A stretch of DNA of 64,000 nt from contig JBMFIG010000003.1 of assembly GCA_049976425.1 (NCBI GenBank), forward strand, positions 31,188 through 95,187, read 5' to 3'. Source of the DNA: Thermoproteus sp. (lineage in GTDB: Archaea; Thermoproteota; Thermoprotei; Thermoproteales; Thermoproteaceae). Every line of letters starts with the position of its first letter. The stretch's first letter is position 1. The notes under the pieces were generated by a model that was not told the origin of the DNA, made no database searches, and saw only the letters and a program-made list of their open reading frames with translations. Position numbers and translations under genes: made by a program. Shown here piece by piece: positions 1 through 64,000 of this stretch.

Positions 1-8
1 TTTTTATA

Positions 9-431
9 TTAGATAATTTTATCAATATGATGACTCGGGTACTGCCTTAAAATGTAGCAAGAAGTACGGCCGGGACACTCGCCGCGGATAGCCCCCAGCC
101 CGCCCAGCGCCGCCTCGGAGCCTGCGAACAAGACGTAGATATCCCCCAGATCGCTGGGGCTCAAGCCGACGAGCAGGGAGAGCTCCTCGGCGTCGAGCGC
201 CTCGACGACGGTCGCCTGGAAGCCCAAAAGCTCCGGCGCGAACCTTAAGCCGAACCTTAACGCGTCGACGAGCCCGTCCAGCCCCGGCCTGCGCCTCACC
301 AAGACCCAGCTCCTCCTAACCGACAGCGACGGCGCCTCCAAGTATATGTAGAGCAGATTCTCGATGGGGGATACCGCCTTGTCCAGCCCGGCCGCGTCCG
401 TATATATCCTAAGCCCGGAGCCGCGCGACAT
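9..431 (-). CDS. hypothetical protein
   Basis: 140-aa ORF overlapping the 3' end of the MarC gene; host-like codon usage; no recognised motif. Confidence 0.6.
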   Translation of the reverse strand: MSRGSGLRIYTDAAGLDKAVSPIENLLYIYLEAPSLSVRRSWVLVRRRPGLDGLVDALRFGLRFAPELLGFQATVVEALDAEELSLLVGLSPSDLGDIYVLFAGSEAALGGLGAIRGECPGRTSCYILRQYPSHHIDKII

Positions 432-1002
432 ACTGCGACACGCCCGACAGCACGAGCTCGGTGCCCGTGGTCGCTATGATCAACGCCATGAACCGCCCCA
501 AGGCCCTCGCCGGTATCGGCCCGACGGCCTTAACGAGCCTGGCCCCAGCATAGAGCGTGGCGATGGACAACGCGGAGGCCGTCAGCGAGCCCAACAACGT
601 GATAGCCGGGCCGTAGATCGTCGAGTACAATATCAACGTGGTCATTGTGCCGGGCCCCACTATAAGCGGCGTGGCGAGCGGCACCACGGCCGCCTCCTCC
701 AGCTTGCCGCCTAACGTGGCGGTGCTCCCGTGCACCAGCGTGATAACCGACGTGGACAGGATAATTATGCCGCCGGCTATCTTGAACCCGACTATGTCTA
801 TGTTTAGAGCCGAGAGGAGCGGGCCCCCGACCAAGGAGAATATGGACGAGAGCACTATGACCGCGATCGCCATAGCCCTAACGGCCTTCCTGAACTCCTG
901 GGGGCGGTCCATGGCCATCTCGCCGACTATCCCCAGCTTGCCTATGGGGTTCTCTATGGCGTAGATCTGTCCCACCACCTCCACGAACTCGAGAGGGGTC
1001 AC
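409..1002 (-). CDS. MarC family integral membrane protein
   Basis: Six hydrophobic segments; NPIG near the N-terminus, 'FKIAGGIIIL' and 'AVVPLATPLIVGPGTMT' MarC signatures. Confidence 0.9.
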   Translation of the reverse strand: MTPLEFVEVVGQIYAIENPIGKLGIVGEMAMDRPQEFRKAVRAMAIAVIVLSSIFSLVGGPLLSALNIDIVGFKIAGGIIILSTSVITLVHGSTATLGGKLEEAAVVPLATPLIVGPGTMTTLILYSTIYGPAITLLGSLTASALSIATLYAGARLVKAVGPIPARALGRFMALIIATTGTELVLSGVSQYVARLRA

Positions 1003-1078
1003 GTCTAAAAATCCCGTTTAAAAATGTAAAAACGACGCGCCGCCGAGAACGCTTATATCCCGCGGCGGGCTACACTCC

Positions 1079-1432
1079 GTGGGCCTCGTCTACGTGGACA
1101 TAGTCGTGAAGCATGGGGACAGGAGAAGGGACGTAAGGGCTCTAGTCGATTCGGGAGCCACGTACACCGTGTTGAAGAGGGACGTGTGGGAGTATCTAGG
1201 GCTTAAGCCGATGGGCGAAATGGAGTTCGTCTTGGCCGACGGCACGACGATAAGGAGAGGCATCTCGGAAGCTCTAGTGGAGCTACCCGGCTACGGCGAG
1301 AGGCACACCCCCGTCGTCTTGGGCGAGAGCGAGGACGAGAACCTCCTCGGCGTCGTGACGCTGGAGATCTTCGGGCTGGTGCTCGACCCCTTTAGGAGAG
1401 AGCTTAGGCCTATAAGGGCCTTGATGAAGTAA
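1079..1432 (+). CDS. clan AA (retropepsin-like) aspartyl protease, AF_0612-like
   Basis: ALVDSGATYT catalytic motif, 'LADG', 'LLGVVTLE..GL.LDP' C-terminal motif. Confidence 0.85.
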   Translation: MGLVYVDIVVKHGDRRRDVRALVDSGATYTVLKRDVWEYLGLKPMGEMEFVLADGTTIRRGISEALVELPGYGERHTPVVLGESEDENLLGVVTLEIFGLVLDPFRRELRPIRALMK

Positions 1433-1440
1433 AAAAGGGA

Positions 1441-1992
1441 TTATTTCTTGGGCTTAACCGGAGGCGGGCCTAGGAACGCGCCGGCCGGCTTCCCCCACAT
1501 CTCGGCCAGGACTGGGGCAAAGGCGGCGTACCAGGCGGCCAACGCGGTCAGTATGCCCACATAGCCCCCGGCCACCGTGGCGCCTGCGGCTAGGAGGAAG
1601 AAGGTGATCCACAAGAGGAGGAACACGACGAACAGAGCCGCGTTGGCCCTAAACGTGCCTATCCACATGACGAAGGTAAATATGCCGAAGGCCCACAACA
1701 CTATGGGGACGTACGGCAGAGACTGCGGGAAGAAGGCCACCGTGAGGTAGAACCACTCCCAGAAGGCGCCGTATGTGAAGAAGGCTACGTAGCCGAATGT
1801 ATTGCCCTTGAAGTACTCCAAAATACCAGCGACGAGCTGCGCCAGGCCTCCGTAGAACGCGGCTAAGCCGAGCACTACAGGCACGCCCTGCCCGCTGAGG
1901 AGGCCTGCGTTGAAGCTACTCAACACAAGCGTCGTCAACGCGAAGCCCGAGAGGCCTAGAGGCGCCGGATTTGCCGTACTTCCGTTTGCCAT
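1441..1992 (-). CDS. satP: acetate uptake channel, GPR1/FUN34/YaaH (SatP) family
   Basis: NPAPLGL.GF, FYGGLAQ and YGAFW motifs; adjacent to acs. Confidence 0.9.
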
Positions 1993-2085
1993 ATACTTAA
2001 GATATCTCGGATTTTAAAGTATTGATACTGAAGAAATCCCCTTTAATAAAGTAAAAATAAATATTCTTTACAAATATTTATTTTA

Positions 2086-4089
2086 TTATGATACTTCCTT
2101 TTTCAACTCCTCGTACGCCCTCTTCGCCTCCTCCACCGACGTCTCGTCCTCTAACGTGGTGACGTCGCCGAGGGGCGCCCCGGTCGCCACCGCCTTCAAT
2201 AGGCGCCTCATTATCTTGCCGGAGCGGGTCTTGGGGAGCTTCGTGACGAAGTATATCTGGGCCGGCTCGGCGATGGGGCCGACGGTGTTGCGTATGTGCT
2301 GGCGGAGCTCCTTCCTCAGCTCGTCGGTCCCGGCAACGCCTTGCTTCAACACGACGAACGCTATGGGTACCTCTCCCTTTATTGGGTCTGGTATGCCCAC
2401 CACCGCCGCCTCCGCCACCGTGGGGTGCGATATAAGCGCAGACTCCAGCTCGTAGGTGCCTAGGCGGTGTCCGGCGACTTTGATCACCTCGTCGGCTCTC
2501 CCCAACACCCAGATATAGCCGTCCTTATCCTTAATCGCGTAATCCCCAGCATAGAACATACCCGGGAACCTACTCCAGTAAGTCTTGATATAACGCTCGG
2601 GATCGCCCCAGATAGTCTGGAGCATGCCGGGCCACGGCCTCTTGAGCACCAGATAGCCCTTGACGCCCGGCGGCACGGGCTTACCGTTGTCGTCGACTAC
2701 GTCCGCCTCGAAGCCGGGGAGCGGCGGGCCGTTCGTGCCGGCCTTCATAGGCACCAGGTAGAGGCCCGGCGCGTGCGATATCACTATGCCCCCTGTCTCC
2801 GTCATCCACCACGTGGAGCCGAAGGCCACGTTCTGGTAGCCGAGGTTTGTATAGGCCCACCTCCACGCCTCGGGGTTTATGGGCTCGCCCACCGAGTGGA
2901 TAATTCTGAGAGTCGACAGGTCGTGTTTCCTGGGCCACTCCTCGCCGAACCTCATGAAGGTCCTTATAGCCGTCGGCGAGGTGTACAGCACGGTGACGCC
3001 GTACCTCTCGATTATCGACCACCAACGGTCGGGCTGCGGGAAGTCGGGGGCGCCCTCGTACATCACCTGCGTAGCGCCCATGAGCATGGGCCCGAGGACT
3101 ATATACGAGTGGCCGGTGACCCAGCCTATGTCGGCGGTGCACCAGTATATGTCGTCGTCCCTCAGGTCGAAGACCCACTTCATGGTGGCGTAGACGTGGA
3201 CGGCCCAGCCGCCCGTGTCGTGGACTATGCCCTTGGGCTTCCCGGTGGTGCCCGAGGTATACAGCATGTAGGCCGGGTGAGTGCTCTCTATCCTCTCGGG
3301 CTCGACGTAGGCGTTGTGCGGCACCCCGGCCATGGCGTTGTCCCAGAACCAGTCCCTGCCCTCCGTCATGGGCACGTCGTTGAGGCCGAGCCTCTTGTAG
3401 ACTATGACGTTCTCCACCGAGGGCGCCTTCTCCAGGGCCTTGTCCACGATATCCTTAAGCCTCACCACCTTCCCCCTCCTCCAGAAGCCGTCCGCCGTTA
3501 TCACGAGCCTGCTCTGCGAGTCGTTTATGCGGTCGGCCAACGCGTCGGCCGAGAAGCCCGAGAACACCACGTTGGTTATGGCGCCTATCCTCCACGCCGC
3601 GTGCATGGCTATGGGCAACTCGGGTATCATCGGCAGATACAGCGTTATGCGGTCGCCCTTCTTTATGCCGAAGTTGCTCCGCAACATGTACGCCACTCTG
3701 TTCACCTCTCTCCATAGGTCGTAGTAGGTGAATTTCCTCCTGTCTGTGGGGTATCCTGTCTGGTCTACCGGCTCTCCTTCCCATATCAACGCCAGCTTGT
3801 TCTTACGCCAAGTCTTGACATGCCTATCGATAGCCAGATAGGAAAGGTTCAGCTCACCCCCGACAAACCACCTATAAAACGGCGGATTAGAAGCATCAAG
3901 AACCTTCTCCCAAGGCCTAAACCACTCAAGCTCCCTAGCGACGGAAGCCCAGTAGCCCTCTAGGTCCTCGACGGTGCGTCTATGGAGCTCCCAGTAGGCC
4001 TTTATAGCCTCGGGGCCCGCTCTATATCGCTCATTGGAGACGTATGTATCGAAGGGGAGCTTCACTTCGAGATCCTGGCCGGCCGACAT
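2086..4089 (-). CDS. acs: AMP-forming acetyl-CoA synthetase
   Basis: YTSGTTGKPKG, TADIGWVTGHSY, WWMTETGG and LPKTRSGKIMRR (acetylatable Lys) motifs. Confidence 0.95.
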   Translation of the reverse strand: MSAGQDLEVKLPFDTYVSNERYRAGPEAIKAYWELHRRTVEDLEGYWASVARELEWFRPWEKVLDASNPPFYRWFVGGELNLSYLAIDRHVKTWRKNKLALIWEGEPVDQTGYPTDRRKFTYYDLWREVNRVAYMLRSNFGIKKGDRITLYLPMIPELPIAMHAAWRIGAITNVVFSGFSADALADRINDSQSRLVITADGFWRRGKVVRLKDIVDKALEKAPSVENVIVYKRLGLNDVPMTEGRDWFWDNAMAGVPHNAYVEPERIESTHPAYMLYTSGTTGKPKGIVHDTGGWAVHVYATMKWVFDLRDDDIYWCTADIGWVTGHSYIVLGPMLMGATQVMYEGAPDFPQPDRWWSIIERYGVTVLYTSPTAIRTFMRFGEEWPRKHDLSTLRIIHSVGEPINPEAWRWAYTNLGYQNVAFGSTWWMTETGGIVISHAPGLYLVPMKAGTNGPPLPGFEADVVDDNGKPVPPGVKGYLVLKRPWPGMLQTIWGDPERYIKTYWSRFPGMFYAGDYAIKDKDGYIWVLGRADEVIKVAGHRLGTYELESALISHPTVAEAAVVGIPDPIKGEVPIAFVVLKQGVAGTDELRKELRQHIRNTVGPIAEPAQIYFVTKLPKTRSGKIMRRLLKAVATGAPLGDVTTLEDETSVEEAKRAYEELKKEVS

Positions 4090-4330
4090 GCTTAAATATA
4101 CGAGGATTTTTATATATCTATTGGTATAGACTAATGTCGTGTATACGAGGCAGAATAAAAATATACTAACAAAATATCACAGAAAAAGCGATATATCAGC
4201 TATTAGCGGCCGGTTACGTTTTACCGTATAGCATATTTTACATAACAATATAATTTAATATATTTACGTAAGTAATAAATGTAATTATATAAATTATTAT
4301 ATAGTATATTGAGCAATATATTTATCCCTA
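4090..4330. promoter_or_regulatory. acs promoter plus long AT-rich tract
   Basis: TATATAAAAA about 25 nt upstream of the acs ATG on the - strand; 4230-4330 is almost entirely A/T in a GC-rich background. Confidence 0.6.
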
Positions 4331-4500
4331 TTCGTTGCCCGCCGCCGTCGCGGATACGCTCACGCCGGGTTTACCTGCTATTCTCTCGCCGGACGGCGTA
4401 TAGTTAGGTTCGCTAGTGTCTACGGCCTCGGCGACCCATGTAGCTGTCAGACGGCTCAAAATGCCGATATACGCTCCGCAGGACCTAGAGTAGTCGCCGG

Positions 4501-4668
4501 CTAAGAACTTTCAAGCTCCTCTTTTAGGGCCCTATACATAACCTCTATGTGTCTATCAGGCTTGGCGGAGCCCACGGCGCGTCCGATCTCCCCGAAGAGG
4601 CGCCGGGCCTCCTCGCGCCTTCCGCTGTCCAGCAACGCCTTGACCAACATGAGCTTCAGGGCGAGCAC
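4501..4668 (-). CDS. small helical hypothetical protein (55 aa; below ORF-track cutoff), possibly a gene fragment
   Basis: GTG..TAG, MLALKLMLVKALLDSGRREEARRLFGEIGRAVGSAKPDRHIEVMYRALKEELESS; GAGGAG directly before the start and TAAATTTAAG about 25-30 nt upstream. Confidence 0.5.
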   Translation of the reverse strand: MLALKLMLVKALLDSGRREEARRLFGEIGRAVGSAKPDRHIEVMYRALKEELESS

Positions 4669-4826
4669 CTCCTCGCCGCTAGCCCCCGGCTTCTTAAATT
4701 TATTCCGGCGACGCGGGCAAGCGGTCTATAGACGCCGCGGGTAGTATTTGACATCCCGCTGGCCGGTCAGGCCTACGCCCAGCCAATAAGGGGAAAAGGA
4801 TATAAGGCCGTCAATTAAGGAGGGAC

Positions 4827-4916
4827 GGGCCGGTAGTCTAGCGGAAGGACGCCCAGGGCCGAGCCCGCGTACGCCTCGCGCGCGGGAGATCCCGGGTTCG
4901 AATCCCGGCCGGTCCA
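4827..4916 (+). tRNA. tRNA-Ala(CGC) with 18-nt non-canonical intron at position 29/30 (intron 4855-4872)
   Basis: GGGCCGG/CCGGTCC acceptor stem with the G3:U70 Ala determinant; TTCGAAT T-loop; removing AGGGCCGAGCCCGCGTAC restores the CCCGC-CT-CGC-GC-GCGGG arm; perfect BHB; GAAAAGGATATAAG promoter upstream; CCA not encoded. Confidence 0.95.
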
Positions 4917-5035
4917 CTCATCTGGATAGGCGATAGCTGGCCTTTTGCCGAAACACCATATAGCCTCTTTAGCTCTATGTATGGCCTATCGATGCCCGTC
5001 GGCCAAAGGATTAATAGATGGGCTCCGGGAGTGCC

Positions 5036-5455
5036 GTGGAGCCTCTCGACTGCGAGGAGTACGACAGATGGATTAGGCAGGCGGAATACACGTACAGGTC
5101 GATAGAGGGAGACATGGGGCTTCAGGCATACGCTTGGGCTTGCTTCAAGGCGCAGCAAGCGGCGGAGTTCGCCGTCAAGGCGCTTCTGAGGGCTCTCGGC
5201 AAGCCCGCCTTCGGCCACAACCTGGTCGCGTTGTTCAACGAGCTCTCGGGCCTCTGCGGCGGCGTTGACGAGAGGCTCAAGTTCTGCGTTGGTTACTTGG
5301 ACAAGATGTACGTCACGCCGCGTTGCCCCGACGCCTTGGCCGAGGGCGTCCCGTACGAGCGGTATACCCGCGAGGAGGCTGTCGAGGCGGCCGAATGCGC
5401 CCGGGCCCTAATCGACTGGGTGAAGGGGTGTTCGCCGTGCCGATCGACGAGGTGA
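5036..5455 (+). CDS. HEPN domain protein (HEPN-MNT toxin-antitoxin partner)
   Basis: W...AE, 'YAWACFKAQQAAEFAVKALL', 'GHNLVAL'; GTG at 5036 lies about 25 nt after TTAATA. Confidence 0.9.
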   Translation: MEPLDCEEYDRWIRQAEYTYRSIEGDMGLQAYAWACFKAQQAAEFAVKALLRALGKPAFGHNLVALFNELSGLCGGVDERLKFCVGYLDKMYVTPRCPDALAEGVPYERYTREEAVEAAECARALIDWVKGCSPCRSTR

Positions 5456-5808
5456 TAAGGGCGAGGCTTCTGGAGAGGGAGGCCGTCGTGGACGAGCTGA
5501 GGCGGTACGCGGAGAGGCTCAAGGAGCGGCTGGGCAAGGTGACCGTCATCCTCTACGGCTCCTACGCGAGGGGCGACTTCAACCTCTGGAGCGACGTCGA
5601 CGCGGTGGTGATATCGGAGCGCTTCGCCGGCGTGGACTTCGTGGTGAGGTGCGTGGAGCTCTCCGACGCGCCGCCTAGGCTGGAGCCCATATGCTGGACC
5701 CCCGAGGAGGCTCTGAAGGCCCTTTCCAAGCCCTGGTGGCGCGAGGCCCTCCGCGGCGCCGTCGTCATCCTGGACGATTACGGGATGGCGCGGCTTCTGG
5801 AGGCGTAA
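5437..5808 (+). CDS. minimal nucleotidyltransferase (MNT)
   Basis: LYGSYARGD...SDVD motif; overlaps the HEPN stop. Confidence 0.9.
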   Translation: MPIDEVIRARLLEREAVVDELRRYAERLKERLGKVTVILYGSYARGDFNLWSDVDAVVISERFAGVDFVVRCVELSDAPPRLEPICWTPEEALKALSKPWWREALRGAVVILDDYGMARLLEA

Positions 5809-5837
5809 AGCTTTAAGCATCGGGCGCACCGCCCCAG

Positions 5838-6545
5838 GTGTCGATCGCGCTGTTCGCCGACCTGGACGGGACTTTGGTGCCTCCGGAGCTTATGAGGAGG
5901 GACCCCTCCCTCCCTCTAGAGCTGGAGTACGCCTTGAGGGAGCTGGCCCACAGAATCCCCTTCGCGGTCGTGACCACCAAGGAGTGCGGCCTCGCCGCGA
6001 GGGCCGTGCCCTTCGCGGCGGCCTACGCGTGCGTGAACGGCATAGAGGTCAGGGCGGGCGGCTACGTGGCGATAGCCGAGGGTCTCAAGTCGGCTGAGCT
6101 GGACCGCGTCCTCAGATCCGCCGGCACGCTGGACGCGTTGGTGGAGGCCAAGAGGACTTGGGACGGGAGGCTCGCCGGCGTCACGATAGACTGGAGGGAG
6201 CGCGGCGCCCCGCCCCGCGGGCTCGAGCAGGTCCTGAACACGGCCGCTTCCCTAGGCCTCAAGGTGGTGAGGTACTCGCGCCACCCCTTCGTCGACATAT
6301 ACGGCGCCGACGTGGATAAGGGACGTGCCGTGAGGCTCCTCAAGGCGCTCCTCGGCGTGGAGCACGTGGTCTACATGGGCGATAGCGAGAACGACCTGCC
6401 GGCCTGGGCGGAGGCCGACGTGAGGATTGTCGTGAGGCACGCCCTCAATAGGGATCTTCCGGTGGAGGGAGCTATACCGATCGCCTACGAAGAGCTCCCG
6501 AGGTACGTCAGACAGGTCTTGGCCAATCTCGAGTCGGCCAAGTAG
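5838..6545 (+). CDS. HAD-superfamily class II hydrolase (Cof/trehalose-phosphatase-like)
   Basis: DLDGTL motif I, DKG motif III, GDSEND motif IV. Confidence 0.85.
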   Translation: MSIALFADLDGTLVPPELMRRDPSLPLELEYALRELAHRIPFAVVTTKECGLAARAVPFAAAYACVNGIEVRAGGYVAIAEGLKSAELDRVLRSAGTLDALVEAKRTWDGRLAGVTIDWRERGAPPRGLEQVLNTAASLGLKVVRYSRHPFVDIYGADVDKGRAVRLLKALLGVEHVVYMGDSENDLPAWAEADVRIVVRHALNRDLPVEGAIPIAYEELPRYVRQVLANLESAK

Positions 6546-6629
6546 CCGCGTCTCTGCCGAGGCGCCCTCTCGGGAAATATTTAAATGACGTGGCCACGTG
6601 CCCCCGTGTCGAGGGGGGTCTCCCGAGGC

Positions 6630-6770
6630 GCGTCGATAGCTAACGAGCGAGGCCGTGGACTGGGGTATGTTGGCCGCCTCGGCCCTCGTGGTCGCCTTGC
6701 CGGTGATGGTGTTGAACTCATACTGGGCAAGTTGCTTGAGGGCTTCAACATCGGCGGGTTGAGGGGCTGA
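6630..6770 (+). pseudogene. C-terminal remnant of a MalG-type carbohydrate ABC permease
   Basis: With two frame switches reads SIANERG|VDWGMLAASALVVALPVMVL|LILGKLLEGFNIGGLRG*, matching the MalG-type last TM and G...GG.KG tail. Confidence 0.6.
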
Positions 6771-6771
6771 C

Positions 6772-8013
6772 GTGTTGGTCCATATCGGGATAGACGACAC
6801 CGACTCCCATAGAGGGGGTTGCACGACCTACGTGGGCTACAAGCTGGCGAAGGAGATCTTGAGGAAATACGGCGATATCTTGGCCGACTACCCCCGCCTC
6901 ATAAGGCTGAACCCCTACGTCCCCTTCAAGACCAGGGGCAACGCCGCGGTGGCTCTGGTCCTCGACGCGCCGGAGGGCGCCGAGGAGGATCTATGGGAGC
7001 TGGCCGTCAAGACCGTCTCGGAGAACGCGGACGTCACGGGCAAGACGAGCCCCGGCGTCGCCATGGCGGTGGGGCAGGTGCCGGAGAGGGCTAGGCGGGT
7101 CTACAGACTCGCTCTCTCCCAGATAGTGCCGAGGAGCGTGGTGGAGAGGGTTGTCGGCGTAAGGCTTTGGGGCGGCCGCGGGACGATCGGGGCAGTGGCC
7201 GCTGTGGGGGCCGAGTTGCCCAAGTCCACCTTCGAGCTCCTGGCGTATAGGGAGGGCGAGAGGCCCGCCATAGGGCCGGGCCTTGTCGAGGCCATGGAGC
7301 TCTTGACATACCCCTTCACGTTCCACAACCTCGACGGGAGGAGGGTCCTCATAGAGCCGAGGGGGCCCGACCCCGTCCTCTACGGCGTGCGCGGCCTTTC
7401 GCCGCCCCACCTTGTCTACGCGGCGCGTTTCCTTGAGGCCAACGGCGTGAGGCCGGCGGGCTGGGTGATATACCGCACGAACCAGGCCACGGACGCCCAC
7501 ATAGAGCTGGGCGTGTTGCCCGATAGGCCTCTCCCCTACTCCGTGTATAGGACCAGGGCTCTGGTGCTTTGGGCCAAGAGGCATAAACGCCACGTCTTCG
7601 CCGGGCTTTCCAACGGCCTCGTGGCGGTTGCCTATAGGCATCTTGGGAAGATCGCCGCGGCGTTGGAGAGATGCGTCGGGTGCTACGTGGAGCTGAGAGG
7701 CGGCGTCAAGCCGAGGGCCGGCGGCCTCTATCTATATATAGAGTCCATGGAGGTGATATATAGAGTCGTCAGACAGACGCCGAGATGCCCGTACTGCGGC
7801 GGCGCCTTGGAGAGCTTGGGCAGGGGGAAGGGCAGGCGGTGCGCCAAGTGCGGCACTGTGTTTAGGACGGCCGAGGTGCGCTATTTCCTATCCACGTCGG
7901 AGCGCGGGCTCTACGTCCCGAGGCCCGGCGAGTGGCGGCACCTCTTCAAGCCGCCCGGCCTGGATCCCACGCCGGTGGATTTAGTGGGCAAGGCCGAGGG
8001 CTGGATTAGATAG
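6772..8013 (+). CDS. tiaS: tRNA(Ile2) agmatinylcytidine synthetase
   Basis: HIGIDDTDS..GGCTTY, LIRLNP..PFKTRGN, PRGPDPVLYG.RG, TNQ.TD.H, C-terminal CPxCG...CxxC zinc ribbon. Confidence 0.92.
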   Translation: MLVHIGIDDTDSHRGGCTTYVGYKLAKEILRKYGDILADYPRLIRLNPYVPFKTRGNAAVALVLDAPEGAEEDLWELAVKTVSENADVTGKTSPGVAMAVGQVPERARRVYRLALSQIVPRSVVERVVGVRLWGGRGTIGAVAAVGAELPKSTFELLAYREGERPAIGPGLVEAMELLTYPFTFHNLDGRRVLIEPRGPDPVLYGVRGLSPPHLVYAARFLEANGVRPAGWVIYRTNQATDAHIELGVLPDRPLPYSVYRTRALVLWAKRHKRHVFAGLSNGLVAVAYRHLGKIAAALERCVGCYVELRGGVKPRAGGLYLYIESMEVIYRVVRQTPRCPYCGGALESLGRGKGRRCAKCGTVFRTAEVRYFLSTSERGLYVPRPGEWRHLFKPPGLDPTPVDLVGKAEGWIR

Positions 8014-8040
8014 TATATATAGGGCCCCGGAAGAATTCCC

Positions 8041-8856
8041 ATGGAGTTGCGTAAGGGGGTATCGCTACTTAAGGGATCTCCCAACACGTTGATAGTGGGC
8101 AGATACGTGATAGATCCCGGCAACCCCGCCGATAGGGCCGCCGAGATCCTCAAAGCCGCCGGCGGGAGGCCGACGGTCCTTCTAACCCACCACCACGCCG
8201 ACCATCTATCCGCGGTGCCGGACGGGGCCGAGGTGTACGCCCCATGGGGCGAGGAGATCCTCGTGTCCAACACCAGGGCCCGCCTCTTCTTCACCCACGG
8301 CTTTTACGTCCCCGACGCCCTATACGTCGGGCGCGACCTCGCGGTGGCCGGGCTGGTGAGGCCGGGCGATAGGGTCGAGAACATAGAGGTCGTCGATCTG
8401 AGGGGCCACACGTTCGGCCACGTCGGGTATCTCATCGAGGGGGTCCTGTACGCCGGCGACGCCATATTCGGCGACATGGTGCTCAAGAGGTACGGAGTGC
8501 CCTACCTCAACGACGTGGATCTCTTCCTGGCGTCTCTGGACAGGATAGAGTCTCTCGAGCCGGAGACTCTTGTGATGGGCCACGGGCCTGTGGCCGGTAG
8601 CAAGAAGAGGGTGAAAGAACTCGTGGAGGTCAACAGATCGGCCGTGGAGAGGTCGGTGAAGCTCGTGGAGTCCATGTTGCCGGGGGAGCCCACCGAGATC
8701 GCCGTGAGGGTGTTGAAGGAGCTAGACGCCGAGAGGAGCTGGGAGAACGTGTTGCTGACCTCTGTCATAGTCAGGGCGGTGCTCACGAAGCTGGCGGCCG
8801 AGGGCAAGGCGCATCCCGACGAGGAGGGGCGCTGGCGGATCGGTAATTTACGATAA
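8041..8856 (+). CDS. MBL-fold metallo-hydrolase
   Basis: THHHADH, GHTFGH, AGD and MGHG motifs. Confidence 0.85.
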   Translation: MELRKGVSLLKGSPNTLIVGRYVIDPGNPADRAAEILKAAGGRPTVLLTHHHADHLSAVPDGAEVYAPWGEEILVSNTRARLFFTHGFYVPDALYVGRDLAVAGLVRPGDRVENIEVVDLRGHTFGHVGYLIEGVLYAGDAIFGDMVLKRYGVPYLNDVDLFLASLDRIESLEPETLVMGHGPVAGSKKRVKELVEVNRSAVERSVKLVESMLPGEPTEIAVRVLKELDAERSWENVLLTSVIVRAVLTKLAAEGKAHPDEEGRWRIGNLR

Positions 8857-8917
8857 TTGACGATAAATCATTTCATCAGAAGACGAAAGAAATAAATAGT
8901 GGAGCAGTCCTACCCCT

Positions 8918-9073
8918 ATGCAGCCCAACCCGAAGATGGCGGACGAGCTGGCCAGACTGTCGAGCGAGCTCTACGAACACGGCTACATAGAGGCCGCGCG
9001 ACTGCTCGAGGAGGCCAGGAGGATCGTGCTGGAGCTCGAGCGCGAGGCCTTCCTAACGCCGGCGACCGACTAA
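8918..9073 (+). CDS. small hypothetical protein (51 aa; below ORF-track cutoff)
   Basis: MQPNPKMADELARLSSELYEHGYIEAARLLEEARRIVLELEREAFLTPATD; AAATAAATA about 25 nt upstream; host-like codons. Confidence 0.65.
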   Translation: MQPNPKMADELARLSSELYEHGYIEAARLLEEARRIVLELEREAFLTPATD

Positions 9074-9579
9074 CAGGGCTCCATATATTTTAGCAATTCC
9101 CTGATCTCTTTGTATCTGCCTACCGGTATCGCTATCAGTGCTCCCTTGTAGTGGCCGTACACGACGGCCGAGTCGTCGGGGGCCAGCGCGATGAAGGCTA
9201 GGGAGAGCATGTCCTCCTCCCCGTCGACCAACAACAAGGTCCCCGGCGTCTTGACGGCGTACTCCACGGCGGCCCACGCCTCCTCCGTTATATAGCCTGG
9301 GGGATTCCTCACCCTCAAAATCCTCGGGAACGCCTCCACCGTCCTCACGTACTCGCTCCTCCTGGTCTTTAGGTCGACGGCGGCGGCGTCGGGGACGAGG
9401 CCTGCGGCGAGGAAGTTGGCGGTCACGACGTCGCCTACGGTGAAGATCCTCGCGGCGCCGAGGTCTCTGGCTATCTCAGCCGCGAGCTCCACCGACCGGG
9501 GAGGATCGCGCCAGATGGCGATCGGGTACGGGAAGGCGAAGAGATGCCTCCGGCCTTCGGGGACCTTCAGGCACCTCAC
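9070..9579 (-). CDS. GTP-dependent dephospho-CoA kinase (DUF359)
   Basis: TVGDVVT, VD.KTRR, NPPGYIT, VDGEED.L and VVYG motifs; GTG start overlaps the upstream TGA. Confidence 0.85.
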   Translation of the reverse strand: MRCLKVPEGRRHLFAFPYPIAIWRDPPRSVELAAEIARDLGAARIFTVGDVVTANFLAAGLVPDAAAVDLKTRRSEYVRTVEAFPRILRVRNPPGYITEEAWAAVEYAVKTPGTLLLVDGEEDMLSLAFIALAPDDSAVVYGHYKGALIAIPVGRYKEIRELLKYMEPC

Positions 9580-10289
9580 AGCTCCACCGAGGCGCATGGG
9601 TAGGGCAGGTAGACGTAGACGCCGGGGGGCACCAGAGGCGTGTTGAGGTAGTAGTGGACGGGGAGGAGGGCCTTGACGCCCGCCCTTCTGGCTATCTCCA
9701 CTGCGTCGCTCGTTGTGCTGTGGCCCACGGCGTGGGCCGGCTCCTCCTGTCCCGGGTTGCCCGAGATCTCGTGTATCAAGAGGTCGCACCCCCTCGCCAG
9801 CTCGACAAGCTCGTCGCTCGGCGCTGTGTCCCCGCTATAGGCGACGCATCTCCCCCCGTGCTCCACCCTCACGTGTACGGCCTCCACCGAGTGCCTGGCC
9901 GCGGCGAGCGCGATCCTCGTATCGCCCTCTCTGGCCTCGCCGCCCGGCGGCACCTCGACCGGCTCCATATATTGTTGCAGATGGGGCATGTTCACGGCCT
10001 CCAGTATTCTCACGAGCGACGACATCACGGAGTCTGTGGCGACGACCTTGATCCTAGTCCCCCTCTGGCGGGCCATCAAGAGGAGGGTAGGCGCGCCCAG
10101 TATGTGGTCCCCGTGGGCGTGCGTGAGGACCAACACATCCGGGAACGGGAGGCCGCATTGGGCCAGCCTGGCGTAGGTCCCCTCGCCTGCGTCCAGGAGA
10201 ATCCGCCTATCGGTCTCGACGTATATGGCCGGGTAGCCCAGCCAGGGGCTGGATATCCAGCCCCCCAGCCCCAGGACCACTACCTTCAT
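9576..10289 (-). CDS. RNase Z/AtsA-like MBL-fold hydrolase
   Basis: LLDAGEG, THAHGDH, YSGDT.P, LIHE, HST motifs; short, no obvious tRNA-binding exosite. Confidence 0.8.
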   Translation of the reverse strand: MKVVVLGLGGWISSPWLGYPAIYVETDRRILLDAGEGTYARLAQCGLPFPDVLVLTHAHGDHILGAPTLLLMARQRGTRIKVVATDSVMSSLVRILEAVNMPHLQQYMEPVEVPPGGEAREGDTRIALAAARHSVEAVHVRVEHGGRCVAYSGDTAPSDELVELARGCDLLIHEISGNPGQEEPAHAVGHSTTSDAVEIARRAGVKALLPVHYYLNTPLVPPGVYVYLPYPCASVEL

Positions 10290-10341
10290 GGAGATCTGGA
10301 GAGCTCCACTATTTATCGCTCAAGGACCCGCCGCGCCGCCT

Positions 10342-10385
10342 TGTATACGGATATGCGTATACGATAAGCTTATATACGGATATCT
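10342..10385 (+). promoter_or_regulatory. vapBC promoter with repeated operator-like boxes
   Basis: TATACGGATAT at 10344-10354 and 10373-10383; palindrome CGTATACG at 10356-10363; TTATATA TATA box. Confidence 0.55.
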
Positions 10386-10396
10386 GTAGCTTTCTG

Positions 10397-10624
10397 ATGT
10401 CGACTACGGTGATAAGCGTGAGGGTCAGGAAAGAGCTGAGGGAGAGGGCGAAGGAGCTCGGCATAGATATCAGGGAGGTCTTAGAGAAGGCGCTTGAGGA
10501 GGCCATAAGGAGGAGGGAAGAGGAGGAGCTGGCCAAGGCGCTTGAGGAGTTGAGAGAAGCTTTGTCGATAATAACCGAGGAGGAGTGGGTGAGGGCAGTG
10601 CGCGGCTCTAGGGATGAGCGTTGA
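10397..10624 (+). CDS. vapB: VapB-type ribbon-helix-helix antitoxin
   Basis: TVISVRV..EL.E.A..LGI RHH pattern; overlaps the PIN gene. Confidence 0.85.
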   Translation: MSTTVISVRVRKELRERAKELGIDIREVLEKALEEAIRRREEEELAKALEELREALSIITEEEWVRAVRGSRDER

Positions 10625-11012
10625 GTATCTGCTCGACGCCTCTGCTCTCTACGGCTTGGCTACACACTACGACAGATGGCTGAAATATAGGGAGAGGCTC
10701 GCGATACTCCACCTGACCGTCTACGAGGTCGGCAACGCCCTATGGAAGGAGGCGAGGGCGGGGAGACTGCAGTGGCAGAAGGCCGCGAGGCCCCTCTCCC
10801 GCGTGATCTCCGGCTTGAGGGTGCTGGACGATCCTCCTCTGGAGGAGGTTCTGAGGCTGGCTGTCGAGAGGGATCTGACGTTCTACGACGCGAGCTACGC
10901 ATACGTCGCGGAGACGCTGGGCCTGTCGTTGGTGACGCAGGACGACGAGTTGTTGCGCAAGTCGCGCGCCGCGATAGACGTGGCCACGTTCCTCTCGAGA
11001 CTGTCGGCGTAG
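10614..11012 (+). CDS. vapC: VapC PIN-domain toxin
   Basis: LLDASA, YEVGNALWK, LTFYDASY and LVTQD acidic PIN residues. Confidence 0.9.
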   Translation: MSVEYLLDASALYGLATHYDRWLKYRERLAILHLTVYEVGNALWKEARAGRLQWQKAARPLSRVISGLRVLDDPPLEEVLRLAVERDLTFYDASYAYVAETLGLSLVTQDDELLRKSRAAIDVATFLSRLSA

Positions 11013-11110
11013 TTGCGGCGATCGGGCCGCCTAGGCGAGCCGCACGGCCTCCTTCCTCACGCGCGCCGCTCTCCGCTGGATTAAATCTTTTAACTGCGGC
11101 CGGGCCTAAC

Positions 11111-11168
11111 CGCGGTGATGATCCTGACCAACCGCGAGGCGTGAGCTGGCGGCAGCTGGCTGACCTCC
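11111..11168 (+). ncRNA. box C/D guide sRNA
   Basis: C box GTGATGA (11115-11121), 12-nt guide TCCTGACCAACC, D' GCGA, C'-like GTGAG, guide GGCGGCAGCTGG, D box CTGA (11160-11163); own TTTTAA TATA at 11088-11093. Confidence 0.8.
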
Positions 11169-11169
11169 G

Positions 11170-12174
11170 TCAGCTAACGACGTCCTCCAGCCTCCCTTTC
11201 TCCCTGGCCAGCTGGAGCTCGTGGGCTATCCTCTCCCCCATGTCCATGGGCTCGTCGAAGTAGAGGACGGAGTACTGCGACCCGACGCCCATGTAGACGT
11301 TGGTCCCCGCCACTATCCTCCCCGAGAACTCGAAGACGACTATGGAGAGGTCGTCCCTTATTATGGACTCCAGGCTGTAGGGCCCCTTCATCTCCTCGCC
11401 GAGGACCTCGCGGACCGCGTCGGCGAAGGCCTCTCCGTATTTCTGCACCGTGGGGAGCAACGACTCCCTCAAGACCAGAGGGAGGTTGGCCACGACGACG
11501 AAGGTCGGCTCCACGAGGCCGAAGGTCCTCCCGTCGACGTTCGCCTCGTACCTCACGTCCATTCCGAACAGCTCCACCCTGCCGTACATGGGCGACGCGA
11601 AGAAGTGGTAGTACGCCGGGACGCCAAAGACGTACTCCTGGATTATGTAGGGCTCCTCGACCTCCTTGAGCCTCTCGACGAGCTCTCCCCTATCCCTAGC
11701 CAGGAAGTAGCCCCTGCCGCCCTTGGCCCCGAACAGCTTCACTATGACCGGCCTATCGACCTCCTCCGGCGCGTAGCTCCTGGGTATTGGTATGCCGGCC
11801 CTCCTCAGGAGATCCATTTTCTTGTACTGGTCGGCCTCGACCTCGATAAGGCGCCTGACGCCGAACGTGGGCACCGGCGCCTCGAGGGCCTGCCGCCACC
11901 CGACGTACTCCACGTAGGACCCGTGGGGTATCAAGACGGCGTTGTTCTCGGCGAGCTTCTCCGCCACAGGACGGAAGTTGGAGAAGTCGGCCTCCCACAC
12001 CTCGTCTATGAACTGGAACCGCTTGTAGAACCAGGCGGAGCTGGGGCGGGCCACGGCCAAGGTCCTGAAGCCGCGCCGCTTCGCCGCCCTGAGTATCTGG
12101 AGGGCCGTGTGGGACGCTATCGTGGCGACGGCCAGCCTATCTAGGTCGTACCTCTTAATTACCGCCTCGATCAT
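11170..12174 (-). CDS. purP: AICAR formate ligase (FAICAR synthetase), PurP
   Basis: [37 protein letters not shown] and MGERIA motifs. Confidence 0.88.
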
Positions 12175-13211
12175 GTGGTGACCTCCTCGAGTTTCCTCTG
12201 CCTCACCGCCTCCTTTATCTCCACGGCTATCCTCCTCCCCATGGATATGGGCCTCCCCCAGTAGAGCTTGGAGTACTGGCCGCCCACTCCCAGATAGGCG
12301 TTGGTGCCGCCCCCTATCCTCGGCGCCACGTCGTAGACCACTAGGTCGAGCTCCGGCGTCACGACGAACTGGAGGGTGAAGGGCCCTATGACGCCTGGCT
12401 TGACCAGCCTGGCGACGGCGTCGACGAAGCGGTGCCCTATGTCGAAGACCTTCTCCAAGAGGCTCTCCCTCAAGGTCGCCGGCTCGTGGCCCACCTCTAT
12501 ATACCTCACGTCCGGGTCTAGGTCAAGCTGGTCCCTCGCCGGAAGCCGGTAGACGCCGTCGAGATCGCTCTGGATCCTTCTGTCGAAGCTGTGGAGCTCC
12601 AGGCGTCTGTACATCGGAGAGTTGAAGAAGTTGGCGTTGAAGTGGGCCCCCAGCACGAGCTCCTCTATGGCGGCGCCCGAGAGGTCCTCCAGCCTTATCA
12701 CCCCCCTCTCGGCGAGCCTCTTCGCCTTGCGCATCAAGTCGTCCCTATCCCTCGCCACGAAGAAGCCCCTCTCCACCCTCCTCGTAGCCTCGGGCAACTT
12801 GACCATGACCGGCCTGTCGACCTCCTCAGGCGAGGAGTACGTCCTGGGCCTCCTTATGCCCGCCTCGTCGAGGAGTCTGTAGTAGTTGTGCGGCCCCGTC
12901 CTCTCCTCCCACCTCAACAGATAGCGGTTGCCGAATATGGGGATCGGGAACTCCCTCTCTATGGCGTCGTAGCCCACGTAGACGGCGAAGGACCTATTGG
13001 GGACGAAGACCGAGCCCTTGAGCCTATGGGCCTCCCTGACGATGTCCCTATAGTCGTCGAGGACCACGAGCTCGTCGACGACAGGGAACTCCCTGTAGGC
13101 CCTTTCCCGCCCCCTCTTGGCGACGGCTATGGTCCTGAAGCCCTCGTCCTTCGCGCCGTCGAGCACATCCAAAGCGCTGTGGGAGGCCAAGACGGATATC
13201 GATACCGACAT
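12171..13211 (-). CDS. PurP-like ATP-grasp paralogue
   Basis: [55 protein letters not shown] motifs. Confidence 0.85.
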
Positions 13212-13288
13212 ACGTGCTTTAAGTTATGAATTTAAAAAATTTGCGGACTCCTAGGGAATTTCCGGCTATATATTAAGCAGATGGTTAA

Positions 13289-14638
13289 TTACCCAGCCCG
13301 CAACCTCCAGACGCTTGGAGGCACGACGCCGCTTCTCCTGGCCAGAGGTATCTCGGAGTACTTGCCCAGATCCATGACGACAACCCTCCCGTAGAGGCCC
13401 CCCAGCTCGTAGACGTCGCCGGGCTTGCCGCCGGGGATCGGCACCAGCCTCACCCCCAGCGGCTTGTCGAGGGCCGTGGCCAGAGCCATGACGTCTGCCA
13501 TAAGCGCGGCGACGACGTCGGGCGGGGAGTCGCCCGGTATGCCGGCCATGTCTATGCCCGTGTTGCAGACAGCCGACATGGCCTTCAACGAGTCGAAGCT
13601 GAGCGCTCCCTCCTCGGCCGCCCTGGCCATCAAGGCGTCCTCGCTGACTGGTATAAAGGCGCCGCTCAAGCCGCCTATAGTCGATGTGGCCATGGCGCCT
13701 CCCTTCTTCACGGCGTCGACGAAGAGGTGGAGCGCCAAGACCGAGCCGGGCGCGCCGGCTCTCGGCAAGCCCATGGCCTCGAGTATCCCAGCCACGCTGT
13801 CGCCGACCTTGGGAGAGGGCGCCACCGAGAGGTCCACGGCCCCGAACCTCACGCCGAGCTCCCTCGCCACCTCCCTGCCCACGAGCTCGCCGAGCCGCGT
13901 CACCTTGAACGCCGCCCTCTTGATCGCGTCGTGTAGCGTCCTCAAGTCGGCGTCTTTCATGTTCCTCACGACGGCCTCTACGACCCCGGGGCCGCTCACC
14001 GCCACGTTCACCACAGCGTCGGGCAGGCCCAAGCCGTGGTGCGCGGCCGGCATGAACGGCACGTCCTCGGGGACGTTGGCGGTCACTGCGAATCTGGCGG
14101 CGGCCTCGGGCCTCATGGAGAGCACGGCTCTGGCCGCCTCGTACACGGCGTCCATATTTATGCCCGTGGCGGTGGACGCCGCGTTGACGAACCCGCCGAG
14201 CCTCTTCGTGGAGTTCAAGGCGTCGGGCAAGGCGTCCAGCAGAGCCCGGTCGCCTCTGGATACGCCGGCGTGGACGAAGGCGGCGAATCCTCCGACCATG
14301 TCGACGCCGTAGGCCTCCGCCAGATCGTCGAGGGCCCTCGCTATCTCCACGGCGTCCTCGGCGCGGCCCAGAGGCTCCAGCATGATGCTGATCGGGCTCA
14401 CGGCCAGCCTCGCCGTCACGATCCTGACGCCGAGCTTCGCCGCTATCTTGTCGACGGCCGGCCTAAAACGCTCGAGATACGGCCTCAAGAGGTCCCTCAA
14501 GGCCGATATCGCGGAGCCCACATCCCCGCGTATCGCTGGCAACGTGTTGACGCTGAGGGTCACCGCGCGTATGTCCAGCTCGCGGAAAAGCACCATCTCG
14601 AGGACCTCCCCTATCTCCTCGGGCGAGAAGAGCCTCAT
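13289..14638 (-). CDS. DUF711 (UPF0210, PFL-like) protein
   Basis: LDIRAVTL, NVPED.PFM..A.HG, VSGPGVV, AFKVTR.GEL, GGLSGAFIPVSED and VC..G.DM motifs. Confidence 0.88.
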   Translation of the reverse strand: MRLFSPEEIGEVLEMVLFRELDIRAVTLSVNTLPAIRGDVGSAISALRDLLRPYLERFRPAVDKIAAKLGVRIVTARLAVSPISIMLEPLGRAEDAVEIARALDDLAEAYGVDMVGGFAAFVHAGVSRGDRALLDALPDALNSTKRLGGFVNAASTATGINMDAVYEAARAVLSMRPEAAARFAVTANVPEDVPFMPAAHHGLGLPDAVVNVAVSGPGVVEAVVRNMKDADLRTLHDAIKRAAFKVTRLGELVGREVARELGVRFGAVDLSVAPSPKVGDSVAGILEAMGLPRAGAPGSVLALHLFVDAVKKGGAMATSTIGGLSGAFIPVSEDALMARAAEEGALSFDSLKAMSAVCNTGIDMAGIPGDSPPDVVAALMADVMALATALDKPLGVRLVPIPGGKPGDVYELGGLYGRVVVMDLGKYSEIPLARRSGVVPPSVWRLRAG

Positions 14639-14907
14639 ATCCTCTGCATGTAGCGGAACACGTCTATGTGGTGGACGGCCACCATGACGCCCAGCCTCTT
14701 GCCGGCCTCTTCGAGCTCGGCGCGGAGGCCCGCGATATCCACGTCGGCCTTGGATATGTCCACCACCATTATCATGGAGAATATGTCGCGGACGACCGTC
14801 TGGGCTATGTCGACGATGTTGGCGTTGTGCCTCGCCAGGACGTTGGCTATCCCGGCCACTATGCCGACCCTATCCGCGCCCAGCACCGAGACCACCACTA
14901 GCTCCAC
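14635..14907 (-). CDS. ACT domain protein (UPF0237)
   Basis: VLG.DRVGIVA...NI.DI.QT...F.MIM...F.YM.RI; the usual partner of DUF711. Confidence 0.88.
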   Translation of the reverse strand: MELVVVSVLGADRVGIVAGIANVLARHNANIVDIAQTVVRDIFSMIMVVDISKADVDIAGLRAELEEAGKRLGVMVAVHHIDVFRYMQRI

Positions 14908-14949
14908 GGGGACACTATAGAGGATATATAAAGGCTAGGCGCCGGCTGG

Positions 14950-15858
14950 CTAGCGGATCAGCGGCGACAGCTTCTCCAAGATCTTCCTCAGCTCCTCTCT
15001 GTCCTTGTCGTCAACCGGCGGCAGAGGCTCGCGCGGAGGCCCCATATCTATGCCGGTCGCTATCTGGGTCGCCAGCTTGTACAGAGTAGGCCACTTGCCG
15101 CCGAGCTTCCCCGTCAGCCCGCAACCTCCCATGAAGCGCCAGAGCTCCATAAGCCTCTTGTGTATCTCGACGACCTCGGCGATTCTCCCCTCCTTGACCA
15201 TCTTGTAGAGCCGGAGCTGGAGCGGGCCTAGGAAGTTAGGGCCTCCGAGGATCCCGCCGTGTGCGCCCACCACGAGACTGGGCACGAAGAACATGTCGAC
15301 TCCCTGGAGCACGGAGATCCGGCTCCCCACCAGGTATATGAGCTCCATGTGGTATCTGAAGTCGCCGGAGCTGTCCTTGACCGCCACCACCTGGCTGTAC
15401 TCGGAGGACACCAGGTCGAAGACCTCGGCGGGTATGTTGTAGCCGACCGCCAGAGGTATCGTGTAGAGGACCACCGGCGTGTCCACCGCGTCGAGTACCT
15501 TCTTGTAGAAGGCGTAGATGCCGGCCCAATCGCCCTGGACGTAGTACGGCGGCGTGATCAACACGGCGTCGACCCCCACGTCCTTGTACCTCCTAGCCAT
15601 CTCCACAGTGCTTATGTGGTCGCCGGTGCCCGTCCCGGCGATCACGGGGACCTTGCCGCCCCCGACCTCGACGGCCAGCTCCGCCACCTTGACCCTCTCC
15701 TCGGGAGTCAGCTTAGTCACCTCGCCGGTCGACGAGGAGGGGAATAAGCCGTATCCCTGCGACGCGAGCCTCTCCAAGAGCGCCCTCAACGCTTGGTAGT
15801 TGACGCCGTCTTTGGTAAACGGCGTGACGGTCGCCGCTATCACTCCCTCCAGCTTCAT
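14950..15858 (-). CDS. DHDPS/NAL-family class I aldolase/lyase
   Basis: VTPF, STGE, TPPYY, LY.IP, VKDSSGD (Schiff-base Lys), G.PR.PL. Confidence 0.88.
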   Translation of the reverse strand: MKLEGVIAATVTPFTKDGVNYQALRALLERLASQGYGLFPSSSTGEVTKLTPEERVKVAELAVEVGGGKVPVIAGTGTGDHISTVEMARRYKDVGVDAVLITPPYYVQGDWAGIYAFYKKVLDAVDTPVVLYTIPLAVGYNIPAEVFDLVSSEYSQVVAVKDSSGDFRYHMELIYLVGSRISVLQGVDMFFVPSLVVGAHGGILGGPNFLGPLQLRLYKMVKEGRIAEVVEIHKRLMELWRFMGGCGLTGKLGGKWPTLYKLATQIATGIDMGPPREPLPPVDDKDREELRKILEKLSPLIR

Positions 15859-15884
15859 GAAGAGTGCTGGGGGACGATTAATAT

Positions 15885-16058
15885 CTATTCCCGGCGGGAG
15901 ACGGCCCTATAAATGAAGGGCGCGGCGGCGCCTATGGATATGCCCAACGCGGCGAGCGCCAGCGACCTCCTGCCTGGGTATATCAGGAGTAGCAGAACGC
16001 CGAACGTGATAGACAACGCGCTCAAGGCGTAGAGGAGCGCTCTTGTCCCCTCTGCCAT
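15885..16058 (-). CDS. small two-TM membrane protein (57 aa; below cutoff)
   Basis: MAEGTRALLYALSALSITFGVLLLLIYPGRRSLALAALGISIGAAAPFIYRAVSRRE; TTTTAAATATA about 20-25 nt upstream. Confidence 0.65.
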   Translation of the reverse strand: MAEGTRALLYALSALSITFGVLLLLIYPGRRSLALAALGISIGAAAPFIYRAVSRRE

Positions 16059-16086
16059 AACTATTCCAGCTCATATATTTAAAAGC

Positions 16087-17097
16087 TTAATAGCGCAGGA
16101 CAGCGGCGCATCCGCCCATGGCGCTCAACATCTGCCCCGCCTCGCTCTCGGCGGGCACTATCCTCGTGGAGCCCCTCGTTGAGAACACCAGCCTGAGCAC
16201 CTCGGCGTATTCTTCGGCCCGCTCTTTTAGAGCCTCGTCGACGACGACGAACGTGCGCACTCTGCCCTGCGACGCGGCCTCCCTAACCGAGTCGAGACCC
16301 ACGGCGACGAGCTCGGGCCTCTCTGAGGCGAGCTTGAGGATCTCCGAGACGGCCTCCGACCCCAACGCCTCCCGGTACCTCTCGAAGTGCCCGCCTCGCT
16401 GGAACTCATAGACGCCTGCGAGGCCTCCTGCCGATTGCGGAGCCAGATCGCCTTTTATGTACTGAGCCGCGATCTCTATATACAGTTGAGGCCCGGCGAG
16501 GACCAGCCTATCGGGCCTAAGCCTCAGCCTATACTGCTCCACGGCCTTGGCCACCTCCCTGAAGAAAGGCCCGAGGGCCTCCTCCTCGGAGTCCGAGCCC
16601 GCGTCCTTAGGCCTCCGGTTCTCGAGGACCGCCAACAGCTCGACGCCGAGCGCTGTTATGTGCGCCACTGCGGCCTCGTCCCCGTCTATGGAGACCAGGA
16701 GGATCTTGGGCAGAGCCGCGGAGGCCAGCCGGGCCACCTCGTCGACGAGCTCCATGGGGTAGGAGTCCGGCTTCTCTATCTCTATCTCCCTCCCGGGCAA
16801 GACGTCGAAGGTGTGCCTCCTGCCCTTGACGCCCTCCAGATCGCCGCCGACCTCCACGACGGTGCCCCTCACCCTGAGGCTCCCCCTGAACTTGTGGTAC
16901 TCCAACGCCTCGACCCTCACGGCAAGGTACACCTTTATTCTCTCCCCCTCCTTGGCGCCCTCGGGCCTGTACTCCCTCACAGTCCAGCCCCTAACGACGT
17001 CCCCCCGATCCACCAGGAGGTAGACGAAGTAGAGGTCCTCCTCCCTCTCGGGCAGTACCGATATCAGCCTACGCCTCCTGTCGACGGAGAGCCTCAC
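16087..17097 (-). CDS. pelA: Pelota/Dom34 ribosome rescue factor
   Basis: PE..EDL, GD.V...T.R, F...LRV.G, G..HT, LAGP; eRF1-like C-terminus 'G..L..MGG.AAVLRY'. Confidence 0.88.
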   Translation of the reverse strand: MRLSVDRRRRLISVLPEREEDLYFVYLLVDRGDVVRGWTVREYRPEGAKEGERIKVYLAVRVEALEYHKFRGSLRVRGTVVEVGGDLEGVKGRRHTFDVLPGREIEIEKPDSYPMELVDEVARLASAALPKILLVSIDGDEAAVAHITALGVELLAVLENRRPKDAGSDSEEEALGPFFREVAKAVEQYRLRLRPDRLVLAGPQLYIEIAAQYIKGDLAPQSAGGLAGVYEFQRGGHFERYREALGSEAVSEILKLASERPELVAVGLDSVREAASQGRVRTFVVVDEALKERAEEYAEVLRLVFSTRGSTRIVPAESEAGQMLSAMGGCAAVLRY

Positions 17098-17552
17098 GGC
17101 GCGATGTCCGGGGTGATATACCAGACGAGCCTCCAGCCGGCCTCGCCTCTCTCGAGCCTAACGACGCCCGAATACCTGAACCTTATCACCTCCTTCTGGG
17201 GATCGCCCACCAGGAGGAGCGACGCCAGCCGCGAGAGGTGGGGCAGATGGCCGACGAGGAGGACGTCGGACGTCAAGGCCTCGGCCCGAGAGGCCCAGAT
17301 CCGCGGGTCGTCGTTGGGGGCCAGCCCGTCGACCTCCTTGAGAGGGGCGCCGAGGTGGCGCGCGAATATCTCGGCGGTCTGCCTCGCCCTCGTCTTCCCG
17401 CTGTGGAGCACCTCGGCGACCTTGACGCCGGCCGCGGCCAACAGTCTGGCGACCTTCTCGGTCTCGGCGGCCCCCTCCGGCGTAAGCCTCCTCTCGGGAT
17501 CCTCGGCCTCGCTGAAGGACTTGCCGTGTTGCGCAAGATACAGCGCCGGCAT
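17094..17552 (-). CDS. sixA: SixA-like phosphohistidine phosphatase
   Basis: QHG, R.LT.EG, HS...RA.QTAE and LVGH.PHL motifs. Confidence 0.85.
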   Translation of the reverse strand: MPALYLAQHGKSFSEAEDPERRLTPEGAAETEKVARLLAAAGVKVAEVLHSGKTRARQTAEIFARHLGAPLKEVDGLAPNDDPRIWASRAEALTSDVLLVGHLPHLSRLASLLLVGDPQKEVIRFRYSGVVRLERGEAGWRLVWYITPDIAP

Positions 17553-17644
17553 GGGGAGGTCAGTCCACGGACTTAAAAAGCCTAACGACCCACTGCGCAC
17601 GACCAATGAGCGAAATATTTAAATTTAGAAATATGACATTTATT

Positions 17645-19837
17645 GTGTATAATAGATTATATTTGATAATAATATTAATAACGCTGATTGGAGCCCTTAT
17701 CGCGTCCGCGGATACAAATCCGATCGTCGTCGATGCAGAGAACTATGTATTTGTAAAGGTGGATGGGCTGTCCGCCTTCCCTTACTACTGGGACGGCGGT
17801 AGATACGTCCCAGCCCCCGTGGTGTATTTTGTAAGGTTTGTAAACGCGTCGTGGGCCGAGATCTGGCACGGCGGCAAGCCGTTGGAAGTCGCGGCGCCTG
17901 TGGCCGAGGGGCCCTACGTGGCCGTGCCGCTGGCGGCCTTAGGCAAGCCTGGGCCGCCCAGGGGAATCCCCGTGGATACCCCAAGGGGGAGGGCGTGGCT
18001 GTATTTCTCGAAATCGCCGTCGCAGGAGGGCCTCCCGCCCTACGGCCTTGTGCTGTACCTCAACGCAACCGCCGACCCGCCCGGGCGCTATAGAGGCAGA
18101 GACGTGGTCGTAGTCGGTCTTAGGACCGAGACAGTCGGCGGGCCTAGGTTCGCCGCGCCGATCTCCGCGTTTGATACATATCTATTCGCTCTGGAGACCT
18201 ACCCGGTGACCGTAGGCGGCTGGTGGTCCGCCGTGAGTCCGAAGAACGCGACTGGCATAGGCCAGTCGGGCTATGCGTTGAGCGCCGCCTCCAAGGCGTA
18301 TCTGGGGTACCGAGTGCGCTATGTGTATCTAGCGGTGGCGGGCCCCGGCGCGTATTCAGCCCGCCTGGACATATATGCAAGCGACACCCCGTCGACCAAC
18401 CCGCCGTATGTAGCCACGATAGGCCCCTCCACAGCCTACTCCACGGATGTAGGCGCGGTCTTCGCCTTCGACGTCTCCAGCTACGGCGGCAAGTATCTGT
18501 GGGCAACGCCCTATATCTACTCCTACTCCGCCCCGCAGACGGTGAGGGCGGCGCTCTCGGCGGACTACTCCAGGCCGTCCGCCGGCGATCCCAACTGGGG
18601 CAGCCTCGTGTTCGAGTGGCGTAGCGTCTTCGCCGACGGCTACTCCTCGACCCTATACACAGGCGTCGAGAGGCTTTTGTTCACCGTGGAGATCCCGCAG
18701 GGAAGCTCGGCGCCGCGCCTACATATAGACAAGATACGCGTGGTCAACTGCGCCGGGGCGAGCCAGATCGTGAGGATATACGTAGGCGGGAGGCAGGTGT
18801 ATCAGCAGACCGTCCAAGCCAGCTCATACGGAACTTGTGGGGTGTTCGAAATCGCCGGCGTGGACGTGCCGGCGCCGGCCGCCTTGGATTACGCGAGGTT
18901 TAACACAAGCTATGTGCCGATAATGCTGGAGTTCGACCCGCAACTGGCCGGCTATGCGGGGACCAGCCCGGTCGTGGAGATACAGGGCGGATACCTCTAC
19001 GGGTACAGATGGCCCCAGATATGGAGGGAGAGCGCCGTGAATTTTATAAAAAATAGAAAAATACTAAATACACTAGTAATAGATATTCCATATGTATTAG
19101 GTAATGTATACTACTTTAATCTATGGAATAAATATTCTACAAAAATAAATGAAAGCTCCGCGGGTCTGCTAGGCAAGTTCATAGTCGAGACGTCATCGCC
19201 CGTGGCGGGGGGAATAACTGGCGGAACGGTGGAGCGGATCGCTGTCAGCGTCCAGTATGTCGGGTTTAAATACGGCACGATAAGTCCGTGGTGGCGATAT
19301 GTATGCGTAGCCAGAAACGGATTTTCCGAGCAGGCGATATATGTGTCGGGTCCCGGGTCGCAACAAGGCTGGGGTTTCTGGACCTCCGTAGTGCACGGCT
19401 CCTACTGGATAGCCAACACAATACTTACATTTATCCAGACTATAAAGAACGTGCCAAGTTGGGTCGGGCTAGTTCTATGGTCGGCAGGCGAGCTCGTGAG
19501 CAAGATCTTCCCGTCTCAGTCGAGCTGTACCATAGGAAGCTACACCGGACTCTACTACGACAGCGGATTTTCCTCCAGCATAGTAGCGGCCCACTACAAC
19601 ACCACGTTGGTGGGACAACCCACATCACGTCTCTCGGCTAGCACGGCCGATTTCGCGGTCTACGTATATGTCGTGAGGGACATCTCCAGCCAACAGGATT
19701 ACGGCTACTACACCGTCTACGGCAAGCTCAAGGCGCTCGCCATAGGGTATGACGCAGTCGGCGGCTGGTTCGACGGGCCCTTCGAGCCCTACGAGAACGA
19801 CGGCGGGATAATGGTGAGGATCGGGCCTTGGCCGTGA
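17645..19837 (+). CDS. large secreted/surface protein of unknown function (~730 aa)
   Basis: Signal peptide MYNRLYLIIILITLIGALIASA; Tyr/Val/Ser-rich beta-type composition; start chosen from TTTAAA at 17618 (ORF track starts at 17606). Confidence 0.75.
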   Translation: MYNRLYLIIILITLIGALIASADTNPIVVDAENYVFVKVDGLSAFPYYWDGGRYVPAPVVYFVRFVNASWAEIWHGGKPLEVAAPVAEGPYVAVPLAALGKPGPPRGIPVDTPRGRAWLYFSKSPSQEGLPPYGLVLYLNATADPPGRYRGRDVVVVGLRTETVGGPRFAAPISAFDTYLFALETYPVTVGGWWSAVSPKNATGIGQSGYALSAASKAYLGYRVRYVYLAVAGPGAYSARLDIYASDTPSTNPPYVATIGPSTAYSTDVGAVFAFDVSSYGGKYLWATPYIYSYSAPQTVRAALSADYSRPSAGDPNWGSLVFEWRSVFADGYSSTLYTGVERLLFTVEIPQGSSAPRLHIDKIRVVNCAGASQIVRIYVGGRQVYQQTVQASSYGTCGVFEIAGVDVPAPAALDYARFNTSYVPIMLEFDPQLAGYAGTSPVVEIQGGYLYGYRWPQIWRESAVNFIKNRKILNTLVIDIPYVLGNVYYFNLWNKYSTKINESSAGLLGKFIVETSSPVAGGITGGTVERIAVSVQYVGFKYGTISPWWRYVCVARNGFSEQAIYVSGPGSQQGWGFWTSVVHGSYWIANTILTFIQTIKNVPSWVGLVLWSAGELVSKIFPSQSSCTIGSYTGLYYDSGFSSSIVAAHYNTTLVGQPTSRLSASTADFAVYVYVVRDISSQQDYGYYTVYGKLKALAIGYDAVGGWFDGPFEPYENDGGIMVRIGPWP

Positions 19838-20394
19838 GGCGCCCCTTGGCGTTGGCCAGATACGCGCTGTTCCTCGGCGGCGTCCCCATACTCCTTCTGC
19901 TTAAGGTCGTACGGCTCGATCTCGCGGCCCTTGCGCTGGTTCCGCTGTCCGCGTACATATACGGCGTCTCCGCCGCGGCGGCCGCCCAGCTCGGCTTCCG
20001 GAGGTTCTGGATACCCATGGCCTTCGCCGCCTCTGCCCTGCTCTGCGCCCAGTTGCCGTGGTACGCCGCGTTGATACCCATCTTCGTATTCTCGGCGTCA
20101 TTGGCCTTCTTCGCGGCCGTCTGGCCCGCCTTGCTTTTCGGGAGGTGGAGGTTGCCCTTCGCGGCGCTCCTGACGGTGCTGTCCCTGCTGTTCTCAGCGC
20201 CCGTCCTTGCGGTGCCTCTCGGCTACGGCTTGCTCATCCCGCCGCCGCTCGCGCAGTACCTAGGCGAGGACCCCCTCTACACGCGCTACAACTGGATAAG
20301 GTACGTCATGGACATGTCGGCCTACAGCCTCGCCCTATACGTCACGAGGAAGATAGCGGAGAGGCGCGGGGCCGAGGGGAGACGGGCTCCGTAG
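19828..20394 (+). CDS. multi-pass membrane protein of unknown function
   Basis: About 6 hydrophobic segments; overlaps the stop of the secreted-protein gene. Confidence 0.7.
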   Translation: MAVRRPLALARYALFLGGVPILLLLKVVRLDLAALALVPLSAYIYGVSAAAAAQLGFRRFWIPMAFAASALLCAQLPWYAALIPIFVFSASLAFFAAVWPALLFGRWRLPFAALLTVLSLLFSAPVLAVPLGYGLLIPPPLAQYLGEDPLYTRYNWIRYVMDMSAYSLALYVTRKIAERRGAEGRRAP

Positions 20395-20407
20395 AGATCC
20401 GCCTGCC

Positions 20408-20428
20408 TCGTCGCGCCGCCGCGACGAC
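20408..20428. terminator. hairpin between convergent genes
   Basis: TCGTCGCG-CCGC-CGCGACGA inverted repeat in the 67-nt convergent gap; terminator role unproven. Confidence 0.3.
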
Positions 20429-20461
20429 GCGCGGAGAGCGGCCGGGTTCCGTAGACCGCCG

Positions 20462-21916
20462 TCAGGCCTTGGCGGAGCCCAGATACCGCAAGATGCCGTG
20501 GGCGGCCAGCACGCCGGTCGCCGCGGCCACGTTTATGCCTCTGGAGAGCCCGGCGCCGTCGCCGGCCACGAAGAGCCCCGGCACCGTCGTCATGAGGTTT
20601 GCGTCAACGGCGGGCCTCGCCGAGTAGAACTTTATCTCGGGCGCGTATATGAGGGTCTGGGGGCTCGCGACGCCGGGGGCCAGCTCGTCGAGCCTCTTCA
20701 GCCCCTCGATGATGTCCTCCACGACGCGGTGGGGGAGGGCCAGCGAGATGTCGCCGGGCGTCACGTCCTTGAGGGTGGGGGATATGCTGGATCTCCTTAT
20801 CCTCTCCCAAGTGGATCTCTGCCCCCTTTCCAGGTCGTAGAGGCGCTGGATGAGGGGCTTGCCGCCTCCCAGCTTCGTCGCCAGCCTGGCTATGGACTTG
20901 CCGTACTCTATAGTGTCCTCCATGGGGTCGGTGAGCCTCAGAGTGACGAGGAAGGCGAAGTTAGTGTTGTCGCTCTTCTTCTCCAGATAGGCCTCGCCGT
21001 TCACCCCGACAGTCCCGTCCGAGTACACCTCCTTCACCACAAAGCCGCGGGGGTTTGTGCAGAAGGTCCTCACCTTGTCGTCGTATTTCGACGTGTAGAG
21101 GATGACCTTGGGGTCGTGCACCGCGTCAGTCAGCGGCCTCATGACCTGATAGGGCACCTCGACCCTGACCCCTATATCTATGGGGCCGAAGTCGAGCCTG
21201 GCCCCCAGCCGCTTCAGCTGGGAGACCAGCCACTCGGCCCCTCCCCTCCCGGGAGCCAGCAGGACGGCCGGGGCCTCGAAGACCCCTCTGTTGGTCTTCA
21301 CCACGAACCCGCCCCCGCTCCTCTCCACCGTCAGGGCCCAGGTGGAGGTGTGGAGAGAGACGCCGCGGTCCTCTAGATACTGCGTCATGGCCTCGACGAC
21401 CTTGCGCGACCCGTCGGTGCCCAGATGCCTCTGCCTTATGGGCACGATCCTCGCGTTCACCTTGGCGGCGATGGACGAGAGCTTCTCTATGGCCTCCATG
21501 TTAGGCTCGTAGACGCCGCCAGGCGCGCCGAACTTGACGAAGACCGAGTCGACGTAGTTTATGAGGCCCATGGCCTTGTCCCAATCGCCCACCAGCTCGT
21601 GGAGGTCGCCCCCCACGTCGGGCCGCAGATTTATGAGGCCGGAGCTCAAGGTCCCGGCGCCCCCGACGCCGTACATTATATGGCAGGGCACGCAGAACGT
21701 GCACCTCTCCATGGGCGTCTGCAGAGGACATACCCTCTGCGACGCGCGGAGCCCTCCGTCGAGGAGAGCCACCTTGAGGCCGCCCGCCTCGGCCAGCTCG
21801 TAGGCGGCGAACATGCCGGCGGGCCCCGCCCCGACTATGACCACGTCGAACTTCCCCACGTAGGCGTCGAGCGTCTTGAGGCGGGAGAGGTACTGCCCTA
21901 TCACCGCACCCACCAT
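20462..21916 (-). CDS. FAD-dependent oxidoreductase (COG2509-like)
   Basis: GAGPAG dinucleotide motif, Cys cluster [46 protein letters not shown]. Confidence 0.85.
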
Positions 21917-22179
21917 GATGGTGCTTAAAAACATGCCGCCGGAAACGGTACAGGGGAAGTAGCGGGCCGACAACACCAGAGACAGATCCTCCGGCGCTCC
22001 GGCCTTAATTTAAACATATGATTAAAAACATGCCGTATCTGGATTATTAATCCGGCGAATTGTTTAAGTATATAATGTATATAGGCCGCCTTTGGCCATC
22101 TACGTATCAGCATCGCCAATGCGGGTTAGGCCTAGTGTATCAATACAGACGCTTCCGGCTAGGATTTGGCCCGCTCGGC

Positions 22180-23184
22180 CTATAGAAGCCCCTTCGCTTT
22201 GCGTAGATCCACCATGTGTTCGGCCTCCGGCCCCGTGCCCAGCAGAGTGACGGGCTTCCCGAGCTCCGCCTCCACCTGGTCGACCCACTTCCTGGCCTCC
22301 GCGGGGAGGTCCTCCCACCTCGTCTTCCCTGCGGCGTCCTTGAAGAGGGCGTCGAGCTTGGTTATGGCTATCTGCGTGGGCGAGTTGAGCAGGACGGCCC
22401 TCCTCGCGAGCTCTAGGTTGAACGGGGCGGCTCTCCTAGGCCTGCCGGTCACCGCGCCTCTCTCGACCCACCCCCTCCTTTCCGCCTCCTCGGGCGGGAG
22501 CTCCCCGGGGAGAGGCCCGTTGCCCACCCTCGTCACGAAGGACTTGAAGACCAGCACCACCTCGTCGACGTCCTTGGGCCCGACCCCGGCCTCGCTGGCT
22601 ATGCCGGAGGCCGTCGTGTCTCTGCTGGTGACGTAGGGGTAGGTGCCGTGGTAGAGCGAGAGGAAGGTGCCCTGGGTCCCCTCGACGATAACGCCGCGGT
22701 TTTTGTGCTCCCGCACCATCGCGGGGACGTCGGCCAGATAGGGCTTGAGCGCGTCGAACTCCTTCGCCAGCTTGAGTCTGCGCAGGACTCTGTCCACCAT
22801 GGCGGCCCCGACGCCCTGCCCCGTGGAGCCCACAGTCTTCATGAGGAACTCGTCGCTCCTCTCCCGCTCCACGTGGGCCTCCTCGATCACGCCCGTGTTG
22901 AAGTCGACGAAGCTCCTCCCCCGGCCGAATCTGCCCGCCTCCGAGAGGAAGACGTCGATCTTGATCAAGGCCCCGGGCGCCACCGCCAGCTTGGACTCCT
23001 GGTTGACGAAACAGGCGGGCAGGCTCCGCAACACGGCGACCTCCCCCCTCCAGACGACGGTATGCCCGGCGTTCGGGGCGCCGGTCCTCACGCAGAGCGA
23101 CGGCTTGTCGGCCGCGGCGAGGTATGCGACTACCTTTCCCTTGCCCGTATCGCCGAAAAACCCGTCGACCACTATATACAGCAT
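22180..23184 (-). CDS. purA: adenylosuccinate synthetase
   Basis: GDTGKGK, NAGHT, GSTGQG.G, EGTQG, GTYPYVTS, G.VTGRPRR and TKLD motifs. Confidence 0.95.
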   Translation of the reverse strand: MLYIVVDGFFGDTGKGKVVAYLAAADKPSLCVRTGAPNAGHTVVWRGEVAVLRSLPACFVNQESKLAVAPGALIKIDVFLSEAGRFGRGRSFVDFNTGVIEEAHVERERSDEFLMKTVGSTGQGVGAAMVDRVLRRLKLAKEFDALKPYLADVPAMVREHKNRGVIVEGTQGTFLSLYHGTYPYVTSRDTTASGIASEAGVGPKDVDEVVLVFKSFVTRVGNGPLPGELPPEEAERRGWVERGAVTGRPRRAAPFNLELARRAVLLNSPTQIAITKLDALFKDAAGKTRWEDLPAEARKWVDQVEAELGKPVTLLGTGPEAEHMVDLRKAKGLL

Positions 23185-23294
23185 ATGTCAGACATCAGCC
23201 CCACTTTTAAACACAGCCGTTCCAGACGCCTCATCGCGGCCGCAGGCGAAGATCCCACAAGATCTGGCGCCGTCTGGGACGGACTTAGGCGAGC

Positions 23295-23705
23295 CTACGG
23301 CGGCGCGTCGCGGCTTATCACGTCGACGCCCGACCTGGCGGCCGCCTCGGCTTGTCTCTCGTCCAGTGTCAGCAACGGGGCCTTCCGCCTCAGCGCTTGG
23401 GCTATGTACAATGCGTCGTACACAGTGATGCGGAGGTCGAGCGCCAGCCTAAACGCGTCGGGGAGGTAGGCTGCCTCGGGCTCCAGCTCTATATTCCTCT
23501 CGACCAGCGATAGGAGGATCTCCAAGAGCTTTAAGGCCGCGCCCCTATCCACGAGGCCCCTCATATGGGCTTTCCAGACCGCATTGGCCGCCTCCTTCAC
23601 AACCAGATCCACCGAAGTCGACCTGGCTATATACCTCGAAATCGTTCTCCAACCCGGCTCTTTCAAGAGGAAGGCGGATAGGGCAGACGCGTCAACGACT
23701 ATCAC
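23295..23705 (-). CDS. vapC: VapC PIN-domain toxin
   Basis: VVDASA, KE.ANA.WK, ITVYDALY and LLTLD motifs. Confidence 0.9.
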   Translation of the reverse strand: MIVVDASALSAFLLKEPGWRTISRYIARSTSVDLVVKEAANAVWKAHMRGLVDRGAALKLLEILLSLVERNIELEPEAAYLPDAFRLALDLRITVYDALYIAQALRRKAPLLTLDERQAEAAARSGVDVISRDAPP

Positions 23706-23922
23706 GATCCTCCCTTACGGAGCTGGCGGAGAAGCCCCGAGGCGCCTCGACCGGGATCGCCTCGAGCTCCCTCAGCACCCGCTCCATGTTCTCCTCAGCC
23801 TCCAACTGCCTGATCCTCTCCTCGACGAACTTCCTCAACTCCTCGGCCCAATTCACCCTATCCTTGTATCTGGCCATCTTCTCCTTGACCTCGCGCCGCA
23901 CCTTGAAGCTCACCACAGCCAC
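23692..23922 (-). CDS. vapB: VapB-type RHH antitoxin
   Basis: VVSFKV..EVKEKM....VNW.EE.R; 'VREDRD' tail overlapping vapC. Confidence 0.85.
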   Translation of the reverse strand: MAVVSFKVRREVKEKMARYKDRVNWAEELRKFVEERIRQLEAEENMERVLRELEAIPVEAPRGFSASSVREDRDSR

Positions 23923-23925
23923 GGC

Positions 23926-23985
23926 AGTCTAGGTCTACTTAAATATAAACTTATCGGTCTACCCACAACCGCGGTGCAGGTCTAC
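23926..23985 (-). promoter_or_regulatory. vapBC promoter with three GGTCTAC/GTAGACC repeats
   Basis: GGTCTAC at 23932, 23956 and 23979 flanking the TTTATATTTAA TATA box. Confidence 0.5.
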
Positions 23986-25205
23986 CGTGGGCAAGCCTCC
24001 AACGCAAGCGCCGATTCTATCAACTCCCTCACCGGCCAGTTGCGCGGCAGCTCGCCGCCCCCTCCCTCGGCCCTGGCAACCCTATACGCCTCGGCCCTCC
24101 GCATGCCCTTCCTGACCAGCTCCAACATGCGGAACTCGCTGGTTATCTGGGGCAGGGCGGCCTCCAGGTTGCGCCTGACCCTCTCCTCGTCGACGCGGAG
24201 GGTCCTCAGAACGCGGGCTGTCGTGGCCAGTATCTCGTCCACGGCCAGCAGGGCCTCGGGTATCCAGACCCTCTCGTTGGCCGAGTTGGTCAAGTCGCGC
24301 TCGTGCCAGAGGGCGATGTTCTCGTGGGCGACCACCAGGAGGGATCTGACGTACCGCGCGAGGCTCACCACCCTCTCGCTGTTGGTGGGGTTGGCCTTGT
24401 GGGGCATCGCCGACGATCCCCCGCCCACCGTCTCGAACACCTCGCCTATCTCGGGCCGCGAGAGCTCCCTCACCTCAGTCGCCAGCCTCTCGGCGAAGCC
24501 CGCCAAGAGAGCCAACGCCGAGGCGAGGAAGGCGAACGACTCCCTGGGGGCGACCTGGGTGGAGATTGGGTGGAACGGCACGCCGAGCCTCCTCGACACG
24601 GCCTCCCTCAGCTTGAGGCCTAGCGGCCCCCAAGACGCCATGGTGCCCACGGCTCCGCCCAGCTTCCCCCTCACGTGCTCCTCGGCGGCGTAGAGCGCCC
24701 TACAGGCTATGTAGAGTTCGTAGTAGTAGTTGGCGAACTTGAAGCCCAAGGTGATCGGCTCGGCCCACTGGCCGTGGGTCCTCCCCACCGCCGGGAGGTC
24801 GGCGTATTTCAGCGCCAGCCTCCTCAACTCCTCGGCGACGGCGCGGCCTCTCTCCCTAATCGCCCCGAGCGCCCTCCTTATCAAGAGAGCCCAGGCTGTG
24901 TCTATCACGTCGTTCGAGGTGGCGCCGTAGTGGACGAAGCGGCACCCGCTCCTCTCCTCGAGGAGCTGGACCAACGCAAGCACGTCGTGCCTCAGCTCCC
25001 TCTCCAGCCTGTAGACCTCCTCGGCCGAGACGGACGCGCGCGACGCCGCCTCGCAACACCCCTTCTCGGCCACGCCCAGCTCCTCCAAGGCGCAGACCAA
25101 GGCCCTCTCGACCTCGAGATACACATCGACGATCGACTGCCTGGAGAACAGCCTGCGGAGCTCCTCCGAGCCGTACCGCCAGTCGAAAGGAGATATGGGC
25201 TCCAT
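23982..25205 (-). CDS. purB: adenylosuccinate lyase
   Basis: SP.D.RY, HDV, HYGATSND, GRTHGQ, GGAVGT, GSSAMPHK.NP and HERDL motifs. Confidence 0.95.
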   Translation of the reverse strand: MEPISPFDWRYGSEELRRLFSRQSIVDVYLEVERALVCALEELGVAEKGCCEAASRASVSAEEVYRLERELRHDVLALVQLLEERSGCRFVHYGATSNDVIDTAWALLIRRALGAIRERGRAVAEELRRLALKYADLPAVGRTHGQWAEPITLGFKFANYYYELYIACRALYAAEEHVRGKLGGAVGTMASWGPLGLKLREAVSRRLGVPFHPISTQVAPRESFAFLASALALLAGFAERLATEVRELSRPEIGEVFETVGGGSSAMPHKANPTNSERVVSLARYVRSLLVVAHENIALWHERDLTNSANERVWIPEALLAVDEILATTARVLRTLRVDEERVRRNLEAALPQITSEFRMLELVRKGMRRAEAYRVARAEGGGGELPRNWPVRELIESALALEACPR

Positions 25206-25304
25206 ACAGTACAGCCTCCCTAAAAATATTTGGGGACCCGTCGGCTGGCTCTAGACGCGGCTCTACGGCGAGCAATACCTAAAACCCTCCGGGATTAAGC
25301 TCCC

Positions 25305-26198
25305 GTGTGTATTGATGCGGTGAGGGCCTATTCGCCCGAGTCCGAGAAGGCCGCCAGGAGGCTGGGGATAAGGCTCAGCGACGACGCAGACTTCGTCTTG
25401 GTCTACGGCGCCGACCGCGAGATATTGGAGGCGTTGAGGGGCAGGGACGAGGTGGTTGTGGGCATATCGCCGAGGGGCGTAGACGCCGAGCTGGCCTTCG
25501 CCTCGGAGGATCTCTACCCCTTGGTGGCCTCCCGGGCCGAATGCACCGTGGTCAAGATCCCCAGACTACACGCCGAGTCCGGCGGGTCTTTAGTGAGGGC
25601 GGTCAACGAGGTGGCTATATTCCCCAGGAGATCGGCTGCCTTGACCTCCTACAGAGTCAGCGTGGACGGCCGGATCCTCTTCAGCGACGTCGCCGACGGG
25701 GTGTTGGTGTCGACGCCGCTCGGCTCCTCCGCCTACGCCAGATCGGCTGGGGGCTCCGTGATAGATCTGGAGGCGGAGGTCCTGGAGATAGTGTCGGTGA
25801 ACTCGACCGCCAGGAGGCCGCCCTACATAGTCCCCCTGGGCAAGAGGATAGAGATATCCGACGTGAGGTCCAGATTCCTGCCCGAGCTGATCGCCGACGG
25901 CCGCGTGAGGATCCCGCTCGCCGACGGGAGGGCCGTCGTGTGGGCGGGCTCCACGGCTAGGTTGTTGAGGCCCGTCGTGGCCAGGAGGGAGGCCGAGCCG
26001 GCCGGGAGGCTCTCGCCCTCCATGAGGTACGTCCTCAAGACCCTCGAGGAGAGGGGCCCCCTCACGTCTAGGTCAATAGCCGAGTTCACCGGTCTGCCCC
26101 TAAGGACCGTCGAATACGCCCTAAACGCGTTGAGGAAGGCCGGCCTGGTCGAGGCGAAGATAGTCGGCGGCTTGAGGGTCTACTCGGTCAAGCCCTAG
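25305..26198 (+). CDS. NAD-kinase-like domain fused to a C-terminal winged HTH
   Basis: NEV and DG..VSTP.GS.AY..SAGG NadK motifs; GGDGT degenerate (YGADREIL); C-terminal 'LSPS..YVLK.LE..GPLT...IAE.TGLP.RTVEYAL..L...GLV'. Confidence 0.8.
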   Translation: MCIDAVRAYSPESEKAARRLGIRLSDDADFVLVYGADREILEALRGRDEVVVGISPRGVDAELAFASEDLYPLVASRAECTVVKIPRLHAESGGSLVRAVNEVAIFPRRSAALTSYRVSVDGRILFSDVADGVLVSTPLGSSAYARSAGGSVIDLEAEVLEIVSVNSTARRPPYIVPLGKRIEISDVRSRFLPELIADGRVRIPLADGRAVVWAGSTARLLRPVVARREAEPAGRLSPSMRYVLKTLEERGPLTSRSIAEFTGLPLRTVEYALNALRKAGLVEAKIVGGLRVYSVKP

Positions 26199-27075
26199 AG
26201 TAGTACCCGCACATGGGGCAGTAGCCGTCCCTCAGCCTGTACCCGCACACGGGACACGGCGACTCCCTATCCCTCTCGTAGGTCAAGCCCCTCTCCCTAA
26301 ACGCCTTGTAGAGGTACTTCGCCGCCCCCTGGACGGGTATATCGGCGGAGTAGCCCTCTGCCCTGCGCGCCAGGACGTCGTAGAGGGCCGAGAAGCCGCT
26401 GCCGACCTCTATGGGGTCCTTCCGCCTCCACACCACCGAGTCGGGCAGAAGGCCTTGGAACTGCCTCCTCACGACGTATTTCCCCACGCCGCCCTTCACC
26501 TTCTCCTCGGCGGGTACGGATAGGGCGTACCGAACCACCTCGGGGTCCAGATAGGGGGCGGCGACCTCGACGCCGAGCGCCTTCCCCACGTCGAAGGCGC
26601 AGAAGTACCACCTGCCCTCGGCCAGCCTGCGGATATACTCGTCGAGCTCCCTCGGCCCCATCCTCTGCATGTATTCGTACCCAGCGAAGAGCTCGTCGCC
26701 CCCGTCGCCGGTGCATATCCTCCTCACGCCCATCTCGGCGGCGGCCCTCATGCTGACGTACGCGGCGGCGCAGTTGACGACCTCCATGGGGTTGAAGACC
26801 TTGAGGATGCCCACCACCTCCTCCGCCGCCTTCACGGCCTCCTCCTCGCCCACCCAGCTGACGACTACCCTCAGCCGCAGAGCCCTCGCCACCTCCATGA
26901 GGTGCGGCCCGTCGGAACCCGGCGCCGGGGCGTACTGCGTGTTGAAACCCACCGGCTTTATGCCGGCCTTGGTCAAGGCCCAGGCCACCGTGGCCGAGTC
27001 GAGGCCGCCGGACAGCAAGACGCCGTCGCAACGCGCCCGCGAAGCGGCCGCCGCCAGGAGCTCGGGGAGGCTCAT
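26188..27075 (-). CDS. asparagine-synthetase-like PP-loop domain with C-terminal zinc ribbon (no glutaminase domain)
   Basis: LLSGGLDS, TGDGGDELFAGY, PYLD, K...R, R.K motifs; CPVCG...CPMCG tail. Confidence 0.8.
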   Translation of the reverse strand: MSLPELLAAAASRARCDGVLLSGGLDSATVAWALTKAGIKPVGFNTQYAPAPGSDGPHLMEVARALRLRVVVSWVGEEEAVKAAEEVVGILKVFNPMEVVNCAAAYVSMRAAAEMGVRRICTGDGGDELFAGYEYMQRMGPRELDEYIRRLAEGRWYFCAFDVGKALGVEVAAPYLDPEVVRYALSVPAEEKVKGGVGKYVVRRQFQGLLPDSVVWRRKDPIEVGSGFSALYDVLARRAEGYSADIPVQGAAKYLYKAFRERGLTYERDRESPCPVCGYRLRDGYCPMCGYYSRA

Positions 27076-27674
27076 AGGTGGGCTATATAGTAGTCGCCGT
27101 ATCTCCTCACCTCGCGGCATCTGTAGGCTATGCCCTTGCCCCCCACCTTGACGACCAGAGTGTGGTACTCGCCGCGCTCCCCTATGGGGTCCACCCCCAA
27201 CGCCCTCGTCTTGGCGAGGAACGCCTCGGCGTTGTCGCGGCTCACGAAATCGCAGACCAGGTCGGCGACGTTGGCGCCTATGACGAGGAAGTCCAGAGCC
27301 CCGGCCTCCCTCAACAACAGCTCGCCGGGGTCAAGGCCCCAGAGCGGCTCCCTCAGCCTAGCCCCGGCCTCGCCGGCCAGCCGCTCCATGTAGCGCAGAT
27401 GGTCCTCGACGGCTTGGTCCCCCGCCACGAGCTCCGAGACGCCGAGCTTCCTCAGAAAGGCGGCTTCCTGCTCGAACTCGCGGCCTTTGTCGACCCTGAG
27501 TATCGCCAGAGGGATCCCCATCGCGGCGGCCAGCTCGACGACCTTGTGGAGGTTCAGCAGATGCGGCGACGGCCTGGGGAAATCGTAGATGAACGTGATG
27601 AATATATCGACCGGCCACTCCAGCAACGCGGCGTAGACGCTGTCCTTTCCCCCCGAGAACAGAGCGGCCTTCAC
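27072..27674 (-). CDS. DUF71/Dph6-like PP-loop ATPase
   Basis: FSGGKDS, GD, EPLWG and DP.GE.GEYHTLV motifs. Confidence 0.85.
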   Translation of the reverse strand: MKAALFSGGKDSVYAALLEWPVDIFITFIYDFPRPSPHLLNLHKVVELAAAMGIPLAILRVDKGREFEQEAAFLRKLGVSELVAGDQAVEDHLRYMERLAGEAGARLREPLWGLDPGELLLREAGALDFLVIGANVADLVCDFVSRDNAEAFLAKTRALGVDPIGERGEYHTLVVKVGGKGIAYRCREVRRYGDYYIAHL

Positions 27675-27766
27675 GGGCCGTATAGGGCGGCTATTAAAAT
27701 ATTGGACGTTAATCCCGCAACCCAGCGCCGGGCGAAACTATTTAAAGCGGCCCCTATTGAGGGGCC

Positions 27767-28321
27767 ATGTCGGCTTTAGCCCAGAAGAGCTGGAAGGAGC
27801 TGGTCTTGGTTAAGGACCACCCAATGAAGCGTATATACATAGAGAAGGTTGTGGTCAACATAGGCGTCGGCGAGGGGGGCGAGAGGCTCGAGAAGGCGAG
27901 GGCTCTCCTGGAGGAGTTGACGGGCCAGGCGCCGTCGGTCAGGAAGGCCAAGAAGAGCATAAAGGAGTGGAACGTGAGGCGGGGCGAGCCGATCGCGGTA
28001 GCCGTCACGTTGAGGAGGGACAAGGCCGTGAAGTTCCTTGCCAGGGCTCTGGAGGCCGTCAACAACAGGGTCAAGGCCTCGAGCTTCGACGACAGGGGCA
28101 ACGTGTGCTTCGGCATCAAGGAACACATAATGCTTCCGGGCGTCAAGTACGACCCGGCGGTGGGCGTCTGGGGCATGGACGTCTGCGTCAGGCTGGCCAA
28201 GCCGGGGCTGAGGGTCCAGTTGAGGAGGCGGAGGAGGAGCGAGGTGGGCAAGGGCCAGATCGTGACGAAGCAGGAGGCGATAGAGTTCTTCCAGAAAGTC
28301 CTCGGCGTGCAGGTAGATTAA
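27767..28321 (+). CDS. rpl5: 50S ribosomal protein uL5
   Basis: PM....IEKVVVNIGVGE.GERL, R.GEPI...VTLR, FD..GN..FGI.EHI..PG..YDP..G..GMD. Confidence 0.97.
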   Translation: MSALAQKSWKELVLVKDHPMKRIYIEKVVVNIGVGEGGERLEKARALLEELTGQAPSVRKAKKSIKEWNVRRGEPIAVAVTLRRDKAVKFLARALEAVNNRVKASSFDDRGNVCFGIKEHIMLPGVKYDPAVGVWGMDVCVRLAKPGLRVQLRRRRRSEVGKGQIVTKQEAIEFFQKVLGVQVD

Positions 28322-28340
28322 TAAGGTAGTCAATTCTCTA

Positions 28341-28916
28341 GTGGTTAAGGTAGTCAAGAGGTCGGGGAAGGAGGAGGAATACCTCGACGAGAAGGTCTAC
28401 AAGGCCCTCCTCGACGCGGGCGCCAGCGACGAGGTCGCCCGCGAGATAGTGAAGGAGCTCGACGAGTGGCTGAAGAGCGGCAGGCGGGGCAAGATCTCGA
28501 CCGACGAGATTAGGAGGTTCGTATTGACGAGGCTGAGGCGTCTGGAGCCGGAGGTCGCCGACGCCTGGCAGTTCTACGACAGGGTGTTCAAGGGCAGGAT
28601 AACCTTCGAGGACGGGAAGGCCGTCGTCGTGGAGAAGGGCCGCCTCTACCTCGGCCGGAAGGTCAAGGACGTAAGCTCCAAGGGGCTTTCCACCGCCGAG
28701 GAGGTCAAGGAGATACTGGACGAGCTGAGGGAGGATATGGAGTACGGCCTATCGCCCAAGGTCGTCAACGCCAGGCTATACGCGCTTTTCATGGGCGTCT
28801 TGAAGAAGAAGGATATGCCTCCGGAGGAGAAGAGGAAGGCCGTCGAGCTCATAAACAAGTTCAGGGAGGAGCTCGGGTGGAGGCCCTACGAGCTGAAGAG
28901 AGATCTAGACGCCTAA
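28341..28916 (+). CDS. ATP-cone domain protein with unknown C-terminal domain
   Basis: VVKRSG..EEY..EK...AL..AG...ISTDEI ATP-cone motif. Confidence 0.8.
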   Translation: MVKVVKRSGKEEEYLDEKVYKALLDAGASDEVAREIVKELDEWLKSGRRGKISTDEIRRFVLTRLRRLEPEVADAWQFYDRVFKGRITFEDGKAVVVEKGRLYLGRKVKDVSSKGLSTAEEVKEILDELREDMEYGLSPKVVNARLYALFMGVLKKKDMPPEEKRKAVELINKFREELGWRPYELKRDLDA

Positions 28917-29609
28917 GTAGGCCTTTTTCACGTGATCGGATTCGAGAAGATCGGCGGCTGGACCTGACAAGACTATTTTTCCGTTCTCTAGCACATATCC
29001 CGTATCGGCTACGGCCAGCGCCGCGGATACGTTCTGTTCGACCAACAGTATAGTGACGCGCTCCTTTATCTGTTTGAAGGTCTCCAAGAGCTCCGACACT
29101 ACCTTGGGCGCCAGACCCGCCGAAGGCTCGTCGACGAGGAGCAAGCTGGGCCTGGACATCAGCGCTCTGGCGATAGCCAGCATCTGTTGCTCGCCTCCGC
29201 TGAGAGTTCCCGCCTTTTGTTTTCTCCGCTCTTTCAGCCTCGGGAAGAGCGTGTAGACGTAGTCCAGCGAATCGTGCAAGTGTTGTCGAGCTCTCTTGAT
29301 ATAGGCGCCCATGATGAGGTTTTCCTCGACCGTCATGTTGGGGAAGAGCCTCCTCCCCTCGGGGACGAGGACCACCCCGAGCTCGACCTTCTTATGGGGC
29401 GGCATAAAGGTCACATCGTTGCCGTTGAACGTGACGCGTCCCCTCCACGGCTTGACTATACCCATTATCGAGAGGAGAGTGGTAGTCTTCCCGGCGCCGT
29501 TAGGCCCTATAAGCGCGGTTATGCTCTTGTCGCTAGCCTCGAGTGATATACCGAACAGCACCTGCACCTTCCCGTATCCAGAGCTCAGCTCCTCGATCCT
29601 CAACGCCAT
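28905..29609 (-). CDS. livF: branched-chain amino acid ABC transporter ATPase, LivF-type
   Basis: GPNGAGKTT, VPEGRRLF, LSGGEQQMLAIARALM and EQN motifs. Confidence 0.92.
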   Translation of the reverse strand: MALRIEELSSGYGKVQVLFGISLEASDKSITALIGPNGAGKTTTLLSIMGIVKPWRGRVTFNGNDVTFMPPHKKVELGVVLVPEGRRLFPNMTVEENLIMGAYIKRARQHLHDSLDYVYTLFPRLKERRKQKAGTLSGGEQQMLAIARALMSRPSLLLVDEPSAGLAPKVVSELLETFKQIKERVTILLVEQNVSAALAVADTGYVLENGKIVLSGPAADLLESDHVKKAYLGV

Positions 29610-30328
29610 GGCTTCCCCAGATATATCTCCACCACTACCGGGTTGTTGAGGGCGATATTGGGCGGTCCTTCCGCTATCACTCTGCCTTGATGCATCACGA
29701 CAACTCTATGGGCCAGTTGCACCACGGCCTTCATTCTGTGCTCCACAAGGGATAGGGCCGAGATGCCCTTCTCCTCGACTATCTTCCTAATCAGCTTGGT
29801 CATATCGTCGATCTCGCCGGGGTTGAGGCCGGCCATGACCTCGTCCAACATCAAGAGCTTGGGCCTCCCCGCCAAGGCTCTGGCAAGCTCTAGAAGCCGC
29901 AATTCGTTGAAGGTGAGCTTGCTAGCCAGCTCGTTGGCCCTTCTGCCGAGCCCGACATAGTCGACGACCTCTCTGGCGACCTCTCTCGCCTTATGGAGAT
30001 CGTAGCCGCCGTTGAAGACGGCGCCCACAATAACGTTCTCCAACACTGTGAGCTCCGGAAACGGTCTGGGGACTTGGAAAGCCCTCGACATGCCTAGCTT
30101 GGCCCGGGCATACGCCGGCAGATTGGTTATGTCGCGGCCCTCGAATAGAACTCTTCCTCCGTCCGGTTTATAGACGCCGTTGATGACGTTCAGGAGCGTG
30201 GTTTTGCCGGAGCCGTTGGGGCCCACAATAGCCACGAACTCTCCCCGATCCACTTCGAAACTCACTCCGTTTAACGCAACGAGGCCCCCAAACTTCTTGG
30301 TCACGTTCTCTACCACGAGTAGCTTCAT
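29600..30328 (-). CDS. livG: branched-chain amino acid ABC transporter ATPase, LivG-type
   Basis: FGGLVAL, GPNGSGKTT, R.FQ, LDE..AGLN, VEH and YLG motifs. Confidence 0.92.
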   Translation of the reverse strand: MKLLVVENVTKKFGGLVALNGVSFEVDRGEFVAIVGPNGSGKTTLLNVINGVYKPDGGRVLFEGRDITNLPAYARAKLGMSRAFQVPRPFPELTVLENVIVGAVFNGGYDLHKAREVAREVVDYVGLGRRANELASKLTFNELRLLELARALAGRPKLLMLDEVMAGLNPGEIDDMTKLIRKIVEEKGISALSLVEHRMKAVVQLAHRVVVMHQGRVIAEGPPNIALNNPVVVEIYLGKPWR

Positions 30329-31290
30329 GGCACCCAGTCCCTAAGCTTAGGGGGCAAACGCGTCCTCAGCTCACCTATTATTCCCCTAGGCGCGAACAAC
30401 ACCAACAGCAACACCAATAACGGGGTCACCAACGACTGGTAGTTTGGGAAGAACTGCCCGATGAAAAGCCTCAGAGGGACGTAGAGGAGTCCCCCTGCGA
30501 TTGCGCCGGTGACGGTGCCCGCGCCGCCGAGGAACATGACGGCCAAGCCGTCTAGAATGTAGTCTATCTTAAACGCGGTGTCGGGGAACACCTGTGTAGC
30601 CGCCAGCGGAAAAACGGCGGATCCTAATAGAGCCGAGAATATAGAGCTGAGCGTAAACGCGAGGAGTTTGTACTTTGTCGGGTTTATGCCCATGACCTTC
30701 GCCGCGTCTTCGTCCTGCCTAATTGCGGCGAGCGCGTATCCCGCCTCTTTGCTTTGGAGCAGATAGGTGGCTACCACGGCCAGGAAGCCGGTGGCGAGTA
30801 TCAATACAGTGGAGCCCACCGTCGAGAGGAACAGTGCCGTGTCGCGGCCATATTCTTGGAACATATTGTAGCCGAGGACCAAGCCAGAGCTACCGCCCCA
30901 TATCCCTGCCCCTATTATTAGGTCCTTCAACGCCTCGTTTATTCCTATAGTCGCTATGGCGAAATAGGCGCTTCTTAACCTCAGAGCGACTGCTCCTATG
31001 GCCAGCGCCAGCCCTCCCGCGAGCGCCATCCCTAGGAGTAGCCCCACCGGCAGAGTCCACACGCCGAGCTGGGGCATATAGGCTATAGCTACCCCTAGCC
31101 CGTACGCCCCCATAGCCAGGAAGGCGGCGTAGCCAAAGTTGACGTAGCCCGTAAGCCCGACGAAGATGTTGACCGCCTGGCCCAGCGCCATGTAGAAGGC
31201 TATGGTCGCTATCGTCTGCGACATGTCGGGCTTTATGAAGGGCAAGACGAGCAAGGAAGAATATACCGCCAGCGGCAGATAGGGCTTCAT
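30325..31290 (-). CDS. livM: ABC permease, LivM-type
   Basis: G.TGYVNFG.AAF..GAY, LR.AYFAIAT, AIRQDE.AA..MGIN motifs. Confidence 0.9.
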   Translation of the reverse strand: MKPYLPLAVYSSLLVLPFIKPDMSQTIATIAFYMALGQAVNIFVGLTGYVNFGYAAFLAMGAYGLGVAIAYMPQLGVWTLPVGLLLGMALAGGLALAIGAVALRLRSAYFAIATIGINEALKDLIIGAGIWGGSSGLVLGYNMFQEYGRDTALFLSTVGSTVLILATGFLAVVATYLLQSKEAGYALAAIRQDEDAAKVMGINPTKYKLLAFTLSSIFSALLGSAVFPLAATQVFPDTAFKIDYILDGLAVMFLGGAGTVTGAIAGGLLYVPLRLFIGQFFPNYQSLVTPLLVLLLVLFAPRGIIGELRTRLPPKLRDWVP

Positions 31291-32165
31291 GATCTGAAAA
31301 GACCTGTAGGTCTGAACAATAGGAACAGTATCAATACGACGAATCCTATAAACAGAGACATCTGGTACGGTCCGGCAAAACCTAATCTGCTGAAAAGCGG
31401 GTAGCCCAACGACAGTATCTCGCCGAATATGAGGCCGGCCACGTAGGCGCCCATCGTAGACTCTAGGCCGCCCATGACGGCTATCACGAACGCCATTAGG
31501 GTATAGGGATCGCCCATGTAGGGATTTATGCCGACAGGTATGAACAGCGTCAATAACACCCCGCCGGCCGTCGTCAAGCCTATGCCGATAGCCGTGCTCA
31601 AGGCAAACACCCTATCTACGTCTATGCCCACCATCTGCGCCCCTACCGGATCCTGCACGACAGCCCTTATAGATCTGCCGAAGTTTGTCCTATAGAGCAT
31701 CAGCTGGAGGAGAAGCGCTATAGACAGCGCGGCCGCCGCACCGGCGAGCTGGGAGAACTGTATGACGTAGCCCGAGACGGCCACCGACCCCACGTTCCAG
31801 GTGAAGCCTACTACGTTAGGTCCCCACACTATGCGCGCGATCTCTGCTATGAGGGAGCCCAACGCGAAGAGCGCCACCAAGACGTGTAGCTCGCCGATTT
31901 TGCTGAGGGGCTTTATTATGGCATAGTACAGCGCAAGGCCCATCAACATGCCGAAGAAGAGACCTGCGAATATCGACAGCAGAGGGGGATAGGCCCACAG
32001 CACGAAGAAGAAGTAGGCCGTGTAGGCCCCCAACATGACGAAGGAGCCGTGCGCCACGTTTATTGTTCTCAATATGCCGAATATGAAGCTGAGCCCTATG
32101 GTTATTAATCCGTAGATCGATCCGACTATTAAGCCGTTCAAAAAATAGGGGATTAGGTCGATCAT
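31287..32165 (-). CDS. livH: ABC permease, LivH-type
   Basis: GSIYGL..IGLS.IFG....IN.AHG.F.MLGAY, T.FGR.IRA, RPTGLF; ATG overlaps the SBP stop. Confidence 0.9.
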   Translation of the reverse strand: MIDLIPYFLNGLIVGSIYGLITIGLSFIFGILRTINVAHGSFVMLGAYTAYFFFVLWAYPPLLSIFAGLFFGMLMGLALYYAIIKPLSKIGELHVLVALFALGSLIAEIARIVWGPNVVGFTWNVGSVAVSGYVIQFSQLAGAAAALSIALLLQLMLYRTNFGRSIRAVVQDPVGAQMVGIDVDRVFALSTAIGIGLTTAGGVLLTLFIPVGINPYMGDPYTLMAFVIAVMGGLESTMGAYVAGLIFGEILSLGYPLFSRLGFAGPYQMSLFIGFVVLILFLLFRPTGLFRS

Positions 32166-33571
32166 CAGGGTTTGCAGAGCTGGCCGGCGGCTTTTTGGCT
32201 CCAGGTCAGGGATGGGTAAAACGGCTTGCTCTGCGCTGCCGACGAGGGCCATATGACCACTCTCTGGCCGCCTTGCCACTGCGTCACTACCATCAAGTGA
32301 GCTATATTGAGTCCGTTAGTGGCGTTCATCTTAAATTCGCCGAAGAAGGTCATAAAGTCGGAATTGGCGAGGGCTTGCCTCACTAGGTTAGGATCCACGC
32401 TACCTGCCTTCTGCACGCCGTAGAGGAGCACCAATACGCCCTCGGCGGCCCACCCCGCCTCGTAGCCGGGCTCAACTGTCTTGCCCGACATCTGCTTCGC
32501 CACCTGCTCGAAGTAGTTGATGAACTCGTCGCGAGTTGGGCCAAACCAATCGATGCCCTTCTGTTTAGCCAGTTCGGGGCTGTAATTTACGCCGGGCTCC
32601 CAGTGAGACGGGCCCACTATACATTCCGCCAAAGTCCCGAGGGCCTTGTAGTAGTCCGGCACCAGCGGAGCTACCGTCAGGGCGATCAGTTTAGCTGTCA
32701 CGTTCTGTTGGTAAAGTGTCTGTGTAACTAGCTGTCCGTCCGCGTAGTGGGCGGCGACGAGTATTATGTCCGGATGGGCGTTCTTTACGTCCAGTACCTG
32801 AGAGCTCACGTCTTGGGTCGTCGGCGGATACGGATCGTAGACCACTACCTGGAAGCCTAGCTGTTGCGCATGCGTTTTAGCGCCGGAGGCGACGTAGCGG
32901 TCGAACTCATCGTCGCTGTAGAGTATCGCCACGGTCTTGGCGGACGGATCTATGGATCTGACCATATCTAGGACGGACCAGAAGTAACGACTCGCTGGGG
33001 AGGCCACACCTATTACGTATTTAAAGCCTTGCTGGAATATGCGGTCGGAGGAGGCGCCTACCACAGCCATCAACACGCCGTATTTCTCGGCCACCGGCGA
33101 CACCGCGATGGCTAGATCGGACCCATAGGGACTCAATAAGAAGTTCACGTGATCTTGGGTTATGAGGCTCTCGGCTATGCTCGCCGCCAGTTGCGCGTTG
33201 GATTGGCTATCCCTATATATAAGGCGGACCTTGACCATCTTGCCGCCGCAGTTTATGCCTCCATGATCGTTGATCCAATTCACGGCGGCCATAGCTCCCC
33301 ATAAGATGTATTGACCCTCGGTGGAGTACTTCCCGCTTATTGCTGCGGGCGTGCCTATCACGATCACGTCGGGGCATCCAGCAGTCGTCGCAGTAGCCGA
33401 TGACGTGGATGAAGCCACCGACGTAGATGACGGGGCTGAGGTAGCCGTCGAGGTGGTCTTAGTAGGCGGCGGAGAGGGTGGGGCCGCCTGCTGAGGTTGG
33501 AGCGCGAAATATGCGATTATCGCTATTACTAAAACCGCTACAACAATACCGGTGATAACTGTTTGCTTCAT
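32165..33571 (-). CDS. LivJ/K-type amino acid-binding protein with N-terminal TM anchor and Ser/Thr-rich linker
   Basis: N-terminal hydrophobic stretch, S/T/P-rich linker, IN..GGI, DSQS, L.PYGS and QWQ.G motifs. Confidence 0.88.
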   Translation of the reverse strand: MKQTVITGIVVAVLVIAIIAYFALQPQQAAPPSPPPTKTTSTATSAPSSTSVASSTSSATATTAGCPDVIVIGTPAAISGKYSTEGQYILWGAMAAVNWINDHGGINCGGKMVKVRLIYRDSQSNAQLAASIAESLITQDHVNFLLSPYGSDLAIAVSPVAEKYGVLMAVVGASSDRIFQQGFKYVIGVASPASRYFWSVLDMVRSIDPSAKTVAILYSDDEFDRYVASGAKTHAQQLGFQVVVYDPYPPTTQDVSSQVLDVKNAHPDIILVAAHYADGQLVTQTLYQQNVTAKLIALTVAPLVPDYYKALGTLAECIVGPSHWEPGVNYSPELAKQKGIDWFGPTRDEFINYFEQVAKQMSGKTVEPGYEAGWAAEGVLVLLYGVQKAGSVDPNLVRQALANSDFMTFFGEFKMNATNGLNIAHLMVVTQWQGGQRVVIWPSSAAQSKPFYPSLTWSQKAAGQLCKP

Positions 33572-33683
33572 ACTCCTGCACTGCTTTGACGGGTTTTTAA
33601 GTATTCGCGTGGTATGAAAGTACTCCTATTTAATAATCCCTTCTGGAAAATTATAGATAAGGTACTACTTAATTATACCTAGG

Positions 33684-34487
33684 TTATATCATCAAGGGTA
33701 TCTCCCGCTTCTGCTGGGCCGGTTGCATTAAGGCCTCTATGTTCTTCTCGACGAGGAACGCGTATTTCTGGGCGTGTTCCTGTAGCTTGGAGGTGTCTAT
33801 CTGCACGCCGGTTATCTTGCTCACCGCGTCTATGAGCTTGAGGGCCGCCGCCACGTCGGGGCCCACCCTGCCCACGAGGTCGTTGAGTATGAGCATTACG
33901 TCCCTATGGCTACCTATCTTGCCGCTCTCAACGAGCCTCTTGACCGCCGTGAGGAGCTTGGACTCGGCCAGTATCAGCACGCCGTCTATGGAGCGGCCCA
34001 GGACGGCGTCGAGGAACGCCCCCTCGAGCCCGGCCACGGTGGCCTCCTTGAGCGGCACGAGGCCGTAGGACTGGAACCTCTCCACGAGGTGCTCCTCCGT
34101 GACGAAGTAGACGGAGTCGCCTTCGCCCACTGCGGCTGTGGCGGAGAGGCACACGACGTCCCGCACCTTGTTCTCCTCGGCCCAGTCCAGGACCTTCCCC
34201 ACGAACTCGGCGTATATCTGGGGCGGCACTGGCATGTGTTGCCTTATGGCGAGCAGACCTGAGTCCTTGCTGTAGAATATCCTGTGGGGCAGCTTGGCTG
34301 CGCCGTTGACCACCGCCACGACGGGCGGTAGCTCCGGTATCCTTATGGCGCCGATCTCCTCCATCTTGAGGAGGTCGATTATGTACTCGACTGCTATCAC
34401 CCCGGCCAGAGAGGGCTCGGGGCAGGCCAAGAGCAGGCTTGTCCTCCTATCCCTCGGCAAGGCGCTTATCTTGAACTCCAGCTTCAT
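33684..34487 (-). CDS. PAC2-family proteasome assembly chaperone-like protein
   Basis: P...LAG.IA..Y....L.ME.IG, P.RIF, PD..AA..L...S...G..ID.S.L pattern. Confidence 0.75.
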   Translation of the reverse strand: MKLEFKISALPRDRRTSLLLACPEPSLAGVIAVEYIIDLLKMEEIGAIRIPELPPVVAVVNGAAKLPHRIFYSKDSGLLAIRQHMPVPPQIYAEFVGKVLDWAEENKVRDVVCLSATAAVGEGDSVYFVTEEHLVERFQSYGLVPLKEATVAGLEGAFLDAVLGRSIDGVLILAESKLLTAVKRLVESGKIGSHRDVMLILNDLVGRVGPDVAAALKLIDAVSKITGVQIDTSKLQEHAQKYAFLVEKNIEALMQPAQQKREIPLMI

Positions 34488-34530
34488 GCCACCGTCGTAA
34501 CTGTTATTTTAAAAACACTATCCTTGTGCC

Positions 34531-35127
34531 ATGAAGGCGATCGCGTATCACGGCAGGGGCAGTTCCCCCGAGAAAATAGACTGGCTTATCGAGCCTCTGA
34601 GGGGGCTCGGCTACGAAGTGGTGGCCCCCGCCATAAGGGACGTCGCGGACGCCTACGAGATAGGCCTCTCGTCGCTACCCGTGGACGTCGCGGCTGGCCA
34701 CAGCATGGGCGGGACCGCCGCCCTCCTCCTCGCCGCGAGGAACCCGGGGAAGGTGGGCTGCGTCGTGTCTGTCGCTGGGCCCGTAGACAGGAGGCTCCAG
34801 CTACAGTGGCTCGAGAGTAAGGGCGATAAGTTCTCCAAGAGGCTTGCCCACGAGCTGGCGGCGTTGGGCTCCCAGCTCGACGAGACGTCGCCGTCGCGCT
34901 ATATAGGCCAGGGCATGCCGCCGGTGCTCTACATAAGGGGCGATAGAGACGACGTGGTGCCGAGAGCCCATATAGACATCCTGGTCGGCCTCGCCGACAA
35001 GTTCGGCCTCCACGTAGACGTGGTGGAGATCGCGGGCATGGGCCACACGCCGAAGACCGACGAGGAGAAGGAGAAGATAGCGAGGGTCGTCGCCAACTTC
35101 GTCGAGAAGTGCGCGAAGAGGCCCTAG
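34531..35127 (+). CDS. alpha/beta hydrolase (esterase-like)
   Basis: HG.G, GHSMGG nucleophile elbow, G..D.VVP and GMGH triad residues. Confidence 0.88.
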   Translation: MKAIAYHGRGSSPEKIDWLIEPLRGLGYEVVAPAIRDVADAYEIGLSSLPVDVAAGHSMGGTAALLLAARNPGKVGCVVSVAGPVDRRLQLQWLESKGDKFSKRLAHELAALGSQLDETSPSRYIGQGMPPVLYIRGDRDDVVPRAHIDILVGLADKFGLHVDVVEIAGMGHTPKTDEEKEKIARVVANFVEKCAKRP

Positions 35128-35227
35128 CCCCTTTTCTACCTCCTTTTTACCGGGCATAGACGCCTCTAAGCCTTGCCGTGTTCTCGTGCGAGGGGATCGC
35201 TGAGGATGAGCGCGGGCTTACGTCGGG

Positions 35228-35968
35228 CTAGGAGACCTTGGGTATTATCCCCTTCCCCGTGATCAGCCTGTTCACCTTGGCCTTCTCGACCTTGTAGACG
35301 TTGACGGCCACTTCCTTTATCAGCTTGTCGGAGGGCTTACACTTCTGGAAGCCGAGCTGTAGGCAGAAGCTGTACTTGTATATCTTGAGGTCGTTGGGGC
35401 TCCTTATGGCGTCCGTCGCTATGAGCTCGGCTATCTTGTAGGCGGTGTAGAACGCCATATACCTCACGAACTTCTCCTCAAGATCGGGGTACACAGCCTC
35501 CGCCGTCCTGACGGCCTTCACAAAGAGGGGCTCGGCGAAAATCCCCAGGACGGTGCCGGTGAACGCGTACCTCAAAAAACGGAAGACCTTGTCCTCCAGA
35601 TCCTTGCCCTTTATGTCGGCGACCGACCTCTTGATGTTCTCCTTGACCTCGTCGGTCACGACCTCCGTTATGTTCTTGACTATGTCGAGGACTGCGTGGG
35701 CCTTGTTCTCTATGTAGAAGAGGTTGTCCAGATCGCCGGGCGCGATGACGCCGGCGCCGTAGACGCCGACTATATGGACTGTGGCGAGCTCCTTATCGAA
35801 TATGGACTCTGTGGAGAAGCCCCTCAACGGCTCCACGCCGCGCTTCCTGTAGGCCTCTCTGAGGGCCTCGACGAGCTCCAGCCTGGAGGCTACCTCGCCC
35901 CTCAGCGCCTTCTCGAGGACCTCTAGGGCCGCCTCTACCCTTTCACGATGCAGCTTTTTTATCTCCAT
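35228..35968 (-). CDS. conserved crenarchaeal protein (DUF2192-like)
   Basis: R..LVE.L...Y...G.EPLRG......FDKELAT.. pattern; overlaps the rpl10e stop. Confidence 0.65.
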   Translation of the reverse strand: MEIKKLHRERVEAALEVLEKALRGEVASRLELVEALREAYRKRGVEPLRGFSTESIFDKELATVHIVGVYGAGVIAPGDLDNLFYIENKAHAVLDIVKNITEVVTDEVKENIKRSVADIKGKDLEDKVFRFLRYAFTGTVLGIFAEPLFVKAVRTAEAVYPDLEEKFVRYMAFYTAYKIAELIATDAIRSPNDLKIYKYSFCLQLGFQKCKPSDKLIKEVAVNVYKVEKAKVNRLITGKGIIPKVS

Positions 35969-36482
35969 TTTTAGGCTCGACGATCAGCCTTGTGGGAAGC
36001 GGTAGTTTCGACGCGGCTCTCCTCAACGCCTCCTTGATATGCGGCAGATGCTCCGGCTTGAACTCTATGGTCATGAGGACCTGGCCCCTCTCCACCCTGG
36101 CCGCCCTGCCAGCGGGCGAGCCGAAGTTCAGCCTCATGCCCTCCTGGAGACGGTCGGCGCCTGCCATTGCCAACATCTTGTTCTCCCTAAGCACGTGGTG
36201 GGGGTAGACCTCGAGGCGGAAGTAGTAGTTGGCGTCGCCGACCTTCACTGAGAGGTACTTGTACGCCATCTGGCGGGCCGCCTCCAGCGCCTGCGCCCTG
36301 ATCTGGCCCCGCGCCTCCACGACCAGCCTAGCCACCATGGTGAAGCCCTCTCTGGCCGACGGCGATGTGTTCCCCATGTCGAACTTGGGTATCTGCACGT
36401 AGGGGGCCCCGTGTATGTAGTCGAGTCTCGTGTAGGGAGGCCCCTTAATCCTCCTGTAGCATCTAGCAGGGCGTACTGGCAT
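35943..36482 (-). CDS. rpl10e: 50S ribosomal protein uL16 (L10e)
   Basis: RPARCYR, YTR..Y..G.P, QIR..ALEAAR, YPHH.LRENKM..AGADRLQ.GMR..FG.P. Confidence 0.97.
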   Translation of the reverse strand: MPVRPARCYRRIKGPPYTRLDYIHGAPYVQIPKFDMGNTSPSAREGFTMVARLVVEARGQIRAQALEAARQMAYKYLSVKVGDANYYFRLEVYPHHVLRENKMLAMAGADRLQEGMRLNFGSPAGRAARVERGQVLMTIEFKPEHLPHIKEALRRAASKLPLPTRLIVEPKNGDKKAAS

Positions 36483-36512
36483 GAGGAGGAGGAAATCCCC
36501 CTATTTAAATCT

Positions 36513-36905
36513 CTAAGCTTGGCTCCCCGCTTTCTTCCTCTGCATCAACATCATCACGGCCTGTACAAGATCGCCCTTCGTCTCCTTCAGCGCCTGCTCC
36601 GCCTCCTCCCTCGTGGCGCCAGTCTGCTCCATCACTAGGCTGATGTCCTCATCCGTCGGCGTGTAGCCGCCGGCGGTCTGTTGCTGGACTTGCCTCTTCT
36701 GGGTCTTGACGGAGCTCTCCTGGGCCTGGACCTGGTAGACCAGGATCTTGTTGGGGAGCCTCAACAAGGCGACGGCGGGCCCCTCTATGCGCAACACGTC
36801 GCCGTTCCTGAGGCCTATCTCCACATAGGCGGCGTCGACCTCCTCCATCTTTATCCCCATCCTCTTCAAGTAGCGCTCCAGCTCTCTGGGGTTTAGCGAG
36901 AACAT
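36513..36905 (-). CDS. nac: nascent polypeptide-associated complex protein
   Basis: NPR.....KRMGI; C-terminal UBA-like EDI.LV.EQTG...EEA..AL....GDL..A. Confidence 0.9.
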   Translation of the reverse strand: MFSLNPRELERYLKRMGIKMEEVDAAYVEIGLRNGDVLRIEGPAVALLRLPNKILVYQVQAQESSVKTQKRQVQQQTAGGYTPTDEDISLVMEQTGATREEAEQALKETKGDLVQAVMMLMQRKKAGSQA

Positions 36906-39586
36906 CAGCCCAACAAATTCCTGAGGGCTTTAAGTATGGCCTCCACGTCGCCTTGGTAGACGCCTTGGGCGAAGGTCTTGGAGCCGCCTCCTCTGAAGCC
37001 GTGCTTCCTCAGCTCCGCGGCTATGGGGCCCACGTCGATCTCCCTGCCGCTGTAGAGCTCCAGCTTGTCGCCTCTCCTCACGACGAGCAACAGGCGCGGG
37101 TTCTTCGAGGTGGCGTTGGCCGCGACGGCCTTCGCCAGATCCTCGTCGTCTAGCTCTAGGTAGGCTAGGTCGGCCTTCGGCAAGCCCTCCACGCGTAGCC
37201 TCTCGGCCAACAGCTCCGCGTACGACGCGGCGAGCTTCTTGTACCTTCTCTCGAGGTCGGCCGCCTTGTCTAGATATTTGGCCAACTGCGCCGGGACGTC
37301 CTCCTTGCCGGAGCCCAGCGCCTTGGCGACCGCCGAGAGGTCCGCCTCCATCTTCTGTATGTAGTCCACGGCGTACCTGCCGGTGGTGAAGATGAAGCGG
37401 ACGACGCCGTCGGCTATGCGCTCCACTCGGACTATCTTTATAGGCCCGATCTCGCCGGTGCTCGACAGATGGGTCCCGCCGCATGCCTGGACGTCGTAGG
37501 GGCTGTCCTCGGGCCCTATCCTCAAGATCCTTATCTCCCTCGCGGGGACGACGCCGCCTTGATATATTATGAAGCCGAACTTGGCCTCGGCCTCGTTCCT
37601 CGGCATAATCAACGCCTTGACGGGCAGGTTGGACATGACGATCTGGTTGGCCAGCCTCTCTATCTCGGCTATCTCCTTCTCCGTCGGTAGCTTGTAGTGG
37701 GTCACGTCGAGGCGGCTGTAGGGTATGTCCTTCTGGGCGCCCGCCTGCCATATATGCTTCCCGAGGACTCTCCTTATGCTCTGTATCAACACGTGGGTCC
37801 CCGTGTGCATCCTCATGAGGGATATGCGGCGGTCCCAGTCTATCTCGCCGTAGACCTCCTCCCCCTCCCTGGGCGCCGGCCCCTCTATTACGTGGACTAT
37901 GACGTTGCCCAGCCTCTGGACGTCGACGACCTTGGCCTCGCCCCCGCTGTGCCTCAAGACGCCTCTATCGGCAGGCTGGCCCCCGCCCTCCGGGTAGAAC
38001 ACAGTGGCGTCGAGCACCACGTACCTCCCGTCTATCACCCTCAAGACCTTGGACCTAGCCGAGCGCCTGTAGGGGTCCTCGTAGAAAAGCTCCCTCGTCC
38101 TGGGCAGATCGGCCACCTTGGCCAGCTCTATGGGCACCTTCGCCGCCTCCCCGCCTCCGGCCTTCCTAGCCTGGTGGCGCGCCGCGAGTCTCGAGTAGAA
38201 GTCGTCGGGGACCTCGGCGTCTGCGCCGAGCTTTCTGGCGGCGTCCCTCGCCACCTCCGGCGGCACGCCGAAGCTGTCGTAGAGCTCCACCAGATCCTCG
38301 GCGCTTAGGGCCCTCCGCCCCGCCCTCTCTAAGGCCTTCCTCACCAGCGACGGGGCGGCCTTCAAGATCTCCTTGTACTTCCTCTCCTCCAGATCTATCA
38401 GCTCCAGAATCACGTCGCGGCTCTCCCAGACCTCGGGGTAGTCCTCCTTGAGGTGCTTCAGATGGAGGTCAAACAGCTCCACGAGAGGGGCCTCTATTCC
38501 GGCCAGCCAAAGCCCGCGGAGCGCTCTGCGTATGAGGAGCCTGGCGAGGTAGCCGGCGCCTGTATTGGAGGGCACGACGCCGTCGGCCACCATCCAGGAG
38601 ACGGTCCTGCTGTGGTCCGCGAGCACGTAGAGCGCCTCCTGGGGCCTCATGACGTCGCGGAACTCCTGCGGAGAGACGCCTATCCTTCTAGCCACCTCGT
38701 CGTAGGCCTTCTCGAGGCCGAGCACCTCGGGATCCATCTGGCCGAAGAAAACCGACGCCTTGCCGAGGAGGTCGGCGGGCGGCTCCGGCACGCCCAGCCT
38801 CTGCCTAGCCGCCGAGAGGAACGGCCCGAAGACTGCGTCGTACACCGTCGGGGATCCCTTCGCCATCCAGTATATACGCTCGAGGCCGTAGCCCGTGTCC
38901 ACGATCTTCAGCGGGAGCTCCACGTACTTCCCGTCCTTCACCTCGTAGTGCATGAACACCAACGTAGCCACCTCGAGGCCTCTCACGAGGACCTCGAAGG
39001 ACTCCCCCGCGTTCCCTCCGCCCTCCCATACCGACTCCTTGAACGTCACCTCGTCCTCCGCTATGCCCAGCTCCTTGGTGAAGAACTCGTAGGCGTATTC
39101 GGTGGTCTCGCCGATCCAGTAGACGTATTTGTCGGGGTAGTTGAAGGCGTGGTGCGCCATCATCTCGAAGCCCGTGAGGTGCCTCCCGCTCCTCCCCACC
39201 TTGTCCACGTCGGTCAGCCTTATGGACGGCTGCGAGATGGTCAGGGGGTTGGCGGGGGGCGGCACCGCGCCGCTGGTGACCCAAGGCTGGAAGTCGTATA
39301 TCGACGCGCCTACTAGGAAGACGTCGTCCCTCCACCGCGCAACCACGGGATACCTCTTTATCCGCGTATGCCCCCGCCTCTCGAAAAACGACAAGAACCG
39401 CTCCCTCAGATCCCTTATGCTGTCGACCGCGACTCTTATGGGAGAGTTGCCTATAAAGCCGTAGGGGACGCAAGGCTGGTCCCCGCAGTATATCTGGTCC
39501 GCCCTCTTCGTCCAGAAATACGACCTACATAGGGGGCACTGCTTCCTGTAGAAACGGCCCACCTCGAAGAGCTTGGTGGAAAGCAC
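36905..39586 (-). CDS. alaS: alanyl-tRNA synthetase
   Basis: [41 protein letters not shown]...CGGTH editing site, GGG C-Ala tail. Confidence 0.97.
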
Positions 39587-39779
39587 GGAACGGCTGAATT
39601 GAACTTATTAATATTTGGCGTCACTTCAAGCCAGCCGCGCCGAGCGACGCGCGGCCATCATAACCAGCGAACCTGCCTTACGTCGCGGTGGCCGTTGCGG
39701 TGCGGGCATTGCCCCCGGTAGCATAGGTCCGGTGAAGTTGGAAATATAGGGTTTTAAATGATTCTGATACCTCCTCTAT

Positions 39780-40535
39780 GTGGATTCTGATCTGAAAAGG
39801 GAGATCCTAGCGTTGTTGAGGGAGGACGAGGAGTTTAGGTATGCGGTGATGGGGCTTTTAGGAATCGCGGATATTAGGGCGTCTATAGACAGCCTAGTTA
39901 GGGCGATTGGCGAGTTGAAGGATGTCGTGGCTAAACACGGCGAGGAGATCGGCGAGTTGAGGAAGGCCGTGGAGGCCCTAGGCAAGTCTGTCGAGGGGCT
40001 GAGGAGTTCGGTCGATAGCCTGAGGGGTACCGTCGAGATCCTGTCGAGATCCTCCGAGGAGTCGCGGAGGATAGTGGAGGTCTTAAGCGAGGACGTTAGG
40101 AAGCACGGAGAAGCTATACTCCTCATGCAGAACAGCCTCGAGAAGCTGACTTCGTCGGTAACGGCGTTGGGCTACCGCTATGGGCTATTTACCGAGGAGG
40201 CCTTTAGGGAGTCCGTCAAGTATCTGGTGAGCGACTTGCTTAAGGTCTACCAGGTTCGGCGCTGGACTTATTTCGACGGCGAGGGCGTCGTGTTCGGCCA
40301 TCCCTCCGTCATCGATGTAGACGTCCTCGTTAGGGACAACGAGCACGTGCTCGTCGAGTACAAGGCCGCCATAGACCGCGGAGATGTGGCCGAGCTGTAT
40401 AGGGAGGGCCTTCTCTACGAGAGGGTTAACAAGGTGAAGCCTAGGCTACTCATAGTCGGACCGGCGATCAGGAGGAGGGCGCTTGAGCTGGCCGAGGAGC
40501 TGGGCGTCGAGGTCAGGGCGCCCGAGGTCATCTAG
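39780..40535 (+). CDS. coiled-coil protein with C-terminal PD-(D/E)XK nuclease domain (DUF3782-like)
   Basis: LL.EDEEFRYAV.G.LG, heptad repeats, ALG.R.G...EE.FR, DVD...VEYK motifs. Confidence 0.8.
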   Translation: MDSDLKREILALLREDEEFRYAVMGLLGIADIRASIDSLVRAIGELKDVVAKHGEEIGELRKAVEALGKSVEGLRSSVDSLRGTVEILSRSSEESRRIVEVLSEDVRKHGEAILLMQNSLEKLTSSVTALGYRYGLFTEEAFRESVKYLVSDLLKVYQVRRWTYFDGEGVVFGHPSVIDVDVLVRDNEHVLVEYKAAIDRGDVAELYREGLLYERVNKVKPRLLIVGPAIRRRALELAEELGVEVRAPEVI

Positions 40536-40667
40536 CCGTCTGCGTAGAGCCGCCCACCCCCTCCGCCCGGCGCGGCCTCGATATTAGCCGAGGCGCCGAG
40601 ATTCTGGCCGTCGGGAGCGGCGTCGGTTGAGGCGGGCGGCCGCGTCCTGGCCGGGATCGCGAAGCGG

Positions 40668-41654
40668 CTAGGTCAGCTCCGCTGAAGTCCTCTCACCGCT
40701 CGGCTGAACCCCCTTCTCATCATACTGTATCGGGACGCATTGGGTTTTTATGTTGCTGGGGCACTGCCCTATGACGTAGAGGACGTCGGGCGCGGCGAGC
40801 TCCAAGAAGGCCCTCAAGGGCTTGTCCGGGTCCAGCAAGGGGGCCTTAACGACGGCGCCGGCCGCGTATCTGTGGCCGCCTCCGCCCATGGCCGTGGCTA
40901 TCTTGGTGCAGTCGTACCCGCTCCCCCTCTCGGCGCCGCAGTACAGCCTGTATCTGCCCCTGCCCAGCTTCACGAATATGTTGACGTAGACCGCGCCCTT
41001 CTTCTGTAGGGCTATGGCGAGCGATCTATATGATATGGGTAGCTTGACCGGGCTGTACACGGCGAGCGTTTTCCTGGCCGGTATGGCCTGGGCCAAGGCG
41101 TCCACTATTGCCGCCAGCTTCCTCCCCCTCTCGACGAGTGCCGCGATTGCTGGGTCCTCGAGGGCCTTGAGGCCCTTCTCGGCCAGGGCTCTGGCGACTA
41201 GGAGCTTCTCGCCGTATTTGGCGTAGCGGACGGCGAGGTCGAGGTCCCGCACGGCGTCGTCCACGATGTTCGCGGTGTCTGTCTGCCGGGCGGCCTCCGC
41301 TATCTCCTCGGCCACCGGATCTCCGGAGAGGCCGAGAGCCTTCAGCGCCAGCACGGCCGAGGCGGGCGCCTCGGGGTCGTAGAACTCGGCGGCGGCGCAC
41401 GGCTTGTTCGTCACGTGGTGGTCTGCGCGCAGATCGGCCTTGCCGGGGCAGGGCAGGTCGGCGACGAAGTTCCACCGGAGCCACTTGATCCAGCGCCCCT
41501 TCTGGACGTCGGTGGGGTACGCGAGGACGACGACGCCGTCAGGGTGCCTTCTGAGGAACAACGCGGCCGACGCTATGCCGTCCACGTCGTTGGCGTCGCA
41601 GAGCGCCAGCGGCCTTCCGGCGATTTTGGCGTAGAGCGCGTCGAGGAGCCTCAC
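40668..41654 (-). CDS. DHH/DHHA1 family phosphoesterase
   Basis: D.NDVDG, ADL, DHH and GGGGH..AAG motifs. Confidence 0.85.
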   Translation of the reverse strand: MRLLDALYAKIAGRPLALCDANDVDGIASAALFLRRHPDGVVVLAYPTDVQKGRWIKWLRWNFVADLPCPGKADLRADHHVTNKPCAAAEFYDPEAPASAVLALKALGLSGDPVAEEIAEAARQTDTANIVDDAVRDLDLAVRYAKYGEKLLVARALAEKGLKALEDPAIAALVERGRKLAAIVDALAQAIPARKTLAVYSPVKLPISYRSLAIALQKKGAVYVNIFVKLGRGRYRLYCGAERGSGYDCTKIATAMGGGGHRYAAGAVVKAPLLDPDKPLRAFLELAAPDVLYVIGQCPSNIKTQCVPIQYDEKGVQPSGERTSAELT

Positions 41655-41693
41655 GGCAGAGGGGCGAAGTATATTTAAATAGCCTACGCCGAA

Positions 41694-42248
41694 TTGGCGT
41701 TGGAGCTGGGCTTCGTGGGGCGCCGGCGGTGTTTCGAGGAGGCGAGGAGGTACGTCTTCGGGCTAGCCTACGGCCCGCGCGGCGTCACCATAGTCGACTC
41801 CGCCCTCGGCGGCGACGGCGTGGCGTTGGACTGCTCCGGCGATGTCCCCCTCCAGCTCTTCTCGGGCCTCAGCTCTGTCCTCCCCGGCGCGGAGCTCGGC
41901 GTAGATCTCGGCGCGGTTAGGAACGGCTTGGTCATGGTCTGGCGGGGCAACCCCCTGCTACACGCCGTGGTTCCCGCCGACGCCCTCAAAAGGATCCTGT
42001 CCGCCGTCAAGGGCGTGGCCGAGATATCGGTCGGCTTCTCCCCCTACGTCGACCCCTCGGAGCTGTTCGGCGGTCTGAAGACCCTCTGCGGGGCGGCCCC
42101 GCGCGTCAAGCTGGTCGACGAGAGGAGGGCCTCGCGGGGCCGCTACTGGCTGAGGCGGAAGTACCCCGGCCTCGCCGAGGACGAGATAGACGCCTTGAGC
42201 TTCGTCTTGTCGCAGGGTATTGCACTGGATATATGCCGGAAACCTTAA
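41694..42248 (+). CDS. hypothetical protein, possible RNase H-like fold
   Basis: GVDLG...G, VG, LVDE..AS and D..DA pattern; TATTTAAATA promoter about 25 nt upstream. Confidence 0.6.
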   Translation: MALELGFVGRRRCFEEARRYVFGLAYGPRGVTIVDSALGGDGVALDCSGDVPLQLFSGLSSVLPGAELGVDLGAVRNGLVMVWRGNPLLHAVVPADALKRILSAVKGVAEISVGFSPYVDPSELFGGLKTLCGAAPRVKLVDERRASRGRYWLRRKYPGLAEDEIDALSFVLSQGIALDICRKP

Positions 42249-42269
42249 TAACTGCGGGCGGATCCGGAA

Positions 42270-42443
42270 GTGGTGTACGTGGTTAAGTGCATCAGTTGCG
42301 GCTTTGAGCTCTACAGAGGCCCCGAGCCCAAGACCGTGGAGGCCGTCGCGAAGATCTGGGGCGGCTACTGCCCCAAGTGCCTCTCCCCCATAGAGAGAAG
42401 GCCGATAAAGATCGCGGCCAAGCTCCTGGCAAGGCCCCGATAG
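42270..42443 (+). CDS. small CxxC...CPxC zinc-finger protein (57 aa; below cutoff)
   Basis: MVYVVKCISCGFELYRGPEPKTVEAVAKIWGGYCPKCLSPIERRPIKIAAKLLARPR; CTTAATAA about 25 nt upstream. Confidence 0.8.
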   Translation: MVYVVKCISCGFELYRGPEPKTVEAVAKIWGGYCPKCLSPIERRPIKIAAKLLARPR

Positions 42444-42636
42444 AGGTCGCTTCAGCCCGGCGCTTTAAACGGCCAGTTGCCCGCGTCCGCAAACCCGGGC
42501 GGCGTAGGCCTTCTGTCTAGAGATTGCCGAGGCCCGGGCGGGGATACCCTTCTGTTCTCCGGGCGGGGGCACGGGCCGGCCTTTCGGCCCCTCGGGGACG
42601 CCGGAAAAGTATCTTAATAAAGCCCCCGTAATCCCT

Positions 42637-45012
42637 ATGGCTCTCACCGGCAAGAGCTCCTCCGCCCAAGGCGCTCAGACAAGCGCCTCGGCTGGGGGGA
42701 GGGACCTCCTCTGGACGGGGGTAGTGGCCAGCGCGCTCGCCGCCTCGTTCGCGATGGCTCTCTACTTCAGGATGTACAGAGTCTTCTACTGGGGCTGGTG
42801 GATAGACGAGTTCGACCCCTATATAAGGTACTACCTGGCCCTCTACACCTTGCAACACGGCATATCTTGGTGGTTCAAGGGCGCGTACTTCCCGGACTTC
42901 TGGTATCCCTGGGGCGTCGACTGGGCCCGCGTCCTCATACCGGGCGTCTCCCTCTACGGCCTCTCCGTGTACTTCCTCCTGAGGCCCTTCGGCTTCGACC
43001 TATGGCACGCCGTGGTCGTGGCCCCGGCGCTCTACAACGCGCTCGCCGTCTTCACCATGTACTACTTCGTGTCGCGGTTCTCCGACAAGAAAGCCGCCGT
43101 CTTGGCCGCGTTGCTGACCGCCATAGCCCCCACCTATCTGCAGAGAGGCTTCGGCGGGTGGTTCGACGACGAGGCGTTGACGCTCTTCCTGGCCCCGCTC
43201 GGCCTGGGCCTCTTGATAGAGGCCCTCAAGAAGAGGCCGGTCCTATACGGGGTGTTGGGGACGACCGCCATAGGCTTCGTGGCCTGGACTTGGGGAGCCC
43301 AGTTCTATATCTGGAACTTGGTCGGCCTTTCGGCCCTCGTGCTGGTCGCCTACGCGGTTCTGAGAGCCGCGCAGGGGACGTCGCCTGGGTTCTCCACGAG
43401 GAACCTCGCCATATCGTATACTATATTCTACTTCCTCTTCGCCGCGTTCGAGTCGGCGGTGCTGAGGTACGGCCCCCACATGCTCAGATCTATATACAAC
43501 TTCATACCGACCCTCGGGCTCCTGGCTGTCGTGGGCTACTACCTCCTGGAGGCCAGGGTCGGCTTGGCCCGGTCCTACAGATTCCTCAAGAGGTTCGCCT
43601 GGGTTATCGCCGCCGCGGTTGTCCTGGTCGCCGCATCGATACCCGTACTCGCCTACTTCCACGTTATATCGGGCAAGTTCCTGGCGACCATACTGCCCTT
43701 CGGGAGGTCCGCAATAGTGCAGAGCGTGGCGGAGCACACCTACTCCACCTTCCAGCTGGAGCTCGGCTCCTACGGGCCCGTGATACCGTTCATAATAGCC
43801 TCCATACCCTCGCTCGCCAGCCCCTACGCCCTGCCGCTCCTGACCTATCTAGTAACAGGTAGCTACACGGCGGTCACCCAGGTCCGTCTTCTGATACTCG
43901 TAGCCCCGGCGGCCGTCGCCGCCGCGGCCGTCGGCATGGCTCAGTTGCTCAAAATAAGGAGGTTCGGCTGGGCCGTCGCGTTGATGGCGATAGCCTCGCT
44001 GGCTCTGTTCACGGCGCTGGGCTGGGGCACCGCCACGTCTCCCCAACAGATCGTGGTGTCGGCGACGGCCGGCCCCTCGGTCCCCAGCGCCGACTGGCTC
44101 GACGCGCTTATGTGGATGGCCACTAGGCTACCGCCCAACGCGTCGGTGGCCGAGTGGTGGGACTACGGCTACTGGGTCACCATATTGGGCCACCGCCCGA
44201 GCCTCGCCGACAACTCGACTATAAACTCGACGCAGATAGGCACCATAGGCCTTGCCTTCATGTCGCCGGTGGAGACGGGGATAAACATATTCTCGAAGGA
44301 CCTCAAGACGCACTACATAGCGGCCTTCATGCCTTGGAGCGCCCTCTGCGCGTATCCGGGCTATAGCCAGTTCGGGCTGTGGAGCAGCCAGATAGTCCAG
44401 CTGGGCAACGCGACGGGCTGGTTCGCCCTGCCCTTCTGCACCTTGGTCCCCGAGATACCTGCCGGCGGCGACTTCCTCAAGTCGTACTGGATGGCGCAGA
44501 TAGCGAACCAAGTCTACGGGACGGACGTGGCTAAGTTCGGCCTCCCGGCCAGCTACGCCCAGCATCTGGCCAACCCGTTCGGCTACTTCTTCACCGGCAC
44601 GTCCCAGATCGGGCCCTACTTCGTCGTCGGCAACCAGTTCCTCATAGTGCCGCTCAACCTGACCACGTTGCTCTACACCATGCTCTTCAACATGGAGAGG
44701 GTCTACTGGATGTGGACGACCTACAGCCCCTACGGCTACCCGACGTGGATATTCGCCGGGGTGCCGGCCGCCAATATATTGACGGGCAACGAGACCTACG
44801 TGCCGTGGGACGTCTACTACGCATACGCCAAGATACCGCCGCAGAACCAGGTCATATTGGGCTCTCTCTGCACGGTCTCCTCGGCGGGCTTCTGCTACCC
44901 GATCGCAGGCCTCAACGCCACGGGCTTCGCCGCCACCTCGCTCCCGCCCAACTTGAGGCTGGTCTACGTCTCCAAGCCCTACGGCTGGGTCGTGGTGTAC
45001 CAGATAACCTAA
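42637..45012 (+). CDS. aglB: oligosaccharyltransferase (STT3 family)
   Basis: EFDPY, F.YP.G, G.FDDE, SVAEH, WWDYG, DNST.N and DF.K..W motifs; many TM segments. Confidence 0.95.
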   Translation: MALTGKSSSAQGAQTSASAGGRDLLWTGVVASALAASFAMALYFRMYRVFYWGWWIDEFDPYIRYYLALYTLQHGISWWFKGAYFPDFWYPWGVDWARVLIPGVSLYGLSVYFLLRPFGFDLWHAVVVAPALYNALAVFTMYYFVSRFSDKKAAVLAALLTAIAPTYLQRGFGGWFDDEALTLFLAPLGLGLLIEALKKRPVLYGVLGTTAIGFVAWTWGAQFYIWNLVGLSALVLVAYAVLRAAQGTSPGFSTRNLAISYTIFYFLFAAFESAVLRYGPHMLRSIYNFIPTLGLLAVVGYYLLEARVGLARSYRFLKRFAWVIAAAVVLVAASIPVLAYFHVISGKFLATILPFGRSAIVQSVAEHTYSTFQLELGSYGPVIPFIIASIPSLASPYALPLLTYLVTGSYTAVTQVRLLILVAPAAVAAAAVGMAQLLKIRRFGWAVALMAIASLALFTALGWGTATSPQQIVVSATAGPSVPSADWLDALMWMATRLPPNASVAEWWDYGYWVTILGHRPSLADNSTINSTQIGTIGLAFMSPVETGINIFSKDLKTHYIAAFMPWSALCAYPGYSQFGLWSSQIVQLGNATGWFALPFCTLVPEIPAGGDFLKSYWMAQIANQVYGTDVAKFGLPASYAQHLANPFGYFFTGTSQIGPYFVVGNQFLIVPLNLTTLLYTMLFNMERVYWMWTTYSPYGYPTWIFAGVPAANILTGNETYVPWDVYYAYAKIPPQNQVILGSLCTVSSAGFCYPIAGLNATGFAATSLPPNLRLVYVSKPYGWVVVYQIT

Positions 45013-45042
45013 AGTTTTTATAGAGAGGCCTCGGGGCCGGCT

Positions 45043-45840
45043 ATGAGGTTGGCTCGCAAGGATCTCCCCGACGTGGGGGAGCTCGTGATAGGGACCGTGA
45101 AAAAGATCGCGGACCACGGCATCTACGTATTCCTCGACGAGTACGAGGTCGAGGCGTTCGCGCCCACGCAGGAGGTGGTCCAGTCGTGGTTCCACAGCAT
45201 AAGGGAGTACGTCAAGGAGGGGCAGAAGGCCGTGTTCAAGGTCACCTCGGTCAACCCCAAGATGAGGGTCGTGGAGGTGTCGTTGAGGAGGGTGAGGGAG
45301 CAGGAGAAGGAGAAGAAGCTGTTGCAGTGGAGGAGAGAGCTCAGGGCGTACAAGCTGTTGGAGCTGGCGGCCTCGAAGGCCGGGATCCCGCAACAAGACG
45401 TCCTCAAGTTGCTCTGGTCCTTCGAGGACGCCTTCGGCGATCCCCTCAAGGCCTTCGAGGAGGCCGTCAAGACGGGGCCGGAGGTGTTGAAAGCCTTAAA
45501 GCTCCCGCCGCGTCTGGAGGAGGCGGTCCTCGAGATAGCGCGGCAACACGTGGAGCTCCCCGACGTCAAGATCTCGGGCATCTTGAAGGCCGTCAGCATA
45601 GAGGGCGACGGCGTTGATAGAATCCGCGAGGTGCTCAAGGCAGTGGAGGAGGCCGTCAAGAAGAAGTACCCCAACATATCGGTGAAGCTGTACGTCGTGG
45701 GCCCGCCCCGCTACCGCATAGATCTGGTGGGCAAATACCCCAAACAGCTCGAGGCGGCCTTCAACGACGTCTCCCAAGCCCTCCAGGAGGCCGCGAAGAG
45801 GCATAAGGTGGTCGCGTCCATACAGCGCATCGAGCAATGA
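45043..45840 (+). CDS. eif2a: translation initiation factor aIF2 alpha subunit
   Basis: P.VGELVIGTV S1 domain, LDEY, SL.RV, G.PRYRI. Confidence 0.93.
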   Translation: MRLARKDLPDVGELVIGTVKKIADHGIYVFLDEYEVEAFAPTQEVVQSWFHSIREYVKEGQKAVFKVTSVNPKMRVVEVSLRRVREQEKEKKLLQWRRELRAYKLLELAASKAGIPQQDVLKLLWSFEDAFGDPLKAFEEAVKTGPEVLKALKLPPRLEEAVLEIARQHVELPDVKISGILKAVSIEGDGVDRIREVLKAVEEAVKKKYPNISVKLYVVGPPRYRIDLVGKYPKQLEAAFNDVSQALQEAAKRHKVVASIQRIEQ

Positions 45841-46055
45841 GATCTCTATTGCGGCGTTGCTCCAGATGCGGCGCTTATACGCTGAGGAGGGACGTCTGCC
45901 CCAAATGCGGAGGGCCTCTGGAGGTGCCCCACCCGCCCAAATACAGCCCCGAGGACAAGTACCAGGTCTATAGGATAAAGATGAAGGTCATGGCCGGGAG
46001 GATGTCGGTTCGGGAAGAGACGCGCCTCAAGATCTTATCTTCGCGGTATACATAG
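45837..46055 (+). CDS. nop10: H/ACA RNP protein Nop10
   Basis: C..CG.YTL...CP.CG......HPPKYSPEDKY..YR. Confidence 0.93.
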   Translation: MRSLLRRCSRCGAYTLRRDVCPKCGGPLEVPHPPKYSPEDKYQVYRIKMKVMAGRMSVREETRLKILSSRYT

Positions 46056-46069
46056 CATCTGGCCTTTAT

Positions 46070-46195
46070 CTATAACAGACCCAGTATCTCGCCCTCTTCA
46101 CGTCGAGGTCGACGCCCCTCAGCGCCTTGACTTCGAGGCCCAGATCCGGCATCCAATAGATGACTTTCAAAACCCTCGATCTCCAATAGGGCCAC
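46070..46195 (-). pseudogene. 5' fragment of an OppD/DppD-type ABC ATPase
   Basis: With two frameshifts reads MALLEIEG|LKVIYWMPDLGLEVKALRGVDLDVK|EGEILGLL*, stopping just before Walker A. Confidence 0.65.
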
Positions 46196-46245
46196 GTCCC
46201 TCCAGCGAGACTGATATTAATTTGCTTTGCTCTACGAAGGCCGCC

Positions 46246-46928
46246 GGGCTTGTGGCGAAAGTGGCTCGGGCAAGACGACAATGGGCAGAGTCGTGCTGGG
46301 CCTCCAGAAGCCCACGTCGGGCCAGGCCCTATATAGGGGGCGGGATATCTATAAGCTGAGGGGCAGGGACTACGCCGAGTTCCGCCGCGCCGTGCAGTGG
46401 GTCCCGCAGGACCCCTACTCGAGCCTAGACCCCAGTTTAACCGTGAGGGAGGCGTTGGCGGCCCCCCTCAGGCGCTGGGGCTCAGACGACGTCGAGGGCG
46501 CGGCCGAGAGGCTGTTGGATCTCGTGGGGCTTAAGCCGCCCCGCCTATTCCTCGACAAGTACCCGCACCAGCTGTCGGGAGGCCAGAGGCAGAGAGTCGC
46601 CATAGCTAGGGCCCTCGCCACCGGGCCGAAGTTGCTGGTGGCCGACGAGCCGGTCACCATGATAGACGCCTCGCTCAGGATAAGCATACTCGACGTCCTG
46701 GCCGAGCTGAAGAGGAAGCTCGGCATGGCGTTGCTCTTCATAACCCACGACTTGGCCATAGCGAGGTACCTCGCCTATAAGGCCGGAGGCGGGAAGGCAG
46801 TGGTTATGCACGGCGGCGTGATAGTCGAGGAGGGCGATATAGAGTCCGTAGTAAAGAGCCCCAAGTCGGCCTACACGAAGCAGCTGGTCGAGTCGGTGCC
46901 CGATGTTAGGAGGCCGTTAAAGCTCTAG
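46246..46928 (+). pseudogene. 5'-truncated OppF/DppF-type ABC ATPase
   Basis: Begins at (GLV)GESGSGKTT with no N-terminus or credible start; QDPYSSLDP, YPHQLSGGQRQR, ADEP and ITHD motifs; no permease or SBP partners nearby. Confidence 0.75.
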
Positions 46929-47335
46929 GTCCACGTAATATATCCTGGGCCCCTTCCCGAAGCCCTCGAAGAGTATGGCGGCGCCGCTCCAGTCTATAAA
47001 GCCCATGCCGGCGCTTCTGAACTTGACGGGGCTCTCCACGCGGAACTCGCCGCCGTCGTTGTAGGCCACGACGAGCCTCCCCGCCGCTATCCTTATATAC
47101 GGAGCCGTCGGGGCCTCGACGGACTGCCCCTTCCACTTCACGCGGCGTCCGTCCCAGTAGGCCGCCGAGAGGTCGTCGGCCAGTACAGGCGCCGCGCTCC
47201 CGTCGAAGTCCTCCGCCACAGTGGACACGTACTCCGGCCTCATGGACGGCGTCCTCTGGCAGAGATCCGGCGACGGCTTAAACCTAACCCTCTCGAGGTA
47301 CAAGAGCCCCTTCCTCTCCACGTCGTAGGCCAACG
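46917..47335 (-). pseudogene. C-terminal fragment of an unknown protein
   Basis: Coding-like open frame (SLAYDVERKGLLYLE...YYVDLEL*) without its own start, joined out of frame to the truncated SDR. Confidence 0.55.
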
Positions 47336-47602
47336 ATTCCGCGAGGCGTTGTTTATCAAGACGTGGATCACGCCGATCTCCTCCTCGAACCACTTGATGA
47401 AGGCCAGGACCTCGTCCCTCTTGGCCAAGTTAACTCTTCTGAAGATTATGCCGCGGGATTTCAACTCCTCGCCCTTGGCCTCGTCCAGCCCGACCCCCAC
47501 CACCCTGGCCCCCAGCTCCGCGAACAGCTTGGCGGCGGCCTCCCCTATGCCGTGAGTCGCCCCCGTTATCAGCACCGTCTTCCCGTCTAGTCTAACCTCC
47601 AT
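47336..47602 (-). pseudogene. 3'-truncated short-chain dehydrogenase/reductase
   Basis: GKTVLITGATHGIG Rossmann motif through VLINNAS, then similarity ends; catalytic YxxxK is absent. Confidence 0.8.
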
Positions 47603-49032
47603 GCTATCACCTTCAGCTCAGTCATGGCGAGCATGGTGTGGTAGACGCCCTCGCGGCCCACAGCGCTGCGCTTGAAGCCGCCGAAGGGCAAGGCGTCCCA
47701 CCTAAGCCTCGTCGTGTCGTTCACCATTATGGTGCCGGCCTTTATCCTAGACGCGAGCTTGTAGGCCCGCGCGAAGTCCTTCGTGAATATCGCCGCGTCG
47801 AGGCCGTAGTCGGTGGAGTTGGCGACCTCAACCGCCTCCTCGTCGTCCTCGACCACCACGACCGGGAAGACCGGGCCGAAGACCTCCTCCCTCAGAGCCC
47901 TGGCGCCGGAGCGCGCGTCGAGCCTTATCACAGTGGGCGGGAAGTAGAAGCCCCTCTCCGGGGCCTTCAGCTGGACCAATATCTGCCCGCCTCTCGCCAC
48001 CGCGTCTTCGAGGAAGGCCTTCATGGACCTCACGGCGTCTTGGGAGATCAACGGCCCTATGTCGGTCCCCTCGTCGAGAGGATCGCCGACTTTCAGACGG
48101 CGGACCTCCTCCGTTAAGACCTCGGCGAATTTCTGGGCCACCTCCTTTCTGACTATCAGCCTCTTGGTGGCGTTGCAGAACTGGCCGGAGTAGTCGAAGC
48201 GGCCGTACACTGCGGCTTTGGCGGCCTTGGCCAAATCGGCGTCCTCCAGAACTATCATGGCGTCGCTTCCGCCCAGCTCCATGATGAGCCGTTTGCCTCT
48301 CGATATGGCTCTAGGCGCTATCACGCCGAGGCCTGTCCTGTCGGAGCCGGTGAAGGTGATCAGCGCTATCTTGTCGTTTGTGACGAACTCGTCGCCTATC
48401 TTGGCCGGGTCGCCGGTCACCACGTTTATGCTGCCGGGCGGGAAGCCCGCCTCCAGCAGTATGCCCGCCATCTTTATCTGCGTCAGCGGGGCGTTGGGCG
48501 CAGGCTTGTGCACTACCGTGTTCCCCACGGCGAGGGCCGGCGCCACCTTGTGGGCGAAGCTGGCCGCCGGGAAGTTGAACGGAGTTATCGAGGCGACGAC
48601 GCCCACAGGCTCCCTCTTAACTATGGCGATCCTGTTCTCGTTGCCCGCCGGCCATTCGTACATCTCCAGAGGGACGAACTCGCCCGTCAGGGCCCGCCTG
48701 ACCTCGGAAGCCGCCAGCTCGAAGATCTGGGCCGCCCTCTCGACCTCGAGCCTCGCGCTCTTTATGGGTCTGCCTATCTCCAGCGCCATGGTCCTCGCGA
48801 GGTCCTCAAGCCTCTGCCTTATGAGCTCCGCGGCCTTCAAGAGGAGCCTGGCCCTCTTGGCTATGGTGAGGGCTTGTATAGTCTTCAAGGCCTCGTAGGC
48901 CGAGTCTATCGCAGACCTGACGTCGTCTACGGAGAGATTCGGCACGTAGTCCACGGGCTCCCCGGTGGCGGGGTTGATCACGGGGGTCTTCTCGTCTCTG
49001 TCGATCCAGTTGGCCCCTATGGGTACCTTCAT
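47587..49032 (-). CDS. NAD(P)-dependent aldehyde dehydrogenase (candidate sulfolactaldehyde dehydrogenase)
   Basis: ITPFNFP, KPA, FTGS, MELGGSD, GQFC (catalytic Cys), EEVFGP and PFGGFK.S; substrate inferred from context only. Confidence 0.9.
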   Translation of the reverse strand: MKVPIGANWIDRDEKTPVINPATGEPVDYVPNLSVDDVRSAIDSAYEALKTIQALTIAKRARLLLKAAELIRQRLEDLARTMALEIGRPIKSARLEVERAAQIFELAASEVRRALTGEFVPLEMYEWPAGNENRIAIVKREPVGVVASITPFNFPAASFAHKVAPALAVGNTVVHKPAPNAPLTQIKMAGILLEAGFPPGSINVVTGDPAKIGDEFVTNDKIALITFTGSDRTGLGVIAPRAISRGKRLIMELGGSDAMIVLEDADLAKAAKAAVYGRFDYSGQFCNATKRLIVRKEVAQKFAEVLTEEVRRLKVGDPLDEGTDIGPLISQDAVRSMKAFLEDAVARGGQILVQLKAPERGFYFPPTVIRLDARSGARALREEVFGPVFPVVVVEDDEEAVEVANSTDYGLDAAIFTKDFARAYKLASRIKAGTIMVNDTTRLRWDALPFGGFKRSAVGREGVYHTMLAMTELKVIAWRLD

Positions 49033-49138
49033 GGCATCTACCGCGGCGCGGTATTTTAAACTATTCTCTATATATTTTATGTAATTGTATATCGTGGAAA
49101 GCAGAAGAAGTTATATAAAGATAGGGAAAAGCCGGCGT

Positions 49139-49438
49139 ATGTCTTTTAAGTTCGCCATACACCACAAGGCCGACAACGTGGGCGTGGCCGTCGAGGACAT
49201 AAAGGCCGGCGAGCTGGCGGCCGGCGTCTACATAGAGGATAGGTCCCCCGGCCCCTCGGTCAAGGCGCTTGAGGACATACCGCTCGGCCACAAGATAGCG
49301 TTGAGGGACATAGAGGAGGGCGAGGTTGTCGTGAAGTACGGCAGGCCTATAGGTAAGGCCACTAGGAAAATAAGGGCGGGGGAGCACGTCCACGTACACA
49401 ACCTGGTGAGCATAAGGTGGAATTTCGGGAGGCGATGA
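49139..49438 (+). CDS. suyA: SAF-domain small subunit, (R)-sulfolactate sulfo-lyase alpha-like
   Basis: H...DNVGVAV.DI..G, DIP.GHKIAL, KYG..IG, GEHVH.HN..S.RW; coupled to suyB. Confidence 0.8.
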   Translation: MSFKFAIHHKADNVGVAVEDIKAGELAAGVYIEDRSPGPSVKALEDIPLGHKIALRDIEEGEVVVKYGRPIGKATRKIRAGEHVHVHNLVSIRWNFGRR

Positions 49439-50592
49439 GGAGCTTCAAGGGCTACATAAGGGAGGACGGGCGCGTCGGCGTGAGGAACCACGTCGTTGCC
49501 ATACCGGTGGACGATTTGAGCAACACGGCGGTCCTCGGCATAGCAAAGCTCGTCCGAGGCGTCGTCCCCATACCCCACCCCTACGGCAGGCTCCAGTTCG
49601 GCCGCGATCTACAGCTCCTCTTCCACATACTGGTCGGCACCGGCTCGAACCCCAACGTCGCCGCGGCCATAGTCGTGGGCATAGACGAGTCTTGGTCCAA
49701 CAAGGTGGCCGACATGATAGCGAGGACCGGCAAGCCCGTCGAGGCCATATCCATAGAGGGGCGCGGAGATCTGAAGGCCATAGAGGCGGCGTCCCGCAAG
49801 GCCGTCAAGCTGGTCCAAGAGGCGAGCGAGAGGCAGAGGACCGAGGTCGACGTCTCGGCCTTGACCGCCTCGATAAAATGCGGAGAGTCCGACACGACCT
49901 CCGGCCTTGCGTCGAACCCCGCCTTGGGCGCCGCCGTGGATAGGCTTATCGACATGGGGGCGACGGTGATGTTCGGCGAGACCTCGGAGCTGACAGGCGC
50001 CGAGGATATAGTCGCGTCGCGGATACCCGACCCGGCTCTGCGCGAGAAGTTCTACAAGATCTACAGGGAGTACGTCTCGGTGATAGAAGCGGAGGGCGCC
50101 GAGATGCTGGGCTCCCAACCGACCGAGGGCAATATAAAGGGAGGGATCTCGACCATAGAGGAGAAGGCGCTGGGAAACATACAGAAGCTGGGGACCAAGC
50201 CCATAACCTGCGTCCTCGACTACCTCGACCCGTTGCCGCCCGGCAAGGGAAGGCTCTGCTTCGTCAACACTTCGTCGGCCGCGGCCGAGTTCATAACGCT
50301 CGTCGCCGCCAAGGGGTCGGTCCTCCACTTCTTCACGACGGGCCAGGGGAACGTCGTGGGCCACCCCATAGTGCCCGTCATAAAGATCACGGCAAATCCC
50401 AAGACCGCCGCGGCGATGTCGGAGCACATAGACGTGGATGTCTCCGACCTCCTACGTCTCAAGATCAGCGTCGCGGAGGCCGGCGAGAGGATACTGGAGT
50501 ACGCGTTCAGGGTGATGAACGGCAGACTGACGGCGGCGGAGGTGCTACAACACGACGAGTTCTCCCCGATAAAGCTCTACATCAGCGCGTAA
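49435..50592 (+). CDS. suyB: UxaA-family large subunit, (R)-sulfolactate sulfo-lyase beta-like
   Basis: GRVGVRNHV..PVDD.SN, PHPYGRLQFG.DL, KCGESDTT.GL, SQPT.GN..GG..TIEEKA.GN, TGQGNVVG.PIVPVIK, KLY.SA C-terminus, which I recall as SuyB-clade rather than altronate/galactarate dehydratase features. Confidence 0.82.
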   Translation: MRSFKGYIREDGRVGVRNHVVAIPVDDLSNTAVLGIAKLVRGVVPIPHPYGRLQFGRDLQLLFHILVGTGSNPNVAAAIVVGIDESWSNKVADMIARTGKPVEAISIEGRGDLKAIEAASRKAVKLVQEASERQRTEVDVSALTASIKCGESDTTSGLASNPALGAAVDRLIDMGATVMFGETSELTGAEDIVASRIPDPALREKFYKIYREYVSVIEAEGAEMLGSQPTEGNIKGGISTIEEKALGNIQKLGTKPITCVLDYLDPLPPGKGRLCFVNTSSAAAEFITLVAAKGSVLHFFTTGQGNVVGHPIVPVIKITANPKTAAAMSEHIDVDVSDLLRLKISVAEAGERILEYAFRVMNGRLTAAEVLQHDEFSPIKLYISA

Positions 50593-51225
50593 CGGCGGCG
50601 AAGTTGTCCCTCAAGAACCTCAACACGTTGGTCTCGTGGAGCTCCATGTAGTACTCGGCGTCGCTCTGGTTCCTCGACGCTATGGCCTCGAAGACCGCCC
50701 TGTGCTCCTCCACCTCTTGGCGCCTCCTCGACGTGTCGAGGAAGACCTGTAGCCGGGCAGGCGTGAGCCTCATCCTTATGTTGGCGAGCCCGTCGCGGAG
50801 GAACTTGTTGCTGGCCCCCTCAGATATGATCTCGTGGAAGGCGCCGCCGAGCGTCATCAGCCTAAGCGGGTCCGGAGAGGCGCCTCTACTGCTCTCGACG
50901 GACATGGCCGAGACTATCTCCTTGAGCTTGTCGAGGACGTGCGAGGGAGCGCGGAGGGCGGCGAGCTTCGCCGAGGTCATCTCGAGGGTATCCTGACCTC
51001 GTACATCTCCAGCACCTCCTCCTTGCTGAGGAGGGCCACGGCGTACGACCTCCCCCTCTTCACTACGAAGCCGTCCCTCTCAAGGCGGGCGAGGGCCTCC
51101 CTTATGGGAGTCCTGCTCATGCCGAGCCAGGCGGAGAGGTGCTCCTCCTTCAACAACCGGCCGGGCGGTAGTCTGCCGTCGAGGATTGCTTCGAGTATAA
51201 GCCTATATGCCTTTTCGTGCAACAT
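50582..51225 (-). pseudogene. GntR/FadR-family regulator split by a 1-nt frameshift
   Basis: wHTH (LPPG..L.E..L...LG.SRTPIREAL..L...G) in 50977-51225 and FCD domain (FH..I...S.N, EH..., H) in 50582-50980; one extra C at the CCC run (50986-50988) restores YEVRIPLEMTSA. Confidence 0.85.
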
Positions 51226-51277
51226 GGCGAATTTAAAAGAGCAACTGGCTTAAAAAGTTTTTTCTAGATTGAAGTAC

Positions 51278-52402
51278 ATGAAAATAACGAGGATTGAGGG
51301 AATTCCGCTGTCGGTGCCGTTGGTGCCGACGGAGCCGAGGCAGATTTGGGCCGATGCCTGGAGCAGACAGGTGTTGGTGAAGGTATGCGCCGACTCCGGC
51401 ATATGCGGCGTCGGGGAGATATTCATGAACACGTCCAGCTACGGCCCCTACCTATCCCTCATCGAGGAGCTGGGGCGCCACGTGTCCGGGCTCCCCGCAG
51501 ATCCCAACGCCGTTGTCGACGTGCTCGAGAGGAGGACCTACTCGATAGGGAGAGGAGGCATCGTGGCGTCGGTCGTAGGGGGCATAGAGGTGGCCGTGTA
51601 CGACCTTGTGGCCAAAAGCCTCGGCGTCCCGTTGCACCGCCTCCTCGGCGGGAAGCGGAGGGATTGGGCCAAGGCCTACGCGAGCTTGGCCCGCTACAAG
51701 ACGTGCGGCGACGCGGAGAAGGTGGTCGAGTACGCCTTGGGCAGAGGCTTCAAGGCCGTGAAGTTGCACCAACACGGAGACGAGGTGGTGGAGTGCGTTG
51801 CCAAGATTAGGGGCGATCTGGGCTACGGCTTCGAGCTGATGGTGGACCTAAACACCACCCTCGGCAGGAGGTCGGCCCTCGGCGTCTTGAAGAGGCTGGA
51901 GAGGTACGAGCTGGCGTGGGTGGAGGAGCCCATATGGCCGCCCGAGGACTACAAGTCCCTCGGCCGTCTGGCGAGGCGGGTCGAGATACCGATAGCGGCG
52001 GGCGAGAACGAGTACACGCTTAGGGGATTCGCCGATCTGGTGGAGGTGGGCGGCGTCTCGGTGCTCCAGCCGGATGCGGCCAAGGTAGGGGGGCTGGGGA
52101 AGATGGTCAAGATAGAGGGGCTGGCCGAGGCGTTGGGGGCGATCGTGGCGCCGCACTCGCGGCCGCACTCGCTCTGGGCCAACATACTCGTCGCCGTGCA
52201 CTTCGTGTCGACGCTCCCCTACGAGTCCGTGGTCGAGATACCGCCGACTCCGCCCGTCCAGGAGCCGCTCGTAGCGGCTGTCGAGTTCAAGGACGGGGCC
52301 ATCAAGGTCCCCGACGTCCCGGGCATAGGGGTTAAGGACGACGGCTGGTTCGGCCTCTACCCGCCCAAGGAAGGCGAGGCCCTGGACTACCACTCGCGGT
52401 AG
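51278..52402 (+). CDS. mandelate racemase/muconate lactonizing (enolase superfamily) enzyme
   Basis: G.GE, A.YD...K..G.PL..LLGG, KAVKLH, D.N, EEP, GENE, QPD....GG, APH, PD.PG.G. Confidence 0.9.
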   Translation: MKITRIEGIPLSVPLVPTEPRQIWADAWSRQVLVKVCADSGICGVGEIFMNTSSYGPYLSLIEELGRHVSGLPADPNAVVDVLERRTYSIGRGGIVASVVGGIEVAVYDLVAKSLGVPLHRLLGGKRRDWAKAYASLARYKTCGDAEKVVEYALGRGFKAVKLHQHGDEVVECVAKIRGDLGYGFELMVDLNTTLGRRSALGVLKRLERYELAWVEEPIWPPEDYKSLGRLARRVEIPIAAGENEYTLRGFADLVEVGGVSVLQPDAAKVGGLGKMVKIEGLAEALGAIVAPHSRPHSLWANILVAVHFVSTLPYESVVEIPPTPPVQEPLVAAVEFKDGAIKVPDVPGIGVKDDGWFGLYPPKEGEALDYHSR

Positions 52403-52444
52403 TGTATACAGAGCACCGTTTTAACTCTCATCGCTAGTAGCTCC

Positions 52445-54427
52445 ATGAGGCCTAAGCCGGGCCAGTCGGTGCCCATAGGCGGCATTGGGGCCGGCTACGT
52501 GGCGTTCGACGCCGATTTGACCATAGACAGAATGGCGCTATTCAACGACTGGTCCAGCCCCATGAGGGTCGTCCGCGGGTTCCACCTGGTCCTACTCGGC
52601 GACGAGCCGGTGTTCCTGCAGGGAAATCCCGGCAGAAACGTCGAGACGCCGCCGCGCTACCGGACGGCTGAGATAGTCGACGTCGACGCGGTGTGGCCCA
52701 AGATAAGGTACTCCTTCGAAGGTCCCATAAAGGAGGTCGAGATCTACACGCCGATAGTGCAACGCGACGTGAGGAATTCCTCGTTGCCGTTGATATACTT
52801 CAAGGTGAAGGGGAGAGGCGCCGTGGCCCTCTCGTTCCCCAACGTCACGGGCAGGAGGTACGGGCGGGCTGCGTTCTCCGTACGTAGAGGGCCTCTCTCG
52901 GGCGTCCTCATGACCAACCTAAGGTCGTCGCAGTCCGACCCAGCCCATGGCGAGATATTCATAGGGTGCGTCGGCTGTGGGACCTACGCCGGCTACTCCC
53001 TCTACGTCCCCGCCGAGACGAGGGGGATGACCGAGGACATCTCGATATTCTACAAGCTGAGGGAGGCGGAGGATCCCGGCCACTACTACATAGAGAAGTA
53101 CGCCAGGGAGGAGATGGCCGGCGTCGTGTGGAAGGAGATCGACGGCGAGGATCTCTTCGTCTTGACTTGGTACGCCAGGGGGAGGCCCTACCACTACCCC
53201 TACGGCCACTATTACGAGAACTGGTTCCCCGACGCAATAAGCATCGCCGAGTACGCCCTCGACAAGAGGCTCGAGCCGCGGCTCGACGTCGAGGCCGAGG
53301 GGTGGCTGAGAGACGCCCTTCTCAACAGCCTCTACGTGCTCTCGGCGACGTCCTGGCTCACCAAGGACGGCAGGTTCGCCCTATACGAGTCCCCGTGGAT
53401 AGCTCCGCTCATGAACACCATAGGGTCCATGACGTGGGACGGGGCCGGCTTCGCCTTGCTGGAGCTGTTCCCCGATCTGGTGGTGAGGGCCGACAAGATG
53501 TTCGCGACGTATAGGAGAGGCGGCGAGATACCCCACGACTACGGCGAGGAGAGCATAGAGGATCCCATATACGGCGCGACGTACCTAACCCCGTGGAAGG
53601 ACCTGGCATCGACTTGGGTCTTGATGATCTACCGCGACTACTACTACACAGGCGACGTGGAGATCTTGAGGAGGAACATAGACGCCATGAAGGACGCCGT
53701 GGATTGGCTCATGTCGCTCGACAGAGACGGCGACTGCGTGCCGGACTCGCGGGGGAGGAACGACAACTCCTACGACGGCTCCAACATGTACGGGAGGGTC
53801 GCCTACGTGGCCTCTCTCTTCCTCTGCGCCTTGACCGCCTACATAAAGGCGGCCGAGAGGCTGGGCCTCAAGCCGGAGCCTAAATACCTCGAATGTCTCG
53901 AGAGGGGCAAGCGGTCACTCGACGAGCTGTGGAACGGCAGGTACTACGTGGCCTGGGCCGACGGGCCCAGACGCAAGGACGCCTGCATGAGCTCCCAACT
54001 CCTCGGCCAGTTCTGGTGCGACATGCTGGACCTCCCGCCCATAGCGCCCGACGACAAGGTGGCGGCGGCTTTGAGGTCCATATACGAGCTCGGCATGAGG
54101 GCCTCTAGGTACTGCATACCCAACTCGGTGACCCCCGACGGCAAGCCCGACGAGGAGACGCCCCAGCTCCGCTCTTGCTGGACCAGGGTGAACTTCGCCG
54201 TGGCCGCCCACATGTTGTTGAGAGGCATGGAGAGGGAGGGGATGGAGGTGGCGTCGAGGGAGTGGAGGACGATAGCGGAGCTGGACCCCTGGAACATAAA
54301 CTCCCGTATAGACGCCGTCGAGGGGAAGAACGTGGGGCTCCAGTACTACATAAGTAGCCCCACGGTCTGGCTTGTCTATTTGGCCGAGAGGAAGAGGAGA
54401 GGTCTTTGGCCTCCCAAAAAGCGTTGA
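52445..54427 (+). CDS. GH116 beta-glycosidase
   Basis: VP.GGIGAG, FND, GRFA.YE.P (nucleophile Glu), PHD.G, WKDL, D.DGD..P....DNSYD (acid/base Asp), LWNG.YY, QL.GQ. Confidence 0.88.
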   Translation: MRPKPGQSVPIGGIGAGYVAFDADLTIDRMALFNDWSSPMRVVRGFHLVLLGDEPVFLQGNPGRNVETPPRYRTAEIVDVDAVWPKIRYSFEGPIKEVEIYTPIVQRDVRNSSLPLIYFKVKGRGAVALSFPNVTGRRYGRAAFSVRRGPLSGVLMTNLRSSQSDPAHGEIFIGCVGCGTYAGYSLYVPAETRGMTEDISIFYKLREAEDPGHYYIEKYAREEMAGVVWKEIDGEDLFVLTWYARGRPYHYPYGHYYENWFPDAISIAEYALDKRLEPRLDVEAEGWLRDALLNSLYVLSATSWLTKDGRFALYESPWIAPLMNTIGSMTWDGAGFALLELFPDLVVRADKMFATYRRGGEIPHDYGEESIEDPIYGATYLTPWKDLASTWVLMIYRDYYYTGDVEILRRNIDAMKDAVDWLMSLDRDGDCVPDSRGRNDNSYDGSNMYGRVAYVASLFLCALTAYIKAAERLGLKPEPKYLECLERGKRSLDELWNGRYYVAWADGPRRKDACMSSQLLGQFWCDMLDLPPIAPDDKVAAALRSIYELGMRASRYCIPNSVTPDGKPDEETPQLRSCWTRVNFAVAAHMLLRGMEREGMEVASREWRTIAELDPWNINSRIDAVEGKNVGLQYYISSPTVWLVYLAERKRRGLWPPKKR

Positions 54428-54454
54428 TGTTTTACCGCGCGGAGGGCCGCCTCC

Positions 54455-54568
54455 TTATGCGCGCCCCCAGGATACCAGCAAGTTCCATAGGGTCCTGGCG
54501 GCCCTCTCTCTGCACTTGGCCCGCTCCTTCGCGTCCGGTATGCCTTCGCATATCTCATCGACGAACAT
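54455..54568 (-). other. promoter-linked 37-aa ORF, probably a 5' gene remnant
   Basis: TTTTTATAG about 25 nt upstream of ATG; MFVDEICEGIPDAKERAKCRERAARTLWNLLVSWGRA. Confidence 0.35.
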
Positions 54569-54749
54569 CGATCCGCTTATTGATGCGGCTATAAAAACCT
54601 TTTGCTTAAGCACAAAGGGGATTTTATGTAAATACAAGCTATATTATTTTTGTTTAAAGAGTCTTGATATATAGGGAAATAAGGCTATGCTGATATAATA
54701 GTAAAGCATTGAGAGAGATCAAGTATTGTCGGCTTTACCTCAGCTACAC

Positions 54750-55859
54750 TCACGTTAAACTCCAGAGGAGTTGTCCGCCCACGAGCGACGCGGCGGGCTT
54801 GAAGCCTCTGTCGAACACCGCTATGTCGGCGGCGCATCCCGGCCTTAGACAGCCCAGATCGCCCCTCCCGACGGATCTGGCGGGCGTTATCGTCGCGGCG
54901 GCCAACGCGCGCCTGGGGTCGACGCCCAGGCTTATCAAGTTCCTCACGGCTTGGTCCAACGTGATGACGCTGCCGGCGATCGTGCCGTCTTCGAGAAACG
55001 CCCTCGATCCCTCGACGTGGACCTCGACGCCGCCCAGCCTATATACGCCGTCGCCGAGGCCCGCCGCGGCTATTGAGTCCGTCACCGCCACGGCGCGGTG
55101 TCCCGCCGCCTCGACCACAGCCCGCACGACCTCCGGCGCCAGGTGGACGAAATCCGCTATGAACTCGACGTAGACGTGCTCCGACTCGAGGAGGGCCAGC
55201 GCGGGCCCCGGCTCCCTGTGGTGGAACCCCCTCATGGCGTTGAATATGTGGGTCGCCCTAGAGGCGCCGGCAACCACGGCGGCTTTCGCAGTCTTGTAGT
55301 CCGCGTCGGTGTGGCCCACGCTGGGCACCACGCCGGCTCTCGCCAGTGCCGATACCAGCTCCAGCCCGCTCTCCAGCTCGGGCGCGACGGTCATTATCCT
55401 CAAGACCCCAGTCGATACGTAGGCCTCCGCCTCTCCCAGATCCGGCTTCTTGATATACCTGGCGTCCTGCGCGCCCCGTCTGGCGGGGTTTATGAAGGGC
55501 CCCTCCATATGTGCGCCCAACACCCTCGCGCCGCCTCCAGCGTAGGCCCTCACGGCCGCTAGCGCCCTCTCCAAGACGGGGCGGGGCGCCGTCACCGCCG
55601 TCGGCGTTATGGACGTGACGCCGTATCTCAAATACGCCTTGGCCAGCTCCCCCAGCCTCTCCGGCGAGGAGGTGAAATCCACGCCGCAACATCCGTGGGT
55701 GTGGGTGTCCACGAGGCCGGGCGCCGCTATGTATCCTCTGAAGTCCAGATCGAAGGGGCCGCCCGAGCCGATCCCGACGACGCGCCCGCCCTCGACAGCC
55801 AGCACAGCGTCGTGGAGCTCCTCGTAGGGGGTGTAGAGGACGTCGAATCTGATCCTCAT
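54750..55859 (-). CDS. nagA: N-acetylglucosamine-6-phosphate deacetylase
   Basis: PG.VDTHTHG, HMEGPFIN..RRGA, TVAPE, GHT, THIFNAM, HHR.PG, D..H, VTD, IAGS, TPA. Confidence 0.93.
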   Translation of the reverse strand: MRIRFDVLYTPYEELHDAVLAVEGGRVVGIGSGGPFDLDFRGYIAAPGLVDTHTHGCCGVDFTSSPERLGELAKAYLRYGVTSITPTAVTAPRPVLERALAAVRAYAGGGARVLGAHMEGPFINPARRGAQDARYIKKPDLGEAEAYVSTGVLRIMTVAPELESGLELVSALARAGVVPSVGHTDADYKTAKAAVVAGASRATHIFNAMRGFHHREPGPALALLESEHVYVEFIADFVHLAPEVVRAVVEAAGHRAVAVTDSIAAAGLGDGVYRLGGVEVHVEGSRAFLEDGTIAGSVITLDQAVRNLISLGVDPRRALAAATITPARSVGRGDLGCLRPGCAADIAVFDRGFKPAASLVGGQLLWSLT

Positions 55860-55939
55860 GATGCGCCGCTGCGAGGGAGCTCCCGCTCACGGCGGCCCTC
55901 TCGGGCCTCTCGCGGGGCGAGGGCTGTACTAAACTCCAT
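55856..55939 (-). pseudogene. 27-aa ORF coupled to both neighbours; scar of an internally deleted gene
   Basis: ATG overlaps the mannosidase TGA (TGATG) and its TGA overlaps the nagA ATG (ATGA): MEFSTALAPREAREGRRERELPRSGAS. Confidence 0.5.
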
Positions 55940-58827
55940 CACCTGATTTTAAGTGTTACTATCTCGTAGTTCCTGTAGGAGAAGCGGACGGAGTCGCCGT
56001 CGACGGACAGCTCCCTGGCCACGTCGCCCAGCTCCAACAAGTCCGTGGAGCGGACGGACGACGGCTTGAACCAGAGCCTCAAGACGCCGGTCCCCCTCTT
56101 GTTGTAGGCCTCGTACAGCCTCACGACCACGCCGTCGCCGTCCTCGGCCCTCTTGACGGACTCGAGCACGAGGTTGTCCTGCGGCAGTTCTCCGAAAGAC
56201 CGCGAGCCGCCCTTCCCCGAGACGACGAACGGGCGGTATATGGCGGAGTAGGCCTCCCTCGGGATCGAGGCGGCGCGCCAGTCGCCCACGTGGGGCTCCA
56301 GGACGACGACGGCCTCGTTGTCCTCGGCGTCGGCGAGCGGGTCGGGGAATATGGGCGTGGTGGCCAGGCTTATGCCGACCCTCGCCCCCCTCACGGTCGC
56401 CCCGTGTTTCGAGTCGGAGAACACCGCGACGCCGTAGTCGGCCTCCGATATGTCGAGCCAGTGGAGGAACGGGACCTCGAACCTGGCGACGTCCCAGCTG
56501 GTGTTCGTCGTCGTGGGCCTCTCCACGTTGCCGAAAGGCACCTCGAAGACCGCCTTGTCGGCGTTGAGGTCGAAGTGGAACCAGAGCTTCAACAGCCTCT
56601 CCCTATCGCGTAGCGAGGTCCTCACGACGAGCTCCACGCGCCTCTTGCCGGCGTAGATCCTGACCCTCTCCTCGACGGTCGACTTGAGGAACTTGAAGAC
56701 GAGGCGCAACGACGCCCTGTAGGGCCCCGCCTCGACCACCTCGGCCTTCTCCAAGGCGGCCCTCACGCCGGACTCCTCGAAACGCGGCTCCACGTCCCAG
56801 GCGTCCCAGACTGGGATGTTCTCGTGGGCCACCAACACGTTCCCCTCGCCCCTCAGCACCTCCCTGCCGGCCTCCTTGTCGAATACGGACTTGAACGCCC
56901 CGGTGGCGCCGTCGACGACGATCCTCAGATATTTGTTCTCGAGGACGAAATCCCCGCCGGCCGCGACGGCGGTTGCCCTATCGCCGACGTCGGCTGGCTT
57001 GACCTCGGCGTAGCCGAGAGGCGGTAGCTCGACCGGCGCGAGGCAGCCGTCCTCGGCCTCCTGGCACCCGGCCACCCGCGCCTGGACGTATTCGAGGCGC
57101 CTCCACGGAAGCGAGTTGAACGCAATAGGCGCGCCGCCGGGACCCGCGAGGGCCGCGGCCGCCCTCTCCGCCTGCGATCTGGCCCTCGCTATCACGTCCT
57201 CGAGCTCTGCGTAGACTGTCCTGTAGACGTCGTTGATGGCGCTGCCGGGAAGCACGTCGTGGAACTGGTCCTTCAACACGATCTTCCACAACGGCCCCGC
57301 GTCGAAGTCCAGGCCGGCCACGGCGCTCCAGAGCTCGGCCTCTCTCAGCCAGCGCTCGGCCTCGGCGTGTAGCCGCTTCATCTTGCTGTGCGATGTGTAG
57401 ACCCCGCGGTGGACCTCCACGTACAGCTCGCCGCGCCACCGCGCCTTGGGCTTGGGCTCGTAGGGCCCCTCGAGCTGGACAGACGGCAGTATCGGCATCT
57501 CGTCCACCGCCTCGGCCCTGTAGAGCATCTCCTCCGTGGGCCCCCCTCCGCCGTCCCCCCACCCGAAGGAGTAGAGGATCGGCCCTCCGCCGTTCCAGGA
57601 CCTGGCCTGCTCCAGGACGGACTTGGCGGTGAAGTCCGAGTTGTAGCCGCCTTTGCCGAAGCCGAAGGCCACCGCCGGTATGGCAGTTCCGTCGAGCGCC
57701 TCCCAGAAGAACTCGTTGTAGGGGAACTTGTTGGTGTCGTTCCACGCCACCTTGTGGGTCGCGAAGATCTTGAAGCCCGCCAGCTTGGCTATCTGGGGCA
57801 ATTGCGCCGAGAAGCCGAAGGTGTCGGGGAGCCAGAGTATCTCGGCGAGGCGGCCGAACCTCTGTAGGAAGTACCTCTGGGAGTACAGCATTTGCCTCGC
57901 CAAGGATTCTCCCGTCACTACGTTGGTGTCCGGCTCCACGTAGCCGCCGGCGAGCACCCAGAGGCTCGCCTCGACGGCGTCCTTGATGGGGCCCAACAAG
58001 CCCGCCTCCTCGGCCCATTCGTAGTAGAGCGCGCTGCTCTGCAGGAAGCGGAACCTCCGCCTCGACATCAAGGCGAGGACCGTCGAGAAGGTCCTCTCGA
58101 CCTTCCTCCTCGTCTCGTCGAAGTTCCAAAGCCACGCCGCGTCTATATGGGCGTGCCCGAACGCCGCCAGGACGCCGCTCTTGCCGTAGCGCCTCCTCAA
58201 CTCGGCCAGCCCCTCCCGGAGGGCCTTGAGGGCTCTCCCGAAGTCGGGCCTGGCCTCCCTAAGCCCCGCCGCCTCGGGCGAGAAGCCCTCCGGCAGATAG
58301 TCCAGTAGGTAGGAATACCGCTTGTCGAAGAACAGAGCCACCTCTATCTGGTCGGGCGTCACGCCGAGGAACAGCCCCCTCAAGGCCGAGTCCACGACGT
58401 CGAGTATCTCCTCCGCCTGACTCCCGGGGCCTAGGGCCTCCGCCAGCTCCAACGCGGTGGTCGCGTAGGCCCAGAGCCTGAACCCCTCCTCGTCCCTCTC
58501 GGCGTAGATAGGCGCGCCGGGGCTCGCGCCCACCCTCTGGCCGAAGTCGGCGTACGGCGTCATCCTCAGCTCGACCCTGTGTCTGCCCGGGGGGAGCGGG
58601 ACGTAGAGGTGGGCGTTGTCGAGGCCGAAATACGGCCTGCCGTCGAGCAACACGAGCGCGGAGCCCTTCCTGTCCTTGAAGAAGAGGAGGGCCCCCTCCC
58701 CGGCCTCCACTTGGAGGGACCCGTCGGCCTCCCACCGAAGCCTCTTGATATTCCTAAAGGACGCCGCGAGGGCCAGAAAAGCCCGCCTCCTCAACGGCTC
58801 CAGCCTAGCCTCCCAGCTGTTCGACAT
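55939..58827 (-). CDS. GH38 alpha-mannosidase
   Basis: GHAHID.AWLW, GG.VEPD.N...GESL.RQ, WLPDTFG (nucleophile), FG.GDGGGGPT, GELY.E.HRG.YTS, QFHD.LPGS, K.AED....VRLYE. Confidence 0.95.
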   Translation of the reverse strand: MSNSWEARLEPLRRRAFLALAASFRNIKRLRWEADGSLQVEAGEGALLFFKDRKGSALVLLDGRPYFGLDNAHLYVPLPPGRHRVELRMTPYADFGQRVGASPGAPIYAERDEEGFRLWAYATTALELAEALGPGSQAEEILDVVDSALRGLFLGVTPDQIEVALFFDKRYSYLLDYLPEGFSPEAAGLREARPDFGRALKALREGLAELRRRYGKSGVLAAFGHAHIDAAWLWNFDETRRKVERTFSTVLALMSRRRFRFLQSSALYYEWAEEAGLLGPIKDAVEASLWVLAGGYVEPDTNVVTGESLARQMLYSQRYFLQRFGRLAEILWLPDTFGFSAQLPQIAKLAGFKIFATHKVAWNDTNKFPYNEFFWEALDGTAIPAVAFGFGKGGYNSDFTAKSVLEQARSWNGGGPILYSFGWGDGGGGPTEEMLYRAEAVDEMPILPSVQLEGPYEPKPKARWRGELYVEVHRGVYTSHSKMKRLHAEAERWLREAELWSAVAGLDFDAGPLWKIVLKDQFHDVLPGSAINDVYRTVYAELEDVIARARSQAERAAAALAGPGGAPIAFNSLPWRRLEYVQARVAGCQEAEDGCLAPVELPPLGYAEVKPADVGDRATAVAAGGDFVLENKYLRIVVDGATGAFKSVFDKEAGREVLRGEGNVLVAHENIPVWDAWDVEPRFEESGVRAALEKAEVVEAGPYRASLRLVFKFLKSTVEERVRIYAGKRRVELVVRTSLRDRERLLKLWFHFDLNADKAVFEVPFGNVERPTTTNTSWDVARFEVPFLHWLDISEADYGVAVFSDSKHGATVRGARVGISLATTPIFPDPLADAEDNEAVVVLEPHVGDWRAASIPREAYSAIYRPFVVSGKGGSRSFGELPQDNLVLESVKRAEDGDGVVVRLYEAYNKRGTGVLRLWFKPSSVRSTDLLELGDVARELSVDGDSVRFSYRNYEIVTLKIR

Positions 58828-58873
58828 GCTACCTAGATAGACGGCCGTTAAAAAGGCACTCTGTATACCGAGC

Positions 58874-59311
58874 TCAGACCAACACGCAGTCGAGGCCCTC
58901 GGCCCTCGCCGCGTCGCACAGCCTGGCGTCGCCTGTCGCCAACGTCGAGGCGGTCGCCTTCGCCGTGGCTATCTGCAAGGCGTCGGCTATGTAGAGGCCG
59001 TGGCGCTCCACGTAGGGCGTCGAGGCCAACACAGCCGAGACCGTCAGCGGAATTACCTTCATGGAGCCTATCCTCGTAAGCCTCTTGACGTCTCCCAAAA
59101 GCCTGCTCTTGAGCCTCGGGTATAGCTCCGGCGCGCCCGCTCTCCGGACCGCCTTGTGCAGAGCCGACAGAGCCTCCCCTATGTTGAACGCGTTCAGGAC
59201 TAGCGTCGCCTCGCCGCCGTAAGCCGCCACGAAATACCTCCTGACAGCGTCTGAGCCCTCCTCCTTCACGTACCTCTTAACGAGCGCGCTGGTGTCTAGA
59301 CACAGCCTCAT
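58874..59311 (-). CDS. vapC: VapC PIN-domain toxin
   Basis: LDTSALVKRY..E.GS, GE.LS, ADALQIATA and TGD motifs. Confidence 0.9.
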   Translation of the reverse strand: MRLCLDTSALVKRYVKEEGSDAVRRYFVAAYGGEATLVLNAFNIGEALSALHKAVRRAGAPELYPRLKSRLLGDVKRLTRIGSMKVIPLTVSAVLASTPYVERHGLYIADALQIATAKATASTLATGDARLCDAARAEGLDCVLV

Positions 59312-59522
59312 CCCTCATCTCCCGGACCACCTCCGACGCCTTCACCCCAAGATCCACCGGCTCGAAGTCGAGCTCCTCCCCGGCCTCCTGCACCTCGCCG
59401 AAGTACTCCCTCAGTATCCTCTCGAGGAGCTCCGAGGCGTCTAAGCCCTCCCTCACCGCCTCCTCCTTCAGACGGCGCCAGACAGACGCGTCGATATATA
59501 TGCTCGTACGTATCTTCTCCAC
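59277..59522 (-). CDS. vapB: RHH antitoxin
   Basis: RTSIYID..VW..LK..A......SELLE..LR; 'ASEVVREMRD' overlapping vapC. Confidence 0.85.
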   Translation of the reverse strand: MEKIRTSIYIDASVWRRLKEEAVREGLDASELLERILREYFGEVQEAGEELDFEPVDLGVKASEVVREMRDEAVSRHQRAR

Positions 59523-59639
59523 AAAGTAAGAAGATAAGAGCATATATAAGTCTTGATGCGGCACGCGCGGAGGCCTCCGGTCGTACGTATCACCGCCAGC
59601 CGGCGGCCAACTTTTTTATTCCGCGGTAGCGGATCCCCC

Positions 59640-60350
59640 GTGATCAAGGCCGTGTTGTTCGACTTCGACGGCACGTTGGTCGACGACTCCGACGCCAAGA
59701 AGAGGGCGCAGTTCGCCGTCGCCAAGTTCTTGACCGAGAGGTACGGCGTCAGGCTCCACAAGACGGCCGACCTCATAGCCCAGATAGACGAGGAGATGGA
59801 TGAGAGGCAGATATACTCGCGGGAGGAGAGGTGGCGGGAGCTCTTCAGGAGGCTCGGCCTGCTCTACGACGAGGAGATAGGCGCGTCCCTCACCGATATG
59901 TACTTCTCCGAATACTCGAGGGCCTCACGCCCCTTCAAGGACACCCTGGTCCTCCTCCACTTCCTCAGAGGCAGAGTGAAGCTGGGCATAGTGACGGACA
60001 CCGACGGCGTGCCGGGGCTCAAGAGGGAGAGGCTGAGGAGGAGCGGGGTTCCTCTAGAGCTCTTCGACGTGGTCGTCGTGGCGGGGGAGGACACGGGCTT
60101 CACTAAGCCCAGCGCCACGCCGTTCAGCTTCGCCATGGCCAAGCTAGGGGTCGGGCCTTGGCAGGCCGTGTACGTTGGGGACAAGGCGTACGCCGACGTC
60201 CCCGGCGCAAGGGAGGCGGGGATGTACACCGTCATAATCCACAGAGGGAGGCAGAGCGAGCCTAGGTCGCCGGAGCAGAGGCCGGACCTCGTGCTGGGCT
60301 CCCTCGCCCAGCTCCAATTCGCCTTGAGGTGGCCCGAGAGGAGGCTATAG
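59640..60350 (+). CDS. HAD-superfamily class IA hydrolase
   Basis: AVLFDFDGTL, IVTD, KP, YVGD...DV.GA..AGM. Confidence 0.88.
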   Translation: MIKAVLFDFDGTLVDDSDAKKRAQFAVAKFLTERYGVRLHKTADLIAQIDEEMDERQIYSREERWRELFRRLGLLYDEEIGASLTDMYFSEYSRASRPFKDTLVLLHFLRGRVKLGIVTDTDGVPGLKRERLRRSGVPLELFDVVVVAGEDTGFTKPSATPFSFAMAKLGVGPWQAVYVGDKAYADVPGAREAGMYTVIIHRGRQSEPRSPEQRPDLVLGSLAQLQFALRWPERRL

Positions 60351-61169
60351 GAACTCGTCGAGACCCCGCCTCGCCTCCCTAGCCGCCCTCCACTCCTCCT
60401 CGGCGGTTCTGCAGACCACGCCGAGCTCGGCGCATTTGGCCTTGATCTCGCGGGACTTCTCGGCCCACCAGCCTCGGCCCGGCCTCGCCTCGATCCCGAC
60501 CGCGGCCAGCATGGAGTCGGCCCCGGGCCGCGGCCTATATCTGTCCAGAGTCACCTCGCTCCCGGTCTTCCTCGCCACGTCGAGGATAGGCCCGTAGTCC
60601 TCCTCGCCGTCGTTTACGCCGGGTATCAAGGGGCCTAGAAATATCCAGGTCCTGACGCCGAGCTCCGACAACATGTGGAGGGCGCGCGCCCTAGCCCTAG
60701 GCGGAGGCGCTCCGGGCTCCAACAGACGGGCGACGTCTTGGCGGAAGGTGGTGATGGTCATCCCCACGTCGACCCTATCCCTGTAGACGAACAGGAGGTC
60801 CATGTCCTTGAGGACGTAGGTCGACTTGGTCTGTATAGACGCCTTGAAGCCCGCCGGGAGCAGTATCTCTAGGGACCGGCGCGTCAGCCTGTACTTGGCC
60901 TCGACCGGCTGGTAGGGATCCGTCACGGTGGATATGCCGACGACGCCCGGCCTCAAGGCCTTGACCTCGCGGGCCAACACCTCGGGGAGGTTCGCCTTCA
61001 CGTAGACGACCTCCCCCCAGAGATCGCCGGGCTCCCCCCTGGTGAAGTCCCTCGCGTAGCAGTACCGGCACCCGTGGAGGCAGCCGAGGTAGGGGTTTAG
61101 GGCGTAGTCGTACTCGGGGAGGCCCGACCTGGCCAGGCCCCGCGACGTCCTTATCTCGACGACCCTCAC
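60345..61169 (-). CDS. SplB-like radical SAM protein
   Basis: LNPY.GCLHGCRYCYA (CxxxCxxC), VK.N, ST.TDPYQP.E, TKS, GP.IPG.ND. Confidence 0.88.
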   Translation of the reverse strand: MRVVEIRTSRGLARSGLPEYDYALNPYLGCLHGCRYCYARDFTRGEPGDLWGEVVYVKANLPEVLAREVKALRPGVVGISTVTDPYQPVEAKYRLTRRSLEILLPAGFKASIQTKSTYVLKDMDLLFVYRDRVDVGMTITTFRQDVARLLEPGAPPPRARARALHMLSELGVRTWIFLGPLIPGVNDGEEDYGPILDVARKTGSEVTLDRYRPRPGADSMLAAVGIEARPGRGWWAEKSREIKAKCAELGVVCRTAEEEWRAAREARRGLDEFL

Positions 61170-62320
61170 GGAGGCTCCGCCCTGCACCTATCCGCCGACG
61201 CCTCGAAGCTCGACACCTTCAGAGGCCGGGCGTAGAGGGCGCCGCCCTCCTCGTAGAACACCGCGGCGTTGTCGGCGTAGGCCGAAAGCCCCCTCTCCTC
61301 CGACACCGAGACTATCAGCGGTATGCCTGCGTCCCTCAGAAGGGCCGAGTTCCTCCTGAAGGTCTCCAAGGCGAGGTCTTGGCCGAGCAAGGCGAACTCC
61401 ACGTCGAGCCAGTCGGTGATGAGGACGTCGGGCCGCACCTCCTCGATAGCCTTGTAGAGGCCGTAGGTCAGCCACCAGTACTTATCCGGCCTGACCTCCA
61501 CCCTCCTCGCCACGACCTTCCCGCCCAGCCTCTCGACGTATGCATGGAAGCGGAGGGGGTCGACGCCTCTGGCCGCGAAGAGGACCGTCGCGCCGCGCTT
61601 GGATATGTTGGCCGCCGTCCTCGCCAAGAACTTCAGATAGGACGCGGTGGCCGGCGCGACGAAGACGGTCACGGAGCCCGGCTCCAGAGGCCCGAGCAGT
61701 GTGTCGACGCAGGTGTCGGTGGCCAGCGGCTGGCCGGCCCTCCTCCTAGCCGGCTTGAGCTCGTCCAGAAGGACTAGGCCGACGCCCTCGACGATCTCGA
61801 AGGCCTTGACGAAGCCGGCCGGCCTCCCCCTCATCTTCTCGAAATCCATGTAGCGGGTCGGGATGCCCCGCTCCGACACCCTCCTGACGAGGTGGATTAT
61901 GTTGTCGGCTATATAGCTGAGCGGGTCCGCCCCCTCCTCCTCGGCCGTCAGCAGTATGTCGACGCCGGTGGGTTTGAGGGCTCTGTACATGACGTTGGTG
62001 AGGTGGCCCCTCACGTCGAGGCCCTGCAGTTGGCTGATGGAGTCCAGCACGAGGAGGGAGGGCCCCTCCTCTGTGGCGAGCGCAACGACGTAGTTGAAGA
62101 CGTCCTCCGCCTTGGCCAAGACGGCGTCCCATATATGGGCCTTGCTCAAGTCGTAGCCGAGAGCCGCCGCGTCCTTGACCAACGTGTCTCTGTCCTCGTA
62201 GAAGGACACCCAGAGGACCTTCTCCCCGCGCCTCAGCCTCTCGGCCGCTATATGCGCCGCGAAGGTCGTCTTGCCGGTCCCAGGCCTGCCGTAGACGAGC
62301 GTAATCCCCTTGAGGTCCAC
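61166..62320 (-). CDS. KaiC/RAD55-like RecA-superfamily ATPase with degenerate second domain
   Basis: G.PGTGKTT, SFYE, LDSI, YIAD.II.L, EKMRG; second repeat lacks Walker A. Confidence 0.85.
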   Translation of the reverse strand: MDLKGITLVYGRPGTGKTTFAAHIAAERLRRGEKVLWVSFYEDRDTLVKDAAALGYDLSKAHIWDAVLAKAEDVFNYVVALATEEGPSLLVLDSISQLQGLDVRGHLTNVMYRALKPTGVDILLTAEEEGADPLSYIADNIIHLVRRVSERGIPTRYMDFEKMRGRPAGFVKAFEIVEGVGLVLLDELKPARRRAGQPLATDTCVDTLLGPLEPGSVTVFVAPATASYLKFLARTAANISKRGATVLFAARGVDPLRFHAYVERLGGKVVARRVEVRPDKYWWLTYGLYKAIEEVRPDVLITDWLDVEFALLGQDLALETFRRNSALLRDAGIPLIVSVSEERGLSAYADNAAVFYEEGGALYARPLKVSSFEASADRCRAEPP

Positions 62321-62348
62321 TCGATAGATAACGTAAGGATTTTAAAGC

Positions 62349-63563
62349 TTAGAGGGCCGTCTTGAGTATCTTCACGACGCGGGACTTGGAGTACCAGACG
62401 TCTAGCGGCAGGCGGAGGTGCGAGGCCATGTAGGCCAAGGCCTCCCCGAGGTCGTCGAACTTCTCGGGCCGCTCCTTGAAGAGAGCCCTCACGTTCTCCC
62501 GCACGAACCAGACCCCCACGGGCAGGTCGAAGCCGGGGTAGATCTCGCGCCACAACACCACCGCCGCCTGCCTCCCCATGGCGCGTAGGGCCTCGGCCGC
62601 CGCCAGCCTCGCCGCGTAGTAGCAACCGCCGATGGACGGATAGGTCGTCCTTCCTTGAGGGCCCTCCCAGTCCACCTCGACCTCCGGCGAGCCCCCGAAG
62701 TAGTTCCAGGTAGTGCCCGGCCACCAAGCCTCGCCCCACTCGTACATGAAGCCCCTAGGCGCCAGGAGCCCCACGAAGGCGTTGCCGCGCGTCCTCCTCA
62801 CGTAGACCAGATAGCGGTCGAGGACCGGCATCCTCCTCACCTCGGCCAGCAGGCGGTCCGACAGCTGTTTGTCCACCGCCGTGATGCTCCAGCGGGTCGG
62901 CACCAGCCTCCTCCGGCGGCCTACGCCGAGAGCCCCCACGCTCAACATCCTCGATATCCGGTGCACGTCGATCCCCGACCTGTAGAGATCCCATATGGCC
63001 TCACCCGCGGGGTAGTCGAGGTCGTTGTAGGCCCTCTCCACCGCCCTCTCGGGAGGCGGGAGCGAGCCGAGGCGGAGGGAGCGCAGAGGGGAGGCCGGGC
63101 CGAAGGGAGGCGCGTGCTCGTCCAGGACCGGCTCGGGCCTCAAGGGCCTCTTGAGCTCCAGCTCGACCTCAGCCGGCCGCGGCGACAGGGAGAGGAGCTG
63201 CACGTCCTGGAGAAGGCGGCTGGGGCTCCTCGCGGAGTCCACGTCGGCCTCCAAGGCGCCGCGCGCCAAGATCAGGCGGGATGCCAAGAACTCCTCGAGG
63301 CTCATCTCCAGCCAAGCTCTGGGGTCCTCAAGCCTAGACGTGTCCCCCTCCACGGGAGGCACCGAGGGGTAGACCCTCACGCGGGGCCACCCGACCCTCC
63401 CCACGAAGACGCTCGGCGGAGAGGAGCCCGCCACAGACGACCTGCCGGCGACGGCCTCCACGTACTGCCTAACCCTCGCCTTGACCAAGACCGGGCAGTA
63501 GGGCAGGCCGCAGAGCATCTTGGTCCCTCTACACCTAATACACAGCGACGGGTCTATCCGCAC
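62349..63563 (-). CDS. nre: Nre-family DNA repair protein (DUF650/DUF651)
   Basis: C..C.G...LCG...CP, GSSPPSVFVG..G.P.V, RRLVPTRWSITAVD, GGCYYAARL, REI..G...PVGVW.VRE..R. Confidence 0.9.
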   Translation of the reverse strand: MRIDPSLCIRCRGTKMLCGLPYCPVLVKARVRQYVEAVAGRSSVAGSSPPSVFVGRVGWPRVRVYPSVPPVEGDTSRLEDPRAWLEMSLEEFLASRLILARGALEADVDSARSPSRLLQDVQLLSLSPRPAEVELELKRPLRPEPVLDEHAPPFGPASPLRSLRLGSLPPPERAVERAYNDLDYPAGEAIWDLYRSGIDVHRISRMLSVGALGVGRRRRLVPTRWSITAVDKQLSDRLLAEVRRMPVLDRYLVYVRRTRGNAFVGLLAPRGFMYEWGEAWWPGTTWNYFGGSPEVEVDWEGPQGRTTYPSIGGCYYAARLAAAEALRAMGRQAAVVLWREIYPGFDLPVGVWFVRENVRALFKERPEKFDDLGEALAYMASHLRLPLDVWYSKSRVVKILKTAL

Positions 63564-63664
63564 TCAGAACACCCAAAAGGTAAATATAAACGCGACGGGC
63601 GCCGCCGCGGCGCGTCCGGCAGAAGGCCTGCCGCCGGCCGGCTCCGCGCGCCGCCAACGCCGCG

Positions 63665-64000
63665 TCAGTACCCCCCGCTCGACTTGGCGACGGCCGCCTC
63701 TGCCTCCTCCAGCAACTGCCTGTACCGCTCGGGGCTGTAGGGGCCGACCCTCACGGCGGAGAGCTTGAGCGACATGTCGATGACGACGGTCTCGTTGTAG
63801 AGGCCCAGCCCCATCCGCAGATTGACGGAAGCGGACAGAGGCACGCCGTAGGCCTCGCAGATCTCCGCGGTGTAGTTCCCCGTCCCATTCGGGAGGCCGG
63901 CCAGACCGGGGATAGAGCCGGCGCTCATGTTGCCCGAGCCGCGGAGCTCGACCCCAGTGTAGTTGAGGTAGGTGCAGTTCCCCGACGCCTGCATGGCCCC
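63665..64000 (-). CDS. 3' part of a hypothetical, probably extracellular protein (runs off the window)
   Basis: Open frame to the window end; several N-x-S/T sequons (NCT, NYT, NMS, NGT, NET). Confidence 0.55.
   Translation of the reverse strand, partial: GAMQASGNCTYLNYTGVELRGSGNMSAGSIPGLAGLPNGTGNYTAEICEAYGVPLSASVNLRMGLGLYNETVVIDMSLKLSAVRVGPYSPERYRQLLEEAEAAVAKSSGGY

Follow-up and report, generated by a model that had tools for sequence, protein, structure and literature searches.

A probable sulfosugar-degradation island of Thermoproteales, present as a partly deleted copy in Thermoproteus sp.

A gene block of the hot-spring archaeon Thermoproteus sp. that includes SuyAB-like subunits raises the question of whether archaea can degrade sulfonated sugars to pyruvate and sulfite, a route for which, to our knowledge, experimental demonstration exists so far in bacteria only, and of whether this particular copy could still sustain it. 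The stretch that we analyzed, hereafter the window, comprises 64,000 nt (GCA_049976425.1, JBMFIG010000003.1) of a 96-contig, 99.4%-complete assembly, with the island under study at positions 46044 to 54430. Gene calls in the block were confirmed with Pfam and NCBIfam, and the main reference was the complete genome of the closest relative (G117, 97% identical). On balance, we read the region as a partly deleted accessory island for the oxidative, non-phosphorylative breakdown of a 6-sulfo-hexose ending in desulfonation. The relevant features of the window are the following.

14950 to 15858, reverse strand: DHDPS-family protein outside the island (PF00701, E=6e-55), candidate KD(P)G-type aldolase in trans
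42637 to 45012: AglB; the block begins about 1 kb after its gene
46077 to 46235: 160-bp remnant, in inverted orientation, of the first Opp-type ATPase gene (5' end plus upstream region; blastn against G117)
46254 to 46928, forward strand: truncated second Opp/Dpp-type ABC ATPase, residues 48 to 272 of 272 (Pfam ABC_tran, oligo_HPY)
46917 to 47335, reverse strand: C-terminal 139 codons of a 353-aa protein (tblastn, residues 215 to 353 of the G117 protein at 96%)
47337 to 47602, reverse strand: first 89 codons of an SDR, candidate sulfosugar 1-dehydrogenase (adh_short profile positions 1 to 87 only)
47587 to 49032, reverse strand: aldehyde dehydrogenase (ALDH), candidate sulfolactaldehyde dehydrogenase (Aldedh, E=1e-151)
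49139 to 49438, forward strand: SuyA-type small subunit (SAF domain, E=2e-10)
49435 to 50592 (alternative start 49417), forward strand: SuyB-type large subunit (Pfam GD_AH_second, GD_AH_C)
50582 to 51225, reverse strand: GntR/FadR-type regulator, frameshifted near 50986 to 50989 (HTH and FCD halves in different frames)
51278 to 52402 (alternative start 51269), forward strand: enolase-superfamily enzyme, mandelate racemase subgroup, of an archaeal suyB-linked clade (MR_MLE_N, MR_MLE_C)
52445 to 54427, forward strand: GH116 beta-glycosidase (DUF608/GH116, E=4e-75)
54750 to 55859, reverse strand: NagA-type deacetylase, a backbone gene (TIGR00221, 256.8 bits, cut-off 225.65)
55939 to 58827, reverse strand: GH38 alpha-mannosidase, a backbone gene (four GH38 Pfam domains)

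In G117 the island is whole and consists of an Opp-type ABC transporter, lactonase, SDR, ALDH, SuyAB, GntR regulator, enolase-superfamily gene and GH116. Another relative, G113, has the same flanks and the GH38-NagA pair but none of the island, which is thus a discrete indel, and comparison of relatives, which are not independent samples, indicates that the block from the ATPases to GH116 was gained or lost as a single unit. As the first-pass annotation had expected, synteny of the suy module with the glycosidase module is found in relatives, namely G117, G115, G112 and G110. All the genes that this annotation listed were detected in the window, yet the SDR, the Opp-type ATPase and the GntR regulator are present as scars.

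The split UxaA-type pair holds as a member of the SuyAB sulfolactate sulfo-lyase clade by its sequence, and not as an altronate/galactarate or L-fuconate dehydratase, on account of two trees, the loss of three of four cysteines and the neighbor genes of its bacterial relatives. The small subunit could start at 49085 or 49139 and was set at the ATG matching the relatives, 49139; it shares 47% identity with its counterpart in the suyAB locus of Cupriavidus pinatubonensis and 43% with that of Paracoccus versutus, and its stop is overlapped by the suyB start by 4 nt. Trees of 87 rows (FastTree) and 40 rows (IQ-TREE LG+G4) both placed the large subunit inside the SuyB clade with a support of 100 and a stem of about 0.5, together with the large subunits of C. 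pinatubonensis (hpsN-hpsO-...-suyAB locus) and P. versutus (GntR-suyA-suyB-sulfate-exporter locus), anchors that represent a species or genus where SuyAB was studied and not the very strains. Escherichia coli UxaA, GarD, the split enzyme of an L-fucose cluster, the haloarchaeal and enterobacterial split forms and the Thermoproteales paralogs all fell outside. Furthermore, the window protein carries the signature L34/R58/gap/C155: all 71 clade rows have replacements at three of the four cysteine positions of the superfamily (R and a gap in 71/71 each, and at the third site L in 46/71, with Leu in C. pinatubonensis and Ile in P. versutus), the fourth is retained in 70/71, and the cysteines are present in 13/16 outgroup rows. 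Such a cysteine loss is reported for SuyAB by Watanabe 2019 (PMC6336799). Among the 60 matches listed of 463 plasmid records, the large subunit is 50.9 to 54.7% identical to 13 plasmid-borne SuyB-type genes and at most 42% identical to other split UxaA genes. Public annotation names of the large subunit vary and include galactarate and altronate dehydratase.

The bacterial SuyB relatives adjoin ComC/SlcC-type genes, LarA, sulfonate transporters and sulfite exporters. Across 86 suy loci we counted Ldh_2 in at least 29, 2-Hacid_dh in at least 23, LarA in at least 13, TctA in at least 6, the PF03601 exporter in at least 5, transaldolase in at least 4 and TauE in at least 2, these counts being lower bounds, since ORFs were picked greedily and in 18 loci an antisense ORF displaced the GD_AH gene. 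Sulfolactate remains a candidate substrate, as clade membership at 51 to 55% identity to bacterial proteins does not prove it.

The association of the partner enzymes with suyAB extends well beyond the genus. Orthologs of the SDR, the ALDH and the enolase-family gene accompany suyAB in other Thermoproteales as well as in Sulfolobales and Marsarchaeota: two Sulfolobales loci have an SDR ortholog (70% and 56%) immediately adjoining suyAB, and ALDH orthologs occur in suyAB loci of Metallosphaera (one genome, 58.5%) and Marsarchaeota (one MAG, 56.6%). The window ALDH shows a dN/dS of 0.08 against G117. The enolase-family gene is sister to a clade located directly behind suyB in other archaea (12 rows, support 99/98); it occurs in 13/13 archaeal suy loci examined, and homologs are present in 13/14 SuyB-ortholog genomes of the class. 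The earlier proposal that the ALDH-SDR unit and the enolase-superfamily enzyme belong with suyAB is therefore borne out by orthologs next to suyAB in other archaeal orders, as is the SuyAB assignment by the grouping and cysteine signature described above.

In its intact form, the island looks able to take a sulfonated sugar to pyruvate and sulfite. The Opp-type transporter would import a sulfosugar glycoside or oligosaccharide, from which GH116 would free the sugar; the SDR would then oxidize it to a lactone, to be opened by the SMP-30 lactonase to a sulfo-aldonate, as family and conserved linkage suggest. Either the island enolase-family enzyme or the gluconate dehydratase of the genome may produce the 2-keto-3-deoxy acid, and a KD(P)G-type aldolase encoded outside the locus would yield pyruvate and sulfolactaldehyde, which the ALDH would convert to sulfolactate. 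SuyAB, to judge from family membership, would cleave the latter to pyruvate and sulfite, which would be exported or detoxified. The first-pass annotation had proposed a complete sulfo-Entner-Doudoroff system acting on sulfoquinovose. The set is indeed completed in G117 by lactonase and transporter, and matches the families of the bacterial sulfofucose pathway; the window copy is incomplete, and sulfoquinovose and sulfofucose, both candidate substrates, are not separated by the sequence.

Other steps of that proposal did not find a counterpart. No aldolase family occurs within 7 kb in the window locus or in 9 other archaeal suy loci, so that the aldolase step is not placed in the locus; two DHDPS-family proteins, the one listed above and a copy beside a gluconate-dehydratase-like gene on contig C8, could act as KD(P)G-type aldolases in trans. 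The link to Dsr-type respiration of the sulfite fails: searches of this 99.4%-complete genome and of the 5 SuyB-positive genomes of the genus detected neither dsrA nor a NIR_SIR (sulfite reductase) domain. Moreover, the genome has no Ldh_2 (ComC-type) gene and the island neither 2-Hacid_dh nor LarA genes, which makes the passage of (S)-sulfolactate to an (R)-specific lyase a problem for the pathway.

Regarding the glycosidases, the gene for GH116 follows the enolase-family gene after 42 bp in the same orientation, matches GH116 beta-glucosidases of the PDB (E=5e-38), and has orthologs in 11/14 SuyB-positive versus 0/48 SuyB-negative genomes of the order. This co-orientation and co-distribution suggest a role on a sulfosugar glycoside, an activity that we do not know to be described for GH116. 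GH38, instead, occurs in 27/62 genomes of the order, among them G113 and G114, which are SuyB-negative. The first-pass annotation had joined all these genes, about 1 kb from aglB, in one glycan-foraging block; the genes and the distance are as described (eIF2-alpha and a Nop10-like ORF lie between), but GH38 and NagA are older backbone genes outside the mobile unit. Since they remain beside aglB in G113, which lacks the whole sulfo module, both their link with the pathway and the nearness of aglB may be positional only, even though GH38 and NagA may act on the same glycans as the island.

The copy in the window is crippled. Here the first ATPase gene is swapped for 210 bp that include the 160-bp inverted copy of its own 5' end (82% identity, blastn against G117); homology to G117 starts at 46254, and the second ATPase has lost its first 47 codons, the remainder being 97% identical to residues 48 to 272 of the G117 protein. 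At the junction 47335/47337, 6.26 kb are absent, which in G117 hold the rest of the SDR (254 aa when intact; the remnant ORF spans 47240 to 47602), the SMP-30 lactonase, two permeases, a binding protein of 705 aa (SBP_bac_5) and 214 codons of the 353-aa protein. No Pfam family was found for the latter, either in the window fragment or in the intact G117 protein; Atlas structure rows predict it to be beta-propeller-like, which is a lead only. Compared with its intact G117 counterpart, the GntR gene lacks one C in a run of Cs, which divides it into an HTH part (50977 to 51225) and an FCD part (50582 to 50980). With the transporter and lactonase lost to deletion and only part of the SDR left, this copy lacks the entry steps, and at most the ALDH-SuyAB-enolase-GH116 part could still function.

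It is quite improbable that these scars are assembly artefacts and that the organism truly holds an intact island. The assembly is fragmented, the GntR frameshift lies in a homopolymer, and the "missing" first ATPase gene is mostly kept on contig C79 (1161 bp, same assembly), which overlaps window 46254 to 46414 at 97.5%, so that the assembly mixes at least two variants. However, a contig independently assembled by another assembler from a public hot-spring run spans 46111 to 49125, across both deletion scars, and sequences of the lactonase, the binding protein and orthologous permeases are absent from the whole assembly. The run possibly derives from the very sample of the window, and its contigs do not cover the frameshift site; the contig thus demonstrates a real variant in that sample and not the state of every cell. 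On the functional side, the island could comprise a C3-sulfonate module only, with SuyAB, the suyB-linked enolase-family enzyme and perhaps the ALDH acting on imported sulfolactate, sulfolactaldehyde or DHPS beside an unrelated neutral-sugar pathway made of SDR, lactonase, ABC transporter and glycosidases. Genus g9 has suyAB-enolase-GntR with an MFS transporter and no close SDR, ALDH or lactonase homologs, a minimal module that may take up sulfolactate itself; in genus g6 the SDR lies in another locus than suy, and the ALDH ortholog (62 to 64%) in a separate one with DUF2848, a gluconate-dehydratase paralog and a lactonase, an arrangement that presumably resembles a pentose-type oxidative cluster. 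Many bacterial suyAB loci, in addition, are sulfolactate-only modules with TTT or TRAP transporters. We nevertheless consider this division unlikely, because the overlapping genes for ALDH, SDR and lactonase make up one string, oriented away from suyAB across a 106-bp promoter region (G117 and window), the block moves as one from the ATPases to GH116, SDR orthologs adjoin suyAB in Sulfolobales, and GH116 orthologs are confined to SuyB-positive genomes.

Still harder to sustain is an ordinary breakdown of 6-deoxyhexoses, pentoses or uronates, with the split enzyme serving as a sugar-acid dehydratase and the ALDH oxidizing lactaldehyde or 2-oxoglutarate semialdehyde. L-Fuconate dehydratases of a heteromeric UxaA type are documented (PMC6336799), and one such L-fucose cluster was seen here; the best NCBIfam match of the ALDH is lactaldehyde dehydrogenase, below cut-off, and the varied annotation names would fit as well. 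Against this stand the position of the large subunit within the SuyB clade, apart from the fucose-type and UxaA/GarD rows, its lack of three cysteines kept by 13/16 non-SuyB rows, and its closer identity to SuyB-type genes than to other split forms among the plasmid matches listed. We therefore retain the sulfosugar reading, in which an archaeal version of a known bacterial pathway is new.

Among known systems, Sulfolobus and Thermoproteus possess a promiscuous non-phosphorylative Entner-Doudoroff pathway with an enolase-type gluconate dehydratase and a DHDPS-type KD(P)G aldolase; this is housekeeping, and here both enzymes are encoded on contig C8, outside the island, as candidates in trans for sulfonated substrates. 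In Saccharolobus solfataricus, a thermophilic crenarchaeon with the same glycosidase families, a GH38 alpha-mannosidase and GH116 beta-glycosidases have reportedly been proposed to trim N-glycans, whereas here GH116 is tied to the suy-linked enolase gene and to the SuyB distribution. As in the SuyAB modules of C. pinatubonensis, Paracoccus pantotrophus and Chromohalobacter salexigens, SAF and GD_AH subunits are encoded by overlapping genes, with the same clade and cysteine signature at 51 to 55% identity, and a GntR regulator stands beside suyAB as in the Paracoccus locus. Different from these modules, the archaeal locus has no ComC/SlcC or exporter, and the slot directly behind suyB holds the enolase-family gene in other archaeal loci and 2-Hacid_dh/Ldh_2 or LarA in bacteria. 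The sulfo-Entner-Doudoroff pathway of Pseudomonas putida SQ1 follows the same logic of dehydrogenase, lactonase, dehydratase, aldolase and sulfolactaldehyde dehydrogenase, but, according to PMC12421959 and PMC12890257, uses an IlvD/EDD dehydratase (PF00920) instead of the enolase-type candidate and excretes sulfolactate, which in our proposal would be cleaved in the same organism. The closest match is the sulfofucolytic ED-SuyAB tandem pathway of Paracoccus wurundjeri, experimentally proven in 2025 (mBio, PMC12421959). It comprises SfcH (PF13561), SfcD (PF08450), SfcF (PF13378/PF02746) and a SuyAB module, and shares with the archaeal island the SDR dehydrogenase, the SMP-30/SGL lactonase, an enolase-superfamily dehydratase, an ABC uptake system and a last step by SuyAB giving pyruvate and sulfite. 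P. wurundjeri has an HpcH-type aldolase (PF03328), a SlcC/ComC racemising pair and TauE, none of which is in the archaeal locus, and does without a classical sulfolactaldehyde dehydrogenase, for which the ALDH is the archaeal candidate; the archaeal island, in turn, features an Opp-type instead of a sugar-type transporter, a GH116 glycosidase, and an enolase-family gene in a separate, suyB-linked archaeal clade.

Pfam and NCBIfam scans confirmed all the genes that the first-pass annotation had named between positions 46066 and 58827 of the window, as follows.

Genes of the island region in the window (coordinates, strand, assignment by Pfam and NCBIfam)
46221-46928, +, piece of an Opp/Dpp-type ABC ATPase
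47240-47602, -, short SDR ORF, with 89 SDR codons left
47587-49032, -, ALDH
49085-49438, +, ORF of a SAF-domain small protein (subunit at 49139-49438)
49417-50592, +, ORF of a GD_AH large protein (subunit at 49435-50592)
50582-51225, -, GntR/FadR regulator, in two frames
51269-52402, +, enolase-superfamily gene
52445-54427, +, GH116, starting 42 bp past the enolase-superfamily gene
54750-55859, -, NagA
55939-58827, -, GH38

The aglB gene ends at 45012, and eIF2-alpha and a Nop10-like ORF lie between it and the island; the remaining window holds housekeeping genes and one DHDPS-family gene (14950-15858). Two long ORFs of 411 and 743 aa on the forward strand (16387-19837) matched none of the Pfam families at E<=1e-6. 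On the reverse strand, between GH38 and a HAD gene, we could also notice a PIN-domain (VapC-like) gene and a small upstream ORF, which may be an antitoxin (58874-59311 and 59277-59564); the complete SuyB-negative relative G113 has a PIN gene 53% identical to it, but placed between Nop10 and NagA.

The SAF and GD_AH genes had been proposed as a SuyAB-like pair. A grouping of the UxaA-type protein with altronate or galactarate dehydratases was not found, and the identity gap, the trees and the cysteine pattern all point to SuyB. The two genes are adjacent with a 4-nt overlap, which is the two-subunit arrangement of SuyAB (EC 4.4.1.24). However, a split architecture does not by itself identify SuyAB, since one L-fuconate dehydratase of the UxaA type is heteromeric as well (PMC6336799); a split UxaA-type pair also occurs within an L-fucose-type cluster on a Bacillus plasmid. 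Close relatives of the window large subunit (63 to 93% identity) are found in Thermoproteales, Sulfolobales, Marsarchaeota and Thermoplasmatota, and the public names of its relatives conflict ("UxaA family hydrolase," "D-galactarate dehydratase," "altronate dehydratase" and, at JGI, "(2R)-sulfolactate sulfo-lyase subunit beta"). TIGR03248 scored 135 bits on the large subunit, against a cut-off of 731.

A tblastn search of 72,556 plasmids matched 463 records, and among the 60 of these 463 matches listed with identities, 13 lie at 50.9 to 54.7% and the rest at or below 42%. The 13 include a Paracoccus versutus replicon with the gene order GntR-suyA-suyB-"sulfate exporter family transporter," which matches the suyABZ arrangement that Paracoccus pantotrophus, going by the title of a paper, is said to have. 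They also include a Cupriavidus pinatubonensis plasmid, where hpsN, hpsO, an MFS transporter gene and a further dehydrogenase gene precede the pair; these genes are the DHPS-sulfolactate cluster of C. pinatubonensis, the species in which SuyAB was identified (PMC12890257). The large subunits of these two suy loci served as anchors in the trees, coming from the same species or genus as the SuyAB studies and from strains other than those assayed; the window SuyA-type subunit shares 47% and 43% identity with the SuyA proteins of the same two loci.

In both trees (FastTree with 87 rows; IQ-TREE, LG+G4, with 40 rows), the window large subunit falls inside a clade with support of 100 and a stem of about 0.5 substitutions per site, which contains both anchors, 55 to 57 more bacterial rows and an archaeal subclade of 13 rows (10 in the 40-row tree). 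Escherichia coli UxaA and GarD, the fucose-cluster enzyme, the split forms of Haloferax, Variovorax and Escherichia albertii, and a second Thermoproteales paralog clade, 38 to 44% identical to the window SuyB, all lie outside. This second clade, likewise of split UxaA-type proteins (L014 to L023, collected from Thermoproteales and other Thermoprotei), occurs in many genomes of the class. As for the active site, four cysteines are conserved throughout the superfamily except in SuyAB (Watanabe 2019, PMC6336799). The outgroup rows have Cys at three of the four columns in 13 of 16 cases and at the other in 15 of 16, whereas the 71 SuyB-clade rows show Leu or another residue (Leu and Ile in the two anchors), Arg (71/71), a gap (71/71) and the retained fourth Cys (70/71). 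The window large subunit has L34, R58, the gap and C155, and hence lacks the four-cysteine set, as SuyB does.

The absence of three cysteines and the position outside the corresponding rows in both trees argue against a UxaA/GarD sugar-acid dehydratase acting on altronate, galactarate or, as a heteromer, L-fuconate. The tree and the cysteine signature likewise speak against an oxidative uronate/aldarate pathway (GarD, GudD and 2-oxoglutarate-semialdehyde dehydrogenase) and the L-rhamnose and L-fucose pathways. Three tests thus place the window pair with SuyAB, and the release of sulfite and pyruvate from (R)-sulfolactate is predicted.

We surveyed the ORFs within 7 kb of suyB in 86 loci, 80 from species-representative genomes and six from relatives, clustering them and naming the clusters by Pfam. 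Greedy ORF picking chose an antisense ORF over the GD_AH gene in 18 of these 86 loci, so that the family counts are lower bounds: Ldh_2 (the ComC family) occurs in at least 29 loci, 2-Hacid_dh (in the position of SlcC in P. wurundjeri) in at least 23, LarA in at least 13, ALDH in at least 9, SDR in at least 8, TctA in at least 6, DctP, the PF03601 exporter and aldehyde:ferredoxin oxidoreductase in at least 5 each, transaldolase in at least 4 and TauE in at least 2. In bacteria, the slot directly behind suyB is usually taken by 2-Hacid_dh and Ldh_2, or by LarA, which is the published setting of sulfolactate metabolism and sulfoglycolysis (PMC12421959). A candidate sulfosugar isomerase, a protein of about 456 aa with only a weak L-fucose-isomerase C-terminal match (E=1e-5), is encoded near suyAB in 15 bacterial loci (e.g., L053:6082-7452), together with sugar ABC transporters, PfkB or ROK kinases and transaldolase. 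Three Bacillaceae loci (L080, L085 and L087) have suyAB and TauE adjoining succinate-dehydrogenase-like subunits (Fer2_3, FAD_binding_2 and Sdh_cyt) and a two-part fumarase.

An enolase-superfamily gene is present in all 13 archaeal suy loci examined, and a complete ComC/SlcC pair in none of the 13. In the tree, the gene of the window's genus is the sister of the clade found directly behind suyB in other archaea, and together they form a group of 12 rows (support 99/98) apart from a gluconate-dehydratase-like group. Homologs of the window gene occur in 14 of 120 genomes of the class: 13 of the 14 that have a SuyB ortholog, and one other at 33% identity. The gluconate-dehydratase-like group includes a gene on another contig (C8) of the window's genome, which adjoins a DHDPS-family gene. 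In a Sulfolobaceae MAG, a paralog with 54% identity to the C8 gene lies immediately upstream of suyAB, beside an SDR and a MupG_N-like glycosidase, and the same position in a Sulfolobales genome is taken by a remoter member of the group (35% identity to the C8 gene); the SDRs of these two loci are 70% and 56% identical to that of G117, a complete relative from the window's genus. In genus g6, a 66% relative of the Sulfolobaceae paralog stands beside ALDH, lactonase and DUF2848 genes. There, L147:7555-12235 (genome G062) holds DUF2848, an ALDH ortholog (62 to 64%), the gluconate-dehydratase paralog and an SGL lactonase far from suyAB, with ROK, SIS and GH42 genes near this second locus. The window ALDH shares 58.5% identity with the ALDH in the Metallosphaera suy locus and 56.6% with the one in the Marsarchaeota suy locus. 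An ALDH is linked to suyAB in three archaeal lineages, and we regard the window ALDH as a candidate sulfolactaldehyde dehydrogenase. Taken across at least four archaeal lineages, these shared neighborhoods therefore link SDR, lactonase, a dehydratase, ALDH and SuyAB to one another pair by pair.

PDB searches gave 8hap, an entry without a substrate name, as the best match of the ALDH, mostly unnamed structural-genomics entries that fix no substrate for the enolase-family gene, and one hypothetical protein only for the G117 SDR.

Two roles can be hypothesized for the enolase-family enzyme, and we judge the odds between them to be roughly even. It may be a sulfo-aldonate dehydratase, a step performed in known pathways by PF00920 proteins or by PF13378/PF02746 proteins such as SfcF (PMC12421959). 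In favor of this role, it is the sole such gene in the island of the window's genus, and one Bacillota locus has an enolase-family gene together with both racemizing dehydrogenases. Alternatively, it may act on sulfolactate, given that Sulfolobales and g6 already own the separate gluconate-dehydratase-like paralog beside SDR or ALDH, respectively; the window gene belongs to the suyB-linked clade, which is distinct from this paralog. Moreover, genus g9 has only suyAB, the enolase-family gene, GntR and an MFS transporter, and in most other archaeal loci the gene fills the slot behind suyB that racemizing enzymes hold in bacteria. D-Sulfosugars yield (S)-sulfolactate, whereas SuyAB takes the (R) form (PMC12421959). 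No Ldh_2 gene is found anywhere in the window's genome, and SlcC/ComC companions and a sulfite/sulfate exporter, usual rather than strictly required partners, are missing from the locus.

The route proposed for the island also included an aldolase, but members of the DHDPS, HpcH and KDPG-aldolase families are absent from the island and, in nine other archaeal loci, from the 7 kb around suyB. Any KD(P)G-type aldolase of the pathway would have to be supplied in trans; the genome has two DHDPS-family genes elsewhere. Sulfoquinovose and sulfofucose cannot be told apart as the substrate from sequence.

With regard to the glycosidases, GH116 was identified by PF04685 (E=4e-75) and by PDB GH116 enzymes (E of about 5e-38 over residues 353 to 603), and it is co-oriented with the enolase-family gene. 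Orthologs (at least 54% identity) occur in 11 of the 62 genomes of the order, namely, 11 of the 14 SuyB-positive and none of the 48 SuyB-negative genomes; these 11 are not independent, since they come from only three genera. GH38 is present in 27 of the 62 genomes, including the SuyB-negative G113 and G114. In G113, the order is AglB-eIF2-alpha-Nop10-PIN-NagA-GH38-HAD-rSAM-KaiC-Nre, and the sulfo module is entirely absent. It follows that the block from the ATPases to GH116, present in five of nine genomes of the genus, is a discrete accessory unit. The view of one contiguous island thus holds in part: GH116 belongs with the sulfo module, all 11 orthologs being in SuyB-positive genomes, but GH38 and NagA, which persist in G113 without it, are older neighbors outside it. 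A functional meaning of the nearness to aglB is unsupported, as the same aglB-eIF2-alpha-Nop10 flank occurs in G113 without the island.

GH38 may still be functionally tied to suyAB, as three MAGs have GH38 and suyB within 7 kb of each other: one of Thermoprotei, which also has GH5, a GH98-like gene and a sulfatase there, and two of Bacillota. In the Bacillota loci L053 and L057, the 7 kb around suyAB, 2-Hacid_dh and Ldh_2 also contain genes for a GH38 alpha-mannosidase, a GH78 rhamnosidase, an FGGY kinase and a ROK protein; this may be the bacterial equivalent of sulfosugar use linked to glycans. In two Sulfolobales loci (L042:~8550-9600 and L044:8430-9503), a MupG_N-like gene (6-phospho-N-acetylmuramidase family, PF19200) lies directly upstream of suyA and adjoins the SDR and the gluconate-dehydratase paralog; as a 6-phospho-glycosidase homolog, it could plausibly cleave a 6-sulfo-glycoside. 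The N-glycan of Sulfolobus acidocaldarius is (Glc-beta1-4-sulfoquinovose-beta1-3)(Man)2GlcNAc2, and the sole Thermoproteales N-glycan described in the relevant passages of the same source, that of Pyrobaculum, lacks a sulfosugar (PMC8993221); a preprint on the Pyrobaculum S-layer gives no glycan composition. The organism would thus more probably forage on foreign glycans than recycle its own.

The island had been read as a complete system, and this is not borne out in the window, where the SDR is cut, the lactonase deleted and GntR frameshifted; it is whole in G117. There, the gene order is the same and the proteins are 96 to 98% identical. After the ALDH follow a full 254-aa SDR, an SMP-30/SGL lactonase, two permeases, a 705-aa SBP_bac_5 binding protein, a 353-aa protein without a Pfam family (an Atlas search gave beta-propeller-like structural leads only, below the bar for naming), two Opp-type ATPases, Nop10, eIF2-alpha and AglB. 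By blastn, 6.26 kb of this island is missing from the window, and the junction at 47335/47337 joins SDR codon 89, out of frame, to the final 139 codons of the 353-aa gene. About 1.2 kb is also missing at the ATPases, where the window has instead 210 bp that include an inverted copy (82% identity) of the start of the first ATPase gene. The window GntR has one C fewer in a C-run than G117. The SDR dehydrogenase and SMP-30-type lactonase characteristic of sulfo-ED and sulfofucolytic ED are, consequently, an 89-codon remnant and a deleted gene in the window, and both intact in G117 at the family level, with a sulfosugar as the predicted substrate. The window's genome was assembled into 96 contigs and, judged by marker genes, is 99.4% complete; no lactonase, binding protein or orthologous permease is found elsewhere in it.

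The 1,161-bp contig C79 of the same assembly carries most of the first ATPase gene absent from the window and overlaps window positions 46254-46414 at 97.5%, so the assembly mixes at least two variants of the locus. When a public hot-spring run was assembled with different software, one 3,013-nt contig covered window positions 46111-49125 and therefore both deletion scars. The deleted form is thus real in the sample of that run, which is maybe the source sample, and other forms may coexist. The contigs of this run do not reach the GntR frameshift site, and another run, X2, contained next to none of the window stretch. The 3,013-nt contig is 2 bases shorter at window position 49065, within the AT-rich divergent ALDH/suyA promoter region. 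The surviving island genes have no stop codons, and their dN/dS relative to G117 (0.07 to 0.16) is like that of flanking genes (0.03 to 0.22), so that no decay is seen in them.

A feed of the sulfite into Dsr-type respiration, suggested in the first-pass annotation, found no support: dsrA (TIGR02064) gave no match and NIR_SIR (PF01077) is absent. NIR_SIR is found in none of the five SuyB-positive genomes of the genus and in 17 of the 29 genomes of the family searched. Three TauE genes are present in the window's genome, all on other contigs.

In open-access main texts, we found nothing joining suyB or sulfolactate with Thermoproteota, Sulfolobales, Vulcanisaeta or Thermoproteus in the sense of sulfosugar breakdown, and did not find sulfoquinovose, sulfoglycolysis, archaeal and hot spring together. 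According to the relevant passages of a January 2026 review, the known sulfoquinovose degradation pathways are all bacterial, none being characterized in archaea (PMC12890257), yet sulfoquinovose occurs in the N-glycans of Sulfolobales and sulfofucose in those of Thermoplasma (PMC8993221, PMC12421959). This raises the question of which organisms recycle the sulfur and carbon of these sugars in acidic hot springs; the intact island of G117 offers concrete candidate genes for an archaeal route, and the window copy a natural loss-of-function variant for comparison. Further questions concern the enzyme that cleaves the beta-linked sulfosugar, the aldolase used and the stereochemistry of sulfolactate where ComC/SlcC or LarA is lacking.

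We consider it rather unlikely, though worth stating, that thermoacidophilic archaea (Thermoproteales, Sulfolobales and Marsarchaeota) own a complete route for N-glycan sulfosugars with two activities new to any family. One would be a beta-sulfoquinovosidase or beta-sulfofucosidase, for which GH116 in the window's genus and the MupG-like homolog in Sulfolobales are candidates; the other would be the suyB-linked enolase-superfamily enzyme as a sulfolactate racemase or (S)-specific sulfo-lyase; in the other archaeal loci it stands directly behind suyB, where bacteria have ComC/SlcC or LarA. If so, hot-spring archaea could use the island to consume the S-layer glycans of neighboring organisms.

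The archaeal version of the chemistry is credible and testable, even if damaged in the window's genome, and the chemistry itself is already known from bacteria. In particular, the sulfofucose ED-SuyAB pathway of P. wurundjeri has been reconstituted with an SDR (PF13561), a lactonase (PF08450) and an enolase-type dehydratase (PF13378/PF02746), and its list of protein families equals the archaeal set (PMC12421959).
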